Positions 1-42,815 of a stretch of 42,815 nucleotides of DNA are shown here, piece after piece. A program made the translations under genes and the position numbers. How positions within the stretch are numbered: the first letter of the stretch is position 1; the number at the start of each line of letters is the position of its first letter. The DNA is from a virus (Duplodnaviria > Heunggongvirae > Uroviricota > Caudoviricetes). The notes beneath the pieces were generated by a model. The model was not told where the DNA came from. It searched no databases and saw nothing but the letters and a program-made list of their open reading frames with translations. The DNA lies in IMG/VR virus record IMGVR_UViG_2630968533_000007, positions 1-42,815 of that record; one strand, 5' to 3'.

Positions 1-242
1 TTAATGGTGGGCTTTTTTATGCAAAACCTGAACACCCTGCGGTATTCCCCTGGCATTATGACTTTCGCGTTTAACCAACAGCCAAACCAGCAAACACGCC
101 ACCACAGGCACAGCAAAATCCATCAGGCTTGCCACACCCCATGCGTGCGGCTCAAAGCTGCCCCGCCATGGCATATTAATCCGCTTGCCATTTTCGAACA
201 GCTGATTGGTTTAGTCCGGTGTTTTCCTGCTTGCACTTAAAA

Positions 243-377
243 ATGAGCAGATGGGAAACTCTCGAAATGGTTCGTCGATATGCTCACCTTTCAGTCAGGC
301 ATTTCACCGCGCACGCGAGCAAAATCAAAGGCACAAGAGGAGAACGTAGTTTACTTAAATGTGAGATAACTTATTGA
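243..377 (+). pseudogene. 3'-terminal remnant (~44 codons) of a phage-type tyrosine integrase gene
   Basis: Frame 243-377 encodes ...[13 protein letters not shown]...; 262-290 is identical to the 3' end of the intact int gene (41221-41249), then the sequence diverges; nothing integrase-like upstream. Confidence 0.5.
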
Positions 378-383
378 TTTAAA

Positions 384-429
384 TGGTGCCGATAATAGGA
401 GTCGAACCTACGACCTTCGCATTACGAAT
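384..429. repeat. attL: direct repeat of the 3' 46 nt of tRNA-Thr (near-identical block 367-429 matches 41355-41417)
   Basis: tggtgccgataataggagtcgaacctacgaccttcgcattacgaat present at both 384-429 and 41372-41417; the left copy lacks the tRNA 5' half. Confidence 0.8.
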
Positions 430-968
430 TATAAGAATCCGCTTCTAATTCAAAGCATTACCCCATCAACACTGCGCTCACACGTCCCACCACATCAAAA
501 CATGTAAAGCCTTGCAAGCCATTGCGAGGCCTTATATGTCTCAGTTTTGTCCCACCTTGTATTACGACTTGCATAGCCAATGAAGATAAACGTAACGACA
601 AACGGCACTGCAGTCTTCTTTTCTTTCACGACTTCCCCACACCCAGCATGCATACCTTTCTGCCACAACTGTAGTGAATGTCTGTTATGAGCGAAATATA
701 GTCATTGACTACCGAATCTCTTTTCGCCGAAACGCGCTACTAAATAGCTAGCGCGTGCGCAATGGCACGTTAGTGCTGATATACGTCAGGAGTAAAGCGT
801 GATGTAAATTTTTCTGATGAATTTTCAGAATGTATCATCCGGGCTTACCGATGGCAGTGTCGTTTCGGCTCAAAAAGGTGTGAAATATAAATAGCAGCGC
901 TGATGTTTAAATAATTATCAAGTCTGGCATGATGAGAGAGAAACTTAACTTATGCGAGGATCGCAAGT

Positions 969-2339
969 ATGCTGAATCTTATCGTTGTCGGAACCCCCAA
1001 ATACTACACTTTTTTTTCTGAACCCAGTGGCAATGACTCTTTCCCTGTGTCGCGACTCTTCGAATCCACGCCAGAGTCTCTTAGAAGCAGATTGCTTCCC
1101 CTGACTGAAAAAACCTATCATTTTCTTCAGGAACTGCCCGTTGTATTTATGTCCGAGCCGGAAATTGAATTCGATGAAGATAATGAAAAAATAGGTTATT
1201 TCAGCCACATCCGCTTAGGAAAAATCAGCAAGATAAGTACGTCCGTGTATAACAGAGAAAAAGTTTTAGCGTTTGATTATGAGATTACCAGTGATATCGG
1301 CTACAAGCCTTTAACCAGCGATAAAGAGTACGTAAGTGAGCTGGAGCTGGGCAGTTTCGGACTAAACAGAACGTTCTGGGCGGTCAAAGAGATTTCCGTA
1401 AATGAGATTCTGCGTGTTTTAGGCCTTGAAGGCTATTCTAATGTTGAGCCCGCAGCAGCGAGTGCGGAAGCACCGGAGAATAATGAAGAACTAGAGATCA
1501 TTGCGAATATCAATCAGTACTTGCAGGTGATACTCGATCATACACAGGGAAACGATGAAGAGGTATTTTACCGCGGTCACTCGGACATCAACTACCAACT
1601 GGAACCCTCACTGTTCCGCAAGGATACTCAGGGTAACTATCGCTACCGCCATCACGAATCGGACATGATAACAGAGCTGCTGACCGTGCAGCCCGCCGAG
1701 TTCAAAGACGATCGGTATATGCTAGATAAACTCGTGCGCATGCAACACTATGGCCTACCCACACGCCTGCTTGATGTATCAACAAACCCCTTGATCGCAC
1801 TATATTTTGCCTGCTCTAAAATCAAGCACGATGAAAATAATCATGAAATTGACGGGAACGTCATTATTCTGACGACGCCCAAAAGTGAAATTAAGTTTTT
1901 CGACTCGGATACCGTAAGTTGCATAGCCAATCTTTCCCGTCTTCCCTCTCGTTTCAAAAGCAGCCTGAAAACTAATCTCACCATTCCGGCGTTTAACGAA
2001 TCTGAAGAGTGCGGACAACTACTACACCTGATCCGCGATGAAAAGTCCTATTTCAAAAGCATCATCGATCCGGTCCACCTAAGTAAAATTGTTGTGGTCA
2101 AAGGTCGGCTCAGTAACGCACGTATTTCGTCCCAATCAGGCGCTTTCCTGCTCTTTGGTGAAAACGTAGACCTACCGGAAACGGGACTCAGTACGCTGAA
2201 CATCAAAAAGCTTGTTATTAGAAACAAAGAGCATCTGATGCAGCAACTGAGCCGCCTTGGCATTAACGAAAGCACGGTGTACCCCGGCATTGAGAAGGCT
2301 GCTACGGAAATTGCAAAACTATACGATGGACGAATCTGA
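969..2339 (+). CDS. FRG-domain protein with an uncharacterised ~190-aa N-terminal region (cargo, candidate defence component)
   Basis: Motifs VFYRGHSDINYQLEPSLFR and LVRMQHYGLPTRLLDVSTNPLIALYFA match the conserved FRG-domain signature; GAGGA ribosome-binding site before the ATG at 969. Confidence 0.55.
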   Translation: MLNLIVVGTPKYYTFFSEPSGNDSFPVSRLFESTPESLRSRLLPLTEKTYHFLQELPVVFMSEPEIEFDEDNEKIGYFSHIRLGKISKISTSVYNREKVLAFDYEITSDIGYKPLTSDKEYVSELELGSFGLNRTFWAVKEISVNEILRVLGLEGYSNVEPAAASAEAPENNEELEIIANINQYLQVILDHTQGNDEEVFYRGHSDINYQLEPSLFRKDTQGNYRYRHHESDMITELLTVQPAEFKDDRYMLDKLVRMQHYGLPTRLLDVSTNPLIALYFACSKIKHDENNHEIDGNVIILTTPKSEIKFFDSDTVSCIANLSRLPSRFKSSLKTNLTIPAFNESEECGQLLHLIRDEKSYFKSIIDPVHLSKIVVVKGRLSNARISSQSGAFLLFGENVDLPETGLSTLNIKKLVIRNKEHLMQQLSRLGINESTVYPGIEKAATEIAKLYDGRI

Positions 2340-2480
2340 TAGCGCTTTAGTCGCACGGCACGCCTGTGTGCCAGCGTGGGCCCATAGCCGCTTTAATCGC
2401 CGTGCAGAATGCAGTTTTCAGGTAACTTCAGAGAAACAAGTGATCTCATTTCGTTGTATTTATTAGCTGCGGAGTCATTA

Positions 2481-3533
2481 ATGGAAAGAATCAAGAGGAA
2501 TCCCGAACGATTTGAAGCCTTTGAGCTTTTTTCCTCGTTGGGCCAGATCTATAATTACGATATTAAAAACCCCGAGCACCAGGATGACTTTATACAAAAG
2601 GTCACCACGTCATTAATCGCTTCCCATCAGAATCCAATTCTGCTGAACGGGAAAAGAATAGAAAACCTATTTAAACACGTTTGCGCCGCACTGAACCACT
2701 GCCAGTTTCTTAAACAGGAAGACGCCGGAGACTTGATGTCAGCCGATCCCGATCTGGTGGCACCTGACTATCGCATTATACTGAAGGATCGCCGTCAGAT
2801 CTTTGTGGAAGTAAAAAACTTTAACGCGGATGACGTGGCTGACGATTATCGCCTGAAGAAATCGTACAGTGATAAGGTTGAAAAGTACGGTGAGCTCCAT
2901 GGTATTCCAGTTTATTATGCCATCTACATCAGGATGCTGCGCCGGTGGGCGCTGGTTGCACGCTCCTCAATGAAGGAGCTAGAGCGTGAACATACCTTGA
3001 CGCAGGCCTCGGCGCTCGCAAAAAGTGAGATGTACCTGCTGGGCGACCTATCGATAGCAACAGAACCCGATCTGGTTTTTGAGCTTATCCCCGACCGGAC
3101 CAAAGAAGTTTCAGTTAGTCCCGAAGGCATCGCCCATTTTACAATTGGCGAGATTAAAATTTACTGCAATGACAGACAAGTAACGGATAAATTTGAAATG
3201 AACACGGCGTTTCATCTGATGCGCTACGGAGAGTGGCTCTGCCCCGGATCGGAGGCAATATTCACTGATGGTCAGCTTGAGAGCATCCGATACACATTTT
3301 CCCCGGAAGACGACGAAAATTACAAAAGACAGGGTTTCGACTTTATAGGTACGCTGAGTTCGCTGGTCACGTCGGCCTTTAACGAGCAGACTGTACACGA
3401 CAGCCAGATCAGGTCAGTTGACACCCGGCAGAATGTCAGACTTTTCACGGTAACCATCCCTGATGATTACAAAGGGGGAGGCCTGCCTCTGTGGCGTTTC
3501 TCAATGCGGCCAAACTATGAATTTACCGATTAA
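2481..3533 (+). CDS. Hypothetical protein, possible PD-(D/E)xK nuclease-like partner of the FRG protein
   Basis: Same strand, 141 bp after the FRG gene; GGAG site 6 nt before the ATG at 2481 (the open frame extends up to 2409); segment PDYRIILKDRRQIFVEVK resembles a D...ExK active-site arrangement. Confidence 0.4.
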   Translation: MERIKRNPERFEAFELFSSLGQIYNYDIKNPEHQDDFIQKVTTSLIASHQNPILLNGKRIENLFKHVCAALNHCQFLKQEDAGDLMSADPDLVAPDYRIILKDRRQIFVEVKNFNADDVADDYRLKKSYSDKVEKYGELHGIPVYYAIYIRMLRRWALVARSSMKELEREHTLTQASALAKSEMYLLGDLSIATEPDLVFELIPDRTKEVSVSPEGIAHFTIGEIKIYCNDRQVTDKFEMNTAFHLMRYGEWLCPGSEAIFTDGQLESIRYTFSPEDDENYKRQGFDFIGTLSSLVTSAFNEQTVHDSQIRSVDTRQNVRLFTVTIPDDYKGGGLPLWRFSMRPNYEFTD

Positions 3534-3820
3534 GAGTAATAGTGAGACATTTAATCGGGATAAATCGCTCGATAATTCGTTGCTACTTCAACAACTTATA
3601 AATGAGAAGACCCAGCCTAATAACCTCACAATCAACTTCATTGCGGATCCCCAAAGATAGACGGGCATAGGCGGCTTTTTATCACCTAAGCGTCAGCGCA
3701 ACATAAATGATCGGGTCAATGGAATGACCTGTTCCCCGTTAAACAACACAGATGGTTGTTAGCCACTTCCGCACTTGGCATGACTTGTCCCACCGTTTGA
3801 TACGTTACTATCTTAGTAAT

Positions 3821-3835
3821 GTCCGCTTCTGGCAC
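3821..3835. repeat. 15-bp direct repeat gtccgcttctggcac, left copy flanking the AT-rich gene 4010-4825
   Basis: Perfect 15-mer also at 4874-4888; both copies are preceded by taatg. Confidence 0.5.
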
Positions 3836-4009
3836 GAAGCTATCGTAGGTTAGGCCCAAGGACAGCTTTAAGCGAGGAGCGGACGCTGAATTCGAATTCA
3901 TCGTAAAAATTTTTATGGCCAAGTAGCTCTATAAGGCCTTTCATTAAAGCTATCTTTGTCGCAAAGCTTATGCAAAAAGTTACTTTATCTTTAAATCTAA
4001 TAAGATAAC

Positions 4010-4825
4010 ATGATTGACGAAACTCCAAAATCAACTTTACTTAAGCAAAAACGAGGCATGCAATTGAAAAAGATTAGGAAAATCAATAAAAAAATTATTG
4101 ATGAATTGCTATCTCTTCGCGAATCAAGAGGAGCTATAGAAGACTTCTCAATGTCTTTCCTACTAAATTTTGCAGAAAATTGTCGACTTATGCATTCACT
4201 TATTTCAACGAAAGATAAGAAAATAGATATTTATAAAACAGCATATCGACAATATTTTGTATTTCTAATCAGTTGCTGGGAAACATATTTTAGAGACGTT
4301 TTTGTTTTCGTGCATTCAGTTGATGAATCTAGAATTACAACACTACTATCTAAAATGAGAACAGAAACATCTATCAATATAAACACTGAGATAAATCTAT
4401 CAGAGTTATTGAGTAAAAGCTTTAACTTTCAAAACTTAAACGACCTTGAAGAAGCATATAATGGCATGTGGGGTGAGAGTTTTTTAAACTACATATGTAC
4501 AACTAATATATCTCCTTGCGGTCTGAGTGGCCAAATTTCCCAAGATTTATCGATAGAAAATATATTTCCAGACTGGAGAGCCCTCATAGAGGAAGCATTT
4601 TACATTAGGCACAAAGTGGTTCATGATGCAAACTTCAGACCTAAAGTCAACATTGAATTAATCAGTAAGGTAGAGGCTTTGTTTTTAATAATCCCACAAT
4701 TTGCAACGCATATCATATCAGAAAGATTCAACTTAAAAAAAATCGTCATTTCAGATGGTAAAAATAACCATACCTATATTTTCAATATCAGTGATATATT
4801 ATCTGATGATTGGGTTGTTAGTTGA
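4010..4825 (+). CDS. Hypothetical AT-rich cargo protein with a C-terminal R-x4-H (HEPN-like) motif
   Basis: 271-aa ORF, markedly AT-rich compared with neighbouring genes; motif RHKVVHD near the C-terminus; no canonical Shine-Dalgarno site. Confidence 0.35.
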   Translation: MIDETPKSTLLKQKRGMQLKKIRKINKKIIDELLSLRESRGAIEDFSMSFLLNFAENCRLMHSLISTKDKKIDIYKTAYRQYFVFLISCWETYFRDVFVFVHSVDESRITTLLSKMRTETSININTEINLSELLSKSFNFQNLNDLEEAYNGMWGESFLNYICTTNISPCGLSGQISQDLSIENIFPDWRALIEEAFYIRHKVVHDANFRPKVNIELISKVEALFLIIPQFATHIISERFNLKKIVISDGKNNHTYIFNISDILSDDWVVS

Positions 4826-4873
4826 TGATGGGATTGTAAGTATATTAACACAAAAAACAAAGAATCTAATGAA

Positions 4874-4888
4874 GTCCGCTTCTGGCAC
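4874..4888. repeat. 15-bp direct repeat gtccgcttctggcac, right copy
   Basis: Perfect match to 3821-3835. Confidence 0.5.
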
Positions 4889-5063
4889 ATAGCAGCCCTA
4901 GAGACAGTGGCGTAAAGTCATGGAGGATAGGTGGGAGGAGGTAAAAATCCTCTCATACAAAAATATGTAAAATCGATAACGGCTGGAAATCATTCAATAT
5001 TCGCACTATCAGAAGCTGGCCAGCCAGCCGCAGCACTTTCTTGCATACGACGAGCCTGCGGTT

Positions 5064-5618
5064 TCATTTATCTCCGACCGGAAACTTCTTATACAGTGTC
5101 GATACACCAACATCATAGATGATCGCCACCTTCTGGCGAGGAATTCCTGCTGCAATTAATCGTCCGGCCTGCGCCCATTGTTCTGGTGTAAGTTTGGGAC
5201 GACGTCCACCAATTCGTCCCTGTGCGCGAGCAGCTTCCAGTCCAGCTTTTGTTCGTTCAACAATCAGTTCACGCTCCATTTCAGCCAGGGCACCCATCAC
5301 ATGAAAGAAAAAACGCCCCATTGGTGTGCTGGTATCAATTGAATCCGTCAGACTACGAAAGTTGATGCCTCGTTCGCGCAACTCCTCCACCAACACGACA
5401 AGATGCCGCATACTACGCCCCAGCCGATCCAGCTTCCAGACAACCAGAGTGTCACCTGCCGATAATGTCCTGAGCAGTTTTTTCAGTCCCGGCCTTTCGG
5501 ACTTTGTGCCGCTTATCTTGTCTTCAAAAATCAGCTCGCATCCTGCACAGTTCAGCGCATTACGTTGTAGATCTGTGTTCTGGTCATTTGTTGATACGCG
5601 TACATAGCCAATAAGCAT
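5064..5618 (-). CDS. pin: Serine recombinase, DNA invertase of the Hin/Gin/Pin family
   Basis: MLIGYVRVSTNDQNTDLQ...VVWKLDRLGRSM...GINFRSLTDSIDTS...GRIGGRRPK is nearly collinear with Pin/Gin invertases; start taken at the internal ATG at 5618. Confidence 0.93.
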   Translation of the reverse strand: MLIGYVRVSTNDQNTDLQRNALNCAGCELIFEDKISGTKSERPGLKKLLRTLSAGDTLVVWKLDRLGRSMRHLVVLVEELRERGINFRSLTDSIDTSTPMGRFFFHVMGALAEMERELIVERTKAGLEAARAQGRIGGRRPKLTPEQWAQAGRLIAAGIPRQKVAIIYDVGVSTLYKKFPVGDK

Positions 5619-5672
5619 GGTAGATCCCCCTGACAAAAGCAGGAATGATGCCATTTGCTCGTTATTTCTGCA

Positions 5673-5698
5673 TTTTCATAAACGTTGGTTTGGGAGAA
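5673..5698. promoter_or_regulatory. Invertase crossover site (gix/hix-like), left
   Basis: ttttcataaacgttggtttgggagaa; in inverted orientation to 7541-7566 (21 of 26 positions, last 14 identical); resembles the hix/gix consensus. Confidence 0.75.
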
Positions 5699-6037
5699 GC
5701 GGCTAAAAGGAATGTAGGGACAGGGGCGAATCAGATACCTGATATGGGTAGCTTCACGCTTTCTGTTTCAGGTACTGGATATCAAAAATTACCATCAGGT
5801 TTTATTCTTCAGTGGGGCTCAATCGGCGCTCCAGGCATTGCACAGGATGTAGTAACCCATTTCCCAATTGCATTTCCAAACAGATGTCTGCGTGTTTTGG
5901 TCTCACAAGACTATACACCAGATAGCGGGGCTGTTGGTTATATTGCCTGTGCAGGTTTTAGTCCCGACCCGGTTAAATTTATATCCAGAGCCAGTACTCC
6001 TGGCCTCGGCGCTTCATTTTTAGCGTTAGGCTGTTAA
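5699..6037 (+). CDS. Alternative tail-fibre C-terminal module, promoterless, expressed only after inversion
   Basis: Frame runs through the crossover site encoding ...NVGLGE, matching ...ENLGLGE at the crossover inside the active tail-fibre gene. Confidence 0.55.
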
Positions 6038-6058
6038 TTTAGCTATATGGAGTGAAAA

Positions 6059-6499
6059 ATGAATTACATATATTCCGCGACTACAAACTCTTTCTATCCG
6101 CTGGAGATGAAAGAGGATTACACTCAAGCTGACTCATGGCCAGATGATGCTGTTGAAGTTGATGAGCAAGTGTATATTGAGTTTTCCGGATTACCGCCGA
6201 AAGGAAAAATCCGTATCGCTGGAGAAAATGGTTTTCCTGCATGGTCCGAAATTCCACCACCAACACATGAGGAACAAATTGCTGCAGCCGAACTGGAGAA
6301 GCAGCAATTGATTAATCAGGCCAACGATTATATGAACAGTAAACAATGGCCTGGTAAAGCGGCTATTGGTCGTCTGAAAGGTGACGAACTGGCGCAATAT
6401 AATTTGTGGCTGGATTACCTGGACGCACTGGAACTGGTCGATACTTCCGGTGCGCCAGATATTGAATGGCCTACGCCTCCGGCAGTTCAGGCCAGATGA
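6059..6499 (+). CDS. Tail-fibre assembly protein (alternative copy in the invertible segment)
   Basis: C-terminus ...LWLDYLDALELVDTSGAPDIEWPTPP parallels the other copy; GGAG site before the ATG. Confidence 0.75.
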   Translation: MNYIYSATTNSFYPLEMKEDYTQADSWPDDAVEVDEQVYIEFSGLPPKGKIRIAGENGFPAWSEIPPPTHEEQIAAAELEKQQLINQANDYMNSKQWPGKAAIGRLKGDELAQYNLWLDYLDALELVDTSGAPDIEWPTPPAVQAR

Positions 6500-7073
6500 C
6501 ATCCGGCGCGGTGCTCGTATCTGTTGCCGTCACCGCGTCAATGTAATCCAGCACAGCGTTAAGTCGGGTGGTTTCTGCCTGCGTCAGCTTCCGCCCGGCC
6601 TGCAATTTCAGTTGAATCAGACTGATGGAAGCCATTGCAGTATCAATCAGTGACTGACGCTGTGCTTCTGCCGCGTCTACTGCGGCGCTATGCTGTGCCT
6701 CAGTATCGGTCACCCATTTCTTACCATCCCATTTATCGAATGGCGTTAACGGGGCGATAGTGGTTGTATTTTCAGGATAATCACCCGGAGCTGTGATTTC
6801 TTTGGCGTCTCCCGTTTCGGTGTTATAGACGATTTCACCGCGATGGTCTGGCACATATTCCCATGAGTTTAAATCCATCGAACGGCAGATAGCATAACCC
6901 GCCTTATGTATACCAGGTTCATCCAGACAGGAATATGCAGGGATACCGACACCAATGGCAAGATATTCATTTGAAGTAGAAATATATTCCCGAGTTTTAC
7001 CATCATAGTTATAGACGGTAATATTCCCCGCCTTCGTGGCAATAAGCTCGCTATTTAATACGGCGTTATCCAT
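6471..7073 (-). CDS. Tail-fibre assembly protein (copy in the expressed orientation)
   Basis: Follows the tail-fibre gene; C-terminal ...LDYIDAVTATDTSTAPDVIWPELPEA is the typical assembly-protein tail. Confidence 0.8.
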   Translation of the reverse strand: MDNAVLNSELIATKAGNITVYNYDGKTREYISTSNEYLAIGVGIPAYSCLDEPGIHKAGYAICRSMDLNSWEYVPDHRGEIVYNTETGDAKEITAPGDYPENTTTIAPLTPFDKWDGKKWVTDTEAQHSAAVDAAEAQRQSLIDTAMASISLIQLKLQAGRKLTQAETTRLNAVLDYIDAVTATDTSTAPDVIWPELPEA

Positions 7074-7843
7074 TATGCAGCCCTCACGATATAGTTAAAT
7101 GCAATATTTCGTGGACGGGTTTCACTCCCGCCAGTATTACCGATACTCCCTCGTGAATGAAGTGTCGGTGATGGGATCAGACTCCCTCCTGTATTTGCGG
7201 CATCAAGTCCCCGTCCTTGTGTGTATGTCTTTTTGAAAATCGTAGCCAGTTCCCATTCATCTTTTGTGTCGTAACCATCATTGGCAACAACAATATGGCG
7301 GTGTTTTTCCAGCATCCCTGTCTGAATGCTCAATAAAACACGTCCTGCATCAATACCGCGCCCGTCATCCCAGCCACGAATAAACTCACCACGTAAATCA
7401 GGCAATTTATTTGTCGGATAAGCCTTTGCCAGTTCCGGGTATTCTTCAGCAGAAAAAGCCGCACCGTTGCATTTCAGCCAGCCTGTTGGCGGTGTGGCTG
7501 AAGGCCATGGAACAGGCACACCAACAGGTAATGCAGAGCCTTCTCCCAAACCAAGGTTTTCGAGAGCTGTTTTCACGGTGCCATCCGATTTGATATCGCC
7601 AAACGGATTCTTGCGGCTTAACAGCAGCGCACGAAGCGCGGTAAGCAGCTGGTCGTGCCTCCCCTTCTCCAGGCTGGCACCGGATGCCTCCACCACGCCA
7701 CAAAGCTCTTCCTGCAACATGTCAAAGTAGTCATCATCCAGATCGGTGGCAGGCGTGCCGGTCTGGGGGTTACCACGGGTAAAACCGTTCTTACCCGCGC
7801 CGAACTTATCCTTCTGCGCGGTTTTCGTGTCTATACGATGCAT
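7073..7843 (-). CDS. Tail-fibre protein: constant N-terminus plus invertible variable C-terminus
   Basis: Crossover site 7541-7566 lies about 92 codons into the gene; glycine-rich fibre-like C-terminal part. Confidence 0.75.
7541..7566. promoter_or_regulatory. Invertase crossover site (gix/hix-like), right, inside the tail-fibre gene
   Basis: ttctcccaaaccaaggttttcgagag, close to hixL ttcttgaaaaccaaggtttttgataa. Confidence 0.75.
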
Positions 7844-7846
7844 GGA

Positions 7847-8431
7847 TTACTCCGGATATTTAAAAATTACGTAGGTATGCGACGGGCAGAGTTTGTTAAG
7901 CACACATTCGACAACGGTGTCCCCCCAGATACGCAGTGCGGAATCGCAGGGGTCGCCACATGTCATCCAGGTGGTGTTGGTGGCGGCTGGCATGTTGACC
8001 TGCCAGTAATACCGCCATTCCGGCGCATTCACCGCGTCAGTACAGACCGATGAGCAGGTGAACGTGCTTTTGTCGTATCGCGTGATGGTGGCGTCTGGTC
8101 TGCCCAGGGCAGCAAGCTGTGCAAGGTAAAAATCCTCATTGATGCCGCCCGCTAGGTTAACCTTCGCATCCAGTCGTTGCTGACGCTGGCGAAGGGTCTG
8201 TGTCCCTGCGGGAATACATTCATCCGGCAGGCCGCACAGACGCTCCCAGCGATTTATCAGTTCGGTGGTGGTGCGCGGATCCAGCTCCCGCATCAGGGCA
8301 TCCGCACGCTGATGAACGCGAGTTAATGACGGTGCCGCACCGGCAATCGCCGGATCGCTGGCTGACCACGCCGGACCGGGAGGCAACAGTGCCGACAACA
8401 GATGGATGTAATCATCGTTTGTCACGTCCAT
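7847..8431 (-). CDS. Tail/baseplate protein (Mu gp48-like)
   Basis: Position between the baseplate J-like gene and the tail fibre; gene order of a Mu-like tail module. Confidence 0.5.
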
Positions 8432-9480
8432 GAAATCGTCCCCAGTACCGCCAGTTCATTTTTTGCAATGGAGATATTGTCCGCCGGTGCAAGCAACTGA
8501 TGGCTGTATTCCCCGTTCGCACCGGAAATCGCCTCACTGATACGCGACACCTTCAGTTCTCCCTGCGGATAACCATCACGCAGCAGGAACGAACGCAACT
8601 CGGCGGTGATGGCAGCCCGTATTTCCGGTGTGTCCGGCGTCACGCGGATATGAAAATCCACTTTATGCGCCACCGGCCTGAATACATACAAATCAGAGCC
8701 TGCCACCGGGGCCAGTGGCTCAATGTGTTGTCTTGCCGCCGTTTCCGTTGATTCTTCCGGAATGGGATTAATCAGGTCACTGCTGGCAATCATCACACCG
8801 ACAGTCCCCGTTCCCATCCAGTGGCGGTATGTCCATGCACGGGTAATGCCTGGCACTTCTTTAGCCCAGACAACATAGTCCCCGTCAGCCCCGCCCTGAG
8901 GCGTCCAGTAATACCGCTCAATGACGCGGGCGCGCCACGTTTCCAGCTCTTCAGTATCAAATCCACCTGTCAGAGTGTCTGCCACGCCGGAAGACGGCAG
9001 ACCATTCACCGGCGTGACCAGGATTAATGACGTACCGTCGTCAGCGTTACCGACCGCGCCTGCACTTGAGCAGGCGATCGGCACGCGCAGGACACCACCG
9101 GAGCTGGTTGCATCGGCAGTTGCCGTGTACTGAACCAGGTCATCGCGCTGAATAACACTCCCGGCGGTCACCTTCAGGCCATCGCTGACACCTTCCCAGC
9201 GCATATACCCGCTGGCAGCCGTGGCCCCCTTGCGCGGACACCGTTTCATCGCAGCATGTCGCGCCAGCCAGGACTCATCGCACAGGTCAGGCAGCATGTT
9301 CATTGCCAGATAATCGATGTAACCGTAAACCGTATGCAGCGCCGCCGCATACACCTTTGCCCGCACGTCTTCATCCATGCGCCGGAGCGTGTCGCTGACG
9401 TCCAGCCTGGCGAATAAATCGTTACGGAGCATACTGATATTTTCTGCCAGCGTCGGGCGCTGAAATTCACTGTCCGCCAT
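8422..9480 (-). CDS. Baseplate J-like protein (Mu gp47-like)
   Basis: 352 aa; order and size fit a baseplate wedge protein. Confidence 0.7.
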
Positions 9481-9895
9481 GCGTTATCGCACTCCACAGA
9501 TCATCAAAAGAAATCATTACCGGTCCGTCACGACGCCAGAGAGTGATACTGTTACCCAGTTCATTAATCCCGGTGCGGCGGATATCCAGATCAATACGGG
9601 ACACCACACCGTCATCAATCATCCATTGCAGGCATTCGCGGATATACCCCCTTACCGTCTGCACCAGCTGATTGGTCAGTTTGCCGCGCTGAAGCAGCCA
9701 CAGCCGGGAGCCGTAACGGTCATTCTGTACCGCAGGCCAGGTATCCCCCCACCATCCCATCGGGACGTCGGCATTGTCATCAGGCTCCGCCCGCCGCCAG
9801 GTGAACAGGGAAATCACCACGGCGCGGGTCAGCGGATCCAGCGGTGCGCTGGCGCAGGTGCGTTTACCGTTCACCGTCAGCCACAGTTCCATCAT
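9467..9895 (-). CDS. Baseplate protein (Mu gp46-like)
   Basis: 142 aa, overlapping-stop coupling with neighbours in the baseplate cluster. Confidence 0.55.
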   Translation of the reverse strand: MMELWLTVNGKRTCASAPLDPLTRAVVISLFTWRRAEPDDNADVPMGWWGDTWPAVQNDRYGSRLWLLQRGKLTNQLVQTVRGYIRECLQWMIDDGVVSRIDLDIRRTGINELGNSITLWRRDGPVMISFDDLWSAITHGGQ

Positions 9896-10440
9896 GCCTC
9901 CATCGCTTTATCCGGTTTGTCGGTGTTACTGCCCTGACCGTTCTCTCTGTGACGATGGCCGTTATAGGCAAGCCGCATCGCTGACATGGTGGTGCCGCCG
10001 GAGTCGCACAGGTCTTTCACCTGTCCGGTCACTTCCAGGTCCATTTCAAAACGTGCTCTGGGCGCATTGCGAAACGTGATCGTTTTACCTGCACCGTCCA
10101 CCACGATCCCCTCCCGGGTCAGCGTCACAGACTGCCCCTGATCGTCATAGACAGCCACCTCCCCCGTCTGCAGCCCTTTCATGCGGTAGCGCCGGTCCGA
10201 CACCGTAACAACCACCGCATGAGAACGGTCGCCATCCGGAAACAACACCACCGCTTCCGCACCGCTGTTTGCCCTTGCGGTAAAACCGTAGGGTTCAAGA
10301 TGTTCAACCCCGGCTTTGGGTTCACCGGCAATCAGGGACACATCCACGGTCTGACATTTCGTGGCGGCACTGATGCTTTTCACCACTGCCCGCCCAATCA
10401 GGCCGAGAAGTTGTCGCTGCATGGCTTCAATCGTCCTCAT
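9892..10440 (-). CDS. Baseplate assembly protein V / spike (Mu gp45-like)
   Basis: 182 aa, position in the cluster. Confidence 0.55.
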   Translation of the reverse strand: MRTIEAMQRQLLGLIGRAVVKSISAATKCQTVDVSLIAGEPKAGVEHLEPYGFTARANSGAEAVVLFPDGDRSHAVVVTVSDRRYRMKGLQTGEVAVYDDQGQSVTLTREGIVVDGAGKTITFRNAPRARFEMDLEVTGQVKDLCDSGGTTMSAMRLAYNGHRHRENGQGSNTDKPDKAMEA

Positions 10441-11519
10441 CAGAACGGGTCCTCCTGTACTCTGGCTTTTTTCTTTTTCCGCGCGCCGGGGTCTTCAGGT
10501 TCAGGCAGATAAGCATCAGGCGGGCCGACACGGATTTCCGTCAGGGTGCCGTTCTGGTCCTGAGTAAACGTGACTTCCGAAACAAGCAGTTCGGTATTGT
10601 CAAAACCACAGACCGGATCAAAGACAATCACCCGCTGGTTGGGTTGCCACAGCGTACCGTTACCCTGTCGCCAGCCCTGCACTACATAGGTGGTTTCATC
10701 CGTCCGCGCCGCCCGTTGCCGGGCTTCAAAGTCAGCACGCGCAATACAGCCTGCCCCCGTAGCCTGCCCTGTCTGCCTGATATACATCGGACGGTAACGG
10801 GCAATTAATGCGTCCTCTGTGCGGGCCCGCAGCGCGGTGGTGGTGGCCTCACCGAAATCATCGTCGTTTCCGGCACGCTGCCCCGCCACCTGGTAAACAG
10901 AAAACCGCTCCCGGATACTCTTCTCCGTATCGCAGGAAAGGATGTTTTCCCCAAGTACCAGCGCGGTATGTGCCCGCGTTGAGCCAATACCACCAATCAC
11001 CAGCCTGCCGTGCGGGTCGTCGTAAGCCAGCGCCTGCTGCTGACCGAGTATTTTGTTGATCACCTCAATCACCGTTTCACCGTGATCAGGCTGGACATCA
11101 GGAATAACACCCGACGGCGCACCGCTGTTCACCACCTCAATGCCGAAAGGCGCAGCAAGCGCCTGCGCAATCTGTACCAGCGATCGTCCGTTAAACTGTG
11201 TCGGTTCGGCTGCACAGTCAATCAGGTCAGCGGTAAGACTACGTCCGGCAATACCGGTGCTGACCGAACGGGCATCGTAACGAACGGGCGTCGCCTCCAC
11301 CCAGCCGGTGATCACCAGCTCATCACCAATCAGCACCTCCACTTTTGAACCGTTTTTAATGCGCGACTGAAGCGTGGTAATACCCTCATCTCCCGGCCAC
11401 TGGCGGGTGATCTCCACACTGAAATCCCGCGCCAGTCGTTCAACACCGGCACCGATGCGCACCGATGTCCAGCCATTCCACTCCCGGCCATTTACCCGTA
11501 GCGTGACGTTATCGTTCAT
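10440..11519 (-). CDS. Baseplate hub / tail protein (Mu gp44, P-like)
   Basis: 359 aa, between the DNA-circulation-like protein and the spike. Confidence 0.55.
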   Translation of the reverse strand: MNDNVTLRVNGREWNGWTSVRIGAGVERLARDFSVEITRQWPGDEGITTLQSRIKNGSKVEVLIGDELVITGWVEATPVRYDARSVSTGIAGRSLTADLIDCAAEPTQFNGRSLVQIAQALAAPFGIEVVNSGAPSGVIPDVQPDHGETVIEVINKILGQQQALAYDDPHGRLVIGGIGSTRAHTALVLGENILSCDTEKSIRERFSVYQVAGQRAGNDDDFGEATTTALRARTEDALIARYRPMYIRQTGQATGAGCIARADFEARQRAARTDETTYVVQGWRQGNGTLWQPNQRVIVFDPVCGFDNTELLVSEVTFTQDQNGTLTEIRVGPPDAYLPEPEDPGARKKKKARVQEDPF

Positions 11520-12886
11520 TGCACTGGCACCTTCAGAGGGATCACCGGCACAAAGCCGGGATGCGTAATGGCATTACGCCGGATAATGTCCGCGTCACGC
11601 GCCGCGTTATCAAACCAGGTCGCCGCCAGCACCAGCGCGGGTAAAACCTCATCCGGCGTGCGCTGAATGATCCGTGCAGACTGTTCAAGGCGCGTGTTGA
11701 TATCCGCATTCAGATCTGCTTTCACCCGGCGCAGCGCCAGAAACAGCGCATCACTGGTTGTTCGGGACAACTCCTTATCAATTGCCGTATTCAGTGTGTC
11801 GCGAATGTCAGTCAGTTCTTCCCACGTCGGCAGGTCAACCGTGCTTTTCACCGCCGGTGCATTGTTCAGTGCCGGATGCGTGACGGAAGGCCAGCCAGTG
11901 CTCTGCGCGGGTGTTGTTGCCTGCCCCACTGCGGCATTCTGCATCACCGCGGAAGTTGTTGGCGCAGGCAATCGGGTGACGGCATACGCCGCTTCGCTGA
12001 TTGCGGCCGTACGAAGGGTGCTGGCAACCACGTTACGCTGCTGCGTCGCCGTGGCGGTGGTTTTACTGTCCGTTTTCCAGACGCCGCGCGGTTGCAGATC
12101 GCTGCCGAGGCTGACACCGGAAAGCGTTTTGATCATGGTGACCAGGTCGCTGGCGTTACCATAAAGGCGTTTCCCGGTACGCCACATTTTCTGCACCTGC
12201 TCAACGAAATTTTTGCCTGACGATGGCGGCGGCAGAAGTACCGAGATATCCCCCTGCAACAGCCTGGCGGCATCCGATACGGCAGAATCCACCACTTTCA
12301 TCGCATCAGAAACATACCCAAGCATTGTGCTGGCATTACCGACGACGTCGTTCTGCACAAAATCTGCCACGCCATCGATACTGAAACCACTGAAGCTGTC
12401 ACTGATGCAGTCATCCAGTGCAGAACAGGATGACATCAGCGTCTGCGCCGTCGCCGCACCTGAAGTGGGGTAAGAGAGTTCTCCCGCTTCGACAAACTTC
12501 AGGTCAAAGCGGACAATACGCCCTTCACTCTTCGATGTGCTGACCCGAACTTCCCCGTCAACACAGACTTTCAGCTCACCGTAAGTCGGATGGACAAGCG
12601 TGCCGGGACCGGGTTTATTCAGCGCGTCAATCAGGCGATCGCGCTGGTCAAAGCAGTCATCTCCCACCACATAAGCTGTGATGGACGGGCGGAAAGTGAT
12701 TTTCCCCAGGTCTTCGGTATAGGGTTTGTCGCGGTTCGGGTATTCGTGCGTTTCCACACGACGACCGGTTCCCGCACTTTCTTCTTCAACCTTAAACGGC
12801 ACACCGCGAAATGACGCGTCCTGAAGTCTGTCTTTCCACGTCATATAAACTCCGTACATAAAAAATCCCACCGGAGTGGGACTCAT
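11516..12886 (-). CDS. Mu N-like DNA circulation protein (tail-associated)
   Basis: N-terminal WKDRLQDASFRGVPFKVEEE...HEYPNRDKPYTEDLG matches the DNA-circulation N-terminal signature. Confidence 0.6.
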   Translation of the reverse strand: MSPTPVGFFMYGVYMTWKDRLQDASFRGVPFKVEEESAGTGRRVETHEYPNRDKPYTEDLGKITFRPSITAYVVGDDCFDQRDRLIDALNKPGPGTLVHPTYGELKVCVDGEVRVSTSKSEGRIVRFDLKFVEAGELSYPTSGAATAQTLMSSCSALDDCISDSFSGFSIDGVADFVQNDVVGNASTMLGYVSDAMKVVDSAVSDAARLLQGDISVLLPPPSSGKNFVEQVQKMWRTGKRLYGNASDLVTMIKTLSGVSLGSDLQPRGVWKTDSKTTATATQQRNVVASTLRTAAISEAAYAVTRLPAPTTSAVMQNAAVGQATTPAQSTGWPSVTHPALNNAPAVKSTVDLPTWEELTDIRDTLNTAIDKELSRTTSDALFLALRRVKADLNADINTRLEQSARIIQRTPDEVLPALVLAATWFDNAARDADIIRRNAITHPGFVPVIPLKVPVQ

Positions 12887-12904
12887 TAACAGATTAATTT
12901 TTCA

Positions 12905-14740
12905 TTACCTGCCAAAGCGCGTATAGCCAACATCATGGCTGACATCAAAACCGCTGGATCGCGTTTCCATAACCCGCATACCCGGAGGCGAATTCACAAA
13001 AGAGACCTTGATCTCACCATCAACTTTTGGCGCAGAAGCTTTGTTAATCATGAAGGGATTCGGGCCTGTGGCATCGGAGGCGTTGTTTGACTGAGCCGGA
13101 TCTACCGCCTGATAAGGTGTGTATCCCCGTGCCGGTATTCCCGTCCCATAAGCATCATAAGCACCCGCGCCCCACTGCGCAGAGTTAATGACATCGACCG
13201 TGTCACCGGAACTGTCGGTAAACCACTCAATAATTGGCTTCAGCTTGTCCCACATATCCTGAAACCACTTAACAACCGGTCCCCAGTTATTGATTACCAT
13301 CCCCAGCGGCGACCAGGCAAAAACCTTCTTCAGAAGTTCCCAGCCAGCCTCAAAATAAGGACCAATGGTTTCCCAGAGCTTCTTGAAATAAGGTCCGACA
13401 ACATCCCAGTTAGTGATAATTAATCCCGCAGCCAGGGCTATCGCCGTCGCAATCATTCCAATCGGCGTCATCGACATGATCCTGCTGACAATACTGATGG
13501 CACCGCCAACGCCCATCAATCCCAGTTTCAGAATCGCAAGACCGGCAGCAAGCCCGACGACGCCGCGAATAACCCGGGGATTTTCATCCGCAAACTTCGT
13601 GAATTTTTCCCCTAACTCTCCCAGCCATTGCGTGATATTTTTGGCGTCACCAGAAAATGCGCCGCCAATAGCCGCAAGGCCGTTAGTTGCGGTCCCCGTC
13701 ATTGCCTCCCACAGGTTGGACAGCGTACCAAGCTGGGCCTGAACACGTTTATTCAGGCTGGCCTGTTTATTCATCTTCTGCTGGATCTGATCGTAACCAT
13801 CCTTTCCTTTATCGATCAGAGCATTGACCACCTGAAGGGTTTCAGCATCATCACCAAATATTGCCTTAAGTACACCTGTTCGCTTAACGTCGGTCAGTTT
13901 TCGCAGCTTTGCCAGTTGCCTGAACATGTTATCAAGACCGCCAAAACTTCCTTTGCCGTCAGTAAAATCGAGCTGTACCCCGAGTTTCTGGCGGGCCATA
14001 ACTTTATTAACGTCCCTGATTTTCTTAACGCTTAATCCGGACTGGATAACTTTTCGCAGGGCATTACCTGCCGACTCCCCGTTCATCCCCATCTGATCCA
14101 TCATGACGCTGATGGGGGCAAGGCTCTGTGCAGCCTGAAGACCGTCCTTGTTCACCATCTTCAGAACAGAACTGGTTTTAGTGAAGAAGGACAACATGTT
14201 GGTATCGTCAACGCCCAGATAAAACGCCTTCTGGATAGTGTCGAACAGCCCCATCATGTCTTCTGACGCCGTTCCGGTAGCATCCTGCATCTTTGCAGCA
14301 AACTCAGCAGCCGCTTCCGGTGTTTTTTTCAGTTGTACCGCAAGATAAGCTGTCGCTTTACCCACACCACCCAGAATGTTTTCTGCCGGGATCCCCTGAC
14401 GCACCAGCATCTGCATCATGTTCTGGAAATCAGCCGTTGTACCGGGTAGCTGGTTACCCAGGCCAATAGCTAGTTTATTGATGTCCTGAAAGCTCTTTCC
14501 AACCTCGCCGTTCGCATCCATCATGGCGACTTTCAGCCCGGTGGCGGCGTTTTCCTGATCGGCATAAGATTTCAGGGAAAGCGTCAGACCCGCTGCCAGT
14601 CCGCCACCAAGCGCCAGCCCACCCTGTGACGCTTCTTCCGCCTGGCGTTTAAATCCCCGGATTTTCTTTTGCATTTTCGACAGCGCGGGAGAAAGCCTGT
14701 CGACACCGGTGATCAACGCCTTAAGCTCAAATTCAGCCAT
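12905..14740 (-). CDS. Tail tape-measure protein
   Basis: 611 aa, Ala/Gly/Leu-rich with hydrophobic segments, between the chaperone and baseplate genes. Confidence 0.85.
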   Translation of the reverse strand: MAEFELKALITGVDRLSPALSKMQKKIRGFKRQAEEASQGGLALGGGLAAGLTLSLKSYADQENAATGLKVAMMDANGEVGKSFQDINKLAIGLGNQLPGTTADFQNMMQMLVRQGIPAENILGGVGKATAYLAVQLKKTPEAAAEFAAKMQDATGTASEDMMGLFDTIQKAFYLGVDDTNMLSFFTKTSSVLKMVNKDGLQAAQSLAPISVMMDQMGMNGESAGNALRKVIQSGLSVKKIRDVNKVMARQKLGVQLDFTDGKGSFGGLDNMFRQLAKLRKLTDVKRTGVLKAIFGDDAETLQVVNALIDKGKDGYDQIQQKMNKQASLNKRVQAQLGTLSNLWEAMTGTATNGLAAIGGAFSGDAKNITQWLGELGEKFTKFADENPRVIRGVVGLAAGLAILKLGLMGVGGAISIVSRIMSMTPIGMIATAIALAAGLIITNWDVVGPYFKKLWETIGPYFEAGWELLKKVFAWSPLGMVINNWGPVVKWFQDMWDKLKPIIEWFTDSSGDTVDVINSAQWGAGAYDAYGTGIPARGYTPYQAVDPAQSNNASDATGPNPFMINKASAPKVDGEIKVSFVNSPPGMRVMETRSSGFDVSHDVGYTRFGR

Positions 14741-15151
14741 GTGTGCGTTTCTCCTGCTCTATCCTGTTTGCCTGACTGACCAGTAAGGGAATTTCACTGA
14801 TCGGCATATTCAGCAATTCGAAAGGATTAATGCGCCAGTAGCTGGCGCAGTCAAAGAAGCGATCAGTGAGGTATTCAGCCGTCAGGCCTGGAGGAAAAAA
14901 CCAGCCACAAGCCACGCCGCTGCATTCAGGTCTGCCGGAGACATCTGGTCGACAGAGCTTTGCGGCACTTTCGCCAGCCGCACAATGTATTTCGACACCA
15001 CATGCGCCAGAAGTCTGACTGACTCATCCTGATTCATCTGGTAGGGATACCCCAGCTCGCGGACATCCTTCCCGGTGGGCTCATCAAACTCCAGTACGGA
15101 GAGTGTCTCGCCATGAGCAGTAATCGGTTTCTTTAACTCAAGCTCAATCAC
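14733..15151 (-). CDS. Tail assembly chaperone pair with putative programmed -1 frameshift
   Basis: ORFs 14882-15151 and 14733-14915 overlap in the -1 frame across a U UUU UUC slippery heptamer (14893-14899), between the tail tube and tape-measure genes. Confidence 0.6.
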
Positions 15152-15504
15152 TGGTAATCCCCTTCTTCACCGTGGAACTCAAGATCAACCGTGCCTTCTT
15201 CGGCATTATGGTTCGCTTCGCCGTGCAGCCAGGCAGACGACAGTACATAGACCTGACCGTTCGCCAGCTCGGCAGTGATGGTCATCTCATCAGACGAGGT
15301 GATTTTGTTCACCGGAAAATTCTTCGGCACCTTGAAGGTCCCTTTGACATAAGGCGCACGGTGAGTTTCCTTGCGGTCCACTGAACCGTCCAGGCCGATG
15401 ATGTCATCATTGACCGTCCTGTTCATGGGCACCTCAATGCCGCCGGTCAGCGATAGCTGCTGACCGTCAATTTTGAAATAACAGGTTCCCCCGATACGGG
15501 CCAT
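15148..15504 (-). CDS. Contractile-tail tube protein
   Basis: 118 aa, immediately after the sheath gene. Confidence 0.7.
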   Translation of the reverse strand: MARIGGTCYFKIDGQQLSLTGGIEVPMNRTVNDDIIGLDGSVDRKETHRAPYVKGTFKVPKNFPVNKITSSDEMTITAELANGQVYVLSSAWLHGEANHNAEEGTVDLEFHGEEGDYQ

Positions 15505-17000
15505 TATGCGGACTCCTCTGAATACTGAAGACGGAACTGGTTAACCACGGCAAAGACACGCAACTGGTTAACATAGTCAGGCGGGAACAGCGTGTTCAGG
15601 CGGTTCGGATCGCTGGCATCACGCTCCACAACCAGGTACTGCTTAAACAGTTCGTAGTTTTCCACGATCCCCGCACGCTCAAGCTGACGGTAGGTTGCCA
15701 GCAGTTCCCCTTTGATCACCGCCGGGGTGACAATCGCCTGACCGGGACCAAAGCGGGTGCCGTCGCTGGCAAGCTTGTGACGCCCGTACTTACTGGTAAT
15801 GACGGATTTCAGTTTGCGCAGTACATACGCACTGGTATGCAGCGTCTCGCTGTCGAGGTAGCTGTTATCCGCAACCCCGTAAGCATTTTTCCTGTACGTG
15901 GTGACATCACGCTGAATGCGCAGCACCCCGCTTTCGACATACGCCGTTGCCACGCCATGAGACAGCAGGGTCTGTTGCTCGGTCATCGTGAACCGTTTCC
16001 CCTTCGGCGCAGGCAGCATACCCACCAGCTCACCGGTCTGCGTGGGACGTGCCGGATCGTTGCGGATAAACACCGCTGCGCGGGCGGTACGGCTTGCCGC
16101 CAGTTCGTCGGCAGGCGTCTGGGTCTCTTTTTCGTACCCCGCCAGGGTAATGTGCTGCTGGTTAAACTGGTCACCTGCGGTCACCAGTTCTGACAGCGTG
16201 CCGATCTTTGCCGTATACACATGACCATACAGCTGACGCGCATAGCTCCAGCGACCGCTGGTATCGTTCATCTCGGTCACCAGCGTGTTAACGGAGGCCG
16301 TGTCGTTGAACGGCAGGCCGATATAATCAAACGGCTCATCCGCCATTGCAGCCACCGCGCCGGTGAGAACCGGAGCGCCCGCTCCGGCGGTACCCGTCGC
16401 CACGGCAATCTGTACGCCCGCTGGCAGCACTTCGCCCCCACCAAAGCCGTAGTAATTGAGGCTGACAGGAATTTCATTCCCGCAAAGCCCCTTATGACGC
16501 GCGGTCAGTGTGACCACGCCTGCCGAAGATGAGGCCGTAAACGGCAGGGCCGGAACGGCATTGATGGCATCCTGGATACTGCTGGCAATCGTCGTGACGT
16601 TATCGCCGTTGGTCACCGGTGCCTGCACGCGGGTACGTCCCACATACACATTCACCGTGCCGGTTTCGGTTGCTGCTCCGGTCACCGTCAGCGTAACCGT
16701 TGCCGCCGCGCCTGTGGCTTCCGGAACGGCAATCACATACAGCTCGCCAAACGGGTCGGTCTGGCGATAAGCCTCGACCATACGCGCCAGCTGACTTCCC
16801 GCACCACAAATCTGGCGTGCATAGTCTGCCGACGGCATCAGCACCAGACTGTTGGCAACAATCTCTGCACCGTTATTGGCGTGACCAATCAGCAACGATG
16901 CCCCGCTGTCCTGTGCAGTATTCGCCGCCGAGTTATCCATTTCCGCATAAAACAGCGGAACCAGCGTATTCGACGGAATGGTGTTAAAGCTTATCGTCAT
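15504..17000 (-). CDS. Contractile-tail sheath protein
   Basis: 498 aa, sheath-like composition and position. Confidence 0.85.
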   Translation of the reverse strand: MTISFNTIPSNTLVPLFYAEMDNSAANTAQDSGASLLIGHANNGAEIVANSLVLMPSADYARQICGAGSQLARMVEAYRQTDPFGELYVIAVPEATGAAATVTLTVTGAATETGTVNVYVGRTRVQAPVTNGDNVTTIASSIQDAINAVPALPFTASSSAGVVTLTARHKGLCGNEIPVSLNYYGFGGGEVLPAGVQIAVATGTAGAGAPVLTGAVAAMADEPFDYIGLPFNDTASVNTLVTEMNDTSGRWSYARQLYGHVYTAKIGTLSELVTAGDQFNQQHITLAGYEKETQTPADELAASRTARAAVFIRNDPARPTQTGELVGMLPAPKGKRFTMTEQQTLLSHGVATAYVESGVLRIQRDVTTYRKNAYGVADNSYLDSETLHTSAYVLRKLKSVITSKYGRHKLASDGTRFGPGQAIVTPAVIKGELLATYRQLERAGIVENYELFKQYLVVERDASDPNRLNTLFPPDYVNQLRVFAVVNQFRLQYSEESA

Positions 17001-17154
17001 CGGTGTTCACCTTTTTATTCACGCGCCGGATATCACCCGCTGCTTCACGGCGCAGCCAGTAGTTGTTCTCGTCAACATTTCGCCCTTCGGCGGGCAAAAG
17101 GTCACCGCGGGCAGGGTCAGGCACTGACCGCCCTTTAACAGGTTTCACAAACAT
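16984..17154 (-). CDS. Small conserved-position ORF upstream of the sheath gene (56 aa)
   Basis: ATG at 17154, ends overlapping the sheath start; below the ORF-track cutoff, translated by hand. Confidence 0.25.
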   Translation of the reverse strand: MFVKPVKGRSVPDPARGDLLPAEGRNVDENNYWLRREAAGDIRRVNKKVNTDDDKL

Positions 17155-17162
17155 GAAGATTC

Positions 17163-17723
17163 TCAGGAAGGAAGGGTTATTTCGGTGTGATGTTCGATAT
17201 CGCCGTCAGGCCCGTTACCGGGATCGAGATAATCAACATCAATCGCCAGCGTTCGCAGTTCATCCAGACTGTTCAGCTCATCCTGCTGGCGGGTATCGTC
17301 TTCGGTCAGCTCGCTGATGACCGAAAAATCGAACTGATAAATCAGCTCATGACGATTCAGATCCAGCAGCGTGCCGCCGTCATAGGTAATCGGGTTACCG
17401 CACGCTTCCGGGTTCCAGCCCAGCAGGGCCTTAAAGAGCATCTGCCGGACATCGTCCACCACATCATACGAGGCAAACTGACCGCGCTCATCACGCCCGT
17501 TACTCAGTATGACAACCACGGAGAAGCCCTCTTTCAGCTCCTGCCAGTAGTCGGTCTGGCTTTTGTTTTCTCCCGGAGAGTCATCACCCGGTACCACATA
17601 CGCCGCCGGGAGTCTCAGCTTTCCGACCTCCGGCAGATTTTTGAACTGTGCCGCGCCTGCCACCCGGTTTTCAAAATACGGGCAGCGGGCACGCAGCGCA
17701 GCAATAACAGGCGTCAGTTTCAT
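17163..17723 (-). CDS. Tail completion / neck protein (putative)
   Basis: 186 aa, between head-tail joining genes and the sheath. Confidence 0.45.
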   Translation of the reverse strand: MKLTPVIAALRARCPYFENRVAGAAQFKNLPEVGKLRLPAAYVVPGDDSPGENKSQTDYWQELKEGFSVVVILSNGRDERGQFASYDVVDDVRQMLFKALLGWNPEACGNPITYDGGTLLDLNRHELIYQFDFSVISELTEDDTRQQDELNSLDELRTLAIDVDYLDPGNGPDGDIEHHTEITLPS

Positions 17724-18226
17724 CTGTGTCGTCGCTCCGGCTTCAGTGATTTACGCAATTCCCGCGCCAGAAAATAGCGTGTCCAGCTGCGGTTCTTTTC
17801 AAGAGTTTCCACCATAAAGTTATTACGTGGAGCCAGTCGCCAGCCGCTGCCACCGGATGCACCACGATGATGGCTGCGACGACGCTTTGCCCCTCGCCTC
17901 ACGCCATAGAACAGAAAAGCCGGATAAAAATCACCGGTGATACGGCGGTTTCCCTCTCCATTACGCTGGTTAGGGGCTATACGTGCCATAAAACCAGGGC
18001 GATGTTTACTGGCTCTGGGTACCATGTAACCAATCGAACGAGCCAGGCGTCCGGTCTGATAACCGGGGTTTTCACCCGGTGCCGACCGCGCACGGCGCAT
18101 CACCAGCCGACGGGCATCACGCATATGACGCTGACCAATCGTGACAAACGCCCGCCTGACACGGGCGCGGTTAAAGCGCATCTCCGCGGGCTGCTGAAAA
18201 TCAACGTGCAAAAAGGAAGTCGTCAT
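17720..18226 (-). CDS. Neck protein (HK97 gp10-like, putative)
   Basis: 168 aa, basic; position after the head-closure gene. Confidence 0.45.
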   Translation of the reverse strand: MTTSFLHVDFQQPAEMRFNRARVRRAFVTIGQRHMRDARRLVMRRARSAPGENPGYQTGRLARSIGYMVPRASKHRPGFMARIAPNQRNGEGNRRITGDFYPAFLFYGVRRGAKRRRSHHRGASGGSGWRLAPRNNFMVETLEKNRSWTRYFLARELRKSLKPERRHR

Positions 18227-18611
18227 TGTTGCCTCCGTGACTCTGCCTACATTCGCCCAGCTCCGTACACTCCAGCAGCAGAAAGCGCCGCGCCCCGTTC
18301 AGATCGCGCTGACGTTTCACCCGGTACACACTGTCACCGCAGACCACCTCATAATCAGCGGTGATCCCCCGGCGGTAACGAATGGTGATGTAATGGGTGA
18401 TGGCGTCCCCGGTCTGCGCGGTTTCCTGCCAGGTGGTGGCACTGGTCTGGATAACCTTCGCCCATGTCCGGAACGTAACCGGGTATTGAGGCTCCACGCC
18501 AAAGTTATCCGCGGGCATATCCACCCGCTGGCGAATCAGGACGCGTTTATTCAGTTCGCCGGGGTCCGGCAGAATGTAGGTTGCGCTGGTCTGCGCCTGA
18601 CGAATTTTCAT
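18201..18611 (-). CDS. Head-tail adaptor / head closure protein
   Basis: 136 aa, gene order. Confidence 0.55.
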   Translation of the reverse strand: MKIRQAQTSATYILPDPGELNKRVLIRQRVDMPADNFGVEPQYPVTFRTWAKVIQTSATTWQETAQTGDAITHYITIRYRRGITADYEVVCGDSVYRVKRQRDLNGARRFLLLECTELGECRQSHGGNNDDFLFAR

Positions 18612-18931
18612 TGCGGAAAGTACCTGTACGGGCCGACAAGCCAGCCAAAACTCTGCGGCATGTCGAGTTTCTCCACTTCCGTAACCGACGAGCGGTTTTC
18701 GTAAAAATGGCTGATAAGCATCAGCATCCCCAGACGAATATCATCCGGCAGTTGCAGCCCGTCCGGATCGCTGTCCGGAATGGTTTCATCCGGAGCATAG
18801 AGCTTCCGGTTCAGATACGTTTCCGTCCGCTTTTGCGCCGCACAGGCCAGCAGTTGCAGATGGCGGTCATCAGCATCGAAATCCTCATCCAGCCGGAGTT
18901 GGGCTTTAATCTCTTCCATTGTCAGAAGCAT
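18608..18931 (-). CDS. Head-tail connector protein (gp6-like)
   Basis: 107 aa, acidic; follows the capsid region. Confidence 0.55.
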   Translation of the reverse strand: MLLTMEEIKAQLRLDEDFDADDRHLQLLACAAQKRTETYLNRKLYAPDETIPDSDPDGLQLPDDIRLGMLMLISHFYENRSSVTEVEKLDMPQSFGWLVGPYRYFPQ

Positions 18932-18933
18932 AC

Positions 18934-19134
18934 TCAGCCCTCTTTACTGGTCGTGGCTTTTTTCTCTTTTGTCGCTTTACTGCTTTTTGCACTGGTTCCG
19001 CGCTCTGCTAACCCGGCCTGAAGTGCAATCTCCTGCACCCGGGCAGGAAGCGTCCCGTCGTCATACTCACCGGCCCGAATGACCTCAACACGCATACCGT
19101 CCGGTGACCATTTCAGATCTTGTTTCAGGATCAT
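18934..19134 (-). CDS. Small hypothetical head-associated protein
   Basis: 66 aa with a Lys/Ser/Thr-rich tail; coupled to the downstream gene. Confidence 0.35.
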   Translation of the reverse strand: MILKQDLKWSPDGMRVEVIRAGEYDDGTLPARVQEIALQAGLAERGTSAKSSKATKEKKATTSKEG

Positions 19135-19183
19135 GATTCTTCACCCGTCAGAACAGGGGGCGCGGTTCCACGCCCCTGAGTGA

Positions 19184-20389
19184 TTACGCCGCTGCAATCT
19201 TCAGCAGTTTGATGGCCTGCGAATCGACCAGCATCCCGCCGGTGCGCTTGGTGGTATAAAAACCGACAAACGGTTTATTGGTGTACGGGTCACGCAGAAT
19301 GCGGGTGCCGATACGGTCAACGATGGTGTAACCCCGTTTGAAGTTACCAAATGCAATGGCTTTCGCATCAGCGGCGATATCCGGCATCTGTTCGTTTTCA
19401 GCGATACCGTAACCCGCCAGAGAGGACGGCTGCCCCAGTTCCAGCCCCGGACGCCACAGATAGTTACCCTCGGTGTCTTTCAGCAGACGGATGGCAAACA
19501 GGCTGTTGTTGTTCATCATGAACTTCGCGCCAGTGCGGTGTGCCTTACGCAGCGTGTAAATCAGTTTGATAATGGCGTCTGCGGTCACCGCGGTCGCTTC
19601 GCCGGATACAATATGCTGAAGTTTGCCGAACGCCCGGACCTTGTCGGTTTCATCAGTGGATTCATACGCCAGGAACCCTTTCGGCTTCTTGGTGCCATCG
19701 CCTGAGGTAAAGGCAATTTCTTCCTGTTCGGCAAATTCGGTTGCCAGCTCGCTGTTGATCCAGGCCTCCACGTTGAAGAAGGCATCGTCCAGCATTTTCT
19801 GGGTAGCCTGCGGGTTGCCGTAAATTTCCCCCATGAGAGGTTCAATCAGCTCCAGTCTGGAGGTGGCAGTCTGGGATCGCGTATCCGTTTCCCCCACCCA
19901 TCCGGAAGCCGTACCGCCCAGATTCACCAGTTTTTTGTAGTCGGAACCGCCAACGGTGATCACCGTGGCTTCCTGACGCATCACCACTTCATCTTTCAGC
20001 AGGTTAAGAATGTTGCGATCCAGTTCTTCCGGCACGGCGTAGCCACCGTCTTCATCGGTACCCACCTGCAATGCCTTACGCTCCAGATCGCGCAGACCGT
20101 CTTCACGGCCTTTACGCAGGAAGCCCACAAACGCCTCTTTATGCTCGGTGGCCAGTTTATTTTGCGCTCCACCAGCCGGACGTTTCAGCTCAATCAGCTC
20201 TTTTTCAAGGTCGCTTTTGAGATTTTCCAGCTCGCTGAGTTTCCCGTTCAGGGTTTCCACCTGCCCGGCAAGTTTGCCTTTTTCCTGCTCAATCGCATCC
20301 ACGCGCTTGTCGTTCTTTGCCTTGAAGTCGTCAAACTTCTGCTGCAGCTCCTGCGCGACCTGTTCCACATCTTTAATATCAATCGCCAT
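19184..20389 (-). CDS. Major capsid protein, HK97 family
   Basis: 401 aa; N-terminal coiled-coil delta-like region then capsid core; follows the prohead protease. Confidence 0.88.
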   Translation of the reverse strand: MAIDIKDVEQVAQELQQKFDDFKAKNDKRVDAIEQEKGKLAGQVETLNGKLSELENLKSDLEKELIELKRPAGGAQNKLATEHKEAFVGFLRKGREDGLRDLERKALQVGTDEDGGYAVPEELDRNILNLLKDEVVMRQEATVITVGGSDYKKLVNLGGTASGWVGETDTRSQTATSRLELIEPLMGEIYGNPQATQKMLDDAFFNVEAWINSELATEFAEQEEIAFTSGDGTKKPKGFLAYESTDETDKVRAFGKLQHIVSGEATAVTADAIIKLIYTLRKAHRTGAKFMMNNNSLFAIRLLKDTEGNYLWRPGLELGQPSSLAGYGIAENEQMPDIAADAKAIAFGNFKRGYTIVDRIGTRILRDPYTNKPFVGFYTTKRTGGMLVDSQAIKLLKIAAA

Positions 20390-20403
20390 CGTATTTCTCC
20401 TGA

Positions 20404-21090
20404 TTAGAAGTTCAGATTTTTCAGTGCATTCAGTGCAGAGCCCACATCCTCAGCGTCGCGCAGGGACAGTGCGCCATAGCCCCCGGCCATGAATGCTTTG
20501 GCCTGGGTACGGGAGAGTCCGACATCACGCAGGACTCTTTCGATTTTTTTCTGTTCGGGGATTTCCCCGCGGGCCAGCGCGTTCTTGACGTCGCTGATCC
20601 GCGCCTCGTCGTTAGACGGAAACGTCACCAGACTGACTTCCCAGAGGTCGATTTCTTTCAACAGAAAGGCTTCTTTGCTCCGGTCGTATTCCCAGTCTTT
20701 CAGGACGTACCCAATAGAAAGGCCGGTTAACGAACCGGCCTTCATGTGTGCATGTGCGCGTTTTGCGAGGGGATCATCATCAATAAGCAACCGTCCCCTG
20801 ACGTAAAGTCCGACATCGTCTTCCTTCATTTCAGTGTAAACACCGATGGGTTCATCCATGCGGTGCTGCCAGAGCAGCGCAGGTAACGCTTTTCTGTCAC
20901 TCCACGCCCGCAGGGAAGCAGCAAATGCCCCGGACATCACCACATCATCGTGGCTGTCCTTTACACCAAAGACGGAGCCATACCCTTCAAACTCACCGGA
21001 GTCACTGACAGATTTCAGACTCAGCGGTACATCAAGACGTTGTTTCGTCTGCATTGGCGTTATCCTTCTGCTTACCGGCTTTACTGCCAT
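20404..21090 (-). CDS. Prohead protease, HK97 family
   Basis: 228 aa between portal and capsid genes. Confidence 0.8.
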   Translation of the reverse strand: MAVKPVSRRITPMQTKQRLDVPLSLKSVSDSGEFEGYGSVFGVKDSHDDVVMSGAFAASLRAWSDRKALPALLWQHRMDEPIGVYTEMKEDDVGLYVRGRLLIDDDPLAKRAHAHMKAGSLTGLSIGYVLKDWEYDRSKEAFLLKEIDLWEVSLVTFPSNDEARISDVKNALARGEIPEQKKIERVLRDVGLSRTQAKAFMAGGYGALSLRDAEDVGSALNALKNLNF

Positions 21091-22273
21091 CGGAGGGTTT
21101 CGTGGTCATGTTCATCGGTGTGAGATAGACATCCCCACCGGGACGCGGATTCATATCTTCCAGGTCGCGGCAGTCATTGGGAGAGTAAATTCCCCAGTTA
21201 ATCCCGGTGGCGTAGGCTTCAAAACGGGACTTCATATCCCCGCGCAGTAACGCCCCGGCGTTAAATTTGGCGTAATAAACGCCCTGCTTACTTTTTCGTA
21301 CCAGTCCGGTGTTGATCCGCTGCTCAATGCGGGTCAGATACGGCACCAGTGAATAGTTGATAAATCCCAGCCCCAGTTCTTCGATATTGTTGAAGGTGGC
21401 ACGATCGGTGTTCTGCACCATGTGCAATGGCACACGGAACAGACGACAGATTTCTTCAAGCTGAAACTTGCGGGTTTCCAGGAACTGGCTGTCCTCGGCG
21501 TTCAGCGCCATCGACTTCCAGTCCAGCCCCATCTCAAGGATCATCGGGCGGTGAGCATTGCCAAGCCCGGTGTGACGCTCCTCAAAATCTTTCTTCAGGC
21601 GCTCATAAGCCTGATCTGACAGCGTCTGCTCTGTACGCAACACACCCGACGTCACCGCGCCATTGCTGAACAGTCTGGCCCCGTGCTCTTCGGTCGCAGC
21701 TGCCAGCGATATTGCCTCGCGGGCATAGGCGACGGGATTCAGCCCCACCAGTCCGTCCAGCGTCAGCGTACGCACATGCCAGATATCCTCCTGGCTCAGT
21801 ACATCCGTGGAGCCATCCGGGAATGTGACCTGATAGATCGGCTCCCAGCTACTGTTAAGCTTCGGTACCACACAGCCGGGATCGACGGGCAGCAGTTCAG
21901 CCACTTCGCCAAATGCTTTCACTTTGTAGGCGTAAAAGTTTCCCCGCAGGCACAGACAGGTGACCACCAGCTCCCAGAACTCCTGCGGCGTCATATAGCC
22001 ATTGGGATGCGTGGAGATCAGCTTATGCAGACGTTCGCCAGTGGCTCTCTGCTTCAGGCTGCCGTTCAGGTGATACAGGTTGCAGGGCAACATCCCGACC
22101 GACTCCGCCAGCACCCTGACGCAGGAAAAAACCGCCGTCAGTCGCATGGCCCTCTGGCTGCTGATCTGCTTTCCGGTATAGGTGTCGTATGACAGCCCGA
22201 TAGCATCCGCCAGCTCTGCTGGCGTGGTCACCGGTGCGTCACTTTTTCGTTGAAATAATCCCGAAAAGAACAC
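21032..22273 (-). CDS. Portal protein, HK97 family
   Basis: 413 aa downstream of terminase. Confidence 0.88.
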   Translation of the reverse strand: MFFSGLFQRKSDAPVTTPAELADAIGLSYDTYTGKQISSQRAMRLTAVFSCVRVLAESVGMLPCNLYHLNGSLKQRATGERLHKLISTHPNGYMTPQEFWELVVTCLCLRGNFYAYKVKAFGEVAELLPVDPGCVVPKLNSSWEPIYQVTFPDGSTDVLSQEDIWHVRTLTLDGLVGLNPVAYAREAISLAAATEEHGARLFSNGAVTSGVLRTEQTLSDQAYERLKKDFEERHTGLGNAHRPMILEMGLDWKSMALNAEDSQFLETRKFQLEEICRLFRVPLHMVQNTDRATFNNIEELGLGFINYSLVPYLTRIEQRINTGLVRKSKQGVYYAKFNAGALLRGDMKSRFEAYATGINWGIYSPNDCRDLEDMNPRPGGDVYLTPMNMTTKPSDGSKAGKQKDNANADETTS

Positions 22274-22455
22274 TATTTACCTCCACCAACAGACATCTGT
22301 GTACGGTCGAGATATCGCGCCACCAGCCACGACCAGAACAGGCACAACGCCCCGGCAACAACAAACCCCGCAGGGGGATAAATCAGCCAGGCACCATACG
22401 CCAGCAAAAGCACCCCCAGCACGCCCACCAGAGGCGCGAGAATCAGCATGATCAT
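22273..22455 (-). CDS. Small hydrophobic protein between terminase and portal
   Basis: 60 aa with two predicted membrane helices; stop overlaps the portal start. Confidence 0.35.
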
Positions 22456-22466
22456 AATTACCTCAG

Positions 22467-24200
22467 TTAAAGCGAGCGGATCCCGTAGGACTCAATGTGA
22501 TCAGACAGCGTGTCTTCTTTCTCGTACAGCATGGCTCTGCCAACCGCCATAATCAGCGCAACTGCACCATCGATTTTGTTTTCCGCCTGCTCTTTGACGG
22601 GCTTCACCACATCATCGTTACCCGGAATGGTTTTGCCGACCACGTTGCCGATACACCAGGTCATGATGGGATTGCCATCATGATGAAAGCGCCCCGATTC
22701 AATTGCCGCTTCCAGCTCTTTCATCGGGTCGGACATGTTGGTGTAGTTCTGAATGATGGTGATGGGATTCAGGTCTTCATCAGCAAGGTCATGTGACAGC
22801 CCGGTCGCCCCGAAGGGGTCGATGGGTGACTCGCTGACCGGGCTGATTTTGTTCGCCGCTTTGGCCTCTTCGAGGATGTAGCGATAATCCACCTCTGCAC
22901 CATCGGTAACGGTCAGGACGCCCATTTCCACCCATTTCTGAAAGCGTTCGGCTGTCCGGCGATCTTCATTTTTCTCGACGCTGTACACCGTGTCATACGG
23001 TACCCAGAAACGCGGGGCCACACTGTAGTAATGCGTTTTACCGTCAATCTCGCGGGTATAAAGTCGCGCCATGCTGTTCATATCCAGTTTACGCGCCAGG
23101 TCAAAGGCCAGAATGCACGGCTGCCCCTCGAATTGCTCAAGAGTCAGTGATTTATCCTCGCAGCTCTGCCAGCTCACCAGGTTGAAATACGCCGAACGCG
23201 CCGACACCCAGATATTGAGGTGTTTTGTTTTAAAGACGTTTGCCAGACGGGCGTTATTTTTCGCACGCTGTTGCTGACTTAACAAAAACTCACGGTAAAC
23301 CGACACCCCGATATTCGGGTTGGCTTTTTCCAGCACCTGTGGGTTGGTCCAGTCGTCACCTTCGTCAACGGTATAGATGATCCCGAACAGTTCATCGTTG
23401 GGTACCGAACCGTTGAGCATCTCGATAACTTCCCGCCGTTTGTCGTAGCACGGCCCCTCAATGTTGTACCCGGCAGTAGTAATGGCCCACATCAGTGGCT
23501 GACGTCGCGCCCCCATCCCGGTAAGCATCGTGGTGTAAAGCGCATCGGTGGCGTGCTCGTGATATTCATCCACCACCGCACAGTGGGGTGATGATCCATC
23601 ACCGGGGTTACCGATCAGCGGTTCAAACCGCGCGCCATCCTCCGGACGGTTCATGTTTGAGGCGTTAACCTCAATCCCGAACGCTTCCGTCAGCATGGGT
23701 GTGCGTTTACACATCAGTCGCGCCGGGCGAAAGACTTCCCACGCCTGTTTCTCTGTCGTGGCACCGGAATACACTTCCGCGCCAAACTCGTTATCACAGG
23801 CAAAACAATACAGGGCGACACCGGCAGAGATTGCCGATTTGCCGTTCTTACGGGGGATTTCGGTATACACCTCACGGAAGCGGCGCAGCCGGGAGCCTTT
23901 ATTGACCCAGCCAAACGCGCAGCAGATCACAAAGAGCTGCCACGGCTCCAGCGTGATGGGCATCCTCTTAAATGCCCACTCACCCTTGGTGTGCGGCAAC
24001 AGCTGAATAAATTTGGCGGCCCGTTCAGCCAGGTCCTTGTCGAAGCGGTAACGAAACGACTTACTTTTTTCCGCCATCAGGTCATCAAGATGGCGCTGGC
24101 AGGCCTGAATCACAAACTGGCAGGCCACAATCTTTCCCCGCACGACATCACGGGCATACTGATTGGCAGCATTTACGTTGGGGTAAGATTTCCGGCTCAT
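22467..24200 (-). CDS. Terminase large subunit
   Basis: 577 aa; ATPase and nuclease layout; follows the small subunit. Confidence 0.9.
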
Positions 24201-24691
24201 GATTCGATGATTTTCAGAAACGGGTTAGTGGCTTTCTTCTGCCCCGCCAGGCCTATCAGACGCTGGCGGCTGCTGGGGTCGAGTCCGAGCATTGCCCCCG
24301 TGCTGCTCATCTCGGACTCCTGTTCTTTCTTGGCGGTCAGCTCCGGGTTTTTGACCCTGCCGCCCATTGCGCCGGTGATGGTGTTGCCCTGGCTGGCAAT
24401 ATTTTTCACGGCACGTCGCCAGAACTCATAGGCCACGCACCACCGCTCAAGTACCGCCAGGTCAGTCACGCACAGCAGGCCCTGACCGCAGAGTTCTTTG
24501 GTTGTCAGTTGCCACATGATCGTGGCGAGAGGGAGATCTTCTTCTGCGAACCACTCCGGTGGCTCAACACCTTTGATGGGCGTAAAAACAGGTTCATCTT
24601 TGTTCAGGGCTCGCTTGCCGGGGTTTCCGGCCAGCGCCTTGCGCGCCGTTGGCTTGGGGCGACGCCCGGAACGCCCCGCCGTTCCAGCCAT
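24197..24691 (-). CDS. Terminase small subunit (P27-like)
   Basis: AGGAG site 8 nt before the ATG at 24691; stop overlaps the large-subunit start. Confidence 0.75.
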
Positions 24692-24817
24692 ATGCGGCAC
24701 TCCTGGTTAAATTTCATTTTTCGCGGGTATAAAAAAACGATGGGGCGGGCAGTCCGGAAGACGTCAGGTCACAGGGATTTGACCCGCCCCTCCCCCACAG
24801 ACAGTTGAGAATTATTA

Positions 24818-25168
24818 TCACTTTAACCGTTCACGGGCCGTCTTCGCCTTATGGCAGGGCCAGCACAGACTCTGCAGATTACTGTCGGCATCAGTGCCGC
24901 CATGCGCTTTAGGAACGATGTGGTCAACGGTTTTCGCCTCACGCACCACACCAGCATGCAGACATGACTGACATAAACCTTTGTCACGCTTCAGGACGCG
25001 CTCGCGGATACCGTCCCACTTCGAACCATAACCGCGCTGATGACGGGACTGGCCCGGCTTGTATTGCTTCCAGCCTTCGCCTTTGTGGCTTTCGCAATAG
25101 CCTGACGGGTCTGTGGTTGTAGAGCGGCAGCCGCGAACACGGCAGGCTTTTGGGATTCGTGGTGGCAT
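24818..25168 (-). CDS. HNH endonuclease (terminase-associated)
   Basis: Cys pairs and HIVP...H...N...CWPCH motif; AGAGGA site before the ATG at 25168. Confidence 0.85.
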   Translation of the reverse strand: MPPRIPKACRVRGCRSTTTDPSGYCESHKGEGWKQYKPGQSRHQRGYGSKWDGIRERVLKRDKGLCQSCLHAGVVREAKTVDHIVPKAHGGTDADSNLQSLCWPCHKAKTARERLK

Positions 25169-25318
25169 TGCATAATCCTCTTGGATGGTTCGCGTGCGAT
25201 ACGTGGCATCCTTCTCAGAATCGAATCGCACTCCACTCCGGTTTTGCCATAAACGATCTTTTATGCTTCGCTGGATGTAGTTGATAGTTGTTGAAACTCA
25301 ATGAACAGGAGTTCACAA

Positions 25319-25654
25319 ATGAATAGTTATGAATGGGAATGGCTTTTAAACAAAGATGACACCCTATGCTTTTTCCCCGTAGGCCATTCTGTAGAAGGTA
25401 ATTACAAAATTCACTTTGAGTTGAGCGGTAGTTGTAACCTTAGAGTCTCAGATGCTGAATGGCATGGTAAACCTGTACTGCTGTTCGAATACTTCGATGA
25501 AGATGATGACCGCCCTGCAATAATCGAAATATTAGAAACAACTACTACAACTGTGGAGGCGATGATCGGGCATCTGAATAGTATCGATAGTATTTACCAT
25601 GAACCGATTTACAAAGCGGTTTACGAGTGGGCCGTAAAGTTTTTCTATCGATGA
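25319..25654 (+). CDS. Hypothetical acidic protein, first gene of an AT-rich cargo cassette
   Basis: AGGAG site 7 nt before the ATG at 25319; opposite strand to all flanking phage genes. Confidence 0.5.
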   Translation: MNSYEWEWLLNKDDTLCFFPVGHSVEGNYKIHFELSGSCNLRVSDAEWHGKPVLLFEYFDEDDDRPAIIEILETTTTTVEAMIGHLNSIDSIYHEPIYKAVYEWAVKFFYR

Positions 25655-25697
25655 TACTTCGTTATCTTGCTGGCATTCACAATACCTTTACATACTA

Positions 25698-26324
25698 ATG
25701 ACATGCCAGCACAATACTGTCACTTACAACCGTTCGGATTACCTAGAGAAAAGTATGATTCAGGATTTACTGATCGAAGCAATTAGTCACGATAGGATGC
25801 ATAAAAAGTTAAATGAACTGAATTGCTACTTCTACAATCGCAAACATGAAACTCAAATACGTGATGAGTTAGTTGTTATTCTCAATCAAATCAGCACACT
25901 AACTGCTTTAAGTGAGCATCCAAAACTCGGTATCGGCGCTGTTGACATATCACTTTATAACCAGTCGATATTAACGTCTGAACATAATGGCAATGTTGCA
26001 ACCATCGAGATCAAACACCATTACCCAAAGGATTTACTTTATCGGCAAGTTCAAGAAGACATCATTTCCGATATTTCAAGAGTAATAGTTTCACCAACTA
26101 CACATTTTATCCATATAATCCAGCAAAGAACTATGATTAATACTCCTTCTTTTGGCCAAGTGAAATTCCTTGAACGTGATGCAAGTGATATCAGCACTTA
26201 TGTGCAATGCCTTGAAGAGCTAAGTTCCTTCCCCAGTATCTTTCATAAAAAAAGTATATGTATTGAGGTACTTGGTGAAATTATGTCGACATATACCTTT
26301 AACGTATATTCATTTGACAACTGA
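25698..26324 (+). CDS. Hypothetical protein, second gene of the AT-rich cargo cassette; possible PD-(D/E)xK-like motif
   Basis: 208-aa ORF (alternative ATG at 25755); segment GIGAVDISLY...VATIEIKHHY resembles a D...ExK arrangement. Confidence 0.45.
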   Translation: MTCQHNTVTYNRSDYLEKSMIQDLLIEAISHDRMHKKLNELNCYFYNRKHETQIRDELVVILNQISTLTALSEHPKLGIGAVDISLYNQSILTSEHNGNVATIEIKHHYPKDLLYRQVQEDIISDISRVIVSPTTHFIHIIQQRTMINTPSFGQVKFLERDASDISTYVQCLEELSSFPSIFHKKSICIEVLGEIMSTYTFNVYSFDN

Positions 26325-26345
26325 TTAATTTGACAATTTTATTGC

Positions 26346-26603
26346 TTAATGGTTAGTTCTCTCTGCATCTATTTTACGAATATCAGCTTTATCCCGATTG
26401 CAGTTAGCCAGTGCAGACAACAGACTCACATTCAGCTCCAGGCTGGCACCATAAGTCAGAGGATTTGGTATGAACGGTACAGGTGTTTCAGAAGTCAGAC
26501 TAGTCGGTAATGTTGTAGCCGGAGTGCTCACGTAAACTGTCCGCGTACTTCCGCAACCGCTCAGCAGCGGCAGCAGGCACAAGGCGTGCAGCACAACCAT
26601 CAT
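26346..26603 (-). CDS. Rz1-like outer-membrane spanin (lipoprotein)
   Basis: MMVVLHALCLLPLLSGC lipobox signal; overlaps the 3' end of Rz in another frame. Confidence 0.6.
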   Translation of the reverse strand: MMVVLHALCLLPLLSGCGSTRTVYVSTPATTLPTSLTSETPVPFIPNPLTYGASLELNVSLLSALANCNRDKADIRKIDAERTNH

Positions 26604-26880
26604 CCGCAACAGCCACTTTGATATCTTTCTGGGTTCTCTGTGACTCCAGTGCGATCTGCTGTTTTGCATGCTGGTTAACCTCTATAACTGTATTGACGAT
26701 TTGCAGTGATTGCAGGACGTTACGGGTAATGGCTGTTGCAGATTCAGCATTTTGTACAGCCTCATCAGCACGTTTCTTTTCGTGCTGATATTTGCTGTAG
26801 TAGTGGTTGGCAGACCAGATGAAAGAACCGATGACAGTAAAGAAGAATGCAGCGATAACCAGCTTATAGCTCAACTTCAT
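26500..26880 (-). CDS. Rz-like inner-membrane spanin
   Basis: N-terminal membrane helix then coiled-coil region; follows the endolysin. Confidence 0.7.
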   Translation of the reverse strand: MKLSYKLVIAAFFFTVIGSFIWSANHYYSKYQHEKKRADEAVQNAESATAITRNVLQSLQIVNTVIEVNQHAKQQIALESQRTQKDIKVAVADDGCAARLVPAAAAERLRKYADSLREHSGYNITD

Positions 26881-27340
26881 TTACCACCCCACCAGCCTCT
26901 TTAAATCGGGCAATCAGGTCACCGATTTTATGTTCATACTGACCGTAACCTGCACCAGGTAACGACGCCCAGATATTGCTGCAACGGTCGATAGCCTGAC
27001 GAATATCACCGCGATCAATCATCGGTAAAGCGCCACGCTCTTTAATCTGCTGCAATGCCACTGCGTCCTGGCTTTTGGGGGAGAAGTCTTTCAAACCAAG
27101 CTGTTTACGGTAAGCATCCCACCAGCGTGAAAGAAGCTGATAACGCCCGGCGGCTGTTGATTTGAGTTTTGGGTTTAGCGTGACAAGTTTGCGAGGGTGA
27201 TCGGAGTAATCAGTGAAGAGTTCACCACCGACAATAACGTCATAACCGTGGTTACGTGTCGGTTGTCGTCCGTTATCCGTTCCTTCTGACCAAGCCACCA
27301 TATCAAGGAAAGCTTTACGCTGGGAATTTAGTACCTGCAT
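26864..27340 (-). CDS. R: Endolysin, lambda R-type lytic transglycosylase
   Basis: ...NQRKAFLDMVAWSEGTDNGRQPTRNHGYDVIVGGELFTDYSDHPRKLV... is nearly identical to lambda R. Confidence 0.92.
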   Translation of the reverse strand: MQVLNSQRKAFLDMVAWSEGTDNGRQPTRNHGYDVIVGGELFTDYSDHPRKLVTLNPKLKSTAAGRYQLLSRWWDAYRKQLGLKDFSPKSQDAVALQQIKERGALPMIDRGDIRQAIDRCSNIWASLPGAGYGQYEHKIGDLIARFKEAGGVVNEVEL

Positions 27341-27343
27341 AAA

Positions 27344-27670
27344 TTACTCCTTAGAGCCACCAAATTTGTTACCGATTACTCGCATTGCAGCCCCACGAAT
27401 AGCATCGACACCGATCAGCCCCACCCCACCACCAATGGCAACAGAAAGTGATTTAGGCCATCCGACATACTCAAGAGCGGATGCAAAAGTCAGCGTCAGA
27501 GCGCCACAGAGTAGAATTTCGAGCGTTTTTCGCTTCCAGCCACCACCACCGCCAAAATAGGCGATGCGCAAACCAGCCATAACGATCGACATAATCACTG
27601 CACCCAGCGGTGTGTCTCCACGCCACCAGCTCTGGACCAAGTCCAGCCAGGTATTTGGGTTATGAGGCAT
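27344..27670 (-). CDS. Putative holin
   Basis: Membrane helices and charged C-terminus directly upstream of the endolysin; GAGGTGAGAG site before the ATG at 27670. Confidence 0.65.
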   Translation of the reverse strand: MPHNPNTWLDLVQSWWRGDTPLGAVIMSIVMAGLRIAYFGGGGGWKRKTLEILLCGALTLTFASALEYVGWPKSLSVAIGGGVGLIGVDAIRGAAMRVIGNKFGGSKE

Positions 27671-27712
27671 TTCGTCATCTCTCACCTCGCGATATTTGCG
27701 GGTGCTGTGTTG

Positions 27713-27739
27713 GAAATAAAAAGGCCACGCAACGTGGCC
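27713..27739 (-). terminator. Intrinsic terminator between the methyltransferase gene and the holin
   Basis: 7-bp GC stem ggccacg/cgtggcc with a 3-nt loop, followed on the minus strand by a T-run. Confidence 0.6.
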
Positions 27740-27746
27740 ACCAGAA

Positions 27747-28799
27747 TTATTTCCCCACCAGTTCACTTACCTCTTTCACCGTCTGATTAAACCGCTCTGA
27801 CTCAAGTTCAACACCTAACGCCCGACGTCCCAGCGCCATTGCTGCTTTTATTGTGGAACCGGATCCCATAAAAAAATCAGCAACCAGATCACCTGGTCGA
27901 CTACTGGCATTGATTATTTGCCGGAGCATATCCGCAGGCTTCTCACACGGATGTTTACCCGGGTAGAACTGAACGGGTTTATGCGTCCAGACGTCGGTAT
28001 AAGGCACGGAAACTGATACGGAGAAATAGCGCCGGAGAGTTTTAAACTCATCCAGCAATTCAGAATATTTGCGATTCAGTGAATCATAAGATGCCACCAG
28101 CTGGTGGTGTGGTTGTTCCAGTTGTTGTTCCTGAAACTTCTCTGCCGCTATACGGGAAAACAGTGCCTGTAACTTCCGATAGTCAGCCTCATTCGGCAAC
28201 TGCCACTGACTGGCACCAAACCAGTGGGAAACCATATTTTTCTTACCTGTGGCTTCGGCAATTTGTTTTGCCGTTATACCCAGTTCGGCACGAGCATCCC
28301 TGAAATACGATATCAGCGGTGCCATTATGTGCTGTTTGAGTTCCCTTTCTTTTGCCGCATAGCCGTCACTTTTGCCGCGATATGGCCCCTGGTAATGTTC
28401 AGCAAACAGAACGCGCTCTGTGGCAGGAAAATATGCGCGCAGACTTTCTTTATTACACCCATTCCAACGTCCGGACGGCTTCGCCCAGATGATATTGTTA
28501 AGCACGTTGAAACGTTCACGCATCATGATCTCAATATCAGATGCCAGGCGATGCCCACAGAACAGGTAAAGGCTTCCGGCAGGTTTCAACACCCGCCAGA
28601 ACTGGGCCAGACAGTGGTCCAGCCACTTAAGGTAATCTTCGTCCCCTTTCCACTGATTGTCCCAACCGTTGGGTTTCACCTTGAAGTAAGGCGGATCGGT
28701 AACAATCAGGTCAATGGAATCATCAGGCAGGGACTGAATAAAATGCAGGCAATCAGCGTTGATTAAATCAACACTGTTTATTTTTACAGTATTTTTCAT
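27747..28799 (-). CDS. DNA methyltransferase (N6-adenine/N4-cytosine, beta class), orphan
   Basis: DPPY motif near the N-terminus and FMGSGST AdoMet motif near the C-terminus; no adjacent restriction gene. Confidence 0.8.
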   Translation of the reverse strand: MKNTVKINSVDLINADCLHFIQSLPDDSIDLIVTDPPYFKVKPNGWDNQWKGDEDYLKWLDHCLAQFWRVLKPAGSLYLFCGHRLASDIEIMMRERFNVLNNIIWAKPSGRWNGCNKESLRAYFPATERVLFAEHYQGPYRGKSDGYAAKERELKQHIMAPLISYFRDARAELGITAKQIAEATGKKNMVSHWFGASQWQLPNEADYRKLQALFSRIAAEKFQEQQLEQPHHQLVASYDSLNRKYSELLDEFKTLRRYFSVSVSVPYTDVWTHKPVQFYPGKHPCEKPADMLRQIINASSRPGDLVADFFMGSGSTIKAAMALGRRALGVELESERFNQTVKEVSELVGK

Positions 28800-28949
28800 G
28801 GATCAGTAAGCGTAACTCTGGTAGGCTCACTCTGCTTTTGCGCTAAAGCAGTGGGCCGTGGTTCGCTTGTGACCAGTAGGCATGAGCGAATGGCTGGCAG
28901 GTGCTACCAACACCCACCAGCCGCCCATTTTCACAGCAGGAAACCGCCA

Positions 28950-29153
28950 TTACTGGCAGCGTCTGAATTTATTCCCGTACCCGCCGTTATCCTTCGCCAG
29001 ACCCGCCAGAACTAACTGAGTCAGTATTAACTGGCACCGGGCTTCGCTTACTCCGGTAGTTCTCGTCATCATGCGTGGCGTTACCCACTTGTCAGCAGGT
29101 AAGAAATGAAGGACTGCGGCGGCGGTTTCTGTCATATCTTGCTGTTTTAGCAT
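28950..29153 (-). CDS. Small hypothetical protein at the start of the late operon
   Basis: AGGGA site before the second ATG at 29153; possible helix-turn-helix segment. Confidence 0.35.
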   Translation of the reverse strand: MLKQQDMTETAAAVLHFLPADKWVTPRMMTRTTGVSEARCQLILTQLVLAGLAKDNGGYGNKFRRCQ

Positions 29154-29275
29154 GTCTTTTTCCCTTCTGGTTAACATGACATACCAATAACTCTTGTCTA
29201 AAAAGCCAGCAAGATAAAAAGTCAGTATTCACGACCACCAGCGTGTTTACTGTGCTGCACCAAGTTTACAGGTAC

Positions 29276-29293
29276 AAAAAAACCGCTCAGCGG
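29276..29293 (-). terminator. Weak intrinsic terminator (possible tR'-like site of a short late leader)
   Basis: Stem ccgc/gcgg followed on the minus strand by a run of 7 T. Confidence 0.3.
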
Positions 29294-29472
29294 CGGGTTT
29301 AAGTTGTGTGGCGAAGTAACCACTCTTAACACAGTAATCTAGAAAATGCGGACCGCGTTAGTGATTTTTATCTGTTTTTCCATTATTTTTTTGCCACACA
29401 GCTTAAAACGAAAAATAAAGCAGGCGTTGCCAAACCTCACGGTGACAGTTGGCTTAGAATGAGGACATATTT

Positions 29473-30492
29473 TTGGATAAGTTTGATGAGATTCATGTAG
29501 ACATTGAATCTGAGCAGCAAGCCTTCGATTTGCTTGAAAGCTATCTTGATGGTTATGGTTTACCTGACAGTTTAAGTTTCAACGGATGGCCAAACCTTAC
29601 CATCAGATTAACCGGTGAAAAATTCAACAGATCGCTAACACCTTCAGTTATGAAGGGATTTGTTGAAATGCAAGCTCAAATCAACAAATCATATGCCCTT
29701 GCCAAGTACGGTGTCCCTGACGTCCGCAAACTGACCAAAGAAGAACTTGATGCCCTAGAAATAGAAGTTACGGTAGAACAGGGTTCTTCAATAGTAGAAA
29801 TCAACATTGATGGCTTTTTAACCAAACTCACACAGGAACTTGTTGGTAAAATGAACGCAACTGAGATCATGTTTACTGTTCTCGGCGCAGCAGTCATCTG
29901 GGGCGGAGTAACAGTATTTAAACGGTTCTTGGACAACCGTAAAGATATTCGCCTTGCAGAAATTGCTAAGGATGGAGAGAAAGAACATCTCCGGACTATG
30001 CAGATCATGAGCGAGCAAGAAACTAAACGCCTGCGGGTTATTTCAGAAATGATTGCGGAAAAACCACTTCTCGATAACATGGACCGTATGTCGTATGACG
30101 CTAAAACCCAAATGGTCAAATCCTTTGTGCGTTCAGATAACGCTCAAATTGATGGCGTTACTATTGATTCTGAAATGGCGAAAGAGTTGGTTACGAATGC
30201 TCGTAGACGTTCATCAGAAATGAGGATTGATGGTATTTACCGAATTGAAGAAGTCAATAATACTGACCCAGAGAGTTTCAAAGTTAAGGTCCGACGCGTA
30301 GATACCGACCAACGTCTAACCTGCGTAGTTCAGGATGTTTTCCTTGATGAATCCGGAAACAAAGAAGCATTGCAGCGAGCTGAGTGGGAAAGAAAGCCTG
30401 TACATTTGAGCATTAACGCAAAACACGTCGATGGTGACATTAAGTCAGCAGTAATTCTCTATGTTCGAGATGTGGAACAAAAGCCCGAGTAA
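29473..30492 (+). CDS. Hypothetical single-pass membrane protein (cargo between Q and the late operon)
   Basis: 339-aa ORF with TTG start 7 nt after GAGGA; one hydrophobic helix (IMFTVLGAAVIWGGVTVF); convergent with Q. Confidence 0.5.
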   Translation: MDKFDEIHVDIESEQQAFDLLESYLDGYGLPDSLSFNGWPNLTIRLTGEKFNRSLTPSVMKGFVEMQAQINKSYALAKYGVPDVRKLTKEELDALEIEVTVEQGSSIVEINIDGFLTKLTQELVGKMNATEIMFTVLGAAVIWGGVTVFKRFLDNRKDIRLAEIAKDGEKEHLRTMQIMSEQETKRLRVISEMIAEKPLLDNMDRMSYDAKTQMVKSFVRSDNAQIDGVTIDSEMAKELVTNARRRSSEMRIDGIYRIEEVNNTDPESFKVKVRRVDTDQRLTCVVQDVFLDESGNKEALQRAEWERKPVHLSINAKHVDGDIKSAVILYVRDVEQKPE

Positions 30493-30500
30493 TCGGGCTT
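30481..30500. terminator. Bidirectional hairpin between the convergent 339-aa gene and Q
   Basis: Perfect 8-bp stem aagcccga/tcgggctt with gtaa loop, overlapping the stop of the 339-aa gene and 7 nt from the Q stop. Confidence 0.55.
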
Positions 30501-30506
30501 CAATAA

Positions 30507-30884
30507 TCAATCTTTAATTTCGGGGTCCATCTCTAGACTAATTTCCAGCATCGATAGGCAGCCATCAATAAACCCCTCAGCCATCTGTATCTCAATGCGT
30601 ATTAGTTTCTCATCCTTTTTACGAGCCTTGGCGAGCTTTCTTTTAGAGATACCGTATAGGTAATGGGCAACAAGAAGCGAATGTTCGTCCGGCCTTTTTT
30701 GCCTTAGACGAGCAAGACAACCTTCAATAATTAATGCATCACTATCTGAACATGCCTGACGTGTTTTGCTTGTATAGGGAAGAAGCCCTTTAAACCCAGC
30801 AGCTATAGGAGAATAGTCTACTCCTGAACTATCACTCGCCGCCCATGCTCCCCAACGATCCAGAACCATTTGAATATCACGCAT
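30507..30884 (-). CDS. Q: Late-gene antiterminator Q (phage 21/82-type)
   Basis: MRDIQMVLDRWGAWAA...IAAGFKGLL... matches the Q antiterminator family N-terminus; GGAGA site before the ATG at 30884. Confidence 0.7.
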   Translation of the reverse strand: MRDIQMVLDRWGAWAASDSSGVDYSPIAAGFKGLLPYTSKTRQACSDSDALIIEGCLARLRQKRPDEHSLLVAHYLYGISKRKLAKARKKDEKLIRIEIQMAEGFIDGCLSMLEISLEMDPEIKD

Positions 30885-30901
30885 CAACTTTCTCCACAAA
30901 A

Positions 30902-31897
30902 TCAGGCCAGCACGCCAATTGCCAGCGCACGATCGATAAAACGAAATATCAGCTCCAGCTGAGAGCCATACTTTTCTTCAAATACCACGGTATCCGCATG
31001 CAGCTCGTCGTGATGCTTTCTGCACAAAGGCAGCACGAAGAGGTCATGCGCTTTTGTACCCATTCCACCCTGACCGTGGCCTATCAGGTGGTGGGGATCA
31101 TCTGCAGGCTTTCCACAACATGCACACGGCTGCGTCTTAACCCAGCGCGTGTACTTTTCGTTAACCCAGCGGCGACGTTTGGGACGTAACATAAAAGACT
31201 CCGGCGACTCCGGATCCACTTTCAGCGCCAGCACCTTTTTCGCTTTATCCTGGATGATGCTGGTGGCAGGAACCGAAGGCACAAGGTCACTTTCCCGGGT
31301 GACAGACGGCACAACAGGCTTCGGTAATCTCAGTGCCTTACGGGCTGCGCTTTCCGGTAAGGCATCCGCCAGGTCATTACGAACCAGCCACCAGCACAGT
31401 TCCGGCATTGTCACAACGTGACTGTCATCAAAACCGAGATCCCGACGCACGACAGACAACACCCAGCGGGCACAGTTATCCGTTGCCATTGATTCCAGCC
31501 GTTCCGTGAATTGATCGCGCAGCTGGTTATCGCAGTGCCAGCACAGACGGATTGCGCCCGGAGCATGTCGCATTGTGGTCATGTTCTCGCTGTGCCAGCC
31601 GGAATGAGGCCACTGACAGCCTTTTTCACGAAGTAACCAGCTTTCAAGACATTCCACGCCACCAGCACGACGGATCACTGCCTCATTACGGAACACGGCC
31701 CGAACGGCAGGATCATCCGCCAGTGGTTGTGATGCCGCCGGAACGGCACCACTGGCAAAAGATGAATAACGTTCCGGCTCAGGCTCCAGCAGGACACGCC
31801 CCTGCATAAACAGGGGCATCAGCTCTGAACCAGGCCTGAATAATACGATCCCCATACGCGGGGCAATTTCAGGGGTCAGTAGTGCTCTCACGGTCAC
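30902..31897 (-). CDS. Phage protein with C-terminal HNH-like zinc motif (DUF968-like)
   Basis: C-terminal CACCGKPADDPHHL...CRKHHDELH motif; position upstream of Q. Confidence 0.5.
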   Translation of the reverse strand: MTVRALLTPEIAPRMGIVLFRPGSELMPLFMQGRVLLEPEPERYSSFASGAVPAASQPLADDPAVRAVFRNEAVIRRAGGVECLESWLLREKGCQWPHSGWHSENMTTMRHAPGAIRLCWHCDNQLRDQFTERLESMATDNCARWVLSVVRRDLGFDDSHVVTMPELCWWLVRNDLADALPESAARKALRLPKPVVPSVTRESDLVPSVPATSIIQDKAKKVLALKVDPESPESFMLRPKRRRWVNEKYTRWVKTQPCACCGKPADDPHHLIGHGQGGMGTKAHDLFVLPLCRKHHDELHADTVVFEEKYGSQLELIFRFIDRALAIGVLA

Positions 31898-31898
31898 C

Positions 31899-32696
31899 TC
31901 AATGAACGGTATCGAGCAGCTTTAACAGCTCAGGGAATCGGGATTCGAAGAAATGCGGCTGCGTCTCGCGCGGATTTGCAGGACTGGTAATGTTCTTGCC
32001 GAACATGCAGCCTTTCGCCGTCAGCGACCAGAATTTTTTGATGTTGTTAATCGCGGTACGGCTGTATCGTTCGCGTTGTTCAACGATCCCCAGCTTCGCC
32101 ATCTGGTGATATGCCTGATTAGCTGTCAGGCGGATACCATACTGTTTCAGCAGTGCACTCAGCGACAGCGTAGGGCGGCTTGAGCCATCAGGCGCGTCAG
32201 CAGGAGCATCAATGGCATAGCGTGGTGCCAGATTCGGTAAGCCAACAGCCTCCTGGAGTTTCTGACAGGCCCCAAGCACAGATGAGTTAGACAGGTTTAA
32301 CTCCCGGCGCATAAAGTCCAGCAGAATCACGCCAGCCTGCATCTTGTCAGCAGCCTGCCCGGATAATTTTTCCGGTGCGCTGGTTACCATATCGAAAGTA
32401 CGGATCACCTTCAGATGGAATGACGGGCTGATCCACATTGCATAGGCATACACCAGTTCTTTGCAGACATACGTCCCCTGGTTATTTCCGCCACGACTAA
32501 CGTTAACTGGCTCTATATTGACCGAGTTGCAAATCTGCAACTCGCTTATTAAACGTTCGGTTTGCTCATTGCGGAGCCAGAATGCAGGCTTATGCTTATC
32601 CTGAGAACCGGCAGCCCTGTGCAGATCGTTCAGGCTGTAACGCCCATAAGCATCACGACGAACTTCAATACCATCAATGACCATCAGATTATTCAT
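31899..32696 (-). CDS. KilA-N domain protein
   Basis: N-terminal VIDGIEVRRDAYGRYSLNDLHRAAG...KPAFWLRNEQTERLI matches the KilA-N DNA-binding signature. Confidence 0.7.
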   Translation of the reverse strand: MNNLMVIDGIEVRRDAYGRYSLNDLHRAAGSQDKHKPAFWLRNEQTERLISELQICNSVNIEPVNVSRGGNNQGTYVCKELVYAYAMWISPSFHLKVIRTFDMVTSAPEKLSGQAADKMQAGVILLDFMRRELNLSNSSVLGACQKLQEAVGLPNLAPRYAIDAPADAPDGSSRPTLSLSALLKQYGIRLTANQAYHQMAKLGIVEQRERYSRTAINNIKKFWSLTAKGCMFGKNITSPANPRETQPHFFESRFPELLKLLDTVH

Positions 32697-32715
32697 ACTT
32701 CGTTTCTCCTCTTAA

Positions 32716-33105
32716 TCAGGCGGCTGCACCCGCCGTTTTCTCGTACTTACTGATAGTGATCTCGACCTTCCCTTCCGGGATAACCGGCCCCCACTCCACC
32801 AGCATTCTTTTCACCTGACTGTCGTCTTCCCACACACCCGCGTGGGTCAGGGCGTCAAACAGCGCCTTGTTATAGTTGTCCAGATCGCGGATCCGGTTAT
32901 CCGGAGGAAACAACACGATCTCCACTGAAGCAGGTGCCGACGTTGGTTTCGGCAGACGACGTAACTGCTCAACTATTGCTGCGCACGCCGCGCTCTGGAA
33001 TTTTCGCCCCGCCGCGCTTATCAGGCTCTTACCAGCAAACGCCCCTTTGTTGGGGTGTCGCCAGTACGTGTTCACGCTGGGCGGAAAAGGCAGGATCAGC
33101 TTCAT
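32716..33105 (-). CDS. rusA: Holliday-junction resolvase RusA
   Basis: LPFPPSVNTYWRH...IRDLDNYNKALFDALTHAGVWEDDSQV matches the RusA family. Confidence 0.85.
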   Translation of the reverse strand: MKLILPFPPSVNTYWRHPNKGAFAGKSLISAAGRKFQSAACAAIVEQLRRLPKPTSAPASVEIVLFPPDNRIRDLDNYNKALFDALTHAGVWEDDSQVKRMLVEWGPVIPEGKVEITISKYEKTAGAAA

Positions 33106-33428
33106 ACTTTCAGGTCCCTCTCATGTAACCAGTGGGTTGCACGCAGCCTTGCGTTTTCCTCACCGGCAAGCAGTGCGCGGATAATCCCGACCGCCTCGCT
33201 GTCGTCGTCCTTCACCGCGGTATGAAGCGTTATCCCCCGGGCCACGCCACGCTTTATCGTGATGACGCCTTTTTTCTCCAGTGCGCGAAGATGCTCCACC
33301 GCTGCATTCACCGAACGGTATCCCAGCATGGTTGCCACCTCCTGATTGGTTGGCGGGAAGCCACGTTCTTTCTGATAAGAAATCAGCATATCCAGCACCT
33401 GCTGCTGGCATTGAGTTAACGTCGTCAT
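33102..33428 (-). CDS. LexA-N-terminal-like winged-helix DNA-binding protein
   Basis: QQQVLDMLISYQKERGFPPTNQEVATMLGYRSVNAAVEHLRALEKKGVI resembles the LexA DNA-binding domain; ATGA start/stop overlaps on both sides. Confidence 0.55.
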   Translation of the reverse strand: MTTLTQCQQQVLDMLISYQKERGFPPTNQEVATMLGYRSVNAAVEHLRALEKKGVITIKRGVARGITLHTAVKDDDSEAVGIIRALLAGEENARLRATHWLHERDLKV

Positions 33429-34078
33429 GCCGCCATCTCCCTGACCAGTTTTTCCGCCTGCTGGCGAACCTGCGCCAGAAACGCCTCACCACATGCCTCA
33501 AGTTCATCGCGCCCGATGTAGCTGATTGCCGGTCCCTTCCAGGTCTTGTCGAAAACAGCAATAGCACCAGCGAAGAAAGCTCCTGTCGGCACCTGCTTCT
33601 CATCCTTCGGGATAAACCAGGCAGGCAGTTCAAAACCAATACGCCCGCGAATAAAAGCAATATGATCTGCATCTTCCGGCCACCACACTTCGCTGGTGGC
33701 AGCTTTGATCAGGAAAACATAGCGCCCGCCTTTATCACGCATGGCACTGGCATGCTTCATGATGTAACGCATGCCGGTGATGTATTGCCCCTCATGCTGA
33801 CTGGCGCGGCTGTATGGGGGATTACCAAAGGCAGCACCTTTAAGCTCCGCAAGACGTTCTGACCAGTCATGCGCCAGCGCGTTGTCTTCCGCCGTGTAAT
33901 ACGCGGCACATTTGGCGTTATCACCGTCAGTGAACAGATCCAGAACAAACGGACCAAACAGGGTGTTAATTCCCCAGAAAATGTTATCCGGCGTGCGCCA
34001 CTGATCGCCCACTTCCTTCAGTTCATGGGCTGGTTTGTTCCGCAGTTCCACCAGCGTCTGGCAATATTTATTACTCAT
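33425..34078 (-). CDS. Phage N6-adenine DNA methyltransferase (Dam-like), orphan
   Basis: NPPY motif (FGNPPYSRA); start taken at the ATG at 34078 overlapping the upstream stop. Confidence 0.75.
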   Translation of the reverse strand: MSNKYCQTLVELRNKPAHELKEVGDQWRTPDNIFWGINTLFGPFVLDLFTDGDNAKCAAYYTAEDNALAHDWSERLAELKGAAFGNPPYSRASQHEGQYITGMRYIMKHASAMRDKGGRYVFLIKAATSEVWWPEDADHIAFIRGRIGFELPAWFIPKDEKQVPTGAFFAGAIAVFDKTWKGPAISYIGRDELEACGEAFLAQVRQQAEKLVREMAA

Positions 34079-34566
34079 TAAGCCCCCACGTAATTCCCTG
34101 ACAGATACCACTCTTCACCCGATGCAGCGCGCTTGCTGCTTTTCCGTAAGCACCGCTCACGACGCGCCAGAAAATTGTTTCGTTCTGGCTGGGAGTGGCT
34201 TTCACGGAATGCCGCCATCCACACGGTTGCAGCACGACGGTATAAGCCCCTGGACTCCAGTTCTTCCGCCTGGCTGGTCAGGCACAAAATCACACGGGGA
34301 TCGTTAGTGCCGACATAGAAATTGCGCACAGGTCTGGTTTCACGAACTGGTTGTGGTTCCGGTTCCTGCGCTCTCTCAGTCAGGCGCGGGAAATGTCTGC
34401 GTGTATCTCCTTCACAACGGTGAGCCACACGCCCACTCTGACGTAACTTGCTTGCTGACTGCAGAACGCGCTGCCGTGAGTAACCGGCAAAAGCATCCGC
34501 AATATCTCCGGAAGTACAGCCCGGATGGGCTTCAATGAATTTCTGAACGTCATTCAAAAGACTCAT
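34078..34566 (-). CDS. Hypothetical early protein, possible small transcriptional regulator
   Basis: ATG 4 nt after the replication-gene stop; RGLYRRAATVWMAAF segment may resemble PerC/ANR-type regulators (weak). Confidence 0.35.
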   Translation of the reverse strand: MSLLNDVQKFIEAHPGCTSGDIADAFAGYSRQRVLQSASKLRQSGRVAHRCEGDTRRHFPRLTERAQEPEPQPVRETRPVRNFYVGTNDPRVILCLTSQAEELESRGLYRRAATVWMAAFRESHSQPERNNFLARRERCLRKSSKRAASGEEWYLSGNYVGA

Positions 34567-34568
34567 GC

Positions 34569-35510
34569 TCACCCCCTGAATCCTGCCGGGATCTGGCTGT
34601 AGTCCACGTTGTCGTAACTGGCTTTGAAGTACGGGTCTTCGCGTTTTTCGGTGTACGTGCTGACGGACGGCGATAAGCGCAGGGAAAGCTCATCCCATTT
34701 TTCCCGCAGCTTCGACGGGCTGAGCACGTTACGGCACCAGAACGGATCGCGACTGACGCGGCTGTACATCTCGCAGATTTGTTTATGAGTACGACCATCC
34801 TGCACACACATCAGGCGAATTTCGTTTGCCCAGGCTGTCCAGTTCGGTTCTTTGGGACGAACCACCTCGCCGTCACATTCGGCGGCCTGCTCGTACAGGG
34901 CGATGATTTTTTTCCAGAGCCACTGTGCGCAGGTCAAATCATCCTGCGTTCCCCACTGGCGCTTTTTAGGGCTGAATACAACCGCATCAGGATGGCGAGT
35001 TAAAAACTCCTGTTCAGCCGTCTGCGTGTCCGGTTGCGAAGCGTCCGGACGAGAAGTTTTTTTATCTGACGGATCATGTTTTGATTTTACTGACGGATCC
35101 CCGCCAGATTCTGACGGGTGAAAAACCGCTTTTTTGCCAGATTTCGACGCATCAAATTTTGACGGGTCAGATTTTGATGCGTCAGATTTTGACGGGTCAG
35201 AATCTGACAGTTGAGAAAATGCCGCTGCCTGAAGCTTCGCAACGTTAAGCTGATAAACATTCGACGCATTGCGGTTACCTTGGCGACGCGCCTTACGCGT
35301 TAACCAGCCTTCTGCTTCCAGCCGTGCGATAGCCGTTCTGACGGTACTCATCCCCGCGCCAATCTGACGGGCAATGGTTTCAATTGATGGCCAGCACACA
35401 CCTTCGTCATTACTGAAATCAGCCAGGCGGGCCATAATTGCCACGCTGGATAATTTCATGCCTGACGCAGCGCAACCATCCCATACATAGCCGGTTAATT
35501 TAGTGCTCAT
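34569..35510 (-). CDS. Replication initiator (O-like) with N-terminal winged-helix domain and embedded origin iterons
   Basis: N-terminal HTH segment; tandem 15-bp iterons inside the coding region produce the SKSDxSKSD peptide repeat; GAGGT site before the ATG. Confidence 0.6.
   Translation of the reverse strand: MSTKLTGYVWDGCAASGMKLSSVAIMARLADFSNDEGVCWPSIETIARQIGAGMSTVRTAIARLEAEGWLTRKARRQGNRNASNVYQLNVAKLQAAAFSQLSDSDPSKSDASKSDPSKFDASKSGKKAVFHPSESGGDPSVKSKHDPSDKKTSRPDASQPDTQTAEQEFLTRHPDAVVFSPKKRQWGTQDDLTCAQWLWKKIIALYEQAAECDGEVVRPKEPNWTAWANEIRLMCVQDGRTHKQICEMYSRVSRDPFWCRNVLSPSKLREKWDELSLRLSPSVSTYTEKREDPYFKASYDNVDYSQIPAGFRG
35064..35213. repeat. Putative replication origin iterons (about 8 copies of a ~15-bp unit, 5 in tandem)
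   Basis: Copies of cagattttgacgggt-like units at 35064, 35085, 35105, 35138, 35153, 35168, 35183, 35198. Confidence 0.7.
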
Positions 35511-35519
35511 GACCGACCT

Positions 35520-35858
35520 CTATTTCCCTGAATTTACGACGAAACTGTTCGAGCGGGCTGAAGCACTCATGCTCATAGCCTTCGCGGAGGTAGATAACTC
35601 GTTGTGTTTCCGGCTCCCAACGAATGACTCTGACGGGCACTCCGTAGTGATCTTTGAACCAGCGGTTAACTTGTCGCAAAGGACTGTCTCCTTCTGCCGG
35701 TTGAAATCACCCACAGCCCACTCAGCAAAGCTGTGGGTTACAATTTCCCTGTCACCTGGTACATTAACTGCATAGCAATACTCCACCTTCGCTTTTCCAC
35801 CCGGTACAGGAAGCGCAATCAGTTGCGAGCGACGGTAGTGTGTTGTTAAACTGTTCAT
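35520..35858 (-). CDS. Hypothetical early protein
   Basis: 112-aa ORF whose ATG overlaps the stop of the upstream gene (ATGA coupling). Confidence 0.4.
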
Positions 35859-36463
35859 GCGTTAGTTTCTCCACAGTCACGACACGCCACGGCGCCCGGA
35901 GCTGCACACTCGCGGGCGTCATTACTTTCTGAAATGCAAAAGATTTTGTAGACCAGTGCTGCATGCTCCTGCAGCTTCGAAATTGAGAGATACAGCTCGT
36001 CGTTAATTGCTGTCTTCTCATGCGGTTCCACCACACCGTCTTCGATTGCCGAACGAATCTGTCTGGAATAACTGCCAATCTGTTCAATGACTTCCAGCAG
36101 GCGCTGGTTAATATCGGCGTTGTCCACATCCTCGACGTCAGGAAGAGACACAAAGACGCCATTTGCAGACTGCGCCACAGCGTCAGCAATGAAGTGAGTT
36201 CCACCAGCACGTTGCAAAATCATTGCCCATCCCAGCGGGAAAATCTGATCGCCATCGGCACGAAGGCGGTTAAATAATGCGTTTTCTGTTACATCCAGCC
36301 AGTCAGCTGCTTCAGCGTAACCACCCGGCAACGCTGCGATAGTTTTTCTGACAGCTTTCACGTACCACTCAGGCTGTTTTTCTACTTTCCAGTGATGCTT
36401 ACCCACGGTTAGCCTCATCGTTCTGTGGTTTCTGTTAATCGATTTATCCATTAGATTTTTCAT
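35855..36463 (-). CDS. Hypothetical early protein at the cII position (possibly YdaT-like)
   Basis: Immediately downstream of cro in the rightward early operon; start uncertain (open frame extends to 36520). Confidence 0.35.
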
Positions 36464-36644
36464 AAAGCTCAGGTTTAAATGGCAACCGTCCGCAAGTTCT
36501 ATATGCAGCTTCTGCTGCACGTCCTTTTGGAATTAACTGGCCCGGACGGTTTCGCCACTGATAAACGGCTTCAGTTGTTATGCCGAAAAAAGCAGCAACT
36601 TTCTCAATACTGCCGAAGTAGCTTTCGATATCGTCAGTTGTCAT
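36444..36644 (-). CDS. cro: Cro-like repressor (helix-turn-helix)
   Basis: 66 aa with HTH segment IEKVAAFFGITTEAVYQW; divergent from cI across the operator region; GGAGG site before the ATG. Confidence 0.7.
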   Translation of the reverse strand: MTTDDIESYFGSIEKVAAFFGITTEAVYQWRNRPGQLIPKGRAAEAAYRTCGRLPFKPELYEKSNG

Positions 36645-36656
36645 ACGCCCTCCAAG

Positions 36657-36719
36657 CTAAGTTTTATTAGATGCTAATTACAAATCTATCTTTGGTCAAT
36701 AAAAACTAAGATTACTTAG
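36657..36719. promoter_or_regulatory. Right operator/promoter region: inverted repeats of the CTAAG half-site
   Basis: ctaag-tttt-attag (36657-36670) and ctaag-atta-cttag (36706-36719) between divergent cI and cro. Confidence 0.5.
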
Positions 36720-36741
36720 CAATTCAAGAAATGGTGCTCCT

Positions 36742-37368
36742 ATGGAAACGGTTGGTCAGCGTATAAAAGCTCTGAGAAGAGTTACCGGAACGTCCCAGAA
36801 AGAATTGGGTAAATTTTGTGGAGTAAGCGACGTTGCTGTGGGGTACTGGGAGAAAGACATCAATACCCCTGGTGGGGAGGCACTTTCGAAATTAGCGAAG
36901 TTCTTCAATACGTCAATAGATTACATTCTTTATGGTGCTGAGTTTGAAGGCAAACTCGTCACAAACATGCGCAGAGTTCCTGTAATATCGTGGGTTCAGG
37001 CTGGGCAGTTTACTGAGTGCAGGGCAGCAGAAGTGTTTAGTGAAGTGGACAAGTGGGTAGATACATCATTAAAGATTGGTGATAACTCATTTGCATTAGA
37101 GGTTAAAGGTGACTCCATGACTAACCCTAATGGCCTCCCAACAATACCAGAAGGCGCAACAGTGATTGTAGATCCAGATGCAGAACCTCGTCATGGAAAA
37201 ATAGTCATCGCTCGACTTGATGGAACAAACGAAGCTACAGTAAAAAAATTAGTCATCGATGGCCCTCAAAAGTTTTTAGTGCCATTAAATCCTCGGTATC
37301 CCAACATCCCTATCAATGGTAATTGCCTTATCATTGGTGTAGTCAAAGGAGTTCAATACGAACTCTAA
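36742..37368 (+). CDS. cI: CI-like repressor (N-terminal HTH, C-terminal LexA-type S24 autopeptidase)
   Basis: HTH QKELGKFCGVSDVAVGYWE; C-terminal ...EVKGDSM...GKIVIARL...KKL with Ser/Lys dyad spacing. Confidence 0.85.
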   Translation: METVGQRIKALRRVTGTSQKELGKFCGVSDVAVGYWEKDINTPGGEALSKLAKFFNTSIDYILYGAEFEGKLVTNMRRVPVISWVQAGQFTECRAAEVFSEVDKWVDTSLKIGDNSFALEVKGDSMTNPNGLPTIPEGATVIVDPDAEPRHGKIVIARLDGTNEATVKKLVIDGPQKFLVPLNPRYPNIPINGNCLIIGVVKGVQYEL

Positions 37369-37615
37369 GACCTCTCTTCTCTAACTAAGGCACCGAACTA
37401 AGAAAAGTTTGGTGTTTTCTCTTGCCATAATAACTAAGTTAAGTTAGATTTTATATCAAAGATAACGAACAGGCAGGACGCCCACGAAGTAGCCGCCTGG
37501 GGCATATAAAGTCTAGGGTGATTCGTTAGCAACAAAAAAGCACCCTACAGGACGCTTAGCTCTTTAACAATCTGGTCCCCATCAACAAGTAACTGATAAC
37601 TTGAGGAGGTGTGAA

Positions 37616-37822
37616 ATGCACAAAACAGAACCCAAAATCGTCGCGCCCGGATACACAAATGAGGAAATTTACGAGTGGATGGCAAAGAAGCTGGCAGCTA
37701 TAAACCAGCTTCGTGAAGTGCTGTCTTATCGACAGGAAACAATAGACTCCTTAAAAAAACTGGATCAGGAAATCACGGTTTTATCACAGGATGTTACTTT
37801 AGATATTGTGCAGACAAATTAG
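37616..37822 (+). CDS. Small hypothetical protein, first gene of the leftward early operon
   Basis: Strong GAGGAGG site 6 nt before the ATG at 37616. Confidence 0.45.
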   Translation: MHKTEPKIVAPGYTNEEIYEWMAKKLAAINQLREVLSYRQETIDSLKKLDQEITVLSQDVTLDIVQTN

Positions 37823-38228
37823 GATCCCATTCATTTTCGTCAAAATCATCAAAGTGATGAATTTGTGATCTCCAGTCTCGATAATCTAAAAATTTCTGGG
37901 CGGTTACGCTTATTTTATCAAGTGTGAGTTCATCCTGAATTGAAAGAAGAAGTTCATCAAATTTCATCTCATTAATCTGTTTTGGCATCCAGTGATGCTT
38001 CATCAGAATAAGGTGAACCAGAGCCTTTTTCCCATTCAACTGATTATAGGGAGTGCCGAATTTCTTCCGGTGCTCATGTAAGACAAGGTCCAGAAGAGTA
38101 AGTAATGTTGCCCTTGATTCCACTTTGCTTATTTCGACTGATGACACTACTCCACTGATTTCAATGCCCCGATACTTTCCAACATTTTCACAGTGGGATT
38201 TGTACAGCGTGTAGATATTACCGGACAT
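37794..38228 (-). CDS. Hypothetical AT-rich protein, reverse-oriented cargo gene in the immunity-proximal region
   Basis: 144-aa ORF convergent with and overlapping the 3' end of the preceding small gene; direct repeats immediately upstream. Confidence 0.45.
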   Translation of the reverse strand: MSGNIYTLYKSHCENVGKYRGIEISGVVSSVEISKVESRATLLTLLDLVLHEHRKKFGTPYNQLNGKKALVHLILMKHHWMPKQINEMKFDELLLSIQDELTLDKISVTAQKFLDYRDWRSQIHHFDDFDENEWDPNLSAQYLK

Positions 38229-38243
38229 TTCTTTTCCTTTTGC

Positions 38244-38295
38244 GTTGTTGGGGATAACCAGATTAACCGAATCCTTGTTGTTGGGGAATAACCAG
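38244..38295. repeat. Two direct repeats gttgttgggg(a)ataaccag upstream of the 144-aa gene
   Basis: 38244-38261 and 38277-38295; a third degenerate copy near 38361-38385. Confidence 0.55.
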
Positions 38296-38559
38296 GTCCA
38301 CCTCGCCTGATGTGGCTAAAAGCAGGCACATAACAGCTAAGTATTTTTAACCAGAGAGAATCCTTAGCGTTGTGGTGAATGCGGCTCAGCGCACGCGGGT
38401 TAAGGTTGAGGCTGACAGTCGACCTTCTGTGGATACCCACCCGTCTGGTGTGCAACCTTCGCCAGGCACCGGGAGGCACCCGGCACCACAACTTTATGCT
38501 GTGTGTAGTCCTGGAGGTACCAGTTTGTACCCTTGCTTCCGGCTGGTACCGTCCTTTTT

Positions 38560-38648
38560 ACAAAACAGAGAAGAGCATCACCGGACGACGGGCTCATAAC
38601 CCAATCCATCCGGGCGGCTGCCACCGCAGGTGTTCTTCTCTGTTTTGT
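38560..38648. repeat. Perfect 15-bp inverted repeat with 59-nt spacer (potential long stem-loop) in an ORF-free region
   Basis: acaaaacagagaaga (38560-38574) and its exact reverse complement tcttctctgttttgt (38634-38648). Confidence 0.6.
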
Positions 38649-38772
38649 GGAGAAACTAACCGCCCCTACGGGGGCATTCATGGAAATGTAATTGACTCAA
38701 TAATCGCCGGACGGTGAGGGCTTCCTTTTACCCGAATTCAGCGCGGTGCAGCGCATATACGTGGAGAACAAA

Positions 38773-39309
38773 ATGTCATTTATTAAAACTTTTTCCGGGA
38801 AGCATTTTTATTATGACAGGATAAATAAAGACGACATCGTTATTAACGATATCGCGGTTTCCCTTTCAAATATCTGTCGCTTTGCAGGACATCTTTCACA
38901 CTTCTACAGTGTCGCCCAACATGCGGTGCTTTGCAGCCAGCTGGTGCCGCAGGAATTTGCTTTTGAAGCTTTAATGCATGATGCAAAAGAAGCATATTGC
39001 CAAGACATCCCCGCACCACTGAAACGACTTCTTCCTGACTATAAACGTATGGAAGAAAAAATAGACGCCGTAATCCGTGAGAAATACGGGTTACCTCCTG
39101 TTATGAGCACGCCAGTGAAATATGCCGATCTCATTATGCTGGCAACCGAACGCCGCGATCTCGGGCTTGATGATGGCTCTTTCTGGCCTGTACTGGAAGG
39201 TATCCCGGCAACAGAGATGTTCAAAGTGATTCCACAGGCACCGGGCCATGCCTACGGGATGTTTATGGAACGTTTTAACGAGTTATCGGAGTTACGCAAA
39301 TGCGCATGA
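38773..39309 (+). CDS. HD-domain phosphohydrolase
   Basis: H...HD metal-binding arrangement (RFAGHLSH...EALMHDAKE); GGAGA site before the ATG at 38773. Confidence 0.6.
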   Translation: MSFIKTFSGKHFYYDRINKDDIVINDIAVSLSNICRFAGHLSHFYSVAQHAVLCSQLVPQEFAFEALMHDAKEAYCQDIPAPLKRLLPDYKRMEEKIDAVIREKYGLPPVMSTPVKYADLIMLATERRDLGLDDGSFWPVLEGIPATEMFKVIPQAPGHAYGMFMERFNELSELRKCA

Positions 39310-39662
39310 ATGTTTTCGAAATGGAAGGGTTTCTTCGTGGGAGATGTGTACCGCGAGATCTGAAAGTGAATGAAACAGATGCTGAATACCTGGTACGTAA
39401 ATTCGATGCGCTTGAAGCTAAATGTACAGCACTGGAAAACAAAGTAATACCAGTGTCAGCTGAACTGCCGCCAGCAAATGAAAGTGTTCTGTTATTTGAT
39501 GCTAATGGAGAAGGCTGGCTGATTGGCTGGCGTTCTCTCTGGTACACCTGGGGACAAAAAGAAACCAGAGAATGGCAGTGGACATTTCAGGTCGGGGACC
39601 TTGAAAACGTCAATATCACTCACTGGGCAGTAATGCCAAAAGCACCGGAGGCTGGAGCATAA
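39300..39662 (+). CDS. Hypothetical phage protein
   Basis: 120-aa ORF overlapping the stop of the previous gene. Confidence 0.4.
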   Translation: MRMNVFEMEGFLRGRCVPRDLKVNETDAEYLVRKFDALEAKCTALENKVIPVSAELPPANESVLLFDANGEGWLIGWRSLWYTWGQKETREWQWTFQVGDLENVNITHWAVMPKAPEAGA

Positions 39663-39967
39663 TGACCACTTTTACCGACAAAGAACTGATTAAAGAAATT
39701 AAAGAGCGTATCAGCAGCCTTGACGTGCGAGACGATATTGAGCGCCGTGCTTATGAAATCGCACTCCTATCTCTGGAAGTAGAACCAGATGAACGCGAAG
39801 CTTATGAATTATTCATGGAAAAGCGTTTCGGTGACTTAGTAGATCGTCGGAGAGCAAAAAACGGCGATAACGAATACATGGCATGGGATATGACTCTCGG
39901 TTGGATCGTCTGGCAGCAACGAGCTGGTATCCATTTTTCAACAATGTCACAGCAAGAGGTGAAATAA
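39662..39967 (+). CDS. Hypothetical phage protein
   Basis: 101-aa ORF with GGAG-type site upstream. Confidence 0.4.
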   Translation: MTTFTDKELIKEIKERISSLDVRDDIERRAYEIALLSLEVEPDEREAYELFMEKRFGDLVDRRRAKNGDNEYMAWDMTLGWIVWQQRAGIHFSTMSQQEVK

Positions 39968-40317
39968 TGGAGCCATACAGCCTCACACTCGATGAGGCCT
40001 GTCATTTTCTCAAGATATCCAGACCGACTGCCATTAACTGGATACGCACAGGGCGTCTTCAGGCAACACGCAAAGATCCCACTAAGAATAAATCTCCTTA
40101 CCTCACAACACGACAAGCCTGCATTGCGGCTCTTCAGTCTCCGCTGCATACTGTCCAGGTGAGCGCGGGTGATGGCATAACAGAGGAAAGAAAATGTCAC
40201 TCTTCCGCAGAGGTGAAATATGGTACGCCAGTTTCACATTGCCGAACGGTAAAAGATTTAAACAGTCTCTTGGAACAAAGGACAAAAGGCAGGCGACAGA
40301 ACTCCATGACAAGCTAA
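39967..40317 (+). CDS. xis: Excisionase-like DNA-binding protein
   Basis: [31 protein letters not shown] immediately upstream of and overlapping int; GAGGTG site before the ATG. Confidence 0.55.
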
Positions 40318-41357
40318 AGGCTGAAGCATGGCGGGTCAGCAAACTTGGTGAAATACCTGATATAACGTTCGAGGAAGCGTGTGTCAGGTGGCTTGAAGAG
40401 AAAGCACATAAAAAATCACTGGACGATGACAAAAGCCGGATCGGATTCTGGCTTCAACATTTCGCAGGAATGCAACTAAGAGACATTACTGAATCAAAAA
40501 TTTATTCAGCAATGCAGAAAATGACGAACCGGCGTCATGAGGAAAACTGGAAACTCAGGGCAGAAGCATGCAGAAAAAAAGGGAAACCTGTTCCAGAATA
40601 CACGCCAAAACCAGCGTCCGTTGCAACGAAGGCTACGCATCTTTCATTTATAAAGGCCCTACTAAGAGCCGCAGAGCGTGAATGGAAAATGCTGGATAAG
40701 GCACCAATTATTAAAGTGCCTCAACCAAAGAATAAACGGATCCGCTGGCTGGAGCCCCATGAAGCACAAAGGCTGATTGATGAATGTCCGGAGCCATTAA
40801 AGTCTGTTGTTGAATTTGCACTGGCAACAGGCTTAAGACGCTCGAACATCATCAACCTTGAATGGCAACAAATAGATATGCAGCGCCGGGTGGCATGGAT
40901 AAACCCGGAAGAGAGTAAATCAAACCGCGCAATTGGCGTTGCGCTGAATGATACTGCATGTCGCGTATTGAAAAAACAAATCGGGAATCATCACCGTTGG
41001 GTATTTGTGTACAAGGAAAGCTGTACCAAACCAGACGGAACGAAAGCGCCAACAGTAAGGAAGATGCGGTATGACGCAAACACAGCCTGGAAAGCGGCGC
41101 TGAGACGGGCTGGTATTGATGATTTCAGATTTCACGACTTGAGACACACCTGGGCAAGTTGGCTGGTTCAAGCCGGAGTCCCGTTGTCAGTGTTACAGGA
41201 AATGGGAGGCTGGGAGTCTATCGAAATGGTTCGTCGATATGCTCACCTTGCACCTAATCACCTTACCGAACACGCACGGCAAATAGACTCGATCCTGAAC
41301 CCATCGGTCCCAAATTTGTCCCAGTCAAAAAATAAGGAAGGTACTAATGATGTGTAA
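40194..41357 (+). CDS. int: Site-specific tyrosine integrase (lambda-type)
   Basis: 387 aa with C-terminal ...[10 protein letters not shown]...[15 protein letters not shown] catalytic region; ends 14 bp from the tRNA. Confidence 0.9.
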
Positions 41358-41371
41358 CTTATTGATTTTAA

Positions 41372-41447
41372 TGGTGCCGATAATAGGAGTCGAACCTACG
41401 ACCTTCGCATTACGAATGCGCTGCTCTACCAACTGAGCTATATCGGC
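41372..41447 (-). tRNA. thrW: tRNA-Thr (anticodon CGU)
   Basis: Minus-strand sequence gccgatatagctcagttggtagagcagcgcattcgtaatgcgaaggtcgtaggttcgactcctattatcggcacca folds as a cloverleaf with CGT anticodon and encoded CCA. Confidence 0.92.
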
Positions 41448-41492
41448 CCTGAAAGGACATGTTCACGAACGTGAATCACGGTGGACAAGGTT

Positions 41493-41557
41493 AAAACTAA
41501 CCGGGCGATGCGTCAATGGCCTTGTGAATCAAATGGCTACTTTTGCATCACCCGGTT
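41493..41557 (-). terminator. Long hairpin plus T-run downstream of proA
   Basis: Arms 41499-41511 and 41545-41557 are complementary (12 of 13), followed on the minus strand by a T-run. Confidence 0.45.
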
Positions 41558-41561
41558 TTAT

Positions 41562-42815
41562 TTACGCACGAATGGTGTAATCACCGATGCCGATCCACTT
41601 GTAAGTGGTCAGTGCTTCCAGGCCCATCGGGCCACGCGCGTGGAGTTTTTGTGTGCTTACCGCCACTTCCGCGCCCAGTCCAAACTGGCCGCCGTCGGTA
41701 AAACGCGTAGAGGCGTTAACGTAAACAGCGGATGAATCTACTTCATTAACAAAACGCTGGGCGTTGCGCATATCGCGGGTCAGGATCGCATCGGAGTGTT
41801 GCGTGCCGTGTTCACGAATATGGGCGATAGCATCGTCAAGATCGCTGACAATTTTGACGTTCAAGTCTAATGACAGGAACTCATCGTCATACTCTTCGGC
41901 TTTAACAGCCACCACCTTCGCGGGGCCTGCCTGCAACTGCGCCAGCGCAGCAGCATCTGCGTGTAACGTCACGCCACTTTCCGCCATTTGCTTGCTTAAT
42001 GCGGGCAGGAAGCTATCTGCGATGTTTTTATTTACCAGCAACGTTTCTACCGTATTACATGTGCTCGGTCGCTGAGTTTTCGCGTTGACGATCACTTTTA
42101 ATGCTTCAGCGATCTCTGCGCTTTCATCAACGTAAATATGGCATACGCCTATACCACCAGTGATCACCGGAATTGTCGACTGTTCGCGGCACAGTTTATG
42201 CAAACCAGCCCCGCCGCGCGGGATCAGCATGTCGATGTATTTATCCATACGCAGCATTTCACTGACCAGCGCACGGTCAGGATTATCAATCGCCTGCACG
42301 GCACCCGCCGGTAAGCCACAGGATTTCAGGGCGTCCTGAATCACTGCCACCGTTGCCGCGTTAGTGCGACACGTTTCTTTGCCGCCGCGCAGGATCACTG
42401 CGTTACCTGTTTTCAGGCACAGCGAAGCGACATCAACCGTCACGTTCGGGCGCGCTTCATAAATCACGCCAATAACCCCCAGCGGTACGCGACGACGCTC
42501 CAGACGCAGGCCACTGTCCAGTACGCCGCCATCGATTACCCGCCCCACCGGATCGGCGAGATTGCACACCTGGCGCACATCGTCGGCAATGCCTTTCAGC
42601 CGTGCGGGCGTCAGTGCCAGACGGTCAAGCATCGCTTCGCTAAGGCCATTGGCACGCGCGTCAGCAACATCCTGGGCGTTAGCGTTGAGGATGATTTCGC
42701 TTTGTGCTTCCAGTTCATCGGCGATTTTTTCCAGCACGCGATTTTTTTCGCGGCTGGAGAGTTGCGCTAATTTATAAGAGGCTTGCTTCGCGGCAATGCC
42801 CATTTGTTCCAGCAT
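41562..42815 (-). CDS. proA: Gamma-glutamyl phosphate reductase
   Basis: 417-aa product [38 protein letters not shown]... recognised as enterobacterial ProA, full length. Confidence 0.95.

Follow-up and report, generated by a model that had tools for sequence, protein, structure and literature searches.

Introduction

To whom does the short, integrase-like DNA that borders a prophage at the thrW locus of E. coli belong: to the prophage itself, to the ancestral chromosome or to an earlier visitor? The question is raised by a stretch of 42,815 nucleotides (IMG/VR record IMGVR_UViG_2630968533_000007, Caudoviricetes; the whole stretch is called the window below), which carries the E. coli thrW locus in an orientation that is flipped with respect to K-12. 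A sequence-only reading of this DNA had pointed out that the left copy of the tRNA 3' end is preceded by the end of a second integrase gene, and had concluded that thrW was used repeatedly and that the first 240 bp may come from an older element. The locus is well known in this respect: thrW ranks with the tRNA genes of E. coli that are targeted most often, and the vat island lies between yagU and proA (PMC7545054; PMC6592367). Since the hotspot status of thrW has been described (PMC7545054) and the integrase stub is already annotated in RefSeq, the novelty of the observation as such is low. What we add here is the exact anatomy of the relic (its junction, its lesions and its class), the proof from empty sites and a pattern of two alleles.

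Results

Limits of the resident prophage

ARAGORN called a single intact tRNA gene in the window, the tRNA-Thr(CGU) gene thrW at 41372-41447 (-), which is followed on the tRNA-side chromosomal flank by a 417-aa ORF (41562-42815, -) annotated as proA in matching genomes. The resident integrase gene (40194-41357, +) converges on the thrW 3' end and encodes a protein of 387 aa with 100% amino acid identity to the Int of the Shigella phage SfIV, 89.9% to P22 Int and 56% to HK75 Int; its PF00589 domain spans residues 184-355 (E=3e-48). The 3' 46 nt of thrW (41372-41417), which form the attR core, were retrieved by repeat finding in an identical copy at 384-429 (-), the attL core. This displaced copy consists of the 3' part of the tRNA alone, from the anticodon loop to CCA, and was not called as a tRNA by ARAGORN. 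It is equivalent to ptwF of K-12, whose region it matches, and is the reverse complement of the 46-bp core ATTCGTAATGCGAAGGTCGTAGGTTCGACTCCTATTATCGGCACCA published for SfI, SfII, SfV, SfX and P22 (PMC3636060).

The SfIV virion genome (KC814930) has int, the 46-bp core and a match to window 430-554 (97.3%) in one contiguous run, its attP, so that both prophage ends are joined in the free phage. This contiguity places the limits of the resident prophage at its two cores, 384-429 and 41372-41417, with the SfIV-type attP arm at 430-554 as its left end. The arrangement is like that of the Int-attP system of SfIV, SfI, SfV and P22, in that Int is identical to that of SfIV, no base of the core departs from the published sequence and each end of the prophage is matched by an attP arm.

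Two direct repeats surround the prophage. By repeat finding and pairwise alignment, the first (367-429 and 41355-41417) extends over 63 nt with one mismatch, A at 381 against T at 41369. The mismatch falls in the 14 nt that separate the int stop codon from the tRNA end (370-383), a spacer that otherwise is common to the resident attP arm. The SfIV attP has T at the position equivalent to 41369 and the empty-site genomes described below have A, as at 381, which puts the crossover of the resident phage inside 382-429. The second repeat covers 85 nt (241-325 and 41200-41284) at 74% identity, and within it the 29 nt at 262-290 are exactly those at 41221-41249. Between this 29-nt block and the first repeat, 291-366 can hardly be aligned to the resident int, the overall identity being 75% and the gaps large. 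The alternation that had been reported earlier, with identity over 262-290, divergence over 291-366 and identity again from 367, is thus found as described apart from the one mismatch. The left fragment is not identical to int on realignment, which rules out a simple att duplication.

A stub resembling HK75-class integrases

Alignment to full-length integrases identified 201-369 (+) as a pseudogene stub that comprises the last 66 of the 386 codons of an HK75-class thrW integrase. Its residues are equivalent to HK75 Int 321-386, and positions 200-202 correspond to Ser321. The stub is therefore longer than the roughly 44 codons first proposed: 201-242, previously thought to hold nothing integrase-like, is also integrase-derived, its origin being hidden by two stop codons and a 2-bp deletion. 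Four lesions can be distinguished, namely the in-frame stops TGA at 203-205 (Trp in HK75) and TAG at 212-214 (Gln in HK75), the deletion of 2 bp within 239-242 and a net deficit of 29 bp near 326-330. Since this deficit shifts the frame, the original stop codon of the stub is the TAA at 367-369, in the same position as in the resident int. In the identical copy of this region in NZ_CP027447, the NCBI pipeline PGAP annotates the equivalent of window 215-369 as 'integrase; frameshifted; missing N-terminus'.

The stub retains homology to the C-terminus of tyrosine recombinases, including the segment with the catalytic tyrosine (..RYAHL..). The complete PF00589 catalytic domain is absent: the HDLRH box is gone, and the reading frame is broken by the two in-frame stops and by two frameshifting deletions. 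A Pfam scan of the 44-aa stub translation gave no match, the fragment being too short. In BLASTP, the translation of 243-374 has 21/30 identities with HK75 Int 336-365 (E=1e-12) and 17/28 with resident Int 337-364 (E=2e-10), and the likeness of the stub to integrases is not due to chance.

At the nucleotide level the stub is identical to the HK75 int in 163 of 186 positions (87.6%) and to the full-length int of strain 2017.15.02CC in 85.5%; its identity to the resident int is 75%, with large gaps. The match to HK75 runs past the 3' end of int into the post-stop spacer TAACTTATTGATTTAAATGG and the thrW core. Searches of the phage collection with the stub returned 43 records, all of them with thrW-type integrases and including HK75, mEpX2, HK542, HK446, mEp213, mEp043 and SfX; matching records annotate their attP as similar to thrW and ptwF, and in 18 phage records the match extends over at least 80% of 197-384. 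The integrases of the seven phages just named are the closest full-length relatives of the stub and have a similar geometry, the stop codon of the HK75-type genes lying 14 nt from the tRNA end, as in the stub. Unlike them, the stub keeps the last 66 codons only, has been inactivated four times and carries a P22/SfIV-type patch at 274-284. These comparisons support the earlier claim that the stub is the remnant of a second integrase, related to the resident one yet distinct from it, and point to the HK75/mEpX2/SfX class. The closer match to HK75 int than to the resident int (87.6% against 75%) indicates that the divergent stretch 291-366 represents a different class within the family of thrW-specific integrases and not a diverged copy of the resident gene.

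The 29-bp block that is identical to the resident int (262-290, +) encodes ...EMVRRYAHL... with the catalytic tyrosine, and is the point at which the two stub alleles described below switch. Within it, positions 274-276, 281 and 284 are of the P22/SfIV type, not of the HK75 type. An IMG/VR search for an intact int with the exact 26-mer that crosses the boundary between this patch and the HK75-type part found none; its two matches are the stub itself beside yagU, at the ends of predicted prophage contigs. Separately, 207-289 matches features annotated as 'integrase' with about 81% identity at another chromosomal locus, far from thrW, in several genomes; these presumably represent a family member that uses another att site.

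A phage-gene fragment fused to the stub

The DNA to the left of the stub is of phage origin too. Positions 61-200 (-) are the 3' fragment of a lambdoid tail-region gene of the phrog_1443 family, which encodes 97 aa in the form of ev243 gp25 and whose 5' half is lost here. Within this fragment, 68-200 is 86-88% identical to L008 5998-6130 and to 6001-6133 of L009 and L012, and is matched in 47 phage records; the ORF at 1-174 (-) aligns with the phrog_1443 profile over positions 61-96 out of 97 (E=1.4e-12). In lambda-like phages and prophages, the 97-aa gene (e.g. ev243 gp25) is located after the side tail fibre genes. The suggestion that the first 240 bp derive from an older element is thereby substantiated.

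The alignment switches from the phage gene to int at ...CGAACA|GCTGATTGG, where the blast limits stand at 200. The deletion junction at 200/201 thus fuses the 5'-truncated phage gene (-) back to back with the 5'-truncated int (+), and the same junction is present in SCU-172, ATCC 25922 and GN06098. As in a collapsed prophage, remnants of both ends are preserved and point outward, with the 3' end of phrog_1443 on the minus strand and that of int on the plus strand. A 27-mer across the junction had no match in GTDB at one genome per species, a result that does not imply absence outside the E. coli collection.

Further left, 1-60 separates the phage-gene fragment from the flank on the yagU side and is absent from K-12; homology to K-12 ends at window position -53, where K-12 has yagP and the pao operon. 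The left end of the window has an identical copy in NZ_CP027447, in which yagU, ykgJ and the ecp operon lie directly to the left, with yagU ending 215 bp short of window position 1. Between yagU and the phage-gene fragment, a GC-rich, terminator-like hairpin (GCCCACC-TTAA-TGGTGGGC) with a T-run behind it lies across the start of the window (L001 11990-12020; window -10 to 20).

A second thrW fragment or distal att copy was sought in the 12 kb to the left (L001, L010 and L003), and nothing came up beyond chance matches of up to 12 nt, a negative result that weighs against the reading as a collapsed prophage. Extension of the window to the left, which had been proposed as a check for further remnants, brought to light a vestige of a tail fibre assembly (tfa) gene about 1 kb away. 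This vestige (L001 10986-11086, about -1014 to -914 in window positions) lies between ykgJ and yagU and is 78-81% identical to lambdoid tfa genes.

The stub at empty sites and beside other tenants

We rebuilt the empty site by joining window 1-429 to 41418-41837 (849 bp) and searched it in 5,426 complete E. coli genomes. A single place covering at least 80% of it was found in 82 genomes, and at least 37 genomes have it in one piece with 100% identity over all 849 bp. In IMT16316, for instance, the order is ecpE-ykgJ-yagU-[integrase pseudogene]-thrW-proA-proB. The stub also flanks tenants that are unrelated to the resident prophage: a retron-bearing prophage in NZ_CP027447, islands with a P4-like int in SCU-172 and GN06098, and the vat island in ATCC 25922. 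Its position beside an intact thrW at the empty sites, together with its position beside these other tenants, shows that the stub predates the resident prophage and rules out the resident phage as its source. The comparison of the locus across strains called for earlier gave about 80 empty-site genomes that carry the stub. The sequence-only reading had also held that a flank conserved in strains with an empty thrW site would speak against an older element. The flank is literally conserved in such strains, but the relic is merely fixed in those lineages and is not core DNA of the whole species, K-12 homology stopping at -53.

Serial occupation of thrW, which the earlier note had claimed, or tandem occupation is directly visible in strain 2017.15.02CC, where an island and an int stub are followed by a P22-like prophage whose terminal, full-length HK75-class int abuts a thrW fragment, then by a lambdoid prophage with an int of the resident type, and finally by thrW and proA. 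In the triple thrW array of NZ_AP027818.1 (3734558-3820190; L013/L014), the island at the start carries Zorya and precedes the int stub, the P22-like prophage, the thrW fragment, the lambdoid prophage and thrW.

In K-12, the thrW pseudo-tRNA ptwF, at the far end of the cryptic prophage CP4-6, corresponds to this displaced 3' fragment of thrW and likewise borders the thrW island on the yagU side; next to it, about 75 bp from the 3' end of an HK75-class int survive (89% identity in the match to window 330-429). The K-12 stub is much shorter than that of the window, has yagP and the pao operon as neighbours in place of the phrog_1443 fragment and retains bases that are deleted in the window stub; its tenant is an island with a P4-like int (intF), not an SfIV-like phage. 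In tandem arrays at tRNA hotspots, of which CP4-6, the vat island, PAI III536 and the Sf phages are examples at thrW, reuse of the att site leaves partial tRNA copies and integrase remnants at the internal borders (PMC7545054, PMC6592367). Unlike in those arrays, the earlier element at the window locus has shrunk to about 370 bp.

Two alleles of the stub

The window-type allele is present in 175 genomes, counted as those with a single place covering at least 80% of 197-384. About 1,100 further genomes, among them ST131, UTI89 and ATCC 25922, match 197-289 only, at 95-97%. Stubs of this B2 type have the same left part, the same 200/201 junction and the same 2-bp deletion, and their match to the window stub ends at 289; from the 29-bp block on, they continue as an int end of the SfIV/P22 type, from which they diverge by about 5%, and carry a stop that arose by a CAA-to-TAA change. 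A composite of window 1-290 and the DNA from 41250 through thrW to proA is the product to be expected if the stub and the resident int undergo homologous recombination, and it was found in one piece in 18 genomes, with 100% coverage and about 95% identity. This finding supports an exchange through the block. We infer that the 3' part of the stub was exchanged in this way at least once, in one direction or the other, when a tenant was lost through RecA or when the sequence was converted. The B2 type has the look of a product of such recombination.

Discussion

Our analysis showed that the integrase end beside attL belongs to a relic whose left half is a fragment of a phage tail-region gene, and that this relic stands beside an intact thrW in strains that lack the prophage. 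Small corrections of coordinates aside, the original observation is correct, and so is the interpretation that was put on it. We consider it highly probable that 61-429 is what was left when an earlier lambdoid prophage at thrW, or a tandem array at this site, collapsed, and that an SfIV-like phage later integrated beside it. The earlier element would have had a tyrosine integrase of the HK75 class, the 3' end of its int reaching the 46-bp att core; an int that runs up to the att core is the arrangement of all phages of the P22, HK75 and SfIV types. An internal deletion, from the 5' half of the phrog_1443 tail-region gene to int codon 320, would then have fused two outward-pointing gene ends at 200/201 beside thrW. 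As the stub decayed, it would have gained its two stop codons and two deletions and become the normal attB flank in part of the species. The later arrival of an SfIV-like phage, by Int-mediated recombination within the 46-bp core (crossover in 382-429), would have left the stub and the old tRNA 3' end as attL, 40,988 bp from the rebuilt thrW. The 29 bp that the stub has in common with the int of such a tenant can serve as a target for homologous recombination, by which the tenant would be deleted and the 3' part of the stub rewritten.

The simplest reading of the two halves is that of a single prophage with its interior deleted, because the two outward-pointing gene ends would be the two extremities of one lambdoid prophage. 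It is also conceivable that the halves stem from two elements of a former tandem array, joined by a deletion across an internal att junction, an explanation that we hold to be rather improbable. Tandem arrays do exist at thrW; HK75-class integrases occur in HK97-like and P22-like phages that have no phrog_1443, a gene typical of lambda-like phages with side tail fibres; and collection phages that do have phrog_1443, such as ev243, possess an int with a weak match to the stub (75% over 85 nt). The back-to-back, outward orientation, however, is exactly the one expected if the gene ends mark both extremities of a single lambdoid prophage, and lambdoid modules reassort freely, ev243 itself pairing phrog_1443 with an int of the same broad family. 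A very unlikely explanation is that the stub was kept for a function, be it as an element for thrW 3' processing or termination, as a small ORF (219-377, 52 aa) or as a set of Int arm-binding sites. Its 100% conservation in at least 37 genomes and the occurrence of some form of it in roughly a quarter of complete E. coli genomes would be in agreement with such a role. Against it, the alleles differ completely over 291-366, with different stops and frameshifts, so that they have no conserved ORF; only about 75 bp of the stub survive in K-12; and 1-289 diverges by about 8% between lineages, which is above our own, unmeasured, estimate for E. coli core DNA. A scan of 1-1000 for promoters and terminators found nothing inside the stub and no such site in 1-430 on either strand. 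With no site of this kind, no ORF common to the alleles and most of the stub lost in K-12, we see no sign of a function of its own. Lastly, the idea that the fragment was made by, or brought with, the resident prophage, through an extended att duplication or a partial duplication of int, has next to no probability in spite of the 63 nt and the perfect 29-nt block that it has in common with the resident int end, since 291-366 belongs to another integrase class, no piece of int is contained in 430-554, which is the arm of the SfIV attP opposite int, the stub also flanks unrelated tenants, and the empty-site genomes already refute it.

The stub bears in several ways on how the locus is read. It pins down where the resident SfIV-like prophage starts on the left (384-429) and shows that what lies further left is not prophage cargo. 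It also records at least two earlier phage visits at thrW in the history of the lineage. The direct repeats around the prophage, the perfect 29-bp block and the 63-bp repeat, may offer a RecA-dependent and Int-independent route to prophage loss. The two stub alleles look like the states before and after the use of this route and could provide a natural marker of past occupancy for the history of thrW islands. Beyond bookkeeping of this kind, the practical weight of the stub is small.

A bolder extension, which we put forward as a tentative idea with the balance against it, is that the relic forms one end of a much larger and ancient lambdoid relic that includes the adjacent 'core' genes, yagU occupying a moron slot and having been domesticated from a thrW prophage. 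In addition, the stub may be a rewritable record, its 3' part overwritten when tenants were lost by RecA recombination through the 29-bp block, which would explain the existence of two alleles. In L001, the order of tfa fragment, yagU, phrog_1443 fragment, int stub and thrW fragment is colinear with that of phage ev243 (tfa, moron, gp25, then int), a moron being an accessory gene carried by phages, and the spacing is almost equal (1082 and 1130 bp, respectively).

Other traces of phage DNA were seen in the same neighbourhood. YagU (L001 11172-11786) matches phrog_25162 over its full length (E=3e-115), and a yagU-like gene with 78% nucleotide identity is present in two Klebsiella prophage-derived 'phage' records, which could reflect either imprecise prophage boundaries or real carriage by phages. 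Between ecpE and ykgJ (L001 10502-10551) there is an element of about 50 bp that is 77-85% identical to prophage-internal sequences, with relatives at L008 4731-4780, L005 7027-7074 and L001 15058-15110. Homology between ompW prophages and the ykgJ/ecpE region has been described as 'attB-in-PP_2' (PMC8112680), and the 50-bp element is probably this homology. The intergenic region between yagU and ykgJ encodes the sRNA EcsR2, which reportedly arose from a degraded phage tail fibre gene (PMC4350180; bioRxiv 10.1101/2021.10.18.464853). Like the stub, the EcsR2 locus is a phage-gene vestige in this neighbourhood, about 1 kb left of the window; unlike the stub, it lies outside the window and is also conserved in genomes of the K-12 type. 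The literature that we found on EcsR2 reports no link to the thrW stub.

On the other side of attL, the resident prophage differs from SfIV in its cargo. The slot next to attP holds gtrABC in SfIV and an FRG-domain gene, a candidate defence gene, in the resident prophage. The latter (969-2339, +) encodes a protein of 456 aa that matches the PADLOC candidate defence family PDC-S15 (E=8e-99) and is followed in the same slot by an ORF of 374 aa (2409-3533, +) for which searches of Pfam, PHROG and PADLOC gave no match. Other strains have a retron Ec67-type reverse transcriptase (NZ_CP027447) or a type II restriction-modification system (2017.15.02CC) in this place. Because its contents vary in this manner from strain to strain, the slot beside attL looks like a variable slot for defence cargo. 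Towards the other end of the prophage, 35138-35212 contains at least four direct repeats of 15 bp (similar to CAGATTTTGACGGGT) within an ORF of 313 aa (34569-35510, -) that has a repetitive SDxSKSD stretch; the repeats look like origin iterons inside a lambdoid replication-initiator gene.

Follow-up and report, generated by a model that had tools for sequence, protein, structure and literature searches.

An FRG-domain protein gene and an uncatalogued putative nuclease gene in Escherichia coli prophage cargo: probably two separable defence candidates with facultative pairing

Cargo genes at the integrase-distal end of a thrW prophage

The window, i.e., the whole stretch of 42,815 nucleotides analysed here, is an E. 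coli prophage whose tail is contractile and Mu-like; it is integrated at tRNA-Thr (thrW), with proA adjoining. An exact-match search finds identical 48-bp direct repeats at 382-429 and 41370-41417, which correspond to the 3' end of tRNA-Thr and are the two att sites of the prophage. The tRNA-Thr and the integrase are annotated at the opposite prophage end, the latter at 40257-41375 in the numbering of an E. coli record that is identical to the window over 600-5000 and whose later coordinates are shifted from those of the window by about 18 bp.

As shown in Table 1, three genes (A, B, and C), all on the + strand, follow the integrase-distal att site, and after them come a pinE-type invertase and the invertible tail-fibre segment. 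Gene A starts 540 bp inward from att. The earlier note had described A and B as two same-strand open reading frames in a cargo position beyond the tail-fibre switch, and both descriptions hold. A scan for promoters and terminators over 500-5100 gave sites no more numerous than in shuffled sequence, and no site on the + strand between A and B.

Table 1. Coordinates of the features at the integrase-distal end of the prophage.
Feature	Position	Strand	Description
att repeat, integrase-distal	382..429		48 bp, identical to 41370-41417, 3' end of tRNA-Thr (thrW)
Gene A	969..2339	+	456 aa, FRG-domain protein; PADLOC PDC-S15; phrog_4962; PGAP 'FRG domain-containing protein'
Gene A, N-terminal beta-rich domain, residues about 1-155	969..1433	+	Probable PUA-like (YTH/EVE/ASCH) reader fold
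Gene A, extended FRG module, residues 171-452	1479..2324	+	ART-like fold (predicted)
Gene A, Pfam FRG core, residues 198-289	1560-1835	+	Pfam FRG (PF08867)
Gene B	2481..3533	+	350 aa, two-domain, unannotated family
Gene B, residues 1-185	2481..3035	+	Helical N-terminal segment and Hjc-like PD-(D/E)xK nuclease core (predicted)
Gene B, catalytic candidates	E61 2661-2663; D96 2766-2768; E110 2808-2810; K112 2814-2816	+	
Gene B, residues 186-350	3036..3530	+	Conserved C-terminal alpha/beta domain, no assigned function; pLDDT 80-97
Gene C	4010..4825	+	271 aa, GC 0.33, HEPN-like; third cargo gene of the E. coli cassette

A copy of the A-B-C cassette that is 99.5% identical lies in the b-region of PhiR11_1, a lambdoid siphovirus from ECOR13, with IS2 immediately upstream of it. 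Since PhiR11_1 is unrelated to the prophage, the cassette is considered to be a mobile module. Its sharing by this phage and by non-phage islands also places it outside any phage life cycle, in agreement with what had been proposed from the sequence.

Gene C resembles the Pfam family HEPN_RiboL-PSP (E 7.8e-6), although its score of 26.4 bits is under the cut-off of 28.4, and it has the Rx4H motif RHKVVH at residues 200-205. It exists in E. coli and PhiR11_1 and is missing from the cassettes of Kluyvera, Serratia, and the contigs L041 and L045. It is therefore treated as a third, independent candidate outside the conserved A-B unit. As part of the reading favoured below, and with the same modest preference, the region would be a short series of cargo ('moron') genes of the prophage, with no obligate operon-type system.

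Domain content of gene A

Gene A matches three catalogued families at full significance: Pfam FRG (PF08867; E 4.7e-22, 79.2 bits against a cut-off of 25, residues 198-289), PDC-S15 of PADLOC (14 models, best E 8.4e-99, residues 171-452), and phrog_4962 of PHROGs (E 7.7e-85, residues 1-453). The FRG domain suspected in this gene is thus present. All three families are computational candidates, and none describes an N-terminal PUA-like domain or a nuclease partner. PADLOC defines PDC-S15 as a single gene, which agrees with the mostly solitary occurrence of A. The earlier note had called the two genes undescribed; this does not apply to A, which belongs to PDC-S15 and phrog_4962 and whose FRG domain has been predicted as an ART-superfamily anti-viral effector (PMC9503650).

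The FRG module includes the motif FYRGH at residues 200-204, of which R202, G203, and H204 do not vary among 42 homologues. In the homologue alignment the invariant residues of the module also include S214, S/T271-272, and E358, besides R202. The AlphaFold2 model of A has a pLDDT of 85. Structural matches of the FRG module are of the ART fold and include the RES toxins ParT and MbcT, while the N-terminus has the PUA-like beta-barrel fold in the predicted structure. Secondary structure was used to assign the PUA-like matches to residues 1-155, which are beta-rich, and those of the ART fold to the FRG module; both assignments are to be read as predicted. The latter agrees with the published classification, in which FRG is an ART-superfamily domain, a predicted anti-viral effector, and a possible NADase (PMC9503650; bioRxiv 10.1101/2024.07.30.605764). 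In this respect the FRG module may be comparable to the NAD+-using ART-fold enzymes DarT, RES/ParT, MbcT, and those of the CmdT type; FRG has been assigned to the ART superfamily, with a predicted role as NADase or effector (PMC9503650).

The N-terminal domain is conserved together with the FRG module. Among the matches listed in a full-length search, 120 of 120 carry FRG, and the full architecture of 450-460 aa is common; most of these matches cover 94-100% of the query, with identity down to 43%, and they reach as far as Rhizobium and Sphingomonas. Queried separately, the first 189 residues retrieved only seven clusters, as if the N-terminal region were a rare extension; the full-length search contradicts this.

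YTH, EVE, and ASCH domains, as well as type IV restriction enzymes, recognise modified or flipped-out bases by means of a PUA-like fold. Type IV enzymes such as VcaM4I (PUA-like and HNH), McrB-N, and PD-T4-3 have the same build of reader and effector as is predicted for A. The effector of A, however, is FRG (ART-like) and not a nuclease, A has no sequence similarity to these enzymes, and its reader role is predicted. When the N-terminal domains of 19 members of the A family were compared with Pfam EVE, ASCH, and YTH, no match was obtained at E<=10. A profile of the domain gave only scattered single matches in Pfam and PDB sequences, at E>0.02, and full-length profile searches against PDB sequences gave nothing. 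W137, F60, and F102 of the domain are invariant and are candidates for the aromatic residues of a base pocket. Gene A is a member of a catalogued, uncharacterised candidate (PDC-S15), in which, judged from the models, a reader-like domain is newly recognised.

Gene B and its family

The open reading frame of B spans 2409-3533 (+). The start was placed at the ATG at 2481, giving 350 aa; PGAP calls the same start, the N-termini of 33 homologues agree with it, and a GGAG ribosome-binding site precedes it, as is the case for the Serratia orthologue. Gene B matches nothing in Pfam, NCBIfam, PADLOC, or PHROGs. Its family is small, with 49 clusters at 90% identity, and 1,263 representatives were obtained at E<=1e-3 in 1.84 billion; the best 150 of the 1,263 are nearly all 340-370 aa in length and align over their full extent.

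When 33 homologues (29-92% identical) are aligned, the conserved positions include G57, E61 (>=90%), K78-x-E80-D81, P95-D96, and E110-V111-K112. P95, D96, E110, V111, and K112 are invariant in all 33, down to 29% identity. At the level of sequence B carries the classical E...PD...ExK signature. The AlphaFold2 model built with the same alignment (pLDDT 91.4) has the alpha-beta-beta-beta-alpha-beta core of PD-(D/E)xK enzymes. The restriction-endonuclease-like fold that the earlier note had expected in this gene is thus supported by the predicted structure as well as by the conserved residues.

Holliday-junction resolvases are the top structural matches of B, and the nearest relatives of its core are archaeal Hjc, bacterial RecU, and small PD-(D/E)xK homing or restriction nucleases. 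The structural alignment is limited to about 118 residues, with 14% identity, and the C-terminal 165 residues are therefore regarded as a separate conserved domain. B differs from the small single-domain Hjc/RecU proteins (about 120-200 aa) in its 350 aa, in having two extra conserved regions (a helical N-terminus of 50 residues and the C-terminal domain), in having no match to Pfam Hjc, and in its bacterial mobile-element context. That B is the prophage's own junction resolvase was ruled out: the prophage already encodes RusA, and B is found outside phages.

Another possibility is that the two genes are not directed against phages and act for the benefit of their carrier elements. In that case B would be a structure-specific resolvase or recombination nuclease, and A an NAD-dependent toxin, an addiction module, or a host-manipulating enzyme, and either may be anti-defence. 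ART-fold proteins are often toxins, every context found is a mobile element, and B homologues are located near the transfer genes of 34 conjugative plasmids. RusA argues against this role too, as do the length of B and its extra conserved domains when compared with resolvases of 120-140 aa, the lack of a conserved small antitoxin-like neighbour gene, and the neighbours and the P2 defence hotspot described below. Service to the carrier element is therefore held to be unlikely.

In the C-terminal domain of B, G188, D189, and E239 are invariant, and W252 and W338 are nearly so. Its profile gave only scattered single matches in Pfam and PDB sequences (E>0.02). The only structural lead is from Foldseek, which aligns about 300 of the 350 residues of B with DREN-APAZ chains taken from three SPARDA structures, at E 4.4e-4 to 3e-3 and with a probability of 0.69-0.97; these alignments are long and have a TM-score of 0.17-0.25. 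In both proteins the nuclease comes first and an accessory domain second. B might accordingly be a solitary relative of DREN-APAZ; it would then be activated by oligomerising on a nucleic-acid signal and would degrade DNA and RNA indiscriminately, leading to abortive infection. The TM-score is low, however, there is no sequence similarity, and no short Argonaute was found in the window, in the Pfam tables of related loci, or in the 25 neighbour families listed of 111. This origin of B is held to be quite unlikely. From its alignment and model, B appears to represent an uncatalogued nuclease family of fixed architecture.

Pairing, neighbourhood, and possible roles of A and B

Among 5,426 complete E. 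coli genomes, a full-length A-like gene is found in 46, B in 28, and the A-B cassette in 28. Adjacency of B and an FRG gene was found in five lineages, all of Enterobacterales. The first includes E. coli, PhiR11_1, and Kluyvera. In the second, the metagenomic contig L045, A is 76% and B 88% identical to the genes in the window. The third is Serratia (A 80%, B 79%), in which the genes lie in an island with TerB/BrxCD-like/DEAD genes and a helicase of 1,207 aa (AAA_11/12), and the fourth is the plasmid-like contig L041 (A 76%, B 65%). In the fifth (L046), B (69%) has a divergently oriented FRG neighbour, which has the same architecture as A and is 41% identical to it. Small integrase islands are among the settings of the pair. 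In E. coli, Kluyvera, Serratia, L041, and L045 the two genes are on the same strand with an intergenic gap of 98-141 bp.

Solitary copies are more numerous. Of the 33 B lineages examined, 28 lack a neighbouring FRG gene, and six lineages have an A-type FRG gene on its own; absences were verified with HMMs of both families in flanks of 4-8 kb. Solitary B is found directly after Gabija in Raoultella (82% identical), in a Pectobacterium ICE with an IS adjoining (83%), at the end of a Morganella prophage (47%), and on 43 plasmids, of which 34 are conjugative (42-45%; two contexts were examined). It is also found at 23 loci of Planctomycetota, Acidobacteriota, Nitrospirota, Bacillota, and other groups, and an all-against-all BLAST across these phylogenetically distant loci revealed no recurring neighbour of B. 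AAA ATPases of about 800 aa, which lie downstream of B in L045 and on a Yersinia plasmid, were compared and are not homologous. Solitary A-type FRG genes are found next to Hachiman in Klebsiella (one lineage with E. coli ET82 at thrW, 78%), at the end of an integrative element in E. coli LR-03 (81%), beside CBASS in the P2 hotspot of Yersinia (58%), in Aeromonas (50%), in the P2-like phage P22H1 (P2 hotspot), and in the lambdoid phage Tritos. A neighbour-joining tree of A mixes paired with unpaired genes inside the clade of at least 75% identity. Most simply, the A-B cassette would be ancestral in enterobacteria, and one or other of its genes would have dropped out repeatedly, leaving its partner intact.

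The earlier note had regarded the pair as a candidate system and had asked whether homologues of the two genes occur together. Adjacency does recur in the five lineages, whereas family-wide co-occurrence and obligate pairing are contradicted by the tree and by the solitary copies. Given the recurrence, some functional or selective linkage may exist. A and B could cooperate as one defence system of two genes, in which FRG senses phage nucleic acid or marks it, by ADP-ribosylation or an NAD-derived signal, and B cleaves or acts on the marked or stalled DNA; solitary copies would then be degenerate remnants or variants with other partners. The same-strand adjacency has been kept while the proteins diverged to 76% (A) and 65% (B), and the unit is intact across a myovirus prophage, a siphovirus, islands, and plasmid-like contigs, although the third gene varies. 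Only about 1% of E. coli genomes carry an A-type FRG gene, and adjacency with B is therefore unlikely to have arisen repeatedly by chance. The arrangement in L046, where B is paired in the opposite orientation with a different FRG lineage, keeps cooperation a live alternative. Against it, full-length B at 82-83% identity is among the copies with no FRG gene nearby, every B under 50% identity is solitary, and intact A at 78-81% identity is alone and widespread (one cluster has 192 sequences). Neither overlap nor translational coupling of A and B was seen, and an inverted repeat follows the stop codon of A in the window, in Kluyvera, and in L041, and in partial form only in Serratia. Cooperation of the two genes is therefore possible but rather doubtful.

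The genes around A and B point to conflict with invaders. Relatives of A or B adjoin Gabija, Hachiman, CBASS, AbiU, and restriction-modification genes, and distant B homologues adjoin GajB (E 1e-223), AbiU with a HEC-04-like ATPase, components of MADS, and type IIG/II restriction-modification genes. Homologues were thus found in defence islands and, as also anticipated, in cargo sites at prophage ends. Gabija was considered as a recurrent partner of B and rejected: GajB is directly upstream only in Raoultella and in one Vicinamibacterales MAG, and the two Gabija sets share no BLAST-level similarity. This proximity is read as co-location in defence islands. The neighbours are circumstantial support for a role of B and A in conflict systems. 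A literature search returned no experimental study of FRG, PDC-S15, PF08867, PhiR11_1, or the B family, and two papers on P2/P4 hotspots contained nothing relevant.

In the reading that is somewhat favoured here, A and B are each a single-gene defence candidate; the two are separable though frequently linked, and their pairing is facultative. It builds on the domain content, the folds, the conservation of catalytic-type residues, the genomic position, and the distribution that were observed; a defence role, the ligands, the FRG chemistry, and the functional independence of A as sensor-effector and B as nuclease are what we infer from them, with equally modest confidence. A would be a single-polypeptide sensor-effector, a PUA-like reader fused to an ART-like FRG module. 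The PUA-like domain may bind some feature of invading nucleic acid, upon which the FRG module would spend NAD+. It may do so by ADP-ribosylating either this nucleic acid or a protein associated with it, or by hydrolysing NAD+ so that infection aborts. B would be an Mg2+-dependent endonuclease that acts independently of A and is probably dimeric like Hjc. Its substrate may be phage DNA or branched replication and recombination intermediates, and its C-terminal domain probably sets the choice of target or holds B inactive until infection. In Enterobacterales the two would be carried together as a mobile two-gene cassette among prophages, islands, and plasmid-like elements, while each would function, and mostly occur, singly. 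A more specific proposal, which is quite unlikely, is that A is an immune enzyme of a novel type that reads modification or structure: the PUA-like domain would read phage nucleic acid, FRG would ADP-ribosylate it ('type IV restriction by ADP-ribosylation'), and, in the enterobacterial cassette, B would cut the marked or stalled DNA.

FRG is widespread, with at least 2,750 matches among the 8,000 candidates scored, and it is predicted to be an anti-viral NAD+-using effector. The locus offers an example of FRG that is native to E. coli and easily cloned; the record of PhiR11_1 gives K-12 MG1655 as host. The predicted PUA-like reader domain suggests a concrete, testable hypothesis on what triggers FRG. 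The B family (about 1,260 representatives) recurs in defence islands, at prophage ends, and on conjugative plasmids, and none of Pfam, NCBIfam, PHROGs, and PADLOC contains it. The facultative linkage of A and B is well suited to asking whether adjacent defence genes act jointly or are simply transferred as neighbours. If ADP-ribosylation followed by nuclease cleavage were true, it would be the first biochemical function for FRG and a new two-step system.

Genes A and B in other genomic contexts

Gene A (FRG-domain protein) and gene B (Hjc-like PD-(D/E)xK nuclease family) have homologues in several other settings (see table). Solitary FRG genes found in E. coli ET82 and K. pneumoniae adjoin tRNA-Thr/proA, which is the thrW site occupied by the window prophage, and exist there without any prophage. 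In ET82 the FRG gene is followed by IS1 and betT.

Another FRG lineage is paired with a B homologue in L046, where the two neighbouring genes are divergently oriented. The discordant divergence from the window proteins (41% identity for FRG and 69% for B) suggests that this FRG-B association arose independently.

B homologues are also found beside Gabija. In Raoultella and a Vicinamibacterales MAG, which are very distant lineages, the GajB helicase gene lies directly 5' of the B homologue on the same strand. The MAG copy appears frameshifted. This adjacency could reflect chance in defence islands or an accessory relationship. Plasmids also carry B homologues (42-45% identity): there are 43 such plasmids, including 34 conjugative ones, mainly from Providencia, Proteus, and E. 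coli. A single MOBH plasmid was examined (L047); near its B homologue lie a DUF4365 gene and genes for a 'restriction endonuclease' and a UvrD-like helicase.

Features of the window prophage and compared loci
Feature	Location	Strand	Description
Integrase C-terminal fragment	window 215-369		annotated pseudogene, just outside left att repeat (382-429)
Inverted repeat GGCAC-N6-GTGCC	window ~2354-2378		between A and B, after A stop codon, without T-run
Gene C	window 4010-4825	+	271 aa, GC ~0.33
Further ORFs (three)	window 25301-26324, 29473-30492	+	low-GC pockets (0.38-0.43)
Orphan DNA methyltransferases (two)	window 27747-28799, ~33.4-34.1 kb	-	one Dam-like N6-adenine
Solitary FRG gene, E. coli ET82	L042 6001-7371		78% identical to A
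Solitary FRG gene, K. pneumoniae	L035 5001-6371		78% identical to A
FRG protein, L046	L046 1432-2856	-	474 aa, two-domain architecture as A, 41% identical to A
B homologue, L046	L046 3255-4310	+	69% identical to B
B homologue, Raoultella	L039 5001-6053		82% identical to B
B homologue, Vicinamibacterales MAG	L024 8001-9007		31% identical to B
B homologue, E. coli MOBH plasmid	L047 (NZ_CP072987)		
B homologue, Yersinia plasmid	L048		

Surroundings of the cassette and gene C

The integrase fragment outside the left att repeat suggests a leftover of an earlier element, from tandem integration at thrW. Between att and gene A, a stretch of 80-95 nt (window 615-694) has 97.5% identity with phage lambda 27331-27410, the b-region side of attP. 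It also matches many lambdoid phages, yet the window prophage is a myovirus. In the lambdoid PhiR11_1, which carries the same cassette, IS2 is inserted between the lambda-like stretch and gene A.

The inverted repeat between A and B may serve in processing or attenuation. At the equivalent position, the plasmid-like contig L041 has a hairpin-forming sequence and Serratia (L030) only a partial hairpin, both differing in sequence from that of the window.

Gene C, the third cargo gene, accompanies A-B in E. coli and PhiR11_1 only; the Kluyvera cassette has a 291-aa GTPase-like gene (MMR_HSR1/dynamin-N) in its position. Gene C scores 26.4 bits against Pfam HEPN_RiboL-PSP, below the 28.4-bit cut-off, and contains an Rx4H motif (RHKVVH, residues 200-205). 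PADLOC and PHROG searches gave no match for it.

Other genes of the prophage

The three further low-GC ORFs run against the adjacent late, lysis, and regulatory genes and had no match in a Pfam search; they could be extra morons. The two orphan DNA methyltransferases of the prophage may be relevant if DNA modification is what the cargo genes read.

Follow-up and report, generated by a model that had tools for sequence, protein, structure and literature searches.

The closest described counterpart of the locus analysed here is the Z/fun region of phage P2 (Nilsson, Karlsson & Haggard-Ljungquist, 2004), to which it is alike in a boundary sequence element and in AT-rich foreign ORFs beside tail-fibre genes. 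In P2-type contexts, the cargo lies between the tail-fibre assembly gene G and the sheath gene FI, and one of two boundary elements (site A, the other being site B) is 85 nt from G. GenBank records AJ512676-AJ512685 ('P2-ECxx proviral Z-region') annotate such stretches as left and right inverted repeats, and phage P2 itself has the same elements around fun(Z). A passage in a review states that inverted repeats flank fun and enable site-specific recombination (PMC8987985, citing Nilsson 2004). Loci of this kind are known but little studied, the boundary element having first been noted in phage P2 in 2004. A literature keyword search returned no description of arrays and did not find the motif in print; Nilsson 2004 and Odegrip 2006 fell outside its coverage. 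The grammar of these arrays across Enterobacterales, set out below, may be undescribed.

Integron arrays offer another point of reference. They too consist of ordered, co-polar cassettes of 0.5-3 kb joined through imperfectly palindromic junctions of ~60-70 nt. Their cassettes are mostly promoterless, point the same way and adjoin an IntI integrase gene with attI and a shared promoter. In attC sites, structure is conserved, not sequence. In the pdif (Xer) modules of Acinetobacter plasmids, which are arranged one after another, a palindromic recombination site stands in inverted copies on both sides of the module. In recombinase-mediated cassette exchange, cargo orientation is kept if the two flanking sites differ in their spacer.

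Prophage hotspots are a main reservoir of anti-phage genes, and their contents turn over fast. The recombination pathway acting at hotspots needs further experimental work (Rousset et al., 2022; PMC9122126). Sites A and B provide a concrete, searchable DNA signature at the cassette boundaries of one such hotspot, and this signature links three phage lineages and many chromosomal arrays. This signature can serve to delimit cassettes, to mine defence candidates (such as the HEPN protein and the FRG/PDC-S15 module described here), to search for the recombinase by phylogenetic profiling, and to design exchange assays. For the window itself, meaning the whole 42,815-nt stretch of DNA that was analysed, the result is modest: an uncharacterised HEPN gene in what appears to be a now-fossilised two-cassette array.

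A variable hotspot between attL and pinE

An identical sequence is present in Escherichia coli WP4-S18-ESBL-09, and the window is a ~41-kb e14/phiP27-like prophage integrated at the tRNA-Thr gene thrW. The prophage ends are 63-bp repeats at 367-429 and 41355-41417 (98.4% identity over 63 bp by blastn), and a tRNA-Thr and an integrase are annotated at the right end. To the left of attL there is an older integrase fragment. Reading rightwards, attL is followed by 250 bp of backbone, an FRG gene, a 374-aa ORF, the HEPN-like ORF, pinE and an invertible tail-fibre segment, then by baseplate, tail, head, lysis and early genes and last by the integrase. The backbone genes are e14/phiP27-like, comprising a P27-family small terminase, HK97-type head genes, Mu-like baseplate genes and pinE. 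The features of the left part of the prophage are as follows.

367-429, no strand: attL, a 63-bp repeat of 41355-41417 made of the 3' part of thrW and a few bases; left end of the prophage
430-679, no strand: backbone left of the cargo hotspot, 92-96% identical to prophages bearing unrelated cargo
680-696, plus strand: remnant of terminal site B, GTCTGTT-ATGAGCGAAA, recognised in the left-junction alignment; only the left arm and loop remain
697-3820, plus strand: cassette 1, a two-gene cassette (FRG-domain gene and 374-aa ORF) closed by site A copy 1
969-2339, plus strand: FRG-domain gene, matching the PADLOC candidate PDC-S15
2409-3533, plus strand: 374-aa ORF without a family match
3821-3844, plus strand: site A copy 1, GTCCGCTTCTGGCACGAAGCTATC, beginning with the left repeat (15 nt); its right arm is degenerate, and it has 6 mismatches to the consensus (background at this level ~0.1 per 43 kb)
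3845-3860, plus strand: junction spacer of 16 nt, where most junctions have 18 nt
3861-3884, plus strand: site B, GACAGCTTTAAGCGAGGAGCGGAC, opening the HEPN cassette; degenerate, with 19 of 24 consensus positions
3885-4873, plus strand: cassette 2, 989 bp with a GC content of 0.31, containing the HEPN gene
4010-4825, plus strand: HEPN_RiboL-PSP-like ORF with an R200-x4-H205 motif and a short C-terminal beta-rich module
4874-4897, plus strand: terminal site A copy 2, GTCCGCTTCTGGCACATAGCAGCC, beginning with the right repeat (15 nt) and matching 20 of 24 consensus positions
4898-5063, no strand: conserved backbone between the hotspot and pinE, which accompanies the three-gene block into lambdoid prophages
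5064-5654, minus strand: pinE, an annotated serine DNA invertase (Pfam Resolvase and HTH_7)

Beyond pinE, crossover sites of the classical AAACC-NN-GGTTT type, which PinE uses, bracket the invertible tail-fibre segment at 5680-5691 and 7548-7559. The sole tyrosine recombinase of the window is the phage integrase, 36 kb from the array, and the recombinase nearby is the serine invertase PinE.

An earlier note on this DNA had drawn attention to a perfect 15-bp direct repeat, GTCCGCTTCTGGCAC, around a gene far more AT-rich than its neighbours. The repeat is present at 3821-3835 and 4874-4888, and these are its only matches in the window, even with up to 2 mismatches allowed. The note had judged one such pair to be about what chance predicts in 43 kb. 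In fact, the expected number is 0.06 and 0 of 100 shuffles reached 2, placing the pair far beyond chance. Its remark that each copy follows 'taatg' was out of register: copy 1 follows TAAT and copy 2 follows TAATGAA, and the G of the supposed 'taatg' before copy 1 is base 1 of the repeat itself. The composition was described correctly. The 271-aa ORF at 4010-4825 is present. It and its cassette both have a GC content of 0.31, compared with 0.51 over the whole window and 0.54 in the adjoining phage backbone; along the sequence, GC drops to 29-34% at the ORF and is 45-55% on either side. The actual gene start is probably 4058, giving a gene of 255 aa at 4058-4825, because homologues of the 271-aa ORF begin at its residue 17-19 and GAGG stands 5 nt upstream of the ATG at 4058.

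Comparison with other prophages defines the hotspot. When the window was compared by megablast with 5,426 complete E. coli genomes, the matches fell into three classes. The whole block of FRG gene, 374-aa ORF and HEPN gene occurs at >=99% identity in 27 genomes, all with both 15-mers; the carriers include lambdoid prophages without pinE, phage PhiR11_1 being another of this type. The pinE side alone is common to well over a thousand genomes, with homology beginning at 4875 among the matches listed. Many genomes have the left flank up to 694-696 and the right flank from ~4874/4875, with 1.2-4.5 kb of unrelated cargo between them. In seven such loci bearing other cargo (L002, L006-L011), left homology stops at 694-696 and right homology starts at 4868-4878, at 4874/4875 in about 5-6 of the 7 and within 6 nt of it in L008 and L010. 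Variants of sites A and B lie at every junction of these seven loci. The alternative cargo found at the hotspot includes RES, HNH, GIY-YIG, DUF262, type II R-M, lipase-like and '4-fold beta flower' genes, among others. Because the flanks are common to other prophages and the cargo between them is unrelated, 697-4873 is a variable accessory-gene hotspot just inside attL and before pinE, and the right 15-mer marks its right edge.

The empty site with a single repeat copy for which the earlier note had proposed to look does not occur for the HEPN cassette: all 27 E. coli carriers have the three-gene block, and no excision or empty-site polymorphism of this cassette was seen among them in the 5,426 genomes. 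A query made of the joined flanks retrieved 16 genomes with an 'empty' hotspot. These were rejected as single-site empties, being ACATA-microhomology deletions that removed both sites. In the e14 of K-12, mcrA occupies the equivalent position, and no A or B sites were found around it.

Sites A and B and the arrays that they bound

Both sites have 7-8-bp inverted arms about a conserved core, and their cores are distinct. Site A is a 24-bp palindrome, GTCCGCT-yCTGGCACrr-AGCGGAC. Site B, GTCyGCT-nTGAGCGArr-AGCGGAC, is essentially an inverted copy of A with a different loop, site A resembling the reverse complement of site B; at the left edge of hotspots it takes the form GTCyGyT-ATGAGCGArr-AGCGGAm-GTT. 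Each of the two 15-mers of the window consists of the left arm and loop core of an A site; the first site would close the cassette of FRG gene and 374-aa ORF and the second the HEPN cassette. The 15-mer is the commonest form of this recurrent boundary element, found at 62 of 207 independent A sites at other loci, and two random A sites are identical over it with a probability of 0.15. Its identity in the two copies therefore says nothing of a recent duplication, since the same 15-mer ends 62 of 207 unrelated cassettes.

Judged by their sequence, sites A and B are the elements annotated as inverted repeats at the fun(Z) hotspot, or Z region, of P2. At its cargo-proximal end, the left repeat as annotated has the reverse complement of site A (P2-EC30, EC48 and P2), and the right one starts with the reverse complement of site B. 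The feature of the window belongs with the exchangeable accessory loci that such repeats bound in P2-like phages, but in a different phage lineage and with two cassettes in its array; at its left boundary only the remnant of site B is present. The P2 Z/fun region sits between G and FI, whereas the locus of the window lies between attL and pinE in an e14/phiP27-like backbone. It also differs in having two cassettes, a composite A-N16-B junction, and an e14-specific right arm, AGCAGCC, on its terminal A site; this arm belongs to the e14-type backbone. Certain identical cassettes are nevertheless common to the P2 Z/fun and e14-type loci, and they occur beside differing neighbours.

The grammar of the arrays was examined by a site scan of 156 loci, of which IMG/VR and E. 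coli supplied 76 and ~75 Enterobacterales species the other 80. Confident neighbouring sites lay on the same strand in 181 of 186 cases. The distance from B to A, corresponding to the cassette, had a median of 1,620 nt (n=90), and the distance from A to B, corresponding to the junction, a median of 42 nt from start to start (n=61). The order is thus B-cargo-A, ~18 nt, B-cargo-A, and arrays of five or more cassettes exist (L094, L125, L060, L063). The first 76 loci yielded 70 complete cassettes that fell into 42 sequence clusters, with zero inverted relative to the sites. The perfect site-A palindrome alone was found on 62 IMG/VR contigs in 45 distinct contexts; its upstream cargo was unrelated each time, and downstream lay a P2-type backbone (most often) or an A-N18-B junction with a further cassette. 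In strain WAT, a diverged homologue of the FRG gene of the window makes up a B..A cassette by itself, beside thrW.

The sites occur in P2-like phages, in e14/phiP27-like and lambdoid prophages, and in the chromosomes of ~75 Enterobacterales species. Outside Escherichia, the arrays lie mostly among ordinary accessory genes (LysR, LysE, GNAT, SDR) and away from tail genes; a tfa, FI or Pin gene was found beside arrays of other genera in only 3 of 80 stretches of 8 kb. Clustering of the ORFs around the arrays revealed no conserved recombinase.

Several known elements were considered as identities for the sites and rejected. A sigma-54 promoter (TGGCAC-N5-TTGC, proposed by eye) was discarded as the GG-N10-GC spacing is unmet. 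Crossover sites of the pin/gix/hix/cix type, used by Din invertases, do not fit in that A and B have no AAACC-NN-GGTTT core, such cores lying elsewhere. An ERIC/IRU repeat (consensus ~127 bp) has only two words of 11-12 nt in common with A and B, in two ERIC copies. As to structure, a comparison of 43 distinct 66-nt junctions shows almost no variation in the loop cores CTGGCAC and TGAGCGA, which are conserved like the arms; the B loop is TGAGCGA in all 43, and site B of the window departs from them with TAAGCGA. No covariation above shuffled controls was detected for either a two-hairpin fold or a long-range fold. An Rfam scan of the region and five related loci found no family for the sites, and a terminator and promoter scan of 3500-5100 found nothing over background and no terminator-like T-tract. 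Double-stranded, protein-recognised palindromes are favoured over folded RNA or single-stranded DNA because of the conserved loop cores, the absence of excess covariation or a terminator tail, and the lack of an Rfam match.

The likeness to integrons extends to the ends of the A/B junctions, which often start with AAC and finish with GTT, and to the cargo, which is enriched in small accessory and defence genes. The differences are that no IntI-type integrase or attI lies beside the A/B array, and that the cargo genes in related arrays point both ways relative to the sites and have their own upstream regions. Unlike attC sites, the A/B junctions are strongly conserved in sequence, loops included, and show no more covariation for a folded substrate than shuffled controls. 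They also differ from pdif modules: A and B are unlike dif, cer or pdif arms, and adjoining cassettes are separated by two sites and an 18-nt spacer, not by one common site.

Probable cassette exchange and its alternatives

The most probable mechanism is an exchange of cassettes through recombination within the A and B sites. At a probability of about 0.7, the e14/phiP27-like hotspot is an A/B-bounded cassette array, with predicted HEPN cargo, whose cassettes are swapped by recombination inside the sites. Cassettes would be gained, lost and swapped in this manner between co-resident or co-infecting elements. The inverted arms about a conserved core, the two distinct cores, the strict polarity and the fact that cargo is never inverted all fit a pairing of A with A and of B with B. 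Such pairing would keep the direction of the cargo and the polarity of the array, in the manner of recombinase-mediated cassette exchange at heterospecific sites. An A x A event within an array would excise or insert one unit of junction and cargo, which here measures 1,053 bp. In P2, no invertase was found in the stretch from G to fun(Z), and P2 is not known to have one elsewhere.

A serious rival, possible though doubtful on present evidence, is short-homology recombination, general or of the phage Red/RecT type, across the ~24-110 bp of common flank and with no dedicated recombinase; A and B would then be conserved for another reason or persist as mere linkers. It remains serious because breakpoints are placeable only within the common 24-30 bp, and it draws further strength from the long annotated common flanks of P2-like phages (113 and 91 nt), from the failure of ORF clustering to yield a conserved recombinase, and from the three-gene block, which entered lambdoid prophages with its flanks as in ordinary recombination. 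Yet P2-type and e14-type backbones have only ~24-30 bp in common and still contain identical cassettes, and palindromes with invariant cores that keep a strict A/B alternation and polarity over ~75 species are unlike neutral linkers. The perfect 15-bp repeat around a compositionally foreign gene could also be read as the target-site or att-type duplication of an inserted 1-kb HEPN element, or as a chance pair, but this origin is refuted by the recurrence of the 15-mer at unrelated junctions (30% of the A sites) and retains next to no probability. The copies continue into different right halves (GAAGCTATC and ATAGCAGCC), the cassette has no transposase or integrase gene, and the chance expectation is far below one pair. 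Insertion of a transposon or IS with target-site duplication was rejected on the recurring 15-mer and the missing transposase. Of the earlier note's inserted ~1-kb cassette, then, the cassette stands and the repeats as its target duplication do not.

The two other explanations concern what the sites are, and both are unlikely. The A-N18-B unit (~66 nt and nearly palindromic) might be a mobile or proliferating intergenic repeat of the MITE or ERIC kind, the 'cassettes' being simply genes between copies. Copies indeed occupy intergenic regions of Erwinia, Pantoea, Rahnella and Enterobacter next to LysR, LysE, SDR and GNAT-type genes, and there are the two short matches to the ERIC core, but the resemblance is confined to those words. 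The non-random orientation of neighbouring copies, their grouping in arrays instead of scattering, the terminal half-units (B only or A only) fused to backbone and the agreement of the sites with breakpoints of cargo presence and absence all argue against such a repeat. Slightly less probable still, the palindromes might act as hairpins in RNA or single-stranded DNA (terminators, mRNA stabilisers, processing sites or attC-like substrates) whose structure is conserved. About 87% of arm positions are able to pair, the sites lie in untranslated sequence on the 3' or 5' side of cassette genes and of the late tail-fibre operon, and isolated compensatory variants exist (GGCTGCT..AGCAGCC in L010 and GTCAGCT..AGCTGAC). 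Against hairpins stand the covariation and scan results given above and loops conserved to the same degree as stems; moreover, terminal e14-type A sites usually have mismatched arms, and cargo genes may point either way with respect to the sites.

Recombination inside the sites may, more tentatively, belong to a widespread cassette-exchange system of Enterobacterales with an integron-like grammar, in which a sequence-specific recombinase, probably encoded by the host or a helper, would act on double-stranded palindromes with heterospecific cores. Such a system would be built of B-cargo-A units with a conserved 66-nt junction, strict polarity and up to five or more cassettes. Its range would take in P2-like, e14-like and lambdoid prophage hotspots together with chromosomal arrays of Erwinia, Pantoea, Rahnella, Enterobacter and others. 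If real, it would supply a missing mechanism for the fast turnover of defence genes in prophage hotspots.

The history of the array in the window can be read only through comparison. Of 86 junctions examined, its internal one is the most degenerate (11 mismatches; only one other has >=11), and its left terminal B site is without the cargo-side arm AGCGGAmGTT present at other loci. Given this degeneration, it is better-preserved arrays, such as L002, L049 and L060, that suggest by analogy a separate acquisition of the HEPN gene. The internal junction and left terminal B site would have decayed, the three genes now travelling as a block. With its decayed junction, with all carriers holding the three genes and with 'empties' that are only microhomology deletions, the HEPN cassette looks like an old acquisition that is now fixed in the three-gene block.

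The predicted HEPN protein

The R-x4-H motif reported in the earlier note, RHKVVHD, occupies residues 200-206 of the 271-aa ORF, and R200 and H205 are invariant in 36 homologues (52% mean column identity). H201 is invariant as well, as are R80-Q81-Y82, E91-T92, R95-D96 and N139-F140-Q141. The protein scores 26.4 bits (E=7.8e-6) against Pfam PF18735 (HEPN_RiboL-PSP), 2 bits short of the gathering cut-off of 28.4. This family is matched by 32 of the 36 homologues, and 7 of 10 homologues scanned singly (50-58% identical) score 34-39 bits. Structure prediction, which the note had suggested as a check for a HEPN fold, agrees: the AF2 model (pLDDT 83.7) is an all-alpha helical bundle with a small C-terminal beta module, and it matches solved HEPN proteins. 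Searches of PADLOC, PHROGs and NCBIfam gave no match for the protein.

The family match, motif and model support HEPN membership. The protein is predicted to be a RiboL-PSP-type HEPN RNase and is probably an anti-phage effector. It would most likely work as a stand-alone, dimeric RNase that needs no metal, is held in check until a phage infects, and then brings about abortive infection or superinfection exclusion. Set beside the HEPN defence proteins that act singly and are encoded by prophages (AbiV, Gifsy-1 HepS, staphylococcal Tha) and beside HEPN-MNT toxins, it is similar in sequence only to the Pfam RiboL-PSP-HEPN family, and it differs from them in an extra N-terminal helical part and the short C-terminal module (residues ~243-271). 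In contrast to HEPN-MNT modules, its gene has no adjacent MNT antitoxin. The nearest relatives outside E. coli (79-87% amino acid identity) lie in unrelated AT-rich contexts without A/B sites, and one near relative adjoins ThsB/TIR genes.

Cassette arrays on chromosomes and plasmids, and variation in the sites

The palindromic sites A and B that bound cargo cassettes in the hotspot are also present in Erwinia, Pantoea, Rahnella, Enterobacter, Buttiauxella and other genera, on chromosomes as well as on two plasmids. There the same A/B junctions join short cassettes into co-polar arrays. These arrays reach five or more short cassettes (L088, L094, L125, L135, L123 and others among the genome loci L085-L164). 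Their cargo, as assigned from ORF starts, consists of ordinary-looking accessory genes, including regulators, transporters and acetyltransferase-like and similar genes. No tail genes were found within 8-kb windows around the chromosomal and plasmid arrays (L085-L164).

The sites themselves vary. In locus L036, the loop heptamer of a B site that adjoins an A site at ~237 has grown to about five tandem GAGCGAA copies (gtgagcgaagagcgaagagcgaagagcgaagagcgaagagcagac), which suggests slippage at the loop core. Short words are also shared with the enterobacterial intergenic repeat ERIC: GGAGCTTACATA occurs both in the left inverted repeat of P2 (L074, 49-60) and in the core of ERIC, and GGTGAGCGAGG(A) is common to ERIC and the B site when the junction consensus is compared with the ERIC copies L179 and L180. 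As sequence matches, these words are curious and too short for a claim of relationship.

Hotspots lacking sites A and B

Sixteen genomes, E. coli LD22-1 among them, have lost the hotspot between two ACATA microhomologies, and with it both boundary sites (L174, 3140-3170). This loss is an illegitimate deletion rather than a site-specific one. In the e14 element of E. coli K-12 (L181, pinE-mcrA-icdC), mcrA takes the pinE-to-att position held in the window by the cargo. Neither an A nor a B site was detected in this element at up to 7 mismatches. These boundaries are not used by all e14-type elements.

Proteins of the two cassettes

Window 969-3533 holds the two genes of the first cassette. In PADLOC, the FRG-domain protein hits the candidate system PDC-S15 with E=8e-99. 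A 374-aa ORF always follows the FRG gene here and gave no family match; by eye, its D...EVK stretch is reminiscent of PD-(D/E)xK nucleases.

In the predicted HEPN family of the second cassette, the C-terminal ~30 residues (window 4736-4825, residues ~243-271) match the second half of Pfam's Tad2-like domain (Thoeris anti-defence 2) at sub-threshold scores in the window protein and in homologues P0007, P0009, P0014, P0028, P0032 and P0046; the best score is 23.0 bits, where the cut-off is 25. This part may be a ligand-sensing module, or the Tad2-like match may have arisen by chance. ThsB-TIR and DUF1883-TIR genes adjoin one close HEPN homologue (L176).

Prophage ends and the tail-fibre segment

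Features at the prophage ends and near pinE (window coordinates)
215-369: frameshifted integrase fragment, directly outside attL
367-429 and 41355-41417: 63-bp att repeats that include the 3' part of tRNA-Thr and bound the prophage
5680-5691 and 7548-7559: Din-family crossover-like cores AAACGTTGGTTT and AAACCAAGGTTT, on either side of the tail-fibre/tfa segment adjoining pinE

The integrase fragment is a remnant of an earlier element integrated at thrW. The tail-fibre/tfa segment between the two Din-family-like cores is expected to act as an invertible host-range switch.

Follow-up and report, generated by a model that had tools for sequence, protein, structure and literature searches.

A Pin-type invertible tail-fibre segment in an SfV-like prophage of Escherichia coli and its two naturally occurring orientations

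The window analyzed here, a 42,815-nt stretch of DNA from a virus of the Caudoviricetes, carries a gene for a site-specific DNA invertase next to a tail-fibre gene and a second, unexpressed fibre C-terminus. This raises the question of whether the locus is a switch that alternates between two tail fibres, a switch that has ceased to operate, or a set of repeats that only resembles one. It appears very probable that the locus is a two-state, Pin-catalyzed inversion switch of the e14 P-segment type, located in a complete SfV-like temperate myovirus prophage. The switch is regarded as real but ordinary, since its biology is already known, and its importance beyond correct annotation is slight.

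Invertase, crossover sites, and fibre modules

The features of the locus are listed below with their window coordinates and strand.

5064-5618, minus strand: pin, a serine DNA invertase of the Hin/Gin/Cin/Pin family, 184 aa, named pinE in the RefSeq annotation
5529-5600, minus strand: presumed Fis-dependent recombinational enhancer at nt 19-90 of pin, near its 5′ end, assigned by homology only
5645-6037, plus strand: free-standing CDS of 130 aa called by PGAP, which contains module B and starts in the pin-pix spacer
5673-5698, no strand: pin-proximal 26-bp crossover site (pix), TTTTCATAAACG-TT-GGTTTGGGAGAA, central dinucleotide 5685-5686
5687-6037, plus strand: module B, the unexpressed alternative fibre C-terminus with a gp53-like tip, residues 98-213 of the fibre after inversion
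6059-6499, plus strand: gene of the module-B fibre-assembly protein, which is TfaP-like and has 146 aa (Caudo_TAP, E=1.5e-37), unexpressed in the present orientation
6471-7073, minus strand: gene of the module-A fibre-assembly protein TfaE, which has 200 aa (Caudo_TAP, E=3.9e-33), in the expressed orientation
7073-7553, minus strand: module A, the currently expressed variable fibre C-terminus, StfE-like, with a Collar-domain tip (Pfam Collar, E=1.7e-15)
7073-7843, minus strand: tail-fibre gene (ORF) in its present form, 256 aa
7541-7566, no strand: fibre-internal 26-bp crossover site, TTCTCCCAAACC-AA-GGTTTTCGAGAG, central dinucleotide 7553-7554, codon Leu97
7555-7843, minus strand: constant N-terminal fibre part outside the segment, sharing 96% identity with the K-12 StfP N-terminus

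Pin has the characteristics of the Hin/Gin/Cin/Pin (Din) group of small serine recombinases, namely an N-terminal catalytic domain (residues 3-135, Pfam Resolvase PF00239, E=1.4e-51), a C-terminal HTH domain (residues 138-180, HTH_7 PF02796, E=3.6e-15), and a length within the range of about 180-195 aa. The catalytic Ser9 is located within GYVRVSTNDQ, a motif that is identical in Gin, Cin, and PinE, and two crystal structures of Gin, 3uj3 (E=3.7e-94) and 4m6f (E=9.4e-93), match residues 1-181. The protein is identical to K-12 PinE at 180 of 184 positions (98%), to P1 Cin at 153 of 186, and to Mu Gin at 145 of 193. Relative to the active PinE, Pin has four substitutions; all are conservative, and at least two of them restore residues found in Gin or Cin. 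With regard to NCBIfam, no equivalog was found above threshold for Pin, the fibres, or the chaperones, and matches to large serine recombinases were sub-threshold. A longer ORF of 196 aa, which reaches position 5654, is pin read from an upstream in-frame ATG.

Nucleotides 1-130 of pin are identical to K-12 pinE, and nucleotides 19-90 agree with the annotated enhancer of P1 cin at 57 of 72 positions and with the same stretch of Mu gin at 55 of 72. This similarity suggests that inversion by Pin may depend on Fis and an enhancer, which would be separated from the closer of the two crossover sites by about 120 bp. A 54-bp spacer separates the start of pin from the pin-proximal site, and a sigma-70 promoter scan of this spacer found none for pin or for the ORF initiated there. 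Across positions 4800-8600, the totals of sigma-70 promoters and terminators were no higher than those in shuffled controls.

In each crossover site, two 12-bp half-sites flank a 2-bp core (a 12-2-12 dyad). As an inverted pair, the two sites agree at 21 of 26 positions, and they share an inverted repeat with a 20-nt core (5680-5699 and 7540-7559) that is 95% complementary. A search of the whole 42.8-kb window with the hix/gix/cix consensus (18 specified positions, up to four mismatches) returned exactly these two sites, each with one mismatch, whereas shuffled sequences gave a mean of 0.17 sites per search; for the exact 26-mer with up to three mismatches, the chance expectation was 0.00. No further crossover sites, such as those of a multi-state, shufflon- or Min-like system, were detected in the window at up to four mismatches to the consensus, and because the window holds only two sites, the switch has two states. 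Both sites are identical at all 26 positions to the pix sites of K-12 e14 (one proximal to pin and the other inside stfP), and their architecture is that of the annotated cix sites of P1 and of the gix sites at the G-segment boundaries of Mu.

Measured from central dinucleotide to central dinucleotide, the invertible segment comprises 1,870 bp (5685-7554). The right-hand site occupies codons 93-101 of the fibre gene, and the crossover TT falls in Leu97. Inversion in silico at the central dinucleotides yields an uninterrupted fibre ORF of 213 aa with the gp53-like tip; because both segment ends also encode GLGE, the first 101 aa are common to the 256-aa and 213-aa fibres. Module A shares 61% identity with the variable region of K-12 StfE and matches the fibre tip of T4 gp37 (2xgf, E=1e-17), while module B covers the entire Gp53-like_C profile of Pfam (positions 1-84 of 84, E=1.6e-14) and shows weak matches to solved tail-fibre tips of pyocins and phages. 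The two tips differ in fold or family (Collar/T4 gp37-like versus gp53-like/pyocin-fibre-like) and are likely to bind different receptors. The module-A chaperone, annotated as tfaE, is 88.5% identical to K-12 TfaE, and that of module B shows 61% identity to K-12 TfaP across 102 aligned positions; the two tfa genes are convergent and overlap by 29 bp. No frameshifts are present, and the invertase, the two sites, the two modules, and the two chaperones are all intact.

A first-pass annotation, made from the DNA alone, had described most of this arrangement correctly: a Hin/Gin/Pin-family invertase gene beside a segment of "~1.9 kb" bounded by inverted 26-bp hix/gix-like sites, one of them "about 92 codons" into the fibre gene; and, for each orientation, its own C-terminus and assembly protein. 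It had also proposed that the reading frame is kept in both orientations, which is borne out by the 213-aa ORF, and that the junction reads ENLGLGE in one orientation and NVGLGE in the other, which is not the case. The expressed fibre carries ENLGLGE in either orientation, and NVGLGE arises only when a reading frame enters the unexpressed module from the pin-pix spacer through the pin-proximal site.

Host prophage and both orientations in natural genomes

The host element is a complete SfV-like prophage of about 41 kb, integrated in tRNA-Thr (thrW) beside proA. Its att sequences form an exact repeat of 48 bp (382-429 and 41370-41417), the second copy of which lies inside tRNA-Thr(CGT), and its gene set includes integrase, head, tail, lysis, and regulatory genes. 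Pfam matches to a PF05065 capsid, an S78 prohead protease, and a portal protein support the HK97-type head of the first-pass annotation. Additional matches to Mu Gp48 and baseplate J, together with annotated homologues of sheath, tube, and gp44-47, indicate a Mu-type baseplate. The genes adjoining pin encode an FRG-domain protein and two unnamed ORFs. In E. coli strain B2, the region 4800-8500 is 100% identical, and the window as a whole aligns with 99.6% identity over its first 36 kb and has an unaligned portion at ~36.4-38.3 kb, which points to a close relative of the strain B2 prophage from a different strain.

The inverted allele was computed by reverse-complementing positions 5685-7554 of the window and used as a query. 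Three other complete E. coli genomes contain all 3,170 nt of it (100% coverage) at 100% identity, and the flanking prophage proteins there have the same WP accessions; in one flipped strain, WP4-S18-ESBL-09, the fused 213-aa fibre is annotated as WP_102833754.1. Both orientations of the exact sequence thus occur in nature. In the flipped alleles, the mismatched positions 5684 and 7555 remain with their own flanks, and the crossover is therefore bounded to the identical 15-nt stretch 5685-5699, which contains the central TT. These natural alleles show that inversion at the central dinucleotides has taken place in the past in this lineage; since the copies in other strains are 100% identical apart from the flip, the inversion was probably recent. 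The first-pass annotation had named a single orientation and a truncated invertase as the outcome that would speak against a switch; instead, the inverted allele is present in three genomes, and the invertase is of full length and retains its catalytic serine.

A related copy is also found in either orientation in O157:H7 genomes. In a set of 5,426 E. coli genomes, the two types of junction are each frequent, with 512 and 381 genomes; these counts include fixed, invertase-less fibres sharing the B-type junction (e.g., SfV) and do not represent an orientation ratio.

Proposed mechanism and alternative readings

In the proposed mechanism, Pin dimers would bind the two inverted 26-bp sites and form an invertasome with the Fis-bound enhancer in the 5′ end of pin. 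Pin would then cut the 2-bp central core, and rotation of the subunits followed by religation would leave the 1,870-bp segment flipped. The late tail operon is predicted to run from the baseplate genes through the constant 97-codon fibre N-terminus into whichever segment end faces it, giving the 256-aa Collar-type fibre and TfaE in the present orientation and the 213-aa gp53-like fibre and its TfaP-like chaperone in the opposite one. A population of lysogens would consequently produce two kinds of virion that differ in adsorption specificity. The outcome presumed from the analogous Mu and P1 systems is an alternation of receptor specificity or host range, and switching is also presumed to occur in this particular strain. 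Inversion could also be driven in trans by further Pin paralogues of this chromosome, as reported for PinQ and PinR with the e14 segment (PMC12529663), and Pin need then not be the sole or the main catalyst.

It is also conceivable that the switch mainly serves the lysogen, with fibre-derived products masking outer-membrane receptors and blocking the adsorption of other phages. In K-12, inversion of e14, driven by PinQ or PinE, was reported to create StfE2 and StfP2, and StfE2 lowers the adsorption of T2 (Kirigo et al. 2025, PMC12529663). The orientation of the window corresponds to the "inverted" state of that study (PMC12529663), and the short ORF at 5645-6037 (130 aa), which runs from a start in the spacer into the silent module, is the positional equivalent of e14 StfE2; it is called as a CDS by PGAP, and its N-terminus was compared with that of the K-12 counterpart. 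However, the C-terminal domain is distant from that of K-12 StfP, with a whole-protein identity of 57.6% that includes the 96%-identical constant part and an estimated identity of about a quarter in the tip. Because the tip is only distantly related, the T2-blocking property is not transferable. The ORF also has no promoter-like site upstream and has AGGA 0-3 nt from two ATGs, a poor spacing for a ribosome-binding site, and the silent module of Mu receives a similarly extended call, in which Mup52 runs 28 nt beyond the G boundary; its start codon may thus be incidental. Since the prophage is complete, a host-range role of the virion is the simpler explanation, and a switch serving mainly the lysogen is considered unlikely. 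A double role, in which receptor alternation of the virion is combined with toggling, in the lysogen, of a free receptor-binding domain fused to a leader (ORF 5645-6037 in the present orientation) that masks a surface receptor and excludes other phages, a function recently claimed for e14 StfE2, is judged quite unlikely. If true, it would make this end of the prophage, with the adjacent FRG/PDC-S15 and HEPN-like cargo, a phase-variable defence locus. The locus offers an intact-phage background for the claim that products of P-segment inversion protect the host from other phages (PMC12529663).

Two further readings deny that the locus is a switch in operation. Defective members are numerous among the E. 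coli prophages of this group, e14 being one of them, and SfV shows a fixed arrangement without an invertase; the switch could accordingly be a fossil that flipped in the past and is now locked or irrelevant in a prophage that is no longer inducible. This is highly improbable in view of the intact state of Pin (with its conservative substitutions relative to active PinE), sites, modules, and chaperones, the full prophage gene set and intact att repeats, and the recent inversion indicated by identical copies elsewhere. The repeat partly encodes the same (L)GLGE peptide at both segment ends, and conservation at the protein level is possible, which might suggest chance or coding-driven similarity and no recombination site at all. 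The probability of this reading is vanishingly small, as the repeat has a chance expectation of essentially zero, reaches into the non-coding pin-pix spacer, and has the cix/gix dyad design, with sites identical to those of e14. An origin by chance or coding alone is refuted by the natural alleles, which are flipped precisely at the sites.

Comparison with e14, Mu, P1, and the SfV group

The inversion switch had been regarded as established biology in the first-pass annotation, and this assessment is upheld: all of its elements are homologous to the e14 P-segment system, and the combination of an HK97-type head with a Mu-type tail is known from the SfV group (PMC3851460). In e14, the gene order is the same (ymfQ - fibre - tfa - tfa' - fibre' - pin), and the tfa genes are likewise convergent with a 29-bp overlap. 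Phase variation of the e14 segment was reported in clonal K-12 cultures (PMC4272514), as were a rise of its inverted fraction upon overproduction of PinE (PMC12529663) and its inversion in trans by PinQ and PinR (PMC12529663). The segment is 1,870 bp long here and was reported as 1,797 bp in e14 (PMC12529663), and its orientation in the window is opposite to that in the MG1655 reference. The e14 tips are other alleles, the StfE-like tip being 61% identical and the StfP-like tip only distantly related. Moreover, e14 is a 15-kb defective element in icd with mcrA as the cargo beside pin, whereas the element described here, a prophage of 41 kb, is complete, occupies thrW, and has the FRG-domain gene and two unnamed ORFs in that position.

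The e14 P-segment switch, which is usually studied in a defective element, is found fully intact in a complete SfV-like prophage, and both of its states are represented among natural isolates with the same prophage. Gene callers turn the unexpressed module into a separate "gp53-like" CDS, and the accession of the fibre varies with orientation; comparative and pangenome work should count such annotations as one phase-variable locus.

The Mu G segment with Gin and the P1 C segment with Cin follow the same logic, with a constant fibre N-terminus outside the segment, two C-termini and their chaperones inside, and the invertase gene adjoining. Their 26-bp gix and cix sites share the consensus found here, Gin and Cin are 75-82% identical to Pin, and the P1 enhancer is annotated at the same position within the invertase gene. 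However, their segments are larger (3.0 kb in Mu according to the annotated G boundaries, and 4.2 kb in P1), and their fibres are much longer. The gix sites have TC/GA as their core dinucleotide, whereas cix and the sites described here have TT/AA. P1 cin points towards and overlaps cixL, while pin points away from its site, and the rest of both phages is unrelated to the window except for the Mu-like baseplate.

The SfV-group phages SfV, SfI, SfII, and SfIV share about 97% nucleotide identity with the window over baseplate J, gp48/YmfQ, and the constant fibre N-terminus, and this homology ends exactly at the crossover site (7540). They likewise have an HK97-family head and integrate in thrW beside proA (PMC3851460). 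The SfV fibre gene contains one orphan 26-bp site, identical to the fibre-internal site of the window, and its variable part starts like module B. In contrast to the window, SfV has a single fixed tip with one chaperone and neither an invertase nor a second site, and it carries gtrABV as cargo where the window has pin, FRG, and other genes.

Organization of the inversion locus

The locus very probably represents an invertasome-type inversion system that switches the fibre tip and its chaperone; by the classical mechanism, invertasome-mediated inversion would change which tip and which chaperone the late operon expresses, and two virion types would result. The first-pass annotation had described a Pin/Gin-type host-range switch of the tail fibre with both C-terminal modules intact; the present analysis confirms this observation and supports its interpretation. 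In the features listed here, module A is the fibre C-terminus joined in the present orientation and module B the unexpressed alternative.

Features of the switch region
5064-5618, minus, pin, 184 aa; resolvase-type catalytic domain (PF00239, E=1.4e-51) and resolvase HTH (PF02796, E=3.6e-15)
5673-5698, pin-proximal 26-bp site, TTTTCATAAACG-TT-GGTTTGGGAGAA
to 6037, plus, module B continuation from the left-hand site, 117 codons; Gp53-like_C, 1-84 of 84 profile positions (E=1.6e-14)
6059-6499, plus, Caudo_TAP assembly protein of module B, 146 aa
6471-7073, minus, Caudo_TAP assembly protein of module A, 3′ of the fibre, 200 aa
7073-7843, minus, tail fibre in the present orientation, 256 aa
7541-7566, fibre-internal 26-bp site, TTCTCCCAAACC-AA-GGTTTTCGAGAG
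7847-8431, minus, Mu gp48/YmfQ homologue
8422-9480, minus, baseplate J

Pin is identical to PinE of e14 (the defective K-12 prophage carrying the P segment) at 180/184 positions, and the four substitutions are all conservative. It also resembles P1 Cin (153/186 identical) and Mu Gin (145/193), and Gin crystal structures (3uj3/4m6f) match its residues 1-181 (E about 1e-94). A 196-aa ORF reaching 5654 is the same frame with merely an upstream ATG; the identical copy in RefSeq, named pinE, starts at the Met of MLIGYVRVST. The first 130 nt of pin are identical to K-12 pinE, and nt 19-90 match the annotated P1 cin enhancer at 57 of 72 positions and the equivalent Mu gin stretch at 55 of 72.

A repeat finder located a 20-nt inverted repeat (5680-5699/7540-7559, 95% complementary) 54 bp upstream of the pin start. 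Both 26-bp sites have a 2-bp core flanked by two 12-bp halves of imperfect symmetry, and as an inverted repeat the pair matches at 21/26 positions. The same 12-2-12 design is found in the annotated P1 cixL/cixR and at the annotated Mu G-segment boundaries, with an AAACC-NN-GGTTT centre common to all of them, and both sites are identical (26/26) to those of K-12 e14. When the 42.8-kb window was scanned with a consensus of the Mu, P1, and e14 sites (18 specified positions, up to 4 mismatches), these two sites were the only places found, with 1 mismatch each, which indicates a two-state switch. Shuffled sequences gave a mean of 0.17 sites with this consensus, and 0.00 were expected by chance for the exact 26-mer with 3 mismatches allowed; a chance repeat is therefore excluded.

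Alternative fibres and evidence for inversion

The tail late genes lie on the minus strand in the order baseplate J, Mu gp48/YmfQ homologue, and fibre. The right-hand site occupies fibre codons 93-101, with its central TT within Leu97. The part of the fibre past the site contains a phage tail Collar domain (E=1.7e-15) and has a match in the receptor-binding tip region of T4 gp37 (2xgf, E=1e-17). Reverse-complementing 5685-7554 in silico yields an unbroken 213-aa fibre whose residues 1-101 are identical to those of the present 256-aa fibre, and both modules are therefore intact, as proposed. The frame is also kept in both orientations, but the predicted contrast of ENLGLGE versus NVGLGE does not hold: both expressed forms read ENLGLGE because GLGE is encoded at both segment ends, and NVGLGE arises from reading into the unexpressed module from the pin-pix spacer (between pin and the pin-proximal site). 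We infer from the unrelated tip folds, and by analogy with Mu and P1, that the two tips differ in receptor. The 3′ ends of the convergent chaperone genes share 29 bp (6471-6499), exactly like those of tfaP and tfaE in e14, and a nearby inverted repeat (6409-6426/6535-6552) derives from the C-terminal LDY(L/I)DA motif common to both.

In K-12 MG1655, e14 has the same order as the window: ymfQ, stfP, tfaP, tfaE (inverted), stfE′ (inverted), pinE, and mcrA. Judged by sequence, the variable modules of the window are alleles of those of e14: module A shares 61% identity with the variable part of StfE, and its chaperone 88.5% with TfaE, whereas the relation of module B to the StfP tip is only distant and the module B chaperone shares 61% identity with TfaP across 102 aligned positions.

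A 3,170-nt query spanning pin to ymfQ and flipped in silico matched the complete genomes of three E. coli strains (WP4-S18-ESBL-09, 4973, and TOE3) in one piece with 100% identity and coverage, while the window orientation across the switch has a 100% match in strain B2 (NZ_CP082327.1). WP4-S18-ESBL-09 and B2 share the RefSeq accessions for pinE, YmfQ, baseplate J, the tape measure protein, and three cargo genes, and in the former the 213-aa fusion is annotated immediately 3′ of ymfQ. The mismatched positions 5684 and 7555 remain with their own flanks in natural flipped alleles, so the exchange must have fallen within 5685-5699, a stretch of 15 identical bases that includes the central TT. A related copy (about 94% identity) occurs in O157:H7 genomes in either orientation. 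These data show that, at the level of this prophage lineage, the switch design is functional and has recently operated; detection of a single orientation, which would have spoken against the proposal, is not what public genomes contain, and a fossil or locked switch is very improbable. For e14, published work leads to the same conclusion: whole-genome sequencing together with PCR revealed phase variation of its segment in clonal K-12 cultures (PMC4272514), and the inverted form makes up about 30% of a wild-type culture, rising to about 49% upon PinE overproduction, while the segment is locked in pinE pinQ mutants (PMC12529663).

An additional role might be considered for the ORF at 5645-6037. 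Inversion in e14 is reported to yield StfE2, a short spacer-encoded leader joined to the other tip, and StfE2 to block T2 adsorption (Kirigo et al. 2025, PMC12529663). The window orientation corresponds to the StfE2-producing state, and the 130-aa ORF is the StfE2 counterpart with a near-identical leader. However, its tip is a different allele from that of e14, neither a promoter-like site nor a well-spaced ribosome-binding site can be seen for it, the silent Mu module receives the same kind of extended ORF call, and the prophage in the window is complete, so that a block of phage adsorption by this product appears unlikely.

PGAP annotates unexpressed module B as this free-standing 'gp53-like domain-containing protein' (5645-6037, plus), with its ATG in the pin-pix spacer. 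Module A is likewise annotated alone in flipped strains, as a 172-aa 'phage tail protein', and one phase-variable locus thus has four protein accessions. S′ is similarly a separate extended ORF in the Mu RefSeq record.

Host prophage and the SfV group

The prophage ends are marked by a 48-bp exact direct repeat (382-429/41370-41417; about 64 bp with few mismatches), the right copy being the 3′ part of tRNA-Thr(CGT) (thrW; 41372-41447, minus), which adjoins proA. The intervening region of about 41 kb encodes integrase, immunity, replication, Q antiterminator, and lysis functions, together with terminase, portal, S78 protease, HK97-family capsid, sheath, tube, tape measure, and a Mu-like baseplate. 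The switch had correctly been described as joined to an HK97-type head and as established biology, being an e14-type Pin/P-segment that is intact and lies in an SfV-like prophage. This combination is the normal build of a known phage group and no new chimera: the SfV group is HK97-headed and integrates at thrW (PMC3851460). The kind of system, the pinE annotation in RefSeq, and both orientations in public genomes were already known. The position of thrW beside proA is that of SfV-group integration.

SfV, SfI, SfII, and SfIV share about 97% nucleotide identity with the window rightwards from exactly 7540 (constant fibre part, ymfQ, and baseplate J) but are unrelated to it leftwards, so the fibre-internal site coincides with a mosaic joint. 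The SfV fibre gene has a single orphan site (L008:4501-4535), 26/26 identical to the fibre-internal one, with one module-B-like tip and one chaperone but neither invertase nor second site; gtrABV occupies the place of pin and the other cargo. Such orphan sites might serve as substrates in trans for Pin from other prophages.

The window is 99.6% identical to the B2 prophage over the first 36 kb, with no alignment reported for about 36.4-38.3 kb (~36430-38300, immunity/early region); it therefore comes from a strain other than B2, with a mosaic relative of the B2 prophage.

Between the att repeat and pin, the prophage carries three cargo genes on the plus strand, in a position held by mcrA in e14 and gtrABV in SfV; the region next to the invertase looks like a defence-type moron hotspot. 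Two methyltransferases, annotated as DNA-methyltransferase and phage N-6-adenine methyltransferase, and an unnamed ORF lie elsewhere in the prophage.

Cargo and other prophage genes
within 969-4825, plus, cargo 1, 456-aa FRG-domain protein; PADLOC candidate defence family PDC-S15 (E=8e-99)
within 969-4825, plus, cargo 2, 374-aa ORF (PGAP: 350 aa), no family match
within 969-4825, plus, cargo 3, 271 aa; sub-threshold RiboL-PSP-HEPN match (26.4 bits, cut-off 28.4)
27747-28799, minus, methyltransferase
33425-34111, minus, methyltransferase
29473-30492, plus, unnamed ORF, 339 aa; opposite to its neighbours, between methyltransferase and Q antiterminator

Follow-up and report, generated by a model that had tools for sequence, protein, structure and literature searches.

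In phage lambda, the slot between the lysis genes and the packaging genes is occupied by bor, which is oriented against the late operon and encodes an outer-membrane lipoprotein responsible for serum resistance. The term moron, applied to genes of this kind, goes back to Juhala and Hendrix. Prophages also carry solitary restriction enzymes, of which McrA of e14 is an example. Fixed sites in temperate phages that exchange unrelated accessory and defence genes have been described as the defence hotspots of P2 and P4 prophages and satellites (Rousset et al. 2022, PMC9122126).

The locus described here lies in the window (the whole stretch of 42,815 nucleotides of IMG/VR record IMGVR_UViG_2630968533_000007), which is an E. 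coli prophage of the SfV/e14-like type; its head is of the HK97 type, its contractile tail resembles that of Mu, and its early genes are lambdoid. The neighbour of the prophage integration is tRNA-Thr/proA, and the sequence around the locus is 100% identical to NZ_AP022098. The HNH/terminase packaging genes on one side and the Rz1/Rz/endolysin/holin genes on the other enclose two plus-strand genes, called A and B below. The features of the region are as follows:

24197-24700, minus strand, terS of the P27 family, on the left side, followed by terL (minus strand)
24818-25168, minus strand, HNH gene (PF01844), left of the insert
25169-26376, variable cargo segment of ~1.2 kb, from the HNH start codon to the 3' end of Rz1/LysC, delimited by blastn against an empty-site phage
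25307-25311, plus strand, Shine-Dalgarno sequence AGGAG of gene A, 7 nt before the ATG at 25319, read from the sequence
25319-25654, plus strand, gene A, 111 residues, phrog_14397 (function unknown), pI 4.6
25687-25715, plus strand, promoter-like TTTACA-17-CACAAT in the spacer between A and B, ~40 nt before the B start at 25755, from a consensus scan
25755-26324, plus strand, gene B, 189 residues, phrog_12494; the mechanical ORF from 25698 has 208 residues
right of the insert, minus strand, Rz1/LysC, Rz, endolysin and holin genes

This arrangement agrees with an earlier sequence-only reading of the window, which had reported two plus-strand ORFs at 25319-25654 and 25698-26324, a lysis-to-packaging junction around them and an AT-rich composition. 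The GC content is 0.40 in A, 0.35 in B and 0.37 in the insert as a whole, against 0.51 in the window and 0.55–0.58 in the flanking late genes. The stop codon of B is 21 bp away from that of Rz1. The same reading had called the surrounding block entirely minus-strand apart from these two genes, which is not the case: a second AT-rich (~42% GC) ORF of 339 residues runs on the plus strand at 29473-30492, between the methyltransferase/small ORF and the Q antiterminator gene, and has no match in Pfam or PADLOC. The GC minimum of the window (0.30–0.35) is elsewhere, at 4001-5000, outside the region compared with locus L001. An Rfam scan of 24700-26900 gave no match.

The region is a variable cargo slot that holds two unrelated morons stacked next to each other, and not a two-gene module. 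In the empty-site phage vB_EcoM-720R4, both flanks are common with the window and 72 bp take the place of 25169-26376; blastn homology to the empty-site sequence (L020) ends at 25168 and starts again at 26377. The stretch marked earlier at 25232-26345 lies within this inserted segment, which extends beyond it on both sides. The last ~31 nt of Rz1/LysC (26346-26376, minus strand) are part of the variable segment, so the C-terminus of the o-spanin differs between cargo-bearing and empty-site phages. In SfV and SfIV, which share both flanks with the window, the HNH gene directly adjoins Rz1 and the insert is absent. Presence or absence between otherwise syntenic genomes (720R4, SfV and SfIV are empty) and a GC content of 0.37 versus 0.55 are the marks of a phage moron.

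Elsewhere, the same packaging module is accompanied at this junction by a 168-residue ORF, an S1 peptidase, a GrlR-family protein, a DUF6236 protein, a DUF2441 protein, or nothing, and the five contents seen in five sampled prophages with this module are all different. The absence of the insert from 720R4, SfV and SfIV and the other contents in other prophages bear out the earlier suggestion that this junction carries cargo. The HNH and P27-terS module is present in 1108–1328 of 5426 complete E. coli genomes and the A-B insert in 72–79 of them; B occurs in ~6–7% of the prophages that have the module. In SfV/e14-like and other lambdoid prophages, the junction of lysis and terminase genes (present in about one-fifth to one-quarter of complete E. 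coli genomes) is a cargo hotspot that could be mined further.

Similar to bor and other lambdoid morons, A and B occupy this slot opposite to the late operon, have an atypical composition and are present or absent between syntenic phages, but unlike Bor, to which they are unrelated, both look cytoplasmic. The slot resembles the P2/P4 hotspots in being a fixed position of a temperate-phage genome at which unrelated accessory genes, among them putative defence genes, are exchanged. At the neighbouring Q-holin site, where the window has the plus-strand ORF 29473-30492, related prophages have genes for a TIR-domain protein, a KAP NTPase, a Kiwa (KwaB-like) protein or a nucleoid-associated protein (L127, L125, L031 and L123). 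Unlike the P2/P4 hotspots, the HNH/Rz1 site belongs to another phage family, is located at another position and has a presumptive defence content.

Neither A nor B is found in 50,697 deposited phage genomes (megablast and tblastn). As B is present on 54 prophage-derived IMG/VR contigs and 79 complete E. coli genomes contain it, integrated prophages are the only setting in which this cargo has been seen. The cassette can decay: in E. coli strain 602687 (L032 3203-4365), an IS3 element has taken the place of the greater part of B, in a prophage that is cut short next to icd. A DUF2441 protein is encoded at the HNH/lysis junction of another E. coli prophage (L126 4043-4651), and a second one (L025 10400-11104) adjoins HsdS in a defence island that also contains a divergent homologue of B. 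These two positions hint at DUF2441 as a further cargo related to defence.

Gene A is preceded by the strong AGGAG site that the earlier reading had pointed out, and the GGAG core of this site is kept in several homologous loci. The protein has neither a signal peptide nor a transmembrane segment. Only 13 homologous clusters were found. A pN of 0.16–0.18 against a saturated pS of ~0.9 indicates that A is under purifying selection and is a real gene rather than a chance ORF. Its AlphaFold model is of low confidence (pLDDT of 57), and the remote-homology and structure comparison suggested earlier gave no fold assignment. Searches of Pfam, NCBIfam, PADLOC and the PDB with A produced no assignment, and its family has no consistent match in Pfam. 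Two candidate relationships were discarded. The PDB match to CPR-C4 is marginal (E 0.17) and A has no conserved cysteine, while a comparison with the β-flower proteins found upstream of Bacteroidota B homologues gave an hhalign P of 0.24.

Gene B most likely starts at 25755 and is 189 residues long, judging by the PGAP annotation and all of the homologues, which begin with MIQ..LL (MIQDLL in the window); phrog_12494 covers only residues 20–208 of the longer ORF. The 208-residue version that had been proposed, 25698-26324, does exist as an ORF, but its start is probably wrong. The dN/dS of B is ~0.10–0.13, and full-length homologues of A and B occur in six or more genera. Both genes are therefore more than chance ORFs. 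The earlier description of A and B as unrecognised is right as far as Pfam, NCBIfam and PADLOC are concerned, while PHROGs places them in two families of unknown function, phrog_14397 and phrog_12494.

The sequence-only reading had taken A and B for a two-gene cassette and had proposed to look for the pair at the same junction in other prophages. The pair is not conserved, which is one of the outcomes that this reading had named as speaking against its proposal. B homologues with 50–72% identity are located at the lysis/terminase junction of other prophages, also on the opposite strand, but their neighbours differ. In Enterobacter, B is found in several different backbones with an unrelated ORF of 72–75 residues ahead of it; in Providencia and Yersinia it has no A beside it; and in Pectobacterium it is part of a decayed prophage. 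A tblastn search for an uncalled A near B in the Enterobacter, Providencia, Yersinia and Pectobacterium loci was negative. Within E. coli, strain GF60 has B next to a divergent ORF that is unrelated to A and takes its position. Conversely, in Escherichia sp. ESNIH1 and several metagenomic prophages, A homologues with 68–76% identity have no B beside them and diverge from a Terminase_2 terS; A without B is found at the lysis/terS junction in loci L012-L014 and L016-L019, and one more A homologue is located in a Pectobacterium chromosomal remnant. Locus H59 was considered as an A-only locus of E. coli and rejected, as B is there disrupted by IS3.

These loci bear on the idea that A and B form a single module, either toxin-antitoxin-like or sensor-effector, in which the acidic A inhibits or regulates B. 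In E. coli the two genes adjoin each other in the same orientation, and 72 of 80 matching records have both; the small size and the acidity of A (pI 4.6) are features of many nuclease inhibitors and antitoxins; and some small ORF directly precedes many divergent B homologues. However, at least seven loci have A without B and at least ten, including E. coli GF60, have B without A; the small upstream ORFs belong to at least five unrelated classes, none of which resembles A; A and B are 100 bp apart, with a promoter-like site in between; and in other lineages each gene has its own terS stub (see below). The conserved co-occurrence and order across lineages expected of a toxin-antitoxin pair or a defence operon is not seen, and we consider a joint module quite improbable.

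The way in which A and B reached the slot can be read from their upstream regions. The block upstream of A homologues and of B homologues outside E. coli is the reverse complement of the ribosome-binding site and start of terS. Such remnants are found in the window and in other loci:

25215-25250, minus strand, fossil 5' end of terS (MAKPEWSAIRF*, 11 codons), divergent from and directly upstream of A, found by motif search and translation
L002-L007, ~5910-5960, terS stubs
L008, ~5424 and ~5909, terS stubs
L009, 5567-5962, terS stub

The fossil in the window resembles MAKPDWG(V/A)LQ, the N-terminus of the real terS that abuts the A homologues in L012-L014 and L016-L019. It is of the Terminase_2 type, whereas the real terS of the window belongs to the unrelated P27 family. 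In the Enterobacter loci, a 17-codon terS stub lies directly upstream of B, and the real terS starts elsewhere and has a different sequence. The Providencia locus has two terS stubs and the Pectobacterium locus a truncated terS of 131 residues. Since stubs are found both beside A and beside B, the unit of transfer appears to consist of a terS 5' stub, a short spacer and a moron, and the E. coli cassette is, by this sequence evidence, two such units stacked on each other. The donors would be lambdoid phages in which the gene abuts a small-terminase gene beginning with MAKPDW. Such a scar is a practical marker for tracing the movement of morons between unrelated phage backbones.

Expression signals are sparse. 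The promoter-like site in the A-B spacer comes from a scan in which the number of such sites was not above that expected from shuffled sequence. The consensus scan gave no promoter upstream of A, and no terminator was found after B. In the B loci outside E. coli, a perfect TATAAT overlies the start codon of the stub, ~30 nt before B.

B is predicted to be a PD-(D/E)xK nuclease (Pfam clan CL0236) of the EcoRV/SwaI structural branch with an intact active site. Its AlphaFold model, calculated with 21 homologues, has a pLDDT of 85 and a pTM of 0.85 and shows the α-β-β-β-α-β core of this fold (helix 29–46, strands 50–53, 65–68 and 80–89, helix 97–108 and strand 117–127). The putative catalytic residues are found at the expected positions of this core, with E32 in the first helix of the core, D64 where strand β2 starts, and E85-x-K87 within strand β3:

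25842-25850, plus strand, codons of K30-H31-E32; K30 and E32 are invariant and lie on helix 29–46, before the β-sheet
25944-25946, plus strand, codon of D64, an invariant Asp at the start of strand β2 (the 'PD' position)
26007-26015, plus strand, codons of E85-I86-K87, the invariant (D/E)xK on strand β3

In an alignment of 38 of the 48 B relatives (see below) that extends down to ~20% identity, K30, E32, D64, E85 and K87 are the only invariant columns, and E54 and P56 are nearly invariant. The D...IEIK pattern singled out in the sequence-only reading is real and corresponds to D64 ... I84-E85-I86-K87 in the 189-residue numbering, and the nuclease it was taken to signal is now supported by the modelled core fold and the invariance of E32, D64, E85 and K87.

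The best structural matches of the B model are the type IIP enzymes R.SwaI, R.BglI, R.EcoRV and R.NlaIV. A weak hhalign alignment with EcoRV (P 0.007 and 0.018, probability <6%; the EcoRV sequence was checked against 1EO3) places D64/E85/K87 on D74/D90/K92 of EcoRV and E54-x-P-K on its E65-P-K, with GAVDISLY...ATIEIKHHY of B in register with YPDFTLY...IAIDIKTTY of EcoRV. Foldseek searches of the PDB and BFVD with the model gave no significant match, searching the PDB with profiles made from the B alignments gave no match and hence no family-level sequence similarity, and no Pfam, NCBIfam or PADLOC model reached threshold. Distant members of the family match HSDR_N, PDDEXK_4, PDDEXK_9, DpnII-MboI and Tox-REase-7 weakly, and divergent relatives have sporadic sub-threshold PADLOC matches to SduA and REase_II. 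Like the enzymes of the EcoRV branch, B is a small single-domain protein with the β2 Asp and the β3 (D/E)xK. It differs from them in being shorter (189 versus 226–299 residues), in having an invariant K30 and an E54-x-P56 element of its own, and in lacking a cognate methyltransferase.

The last difference is central to one alternative, in which B is a sequence-specific type II restriction endonuclease whose methyltransferase acts in trans and is either the N6/N4 methyltransferase of the prophage (27747-28799) or the host Dam/Dcm. The predicted fold is closest to type IIP enzymes (SwaI, BglI, EcoRV), the size would fit a minimal homodimeric endonuclease, and a type II-like methyltransferase (PDLC03265, E 3e-151) is encoded 1.4 kb away. 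Close B homologues are all found in Enterobacterales, which generally have Dam. Linkage of B to the prophage methyltransferase was nevertheless rejected, as the same methyltransferase is present in the empty-site phage 720R4, is not beside B in GF60 and, in the loci of Enterobacter and Providencia, does not occur within 6 kb of it. Among 135 neighbours in 25 loci, no methyltransferase consistently accompanies the divergent homologues either. A cognate methyltransferase co-inherited with B, as in a type II system, is therefore not seen, and restriction with a methyltransferase in trans is unlikely.

The most likely function of B is instead that of a single-gene anti-phage nuclease. In the lysogen, a promoter of its own would drive B, and the enzyme would cut the DNA of superinfecting phages in a Mg2+-dependent reaction, using an active site made of E32, D64, E85 and K87 plus the invariant K30. 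It would be a restriction-like defence with no conserved partner and no cognate methyltransferase, of benefit to both prophage and host. The host chromosome might be spared through recognition of modified or phage-specific DNA, through host Dam/Dcm methylation, or through activation only on infection. An unprotected restriction-like nuclease should be toxic, and this counts against a role in defence. The defence reading of A and B is also weakened by the lack of PADLOC, Pfam and NCBIfam matches, by the weakness of the EcoRV alignment and by the absence of both genes from all 50,697 phage genomes. With these points taken into account, we hold with moderate confidence that the slot carries two morons that moved independently, of which B is an EcoRV/SwaI-branch nuclease that defends the lysogen and A is separate. 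A would be a small acidic cytoplasmic moron product; one may guess, with low confidence, that it binds proteins in conflicts between phages or between phage and host and acts independently of B.

Solitary nucleases provide a parallel to this function. Like Shedu SduA and McrA of e14, members of the B family stand alone, have no methyltransferase and are found on mobile elements or in defence islands, and one divergent member has a weak SduA match (1e-5). Unlike SduA, B has no N-terminal sensor domain, and unlike McrA, which is an HNH enzyme, it is of the PD-(D/E)xK type. B is solitary, as type IV restriction enzymes are, but no modification-reading domain, nor any other extra domain, was detected in its 189-residue single-domain model. 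PADLOC-DB 2.0 has no match for A, B or the close relatives of B. If B does restrict phages, it would be a very small (189 residues) single-gene nuclease defence with neither a methyltransferase nor a sensor domain, and how it tells self from non-self would become a clear, testable question. If it does not, A and B are an ordinary pair of uncharacterised prophage accessory genes.

The B family is small. An exhaustive HMM search of 1.84 billion representatives gave 48 relatives, nearly all of 180–230 residues. The close clade is confined to Enterobacterales prophages, and the divergent clade is found on chromosomes or plasmids of Bacteroidota and Acinetobacter. Four divergent loci were looked up. 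In one of them a type I restriction-modification operon that also contains SMODS/SLATT and AbiE surrounds the B homologue; in a second its neighbours are HsdM/HsdS and GmrSD_N, and in a third DarT and a Macro-domain protein. In the census of 135 neighbours at 25 B-family loci, HsdM/HsdS, WYL and SLOG proteins recur, but many other neighbours are housekeeping genes, so the apparent association of divergent B homologues with defence islands is partial. No mention of either protein turned up in the literature under its RefSeq accession or PHROG id, or in the parts of the DefensePredictor supplementary tables that were covered. The B family is unnamed, uncharacterised and new, while the moron slot and the PD-(D/E)xK nuclease are of known kinds. 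It is possible, and we suggest it tentatively, that the family as a whole is an unrecognised single-gene anti-phage system, minimal and methyltransferase-less, which spares the host without a dedicated methylase and resides in cargo slots of Enterobacterales and in defence islands of Bacteroidota and Acinetobacter, with A as an independent conflict factor in the same slot.

This distribution also bears on two other roles for a nuclease at this site. B could be a selfish free-standing endonuclease of the homing type that cuts the terS/lysis junction of phages lacking it. Such an element would agree with the variable occupancy of one fixed intergenic position flanked by conserved phage genes, with the co-transfer of flanking terS fragments and with the stand-alone nature of B without a partner. 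However, the same terS-stub pattern accompanies A, which is not a nuclease gene, so the stubs are not specific to B; the antisense orientation of B relative to the late operon would hamper its expression during co-infection; the divergent homologues are found in chromosomal defence islands and on a plasmid rather than in phages; and no isolated phage genome contains B. Homing is thus very unlikely. Equally slim is the chance that B, as a nuclease, serves the lytic cycle of the phage, for example by breaking down host DNA or by acting on intermediates of recombination or replication. B is opposite to the late operon, has a foreign base composition, is patchily distributed (~6–7% of the prophages with the module) and has homologues in non-phage islands.

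Divergent members of the nuclease family differ in what precedes them. The ORFs ahead of them belong to at least five unrelated classes, namely β-flower (PF21786), DUF6150, other hairpin-repeat, YAcAr/SLOG and TM-tailed proteins, and at several divergent loci no ORF precedes the B homologue. An all-against-all blastp comparison of the neighbours gave no upstream partner shared across the B family. In several Bacteroidota and metagenomic loci, a small β-hairpin-repeat protein is encoded directly upstream of the B homologue and contains Bflower_3 (PF21786, E 3e-37), DUF6150 or unassigned repeats:

L094, 9633-9974, β-hairpin-repeat gene
L115, 9690-9971, β-hairpin-repeat gene
L095, 9617-9967, β-hairpin-repeat gene
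L097, 9619-9969, β-hairpin-repeat gene
L099, 9502-9864, β-hairpin-repeat gene
L025, 5637-5939, β-hairpin-repeat gene

This protein, which is unrelated to A, is a possible lineage-specific partner of divergent B. In Acinetobacter and metagenomes, B relatives carry a fused C-terminal DUF6508 domain, and one of them (L024 1-857) is located on a small Rep3-type plasmid contig.

Follow-up and report, generated by a model that had tools for sequence, protein, structure and literature searches.

A probable prophage moron between Q and a putative, displaced late promoter in an Escherichia coli lambdoid prophage

What is a gene for a putative membrane protein doing between the late antiterminator gene and the late operon of a lambdoid prophage, with its orientation opposed to both, and where is the late promoter that one expects to find there? 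The question is raised by a 42,815-nt stretch of DNA ("the window": the whole stretch that was analysed), an E. coli lambdoid prophage of the mEp460/SfV/cdtI group with its late genes on the minus strand; its DNA from 28700 to 31000 is found, identical, in many complete E. coli chromosomes. In the direction of late transcription, a DUF968 gene (30902-31897, -) is followed by Q (30507-30884, -), then by ORF339 on the opposite strand (29473-30492, +; 339 aa, with a TTG start and a TAA stop) and, past a terminator, by a 75-aa gene (28950-29177, -; phrog_331), a DNA methyltransferase gene (27747-28799, -) and the holin gene (27344-27766, -), with lysozyme and spanin beyond. Q (44% GC), ORF339 (42%) and the late promoter block described below (44%) make up a single low-GC module, next to a DUF968 gene of 56% GC and in a prophage of 52%. 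Q itself belongs to PF06530 (E = 2e-52), the proteins named the Q21/Q933W family by Yin et al. (10.1101/651190), and it matches the solved Q21 structure (6p18) weakly (E = 7e-4); its start is most likely ATG 30884, as in its homologues, giving 125 aa, rather than the listed TTG 30899, which would give 130 aa.

The initial annotation of this locus described a 339-aa ORF with a TTG start and a GAGGA ribosome-binding site, convergent to Q, and all of this is borne out: the frame runs from 29473 to 30492 (+), the Shine-Dalgarno sequence GAGGA is at 29461-29465 (+), 7 nt 5' of the TTG, and the gene opposing it at 30507-30884 (-) is the PF06530 match. The identical 339-aa protein is present in NCBI records. 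In an alignment of seven loci at which a homologue is linked to Q, the TTG start is invariant, and so is the AGG core of the Shine-Dalgarno sequence (GAGG in six of the seven, AAGG in Rahnella). Comparison with homologues (pN/pS 0.10-0.33; pN 0.08-0.26, with pS saturated at ~0.8) establishes ORF339, at the level of sequence, as a real gene under purifying selection. It probably also has a promoter of its own, at 29361-29389 (+): a candidate -35 element, GTGATT (29361-29366), is separated by a 17-nt spacer from a candidate -10 element, TATTTT (29384-29389), which predicts a 5' untranslated region of ~77 nt. In a PWM scan this -35/-10 pair recurs at the equivalent place in six loci representing five genera, and its hexamers fall on invariant columns of the alignment of Q-linked loci. 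The hexamers, like those of the candidate pR' with whose -35 region this promoter overlaps back to back, are weak matches to consensus. (A technical note: a generic promoter scan found 5 sites against 4.1 expected from shuffled sequence, which is not above chance; antisense promoter-like sites inside ORF339 were consequently given no weight.)

The two convergent genes appear to share an ending. Between their stop codons lies an 8-bp hairpin, AAGCCCGA-GTAA-TCGGGCTT (30481-30500), whose loop holds the TAA stop of ORF339 (30490-30492) and whose left arm codes the C-terminal K-P-E-stop of the protein. The overlap of hairpin and ORF339 stop had been noted initially and stands; the spacing to the Q stop (30507-30509), given then as 7 nt, is 6 nt by our count. 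A matching stem is found at the ORF stop in nine of nine Q-linked homologous loci, in six genera (Escherichia, Enterobacter, Serratia, Pantoea, Entomohabitans and Rahnella), and the hairpin is therefore no chance feature. The K-P-E tail, in alignment, is confined to the Q-linked clade of ORF339 homologues. In the window the U-tract is richer in the Q direction (GGGCUUUUGUUCC) and weak in the ORF direction (GGGCUUCAAUAA), and the mEp390 record annotates a bidirectional terminator at the equivalent site. The hairpin is likely to be just that: a bidirectional terminator common to ORF339 and Q.

Where, then, is the late promoter? It had been argued from the spacing of Q and ORF339 that no room is left for one beside Q, and that ORF339 is an insertion that displaced it. 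Both arguments find support: the gap from the Q stop to the hairpin is just 6 nt, and comparison with related phages locates a conserved late block on the far side of the ORF339 cassette, 1.14 kb from Q. The block (29276-29369, -) was defined by an alignment of seven phages together with a pattern search over all fetched loci, and it has the length and the order of the phage 21 module. On the minus strand it reads AAAAATCAYTAACGCGGTCCGCA, followed by ~20 nt with hexamers of the TAnnnT type, by the invariant GTTAAGAGTGGT and by a terminator. In terms of putative function, its components are: an A-tract with a weak -35 element, TCACTA (29364-29359); a conserved GC-rich palindrome, GCGGTCCGC (29356-29348); candidate -10 elements in the overlapping hexamers TAGATT (29341-29336) and TACTGT (29336-29331), or alternatively in an extended -10, TGT-TAAGAG; a possible pause element in the SDPE-like TAAGAG (29328-29323) of GTTAAGAGTGGT; and, ~30 nt beyond TAAGAG, an intrinsic terminator (29297-29276; CCGC..GCGG followed by T7), putatively tR', whose counterpart in the records of Ayreon and SfV bears a terminator annotation. 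By homology of layout, 29369-29276 (-) would be a pR'-qut-tR' module. (StxS, a 258-nt pR' leader RNA of the Sakai Stx phages (PMC7547250), was considered for this locus and rejected: the StxS pR' leader is different and longer, and it is not present in the window. An Rfam search of 28800-30700 yielded no known RNA.)

The resemblance to phage 21 deserves to be spelled out. The -35 element of the curated pR'21 starts 7 nt past the Q stop and is followed by a 16-bp Q-binding element (QBE), the -10 element and the start site; the sigma-dependent pause element (SDPE), TAAGCTG, is at +2, the terminator ends ~50 nt past the start site, and the whole pR' module ends ~90 bp past the Q stop. The window has the same kind of Q (PF06530) and a block of the same ~90 bp, in which an A/T-rich -35 region is succeeded by an element specific to the Q type, a hexamer resembling a -10, a TAAG-type sequence resembling a pause element (TAAGAG in the window, TAAGCT in phage 21) and, within ~50 nt, a terminator. 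The differences are equally plain. The -35 element of the window is poor and lies ~1.14 kb from the Q stop with a convergent gene between, as against 7 nt in phage 21; the Q-type-specific element is a GC-rich palindrome (GCGGTCCGC in the window, GCGTACGC in Serratia) with no clear 8-bp direct repeats between -35 and -10, whereas phage 21 has two such repeats; and the two Q proteins are only distantly related. Phage 1720a-02 has repeats, AGTATGTC/AGTATGTT, in a shifted position.

The extent of the block follows the type of Q. In pairwise comparison, homology with phages that have a different, 250-aa Q (SfV, Ayreon, 720R4) stops at 29299, immediately beyond the terminator; in phages with a Q of the same subfamily an additional 70-85 bp are homologous, up to ~29369. 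In 1720a-02, PhiR5_1 and several Stx2a phages, whose 126-aa Q is 71% identical to that of the window, the late block begins at the Q stop codon, and 205 of 5,426 complete E. coli genomes have this uninterrupted junction. In the window the Q stop and the block are separated by the ORF339 cassette (29370-30506, ~1.15 kb). The late promoter module thus appears to be intact, moved and not lost. We infer that the event was an insertion here rather than a deletion in the other phages, because many unrelated cargos occupy the Q/pR' slot. Q proteins act in trans, and displacing the promoter should accordingly not prevent late transcription. If so, a putative Q-dependent late promoter can be over 1 kb away from Q in prophages that are complete in other respects, which bears on the annotation of late promoters and on the predicted expression of cargo such as toxins.

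The other occupants of the slot are a mixed company. Unrelated genes fill it in five other phages and are convergent to Q in four of these: cdtI has orf53 (147 aa) and orf54, a DUF6731 protein; PhiR40_1 has one 148-aa ORF; SfIV has IS1 and two ORFs; Ayreon has two small ORFs, on the Q strand; and mEp390 has gp47, a TIR-TM protein (PADLOC PDLC03016, E = 1.6e-57; Pfam TIR_2). Among close relatives the flanks are 87-99% identical and the middle is replaced, with ORF339 present or absent. It is well supported by these comparisons that the Q21/Q933W-type Q/late-promoter junction is a recurrent cargo slot; to our knowledge it has not been described as a hotspot, and a literature search found no mention of the conserved late block or of the ORF339 family (by peptide motifs and PHROG number). 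Two conserved anchors make the slot locatable: the stop codon of Q on one side and, on the other, the GTTAAGAGTGG block and the terminator that belongs to it. The TIR-TM family is listed among known and candidate defence proteins, and since one occupant belongs to it, the slot should be a practical place in which to look for new prophage-borne defences in Enterobacterales.

How widely, and in what company, is ORF339 found? Among the same 5,426 complete E. coli genomes, 85 carry it, always as a single chromosomal copy with at least 80% of the gene length matched at an identity of at least 99%. Outside E. coli, homologues of 71-86% identity lie convergent to a PF06530 Q, 18-24 nt apart from it, in Enterobacter, Serratia, Pantoea, Entomohabitans and Rahnella. 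A motif search places the late block ~130-150 bp 5' of the ORF start in five of the six genera, the exception being Pantoea, in which a diverged block is seen in the alignment. The replication genes 5' of Q and the lysis genes 3' differ between these loci, and the identity of Q to that of the window drops to ~50% while that of ORF339 remains at least 71%. The trio of Q, ORF339 and pR' block is an old one, shared by six Enterobacterales genera, and not the product of a recent local insertion. Conservation as tight as this could also mean a role in late-gene control and, to that extent, counts against defence as the function of the gene.

More distant homologues (30-62% identity) are found directly 3' of cI, on the same strand, which is the rexAB position, in Gifsy-1-like prophages of Salmonella and in Morganella and Pseudomonas. 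The homologue of Moraxella phage Mcat17 is probably also 3' of cI (its upstream gene is unannotated), and in two prophages of Acinetobacter the homologue is separated from cI by one or two small genes. In P. aeruginosa the homologues are flanked by tail genes I and J and share their strand; one homologue is in the head module of a Mu-like prophage, where its neighbours are the Mu G-like and the Mu I-like gene; another, in a Burkholderiaceae MAG, is inside a type I restriction-modification (R-M) operon in the order hsdM, homologue, hsdS, hsdR; a position next to a Fic gene is also seen, and environmental Halomonas/Vreelandella have homologues as well. Were ORF339 a core gene elsewhere, its interpretation as an insertion would be undermined; the positions that its homologues take up elsewhere are those of cargo, and ORF339 itself appears to be a mobile cargo gene. 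The validated defences GiPD474 and RemAIN (PMC12724215), neither of which has homology to ORF339, are located in the repressor-proximal immunity region of Gifsy-1 in other strains of Salmonella. (GiPD474 was considered as a possible homologue on account of its location in the same Gifsy-1 immunity region and was rejected: it is a ParA-like ATPase.)

The protein belongs to a large family about which its sequence says little. An exhaustive profile search collects 1,518 clusters at 50% identity (E <= 1e-3); among the matches listed, all are single-stretch, nearly all are ~320-360 aa long, and there is no fused domain. Neither the single sequence nor a 35-sequence profile found a match in Pfam, PADLOC, NCBIfam or the PDB sequences, and PADLOC-DB v2.0.0 has no defence family that matches at E <= 0.01; the sole result of these searches is a sub-threshold match to PF24801, the FNIII-A domain of tail protein J (E = 0.002, 18.6 bits against a cut-off of 27). 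In PHROGs, ORF339 corresponds to phrog_6191 only, whose function is unknown. Foldseek against viral models returned only low-TM matches to uncharacterised proteins, the protein is absent from the DefensePredictor supplements, and it has no likeness in sequence or fold to the superinfection-exclusion proteins SieA, SieB, HK97 gp15 and T4 Imm. The lack of a match to any known family of defence, exclusion or abortive-infection proteins also counts against a defence role.

An AlphaFold (AF2) model built from 35 sequences (pLDDT 82) divides the protein into an alpha/beta N-terminal domain (residues 1-125), which is novel, a hydrophobic helix (~129-150), a helical region (150-218) and a beta domain (245-335). 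The last of these (~residues 245-335, codons 30205-30477, +) is modelled as a five-stranded beta-barrel that matches solved OB folds, and is closest to those of periplasmic or secreted proteins: SilF and the B subunits of AB5 toxins. The putative transmembrane segment, EIMFTVLGAAVIWGGVTVF (residues 131-149, codons 29863-29919, +), has a Kyte-Doolittle mean of 1.77 and coincides with an AF2 helix at 129-144; the equivalent segment of 18-19 residues is hydrophobic across the family (1.2-2.3) and keeps its position in 35 homologues. Of the single membrane helix predicted initially, a hydrophobic segment that passes Kyte-Doolittle is what stands, on the basis of hydropathy only; its topology is ambiguous, because positive charges are found on the C-terminal side of the helix. 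The protein has no signal peptide, and yet by the positive-inside rule its 130-aa N-terminal domain would be periplasmic. Such an arrangement is unusual, and so the helix may not span the membrane.

What might such a protein do? ORF339 can be read as a moron, that is, as mobile cargo with expression signals of its own, and shares a number of traits with known lambdoid morons (HK97 gp15, lambda bor and lom, 933W-type stx): the cassette is autonomous, occurs in some close relatives and not in others, deviates in GC content, has its own terminator and a candidate promoter of its own, and lies in the neighbourhood between Q and lysis. No characterised moron is similar to it in sequence, and its arrangement is not that of stx: stx is 3' of pR'/tR' and Q-dependent, whereas ORF339 is 5' of pR', on the opposite strand, and has its terminator in common with Q. 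From its position, ORF339 is probably a new, uncharacterised prophage moron and a defence gene. The more specific proposal, that it encodes a lysogen-expressed membrane anti-phage protein working through exclusion or abortive infection, draws on the positions of its homologues (cI-proximal, in the Q slot, as cargo of structural operons and within an R-M operon); we give it about an even chance. On this proposal ORF339 would be transcribed in the lysogen from its own weak promoter at 29361-29389, independently of Q, and translated at a low level from its TTG start. Q, being diffusible, could load onto RNA polymerase at pR' even with that promoter displaced by 1.1 kb, and the common hairpin would halt non-antiterminated transcription arriving from either direction. 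The product, a single-pass inner-membrane protein, would protect the lysogen from other phages: it would either keep their genomes from crossing the membrane (superinfection exclusion) or bring about the death of the infected cell (abortive infection). Lambda rexAB, Salmonella BstA, GiPD474 and RemAIN are repressor-adjacent, as are the distant ORF339 homologues 3' of cI; the proteins are not homologous to ORF339, however, and the copy in the window is not beside cI.

Morons near lysis and late regions often code for host-fitness factors, bor and lom being examples, and ORF339 might likewise be lysogenic-conversion cargo that alters the physiology of the host envelope or host fitness (stress tolerance, for example, or the surface) and is not directed at phages. 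The frequency of bor/lom-type morons in such regions favours this, as do the hydrophobic helix and an OB fold whose nearest relatives are SilF and the AB5 toxin B subunits. It is harder to reconcile with the missing signal peptide and with the occurrence of homologues in environmental Halomonas/Vreelandella, in Acinetobacter and in a Burkholderiaceae MAG; the R-M operon and the cI-proximal slot of validated defences (PMC12724215) fit defence better, and we consider a host-fitness role doubtful. That the protein is instead an accessory of virion or tail structure or assembly, not expressed in the lysogen, is hinted at by the weak PF24801 match, by the P. aeruginosa copies between tail genes I and J and by the copy in a Mu-like head module. 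Yet that match is under the Pfam threshold, most copies are not in structural operons but lie convergent to Q, behind cI or in an R-M operon, and the gene is missing from close relatives with the same virion genes, all of which makes a virion function highly improbable. Is the gene perhaps a silent or decaying remnant without current function? Its non-ATG start and weak promoter matches would be in keeping with that, truncated copies do occur, and IS1 interrupts the interval in one strain. But purifying selection is strong, full length is conserved over ~1,500 clusters and in 85 of 85 E. coli copies (at least 80% of length, at least 99% identity), and the TTG/GAGG pair is itself conserved; decay is barely credible.

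Could ORF339 work for the phage itself, in its late switch, with either the protein, or the transcription that converges on Q and the promoter back to back with pR', tuning Q expression, the stability of the lysogen or the timing of lysis? There is a precedent of sorts in paQ, an antisense promoter in lambda and phage 21, which is annotated in the phage 21 record. Several properties of the locus can be enlisted: the trio is kept together in six genera despite differing replication and lysis neighbours; Q, ORF339 and the pR' block form one low-GC module; the clade-specific K-P-E tail is coded by the common hairpin; the candidate ORF339 promoter overlaps the -35 region of pR'; and the weak U-tract in the ORF direction would allow read-through into Q. 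On the other hand, the protein is itself strongly conserved and is found in contexts without Q, unrelated cargos fill the equivalent slot, and adjacency alone explains the co-inheritance. A role of this kind is, in our estimation, distinctly unlikely. A composite is also conceivable, in which ORF339 founds a large family of single-gene, membrane-anchored OB-fold anti-phage proteins that, in Enterobacterales, have been wired into a Q21-type late switch. Defence would then be on in the lysogen, its transcript would dampen stray Q, and late transcription would shut defence off at lysis. We hold this fuller scheme to be unlikely.

The family is widespread and yet has no entry in Pfam or in the defence databases, and the anti-phage idea is testable with one cloned gene. 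The mEp390 cassette offers a parallel. Its gp47 is unrelated to ORF339, which lacks a TIR or any other recognisable effector domain, but the two cassettes are alike in occupying the Q/pR' slot, in being convergent to a PF06530 Q, in ending at a bidirectional terminator, a likely one in the window, and in consisting of a single gene for a protein that, for ORF339, is putatively membrane-associated.

The three parts of the Q neighborhood share a base composition. Across window 29275-30884, Q, the convergent gene ORF339 (encoding a probable membrane protein of 339 aa) and the late block (the putative pR'-qut-tR' module) are all of low GC content (42-44%; GC3 34-39%), and their neighbors are at 52-56%. 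The trio behaves like a single exchangeable module. The C-terminal K-P-E tail of the ORF339 protein (window 30481-30492) is encoded by the left arm of the hairpin that probably serves as a shared terminator for ORF339 and Q; since an alignment of the protein family (A1) confines this tail to the Q-linked clade, the coding sequence seems to have evolved together with the terminator. At its other end, the gene (start at 29473) has the non-ATG start that is typical of its family: TTG is kept in 7/7 Q-linked loci, the Salmonella homologue also starts at a Leu codon, the P. aeruginosa homologue at GTG, and only Morganella has ATG. This suggests that translation is kept deliberately low. The records also include a truncated form of the protein, P0023, of 280 aa.

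The position between Q and the late promoter has other occupants. Gp47 of phage mEp390 (L020 2622-3440), annotated as hypothetical, is a TIR-TM protein (PADLOC, E = 1.6e-57); its gene lies in the same slot as ORF339, also converges on Q, and has a bidirectional terminator. Insertion sequences are found here too: the ORF339 interval of E. coli PD7 (NZ_CP074047.1) carries an IS1 insertion, and IS1 is also present in the equivalent slot of SfIV (L019 2036-2539). Farther afield, a Burkholderiaceae homologue of ORF339 (L038 6019-7014; 34% identity) resides inside a type I R-M operon beside a PD-(D/E)XK protein and a nucleotidyltransferase substrate-binding family protein (PF08780), a neighborhood resembling a typical defence-island core.

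Within the late block lies a GC-rich palindrome, GCGGTCCGC (window 29348-29356, minus strand), at the site where phage 21 has Q-binding direct repeats. The Serratia late block has a different palindrome, GCGTACGC, in its place; GCGGTCCGC is missing from PhiR40_1, the Q of which is just 51% identical. The palindrome may be the recognition element for the window's Q subfamily. The first genes past the putative tR' (window 27747-29177, minus strand) encode a 75-aa phrog_331 protein and then a DNA methyltransferase (PADLOC MTase_II, E = 3e-151). The two genes come before that for the holin, which would place the methylase among the Q-dependent late genes.

A 208-aa ORF (window 25698-26324, plus strand; 36% GC) directly follows the spanin genes and runs counter to the late operon. 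It matches phrog_12494, of unknown function, and nothing in Pfam or PADLOC; it has the look of another moron, occupying a bor-like position. At the prophage end, the integrase gene (40194-41357, plus strand) adjoins a tRNA gene (41375-41447, minus strand), which is likely the attachment site.

Follow-up and report, generated by a model that had tools for sequence, protein, structure and literature searches.

A probable non-coding leader RNA in the early-left operon of a lambdoid prophage

Results

A conserved block precedes the early-left genes

Positions 38298-38673 of the viral DNA analysed here (42,815 nt, hereafter the window) probably form a non-coding, plus-strand RNA leader of the early-left (PL-direction) operon of a lambdoid prophage. 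The block is conserved in SfII/SfIV/SfV, e14, ST64B, mEp460 and prophages of at least 10 enterobacterial genera, and more than half of the complete E. coli genomes contain it (3001 of 5426), K-12 with its e14 element among them. In SfV, SfIV, mEp460 and ST64B, as well as in e14, phiES15, F1055 and LLS, it lies between a cI-type repressor gene upstream and the first early-left genes downstream. It had been suggested that this ORF-free stretch could be a structured RNA, and covariation, strand bias and conservation support the suggestion.

The block opens at a mosaic boundary (38298) with a conserved element, M1 (CCACCUCGCCUGAUGUGGCUAAAAGCAGGCACAUAACAGCUA, 38298-38339, plus strand), which is kept in 26 distinct sequences, including prophages that have no reverse gene. 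Neither a consensus scan nor a reading of the window by eye revealed a sigma-70 promoter for the leader RNA.

At its other end, the block meets a 111-bp spacer (38662-38772, plus strand), which was recognized by blastn against the SfV and SfIV loci and from their annotation. The spacer leads to the first gene after the leader here, a yfdR-type HD 5'-deoxynucleotidase gene (38773-39309, plus strand; phrog_318, 1e-108), which PGAP names yfdR in the 100%-identical UPEC_U013 prophage. In SfV and SfIV, the equivalent of this spacer separates the yfdQ and yfdR homologues. Therefore, yfdP-yfdQ have been lost here and the leader has been fused to yfdR, with the fusion junction at 38662-38673. Owing to this deletion, the long hairpin described below is 120 nt away from yfdR, and the native downstream partner of this hairpin is missing in this prophage; in relatives, the next early-left gene starts at a fixed 26-47 nt from the hairpin. 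The long hairpin is followed by a small GC hairpin (38661-38676, plus strand); relatives have one of different sequence at this place, just 5' of the RBS of the first early-left gene.

A domain resembling the prophage small RNAs STnc100 and PasD

The central part of the leader (38340-38559, plus strand) is likely to be related to the prophage small RNAs STnc100 and PasD, as a divergent form that has escaped annotation, judging by its match to the Rfam model RF02076 and by a shared core motif. RF02076 matched 38339-38561 over its full length (model positions 1-206 of 206; E 2e-6) with 38.4 bits, which does not reach the cut-off of 47 bits. Scores in relatives were also below the cut-off (phiES15 40.6 bits, ST64B 35.1 bits), and the mEp460, F1055 and LLS types were not detected in this search; canonical STnc100 copies score 54-131 bits. 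At the gathering threshold, Rfam reported nothing in the window but a tRNA-Thr (41375-41447). An exact 22-nt core motif containing CACCGGGAGGCACCCGGCACCA (38467-38488) is common to at least 120 viral contigs, canonical copies included, and holds the family's core hairpin P4 (CCGGG-AGGCA-CCCGG, 38469-38483, plus strand).

The domain is closed by a helix, P1, of 9 bp (38369-38377 / 38484-38492, plus strand), and a P1 helix of 7-9 bp was present in 30 of the 31 members examined. As an automated finder for closing helices returned mostly noise across the loci, curated sequences were used instead. Pairing in P1 and P4 together was 90%, compared to 34-55% in slid controls, a figure that understates the covariation in four LLS-type sequences, where MAFFT misplaces one gap of the core hairpin. 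In four sequences, the P4 stem CCGGG/CCCGG is replaced by GGUGG/CCACC. The domain also contains a conserved single-stranded stretch, UGCUGUGUGUAGUC (38497-38510, plus strand); when its complement was sought in the window, only the site itself matched.

Directly 5' of P1 lies a degenerate boxA-like motif, AAUCCUUAG (38359-38367, plus strand). Its version in relatives is AGUGCUCUYUYCG, and two of them read UGCUCUUU. The motif resembles the rrn/lambda boxA, and we regard 38359-38367 as a candidate site. A degenerate third copy of the direct repeats upstream had been proposed. The sequence in question (38364-38380) is made up of the boxA-like motif and the 5' half of P1.

At its 3' end, the domain carries an intrinsic terminator (38513-38559, plus strand), a GC-rich hairpin with the stem GGAGGUACCAG...CUGGUACCGUCC plus UUUUU. 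Ten relatives with differing stem sequences all fold a GC-rich hairpin at this place, followed by U5-U7. The original prediction had stressed that the inverted repeat further downstream is not followed by a U-run. This is true, but the U-run of the terminator, which had been overlooked, directly precedes the repeat. The relationship to STnc100 and the tRNA-like arm described below had likewise gone unnoticed.

A covarying three-way-junction hairpin follows the terminator

The perfect 15-bp inverted repeat with a 59-nt spacer was found as described (38560-38574 / 38634-38648). The window (42.8 kb) holds no second repeat of this kind, and 60 Markov resamples produced none. It belongs to a three-way-junction hairpin (38560-38648, plus strand) that comprises a 20-bp outer stem (38560-38579 / 38629-38648), arm 1 (38581-38613) with the tip GGG-CUCAUAA-CCC (38590-38602), and a variable arm 2 (38614-38627).

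Covariation analysis across homologous regions, which had been put forward as a check, bore out the structure: among 27 distinct sequences, 96.1% of the cells were paired, and 11 pairs showed compensatory change. Slid controls gave 40-51%, and none of 500 shuffles reached 96.1%. RNAalifold gave the same fold. Mismatch cells in the hairpin were G.U in 51 cases versus A.C in only 4, indicating that the hairpin acts as a plus-strand RNA; a DNA palindrome is ruled out by the same bias. A covariance model of the hairpin (R1) scored 118 bits on the plus and 42 bits on the minus strand. In 0.92 Mb of canonical STnc100 loci from late regions, the hairpin does not occur, and Rfam at E ≤ 10 returned nothing on it but noise (MIR1094). 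The outer stem, covarying over 20 bp, is long enough for an RNase III substrate, and one of the K-12 RNA 3' ends considered next falls 10 nt into its 5' arm. We therefore consider that 38560-38648 may be an RNase III processing site.

RNA 3' ends in K-12 e14 and a proposed mechanism

In uninduced K-12, Term-seq detected leader-strand 3' ends at the equivalents of 38339, 38506 and 38569 (Adams et al. 2021, PMC7815308), in agreement with the limits predicted for the parts of the leader. An abundant 3' end at MG1655 1201423(-), after ...CACAUAACAGCUA, matches the end of M1, and another lies inside the conserved single-stranded stretch of the STnc100-type domain. The one nearest to the terminator is 10 nt past the U-run, which is odd for simple intrinsic termination. 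The e14 copy is mutated in the tRNA-like loop and in the core hairpin, and the K-12 data thus stem from a decaying copy. Together with the mismatch pattern, the strand of these ends shows that the leader is transcribed opposite to the reverse gene beside it. Nothing specific was found in the literature on ymfH and on the small RNAs of ST64B.

We propose that M1 is a processing or hairpin element, and that cleavage at the M1 boundary would create the 5' end of the RNA. Transcripts ending at the terminator would become free small RNAs akin to STnc100 and PasD, the latter of which is an Hfq-dependent base-pairing RNA, and the terminator would thereby silence the genes further on (yfdR ... xis, int) in the lysogenic state. 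Read-through would presumably fall to polymerases that initiate at PL after induction, with help from the boxA-like site, and the resulting mRNA would have the long hairpin as its 5' leader. Cleavage of this hairpin (RNase III-type) and/or binding via its tRNA-like arm could then determine how stable the mRNA of the first early-left gene is or how well it is translated.

The boxA-like motif also invites a different explanation, which we regard as possible although rather doubtful. Here, the leader would be a cis-acting processive antitermination site (nut/put-like), and the small RNA a mere by-product. The boxA-like motif would recruit NusB/NusE and the STnc100-like domain would replace boxB or put RNA, so that a polymerase started at PL ignores the leader terminator, and Rho as well, over ~950 nt of untranslated RNA. 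Indeed, copies of the leader type have AGUGCUCUYUYCG at a distance of 1-3 nt from the start of P1, and it is missing from the canonical promoter-driven STnc100 genes; the sequence read by two relatives equals the rrn boxA core. Moreover, there is no evident homologue of N, a long stretch goes untranslated, and another conserved element lies just downstream of PL. However, the window's own motif is degenerate, and canonical members of the family are genes in their own right, each with a promoter and a terminator, whose discrete RNAs accumulate. No antiterminator protein was found, and the PL region of HK022 showed no similarity at the level of sequence: a blastn comparison of window positions 37440-37620 and 38229-38772 with HK022 21000-31500, which was aimed at put, gave no match longer than 13 nt. 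To our knowledge, Nus/boxA complexes counter Rho, not intrinsic terminators. The degenerate motif and the failure to find an antiterminator protein count against boxA-assisted read-through in the mechanism proposed above as well.

An arm identical to the anticodon arm of initiator tRNA

Within arm 1, positions 38589-38602 are identical over 14 nt to the anticodon arm of tRNA-fMet, the sequence of which was verified. The similarity is limited to this arm, and no cloverleaf was recognized. ARAGORN, applied to 19 related loci, called no tRNA in any leader (its only two genes, both in the locus L146, are far from the leader), and the Rfam tRNA model RF00005 gave no match in the leader region of the window at E ≤ 10.

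It is conceivable, albeit unlikely, that the long hairpin acts chiefly through this arm, either as a decoy for an anticodon nuclease with tRNA-fMet as its substrate (VapC-type) or as a translational operator. In the latter case, the arm would occupy the 30S P site, or its CAU would base-pair with the codon at which the first early-left gene starts. The identity includes the three G-C pairs typical of initiator tRNA, and the arm is the most conserved part of the element, with GGG/CCC invariant and CUCAU kept in 26 of the 27 sequences. No other instance of its 13-mer turned up in 1.29 Mb of loci, a distant relative beside phage tRNA genes has retained a loop with CAU on top of a G-C stem, and the spacing to the next AUG is fixed, as given above. 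On the other hand, neither tRNA search sees a tRNA here, A37 is changed to U in five sequences, and one copy per transcript would be a poor decoy against thousands of tRNAs. Since the likeness was noticed after the fact, chance among ~40 anticodon arms is not negligible.

There is only a slim prospect that the junction hairpin is a phage leader RNA of an undescribed class, which presents an exact replica of the anticodon stem-loop of initiator tRNA and uses it to engage a recogniser of tRNA-fMet. In that reading, the partner may be a nuclease specific for tRNA-fMet or, together with IF3, the P site of the 30S subunit. If true, early-left expression, or escape from host defence, would be coupled to the state of translation initiation and, with the upstream domain, the PL leader of the SfV/e14/ST64B type would be an RNA-only regulatory device in N-less phages.

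The reverse gene is separate from the leader

The AT-rich minus-strand ORF of 144 aa that had been reported beside the leader is present (37794-38228, ATG start); its GC content is 0.35-0.42, compared to 0.45-0.55 in the flanks, and it shares 29 nt with the 3' end of the small plus-strand gene (37616-37822). The product is a full-length member of the ECs1072 family of phage-associated proteins (NCBIfam NF033230; 157.8 bits against a cut-off of 70, residues 4-144) and falls into the phage protein family PHROG 5286. Pfam and fold searches with it gave no match, nor did Pfam and NCBIfam searches with the first PL gene (68 aa). PADLOC models did not match the 144-aa, 68-aa or YfdR proteins at E ≤ 0.1. 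These searches gave no hint of the exclusion or defence role that had been suggested for the 144-aa gene.

No promoter was called for the 144-aa gene by a consensus scan, and reading the window by eye yielded no convincing candidate either. A consensus scan placed a terminator-like hairpin with a U-run on the minus strand at 37538-37557, which is likely the end of the gene's transcript; a transcript ending there would therefore be antisense to the whole small gene. The 144-aa gene is a cargo (moron-like) gene separate from the RNA leader. From the comparison of loci, this gene and the small plus-strand gene appear to be insertions into the leader: the locus L140 has a minimal architecture that lacks the inserted genes, and in a Buttiauxella prophage M1 directly adjoins the PL-proximal element.

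Upstream of the 144-aa gene, the two predicted 18-19 bp direct repeats were found (region 38244-38297, listed on the plus strand), namely GTTGTTGGGGATAACCAG (38244-38261) and (G)TTGTTGGGGAATAACCAG (38278-38296), which are alike at 18 of 19 positions with one indel. Repeats of this kind, counted as exact 10-mers, readily arise by chance (a mean of 2.8 in each resampled window), and they carry weight because they are conserved. Phage F1055, Klebsiella phage Kp4866-6 and a Mixta prophage likewise have two copies. Each is one copy of a hairpin module with the loop YUGUDGGGGAAYA, the stem of which covaries among relatives; those with a single copy have the stems GCUGG/CCAGC (e14), CUUGG/CCAAG (L024), ACUGG/CCAGU (phiES15) and CCUUUU/AAAAGG (SfV).

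That the repeats and the inverted repeat are DNA operators or iterons of a regulator controlling the 144-aa gene is very unlikely. The direct repeats do lie just upstream of the gene's start, and M1 of e14 and phiES15, when reverse-complemented, looks like a sigma-70 promoter toward the reverse gene (TTCACC/TTAGCC-16-TATGCT/TATACT). In the window, however, the -10 element is absent (ACCTGG), and no minus-strand promoter was called. The inverted repeat is 330 bp off, beyond a plus-strand terminator, and the excess of G.U over A.C mismatches is unexpected for a DNA site. The block is conserved beside different reverse genes or none (SfV, e14, mEp460, F1055 and Buttiauxella), and the regulator-binding array envisaged in the original prediction is thus not supported.

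The leader shows no coding signature

That the stretch holds no credible ORF was right in substance: ORFs of 112 aa (plus strand) and of 93 and 114 aa (minus strand) exist, but are not conserved as coding. Substitution counts by codon phase (11/9/10 and 17/21/17) showed no phase bias, indels of 1, 20 and 21 nt separate the compared copies, and copies that are 95-99% identical show single-base length differences and frame switches. The 112-aa ORF has no NCBIfam family, and PGAP marks the homologous ORF in an identical prophage as "frameshifted". K-12 ymfH, or a YmfH-like ORF, was considered as a real gene and rejected, as there is no coding signature over the region. Hence, the protein products given for the stretch in public records (YmfH in K-12, SfIV_34/SfIV_35, N-terminally extended YfdR homologues) are highly improbable, although there are ORFs on both strands, K-12 is annotated with ymfH here and, in a screen, RcaT, the toxin of retron-Sen2, was triggered by a clone of ymfH; RNA covariation accounts for the conservation.

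Discussion

A widespread block that is annotated as hypothetical proteins (ymfH, SfIV_34/35) behaves as a structured RNA. It would extend the STnc100/PasD family to a second setting, an early-left leader with a boxA-like motif, which hints at the role of the fold. The block adds a new, covariation-supported RNA motif with an initiator-tRNA-like arm, which is testable in lysogens of K-12, Shigella (SfIV/SfV) and Salmonella (ST64B), and it offers a starting point for how lambdoid phages without N control xis/int and the early-left genes.

Among the closest known systems are the prophage small RNAs STnc100 and PasD. Both have been seen on Northern blots (PMC5331693, PMC8550237, bioRxiv 10.64898/2026.05.13.724894), and Hfq-dependent stability was shown for PasD only (PMC8550237). 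They share with the window copy a closing helix (UGGUG/CACCA), followed by AAU and a small hairpin, a variable middle and the core hairpin motif, as well as a 3' intrinsic terminator, a length of ~200 nt and their occurrence in lambdoid prophages of Enterobacteriaceae. The second hairpin, however, is UGCG-GCUCAG-CGCA here and CCCC...GGGG in canonical STnc100. Canonical copies show a sigma-70 promoter just upstream, TTGACA/TTGACC-17-TAAATT (read by eye), whereas here a boxA-like motif and a longer P1 are found. In addition, the window copy lies between cI and the early-left genes, while canonical copies are in the late region, beside tRNA genes, near Q/LpxR and downstream of stx2, often in tandem. 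The junction hairpin follows the domain here, but not at canonical loci.

In the lambda PL leader, nutL is followed by an RNase III-sensitive hairpin and then by the start of N. Between PL and the first translated early-left gene, both leaders have, in the same order, a Nus-type signal (a candidate one here), a long double-stranded hairpin and an RBS. In contrast to lambda, there is no N gene or boxB here, a 220-nt domain with a terminator is interposed, and the sequences are not similar. HK022 put mediates antitermination by RNA only, with ~70 nt, two stem-loops and no terminator of its own; as in HK022, a lambdoid phage lacks an N-type protein, and the structure of its leader RNA could act on the transcribing polymerase.

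StxS, the short PR'-tR' transcript of Stx phages, acts as a small RNA. The mechanism proposed here is similar in that a prophage small RNA arises by leader termination and transcription proceeds into the operon only upon induction, but StxS differs in belonging to a late operon with Q-dependent read-through and in its unrelated sequence. Finally, the thrS operator and other mRNA leaders carry mimics of tRNA anticodon arms, and these also are 5' leader hairpins that copy a tRNA anticodon stem-loop. Here, however, it is the initiator tRNA that is copied, inside a three-way junction rather than beside the RBS.

The leader module and its prophage setting

As a lambdoid prophage, the window belongs to the SfII/SfIV/SfV/e14 type, and its integration site is the tRNA-Thr gene adjoining proA. 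The gene for the cI-type repressor (36742-37368, +; HTH plus S24 peptidase) is followed by a predicted PL-like promoter (37422-37450, +), a 68-aa gene (37616-37822, +; phrog_1744), the 144-aa gene (37794-38228, -), an ORF-free stretch and yfdR (38773-39309, +), and then by DUF551, yfdT, xis, int and the tRNA, in that order (+). An E. coli UPEC_U013 prophage has the same gene order and a 475-bp block (38298-38772) that is 100% identical. Within the ORF-free stretch we found a conserved, structured, non-coding plus-strand leader (38298-38673), in which an STnc100-type domain is followed by a terminator and then by a junction hairpin.

Other elements were observed in this region and beyond it. 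Directly 3' of the PL-like promoter lies a conserved element (37466-37530; sequence beginning ACAGGCAGGACGCCCACGAAGUAGCCGCCUGGGGCAUAU), found at 78-97% in phages of Pectobacterium (ZF40), Yersinia, Pantoea, Citrobacter, Klebsiella and Salmonella. This element may represent a second leader RNA signal, possibly put-like; the HK022 PL region showed no similarity to it. Tandem direct repeats of 12-30 nt within the replication-protein gene (35156-35190) encode SDxSKSD peptide repeats and may be iteron-like origin repeats. In the immunity regions of mEp460 (L004 823-1011) and ST64B (L005 909-1097), C4 antisense RNA and isrK score above the Rfam cut-off and adjoin a Rha/antirepressor-type gene; neither RNA was found in the window by Rfam scan.

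The leader is non-coding and independent of the 144-aa gene

K-12 records place "ymfH" over the block, and SfIV records place SfIV_34/35 there. The ORF in the identical UPEC_U013 prophage is frameshifted according to PGAP. When the window was compared with e14 or ST64B, substitutions were even across codon phases (11/9/10 and 17/21/17) and indels measured 1, 20 and 21 nt; copies 95-99% identical to one another showed single-base differences that switch the frame. These comparisons indicate that 38298-38673 is not protein-coding, in agreement with the original prediction, which saw no credible ORF here. K-12 ymfH (e14, L006 4076-4387) covers the RNA leader and lacks a coding signature. A ymfH clone reportedly triggered the retron-Sen2 toxin RcaT, and the active agent in that case may be the RNA. 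Further annotation artefacts are SfIV_35, a minus-strand ORF spanning the STnc100-like domain, SfIV_34, whose start falls within that domain, and the phrog_318 profile, with about 96 N-terminal positions beyond the real YfdR.

Megablast and blastn showed that 38298-38673 is kept at 77-99% in SfII, SfIV, SfV, mEp460_4F5, ST64B and K-12 e14, where the place of the 144-aa gene is taken by other reverse genes or by none. The proposal that the repeats or hairpin control the 144-aa gene is not borne out by this distribution, which points to a mobile conserved module independent of that gene. A sub-block with the terminator and inverted repeat (38512-38673) is additionally shared with Stx2a/Stx2c phages, mEp460, cdtI and others, and at least part of the block is present in 3001 of 5426 complete E. 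coli genomes. In all annotated relatives, it shares its strand with the repressor gene and lies 3' of that gene and 5' of the first early-left genes.

An initiator tRNA-like arm within a covarying junction hairpin

The 15-bp inverted repeat is present as described, perfect and with a 59-nt spacer; the window has no other such repeat, and 0 of 60 Markov resamples produced one. Covariation was analyzed on 27 distinct copies taken from phages and one-genome-per-species matches (labelled Escherichia/Shigella, Citrobacter, Kosakonia, Enterobacter, Mixta, Phytobacter, Erwinia, Klebsiella, Buttiauxella and Pseudescherichia). In a three-way-junction model with a 20-bp outer stem, arm 1 and a variable arm 2, 96.1% of cells were standard pairs, compared to 40-51% with slid partners. 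Compensatory changes occurred at 11 pairs, and the observed values were reached in 0 of 500 shuffles. RNAalifold independently returned the same fold. Since the non-Watson-Crick cells comprised 51 G.U (+ strand) versus 4 A.C, the helix forms in plus-strand RNA, and a helix in DNA or minus-strand RNA is ruled out. The suggested structured RNA is thus supported, with the inverted repeat as a covarying helix.

The most conserved part of the hairpin is CGACGGGCUCAUAACCCAAUCCA. GGG-CUCAUAA-CCC with its preceding C gives a 14-nt identity with the anticodon arm of E. coli initiator tRNA (sequence checked as the four-copy tRNA-Met gene), and the 13-mer has no other occurrence in 1.29 Mb of collected loci. 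A covariance model of the hairpin had a single match in the window (118 bits) and no full-length match in 0.92 Mb of canonical STnc100 loci (copies above cut-off), the sole exception being a weak inner-arm match, with a CAU loop and G-C stem, beside phage tRNA-Arg/Asn genes. No Rfam family matched the hairpin, and this tRNA-fMet-like structure may be a new component. A smaller three-way junction (locus L122, 756-822, -; outer stem GGCCUG/CAGGCC) lies 6-7 nt 3' of a phage tRNA-Arg gene, bears a CAU-containing loop atop a G-C stem, and may be a relative of the leader hairpin that derives from a tRNA.

In relatives, the hairpin ends 26-47 nt before the first early-left start codon, which belongs to a YfdP-like 120-125-aa protein or a 305-aa recombination-associated protein. 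The spacing is 120 nt in the window and four close copies because of a deletion. The segment 38662-38772 is a separate piece, located between the yfdQ and yfdR homologues in SfV and SfIV; therefore, the window prophage lost yfdP-yfdQ, and the leader was fused to yfdR. At the deletion junction (38662-38673), the two segments matching SfV/SfIV overlap by 12 nt.

Terminator and STnc100/PasD-type domain

A GC-rich hairpin followed by UUUUU (38513-38559), overlooked in the original prediction, ends exactly where the inverted repeat starts. Ten relatives with unrelated stem sequences all have a GC-rich hairpin and then U5-U7 at the equivalent position.

A permissive Rfam scan gave a full-length STnc100 (RF02076) match at 38339-38561 with 38.4 bits (E 2e-6; cut-off 47 bits). 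The exact 22-mer CACCGGGAGGCACCCGGCACCA (38467-38488) is found in at least 120 IMG/VR contigs, which form about 13 sequence clusters with little else in common. Representatives of 11 of the 13 scored 54-131 bits, often in tandem and adjoining tRNA genes; two leader-type clusters (L023, L091) scored below the cut-off. Leader-type copies (window, e14, ST64B, phiES15, LLS, mEp460 and F1055 types) are below cut-off or undetected with the STnc100 model. They share a closing helix (8-9 bp), AAU and a small hairpin at the 5' side, then a variable middle followed by a hairpin adjoining the 3' strand of the closing helix, and finally the conserved single-stranded UGCUGUGUGUAGUC and the terminator. The closing helix and core hairpin were 90% paired, versus 34-55% in slid controls, and the core stem CCGGG/CCCGG is replaced by GGUGG/CCACC in four sequences. 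Where canonical copies have, by eye, TTGACA-type promoters a few bases 5' of the closing helix, leader-type copies have a boxA-like AGUGCUCUYUYCG, degenerate in the window (AAUCCUUAG).

Canonical STnc100 genes are arranged in tandem, with three copies in L029, and lie immediately beside phage tRNA genes or isrI (L029 342-1253; L015 8044-8560; L018 1121-1794; L035 7683-8235). The closing helix of the family, which terminates in ...GGCACCA, would stack on a 5-bp hairpin in a layout that looks tRNA-like. T-arm-like pieces (GGUUCGAUUCC, GGUCCGUUCAAUUCGGAC) lie between the conserved element M1 (38298-38339) and the boxA-like motif in four leaders: F1055 (L009 ~2700-2790), Kp4866-6 (L010), a Citrobacter prophage (L135) and an Erwinia prophage (L147 4436-4530). 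ARAGORN found no tRNA at these pieces.

Direct repeats and M1

All features given in the original prediction were found, among them the 144-aa ORF and the two direct repeats upstream of it. The two repeats agree at 18 of 19 positions, with one indel. Short exact repeats of this kind are within chance expectation, but the two-copy arrangement is seen again in distant relatives. M1 is kept in 26 distinct sequences, and relatives have a hairpin unit directly 5' of it, either single or in two copies. The stem of this unit covaries (GCUGG/CCAGC, CUUGG/CCAAG, ACUGG/CCAGU, UCUCG/CGAGA, CCUUUU/AAAAGG) around a YUGUDGGGGAAYA loop, and the direct repeats of the window are two such units. One of the 26 sequences with M1 is a Buttiauxella prophage, where M1 directly follows the PL-proximal element and the interval lacks both the small gene and the reverse gene. 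This indicates that the ancestral leader was all RNA and that the small gene and the 144-aa gene were inserted into it.

The reverse complement of M1 in e14 (L006 ~3990-4030) and phiES15 (L008) reads TTCACC/TTAGCC-16 nt-TATGCT/TATACT, plausibly a fair sigma-70 promoter toward the reverse gene (ymfI in e14); its -10 is missing in the window. Small unannotated reverse ORFs with AAGGA ribosome-binding sites appear near M1 in SfV and phiES15.

RNA ends in K-12

In uninduced E. coli K-12, Term-seq mapped RNA 3' ends to the ymfH/xisE/intE strand (Adams et al. 2021, PMC7815308, supplementary file 1), and these lie at module boundaries within the leader. The end at MG1655 1201423 (...CACAUAACAGCUA) corresponds to window 38339, the start of the Rfam match; 1201257 (...UGCUGUGUGU) to 38506, within the single-stranded stretch; and 1201195 (...CCCUUUUUACAAAACAGA) to 38569, 10 nt beyond the U-run and within the 5' arm of the long stem. 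Imprecise termination would account for this last end, as would cleavage, inside the stem, of RNA that had read through. The outer ends (1201423 and 1201195) are 228 nt apart, in the STnc100/PasD size range. STnc100 and PasD are prophage sRNAs detected on Northern blots (PMC5331693, PMC8550237); PasD is Hfq-dependent with many RIL-seq partners (PMC8550237), and a 2026 preprint states that what the Pas sRNAs do has yet to be elucidated (bioRxiv 10.64898/2026.05.13.724894).

Proposed mechanism and comparison with known systems

We infer that the terminator would split a small RNA, made constitutively or early, from the early-left genes. Read-through after induction would then yield an mRNA headed by the long hairpin. 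The boxA-like site may aid this read-through and would also shield the untranslated RNA, about 950 nt long, from Rho, while the double-stranded stem and tRNA-like arm of the hairpin could set processing, stability or translation.

Judged by the Rfam cut-off, the domain lies outside STnc100. Its architecture and invariant motif mark it as a clear relative, in a new context. The PL leader of lambda runs from nutL through an RNase III hairpin to the N start; the order of signals is parallel to that of the window leader, although the parts are unrelated in sequence.
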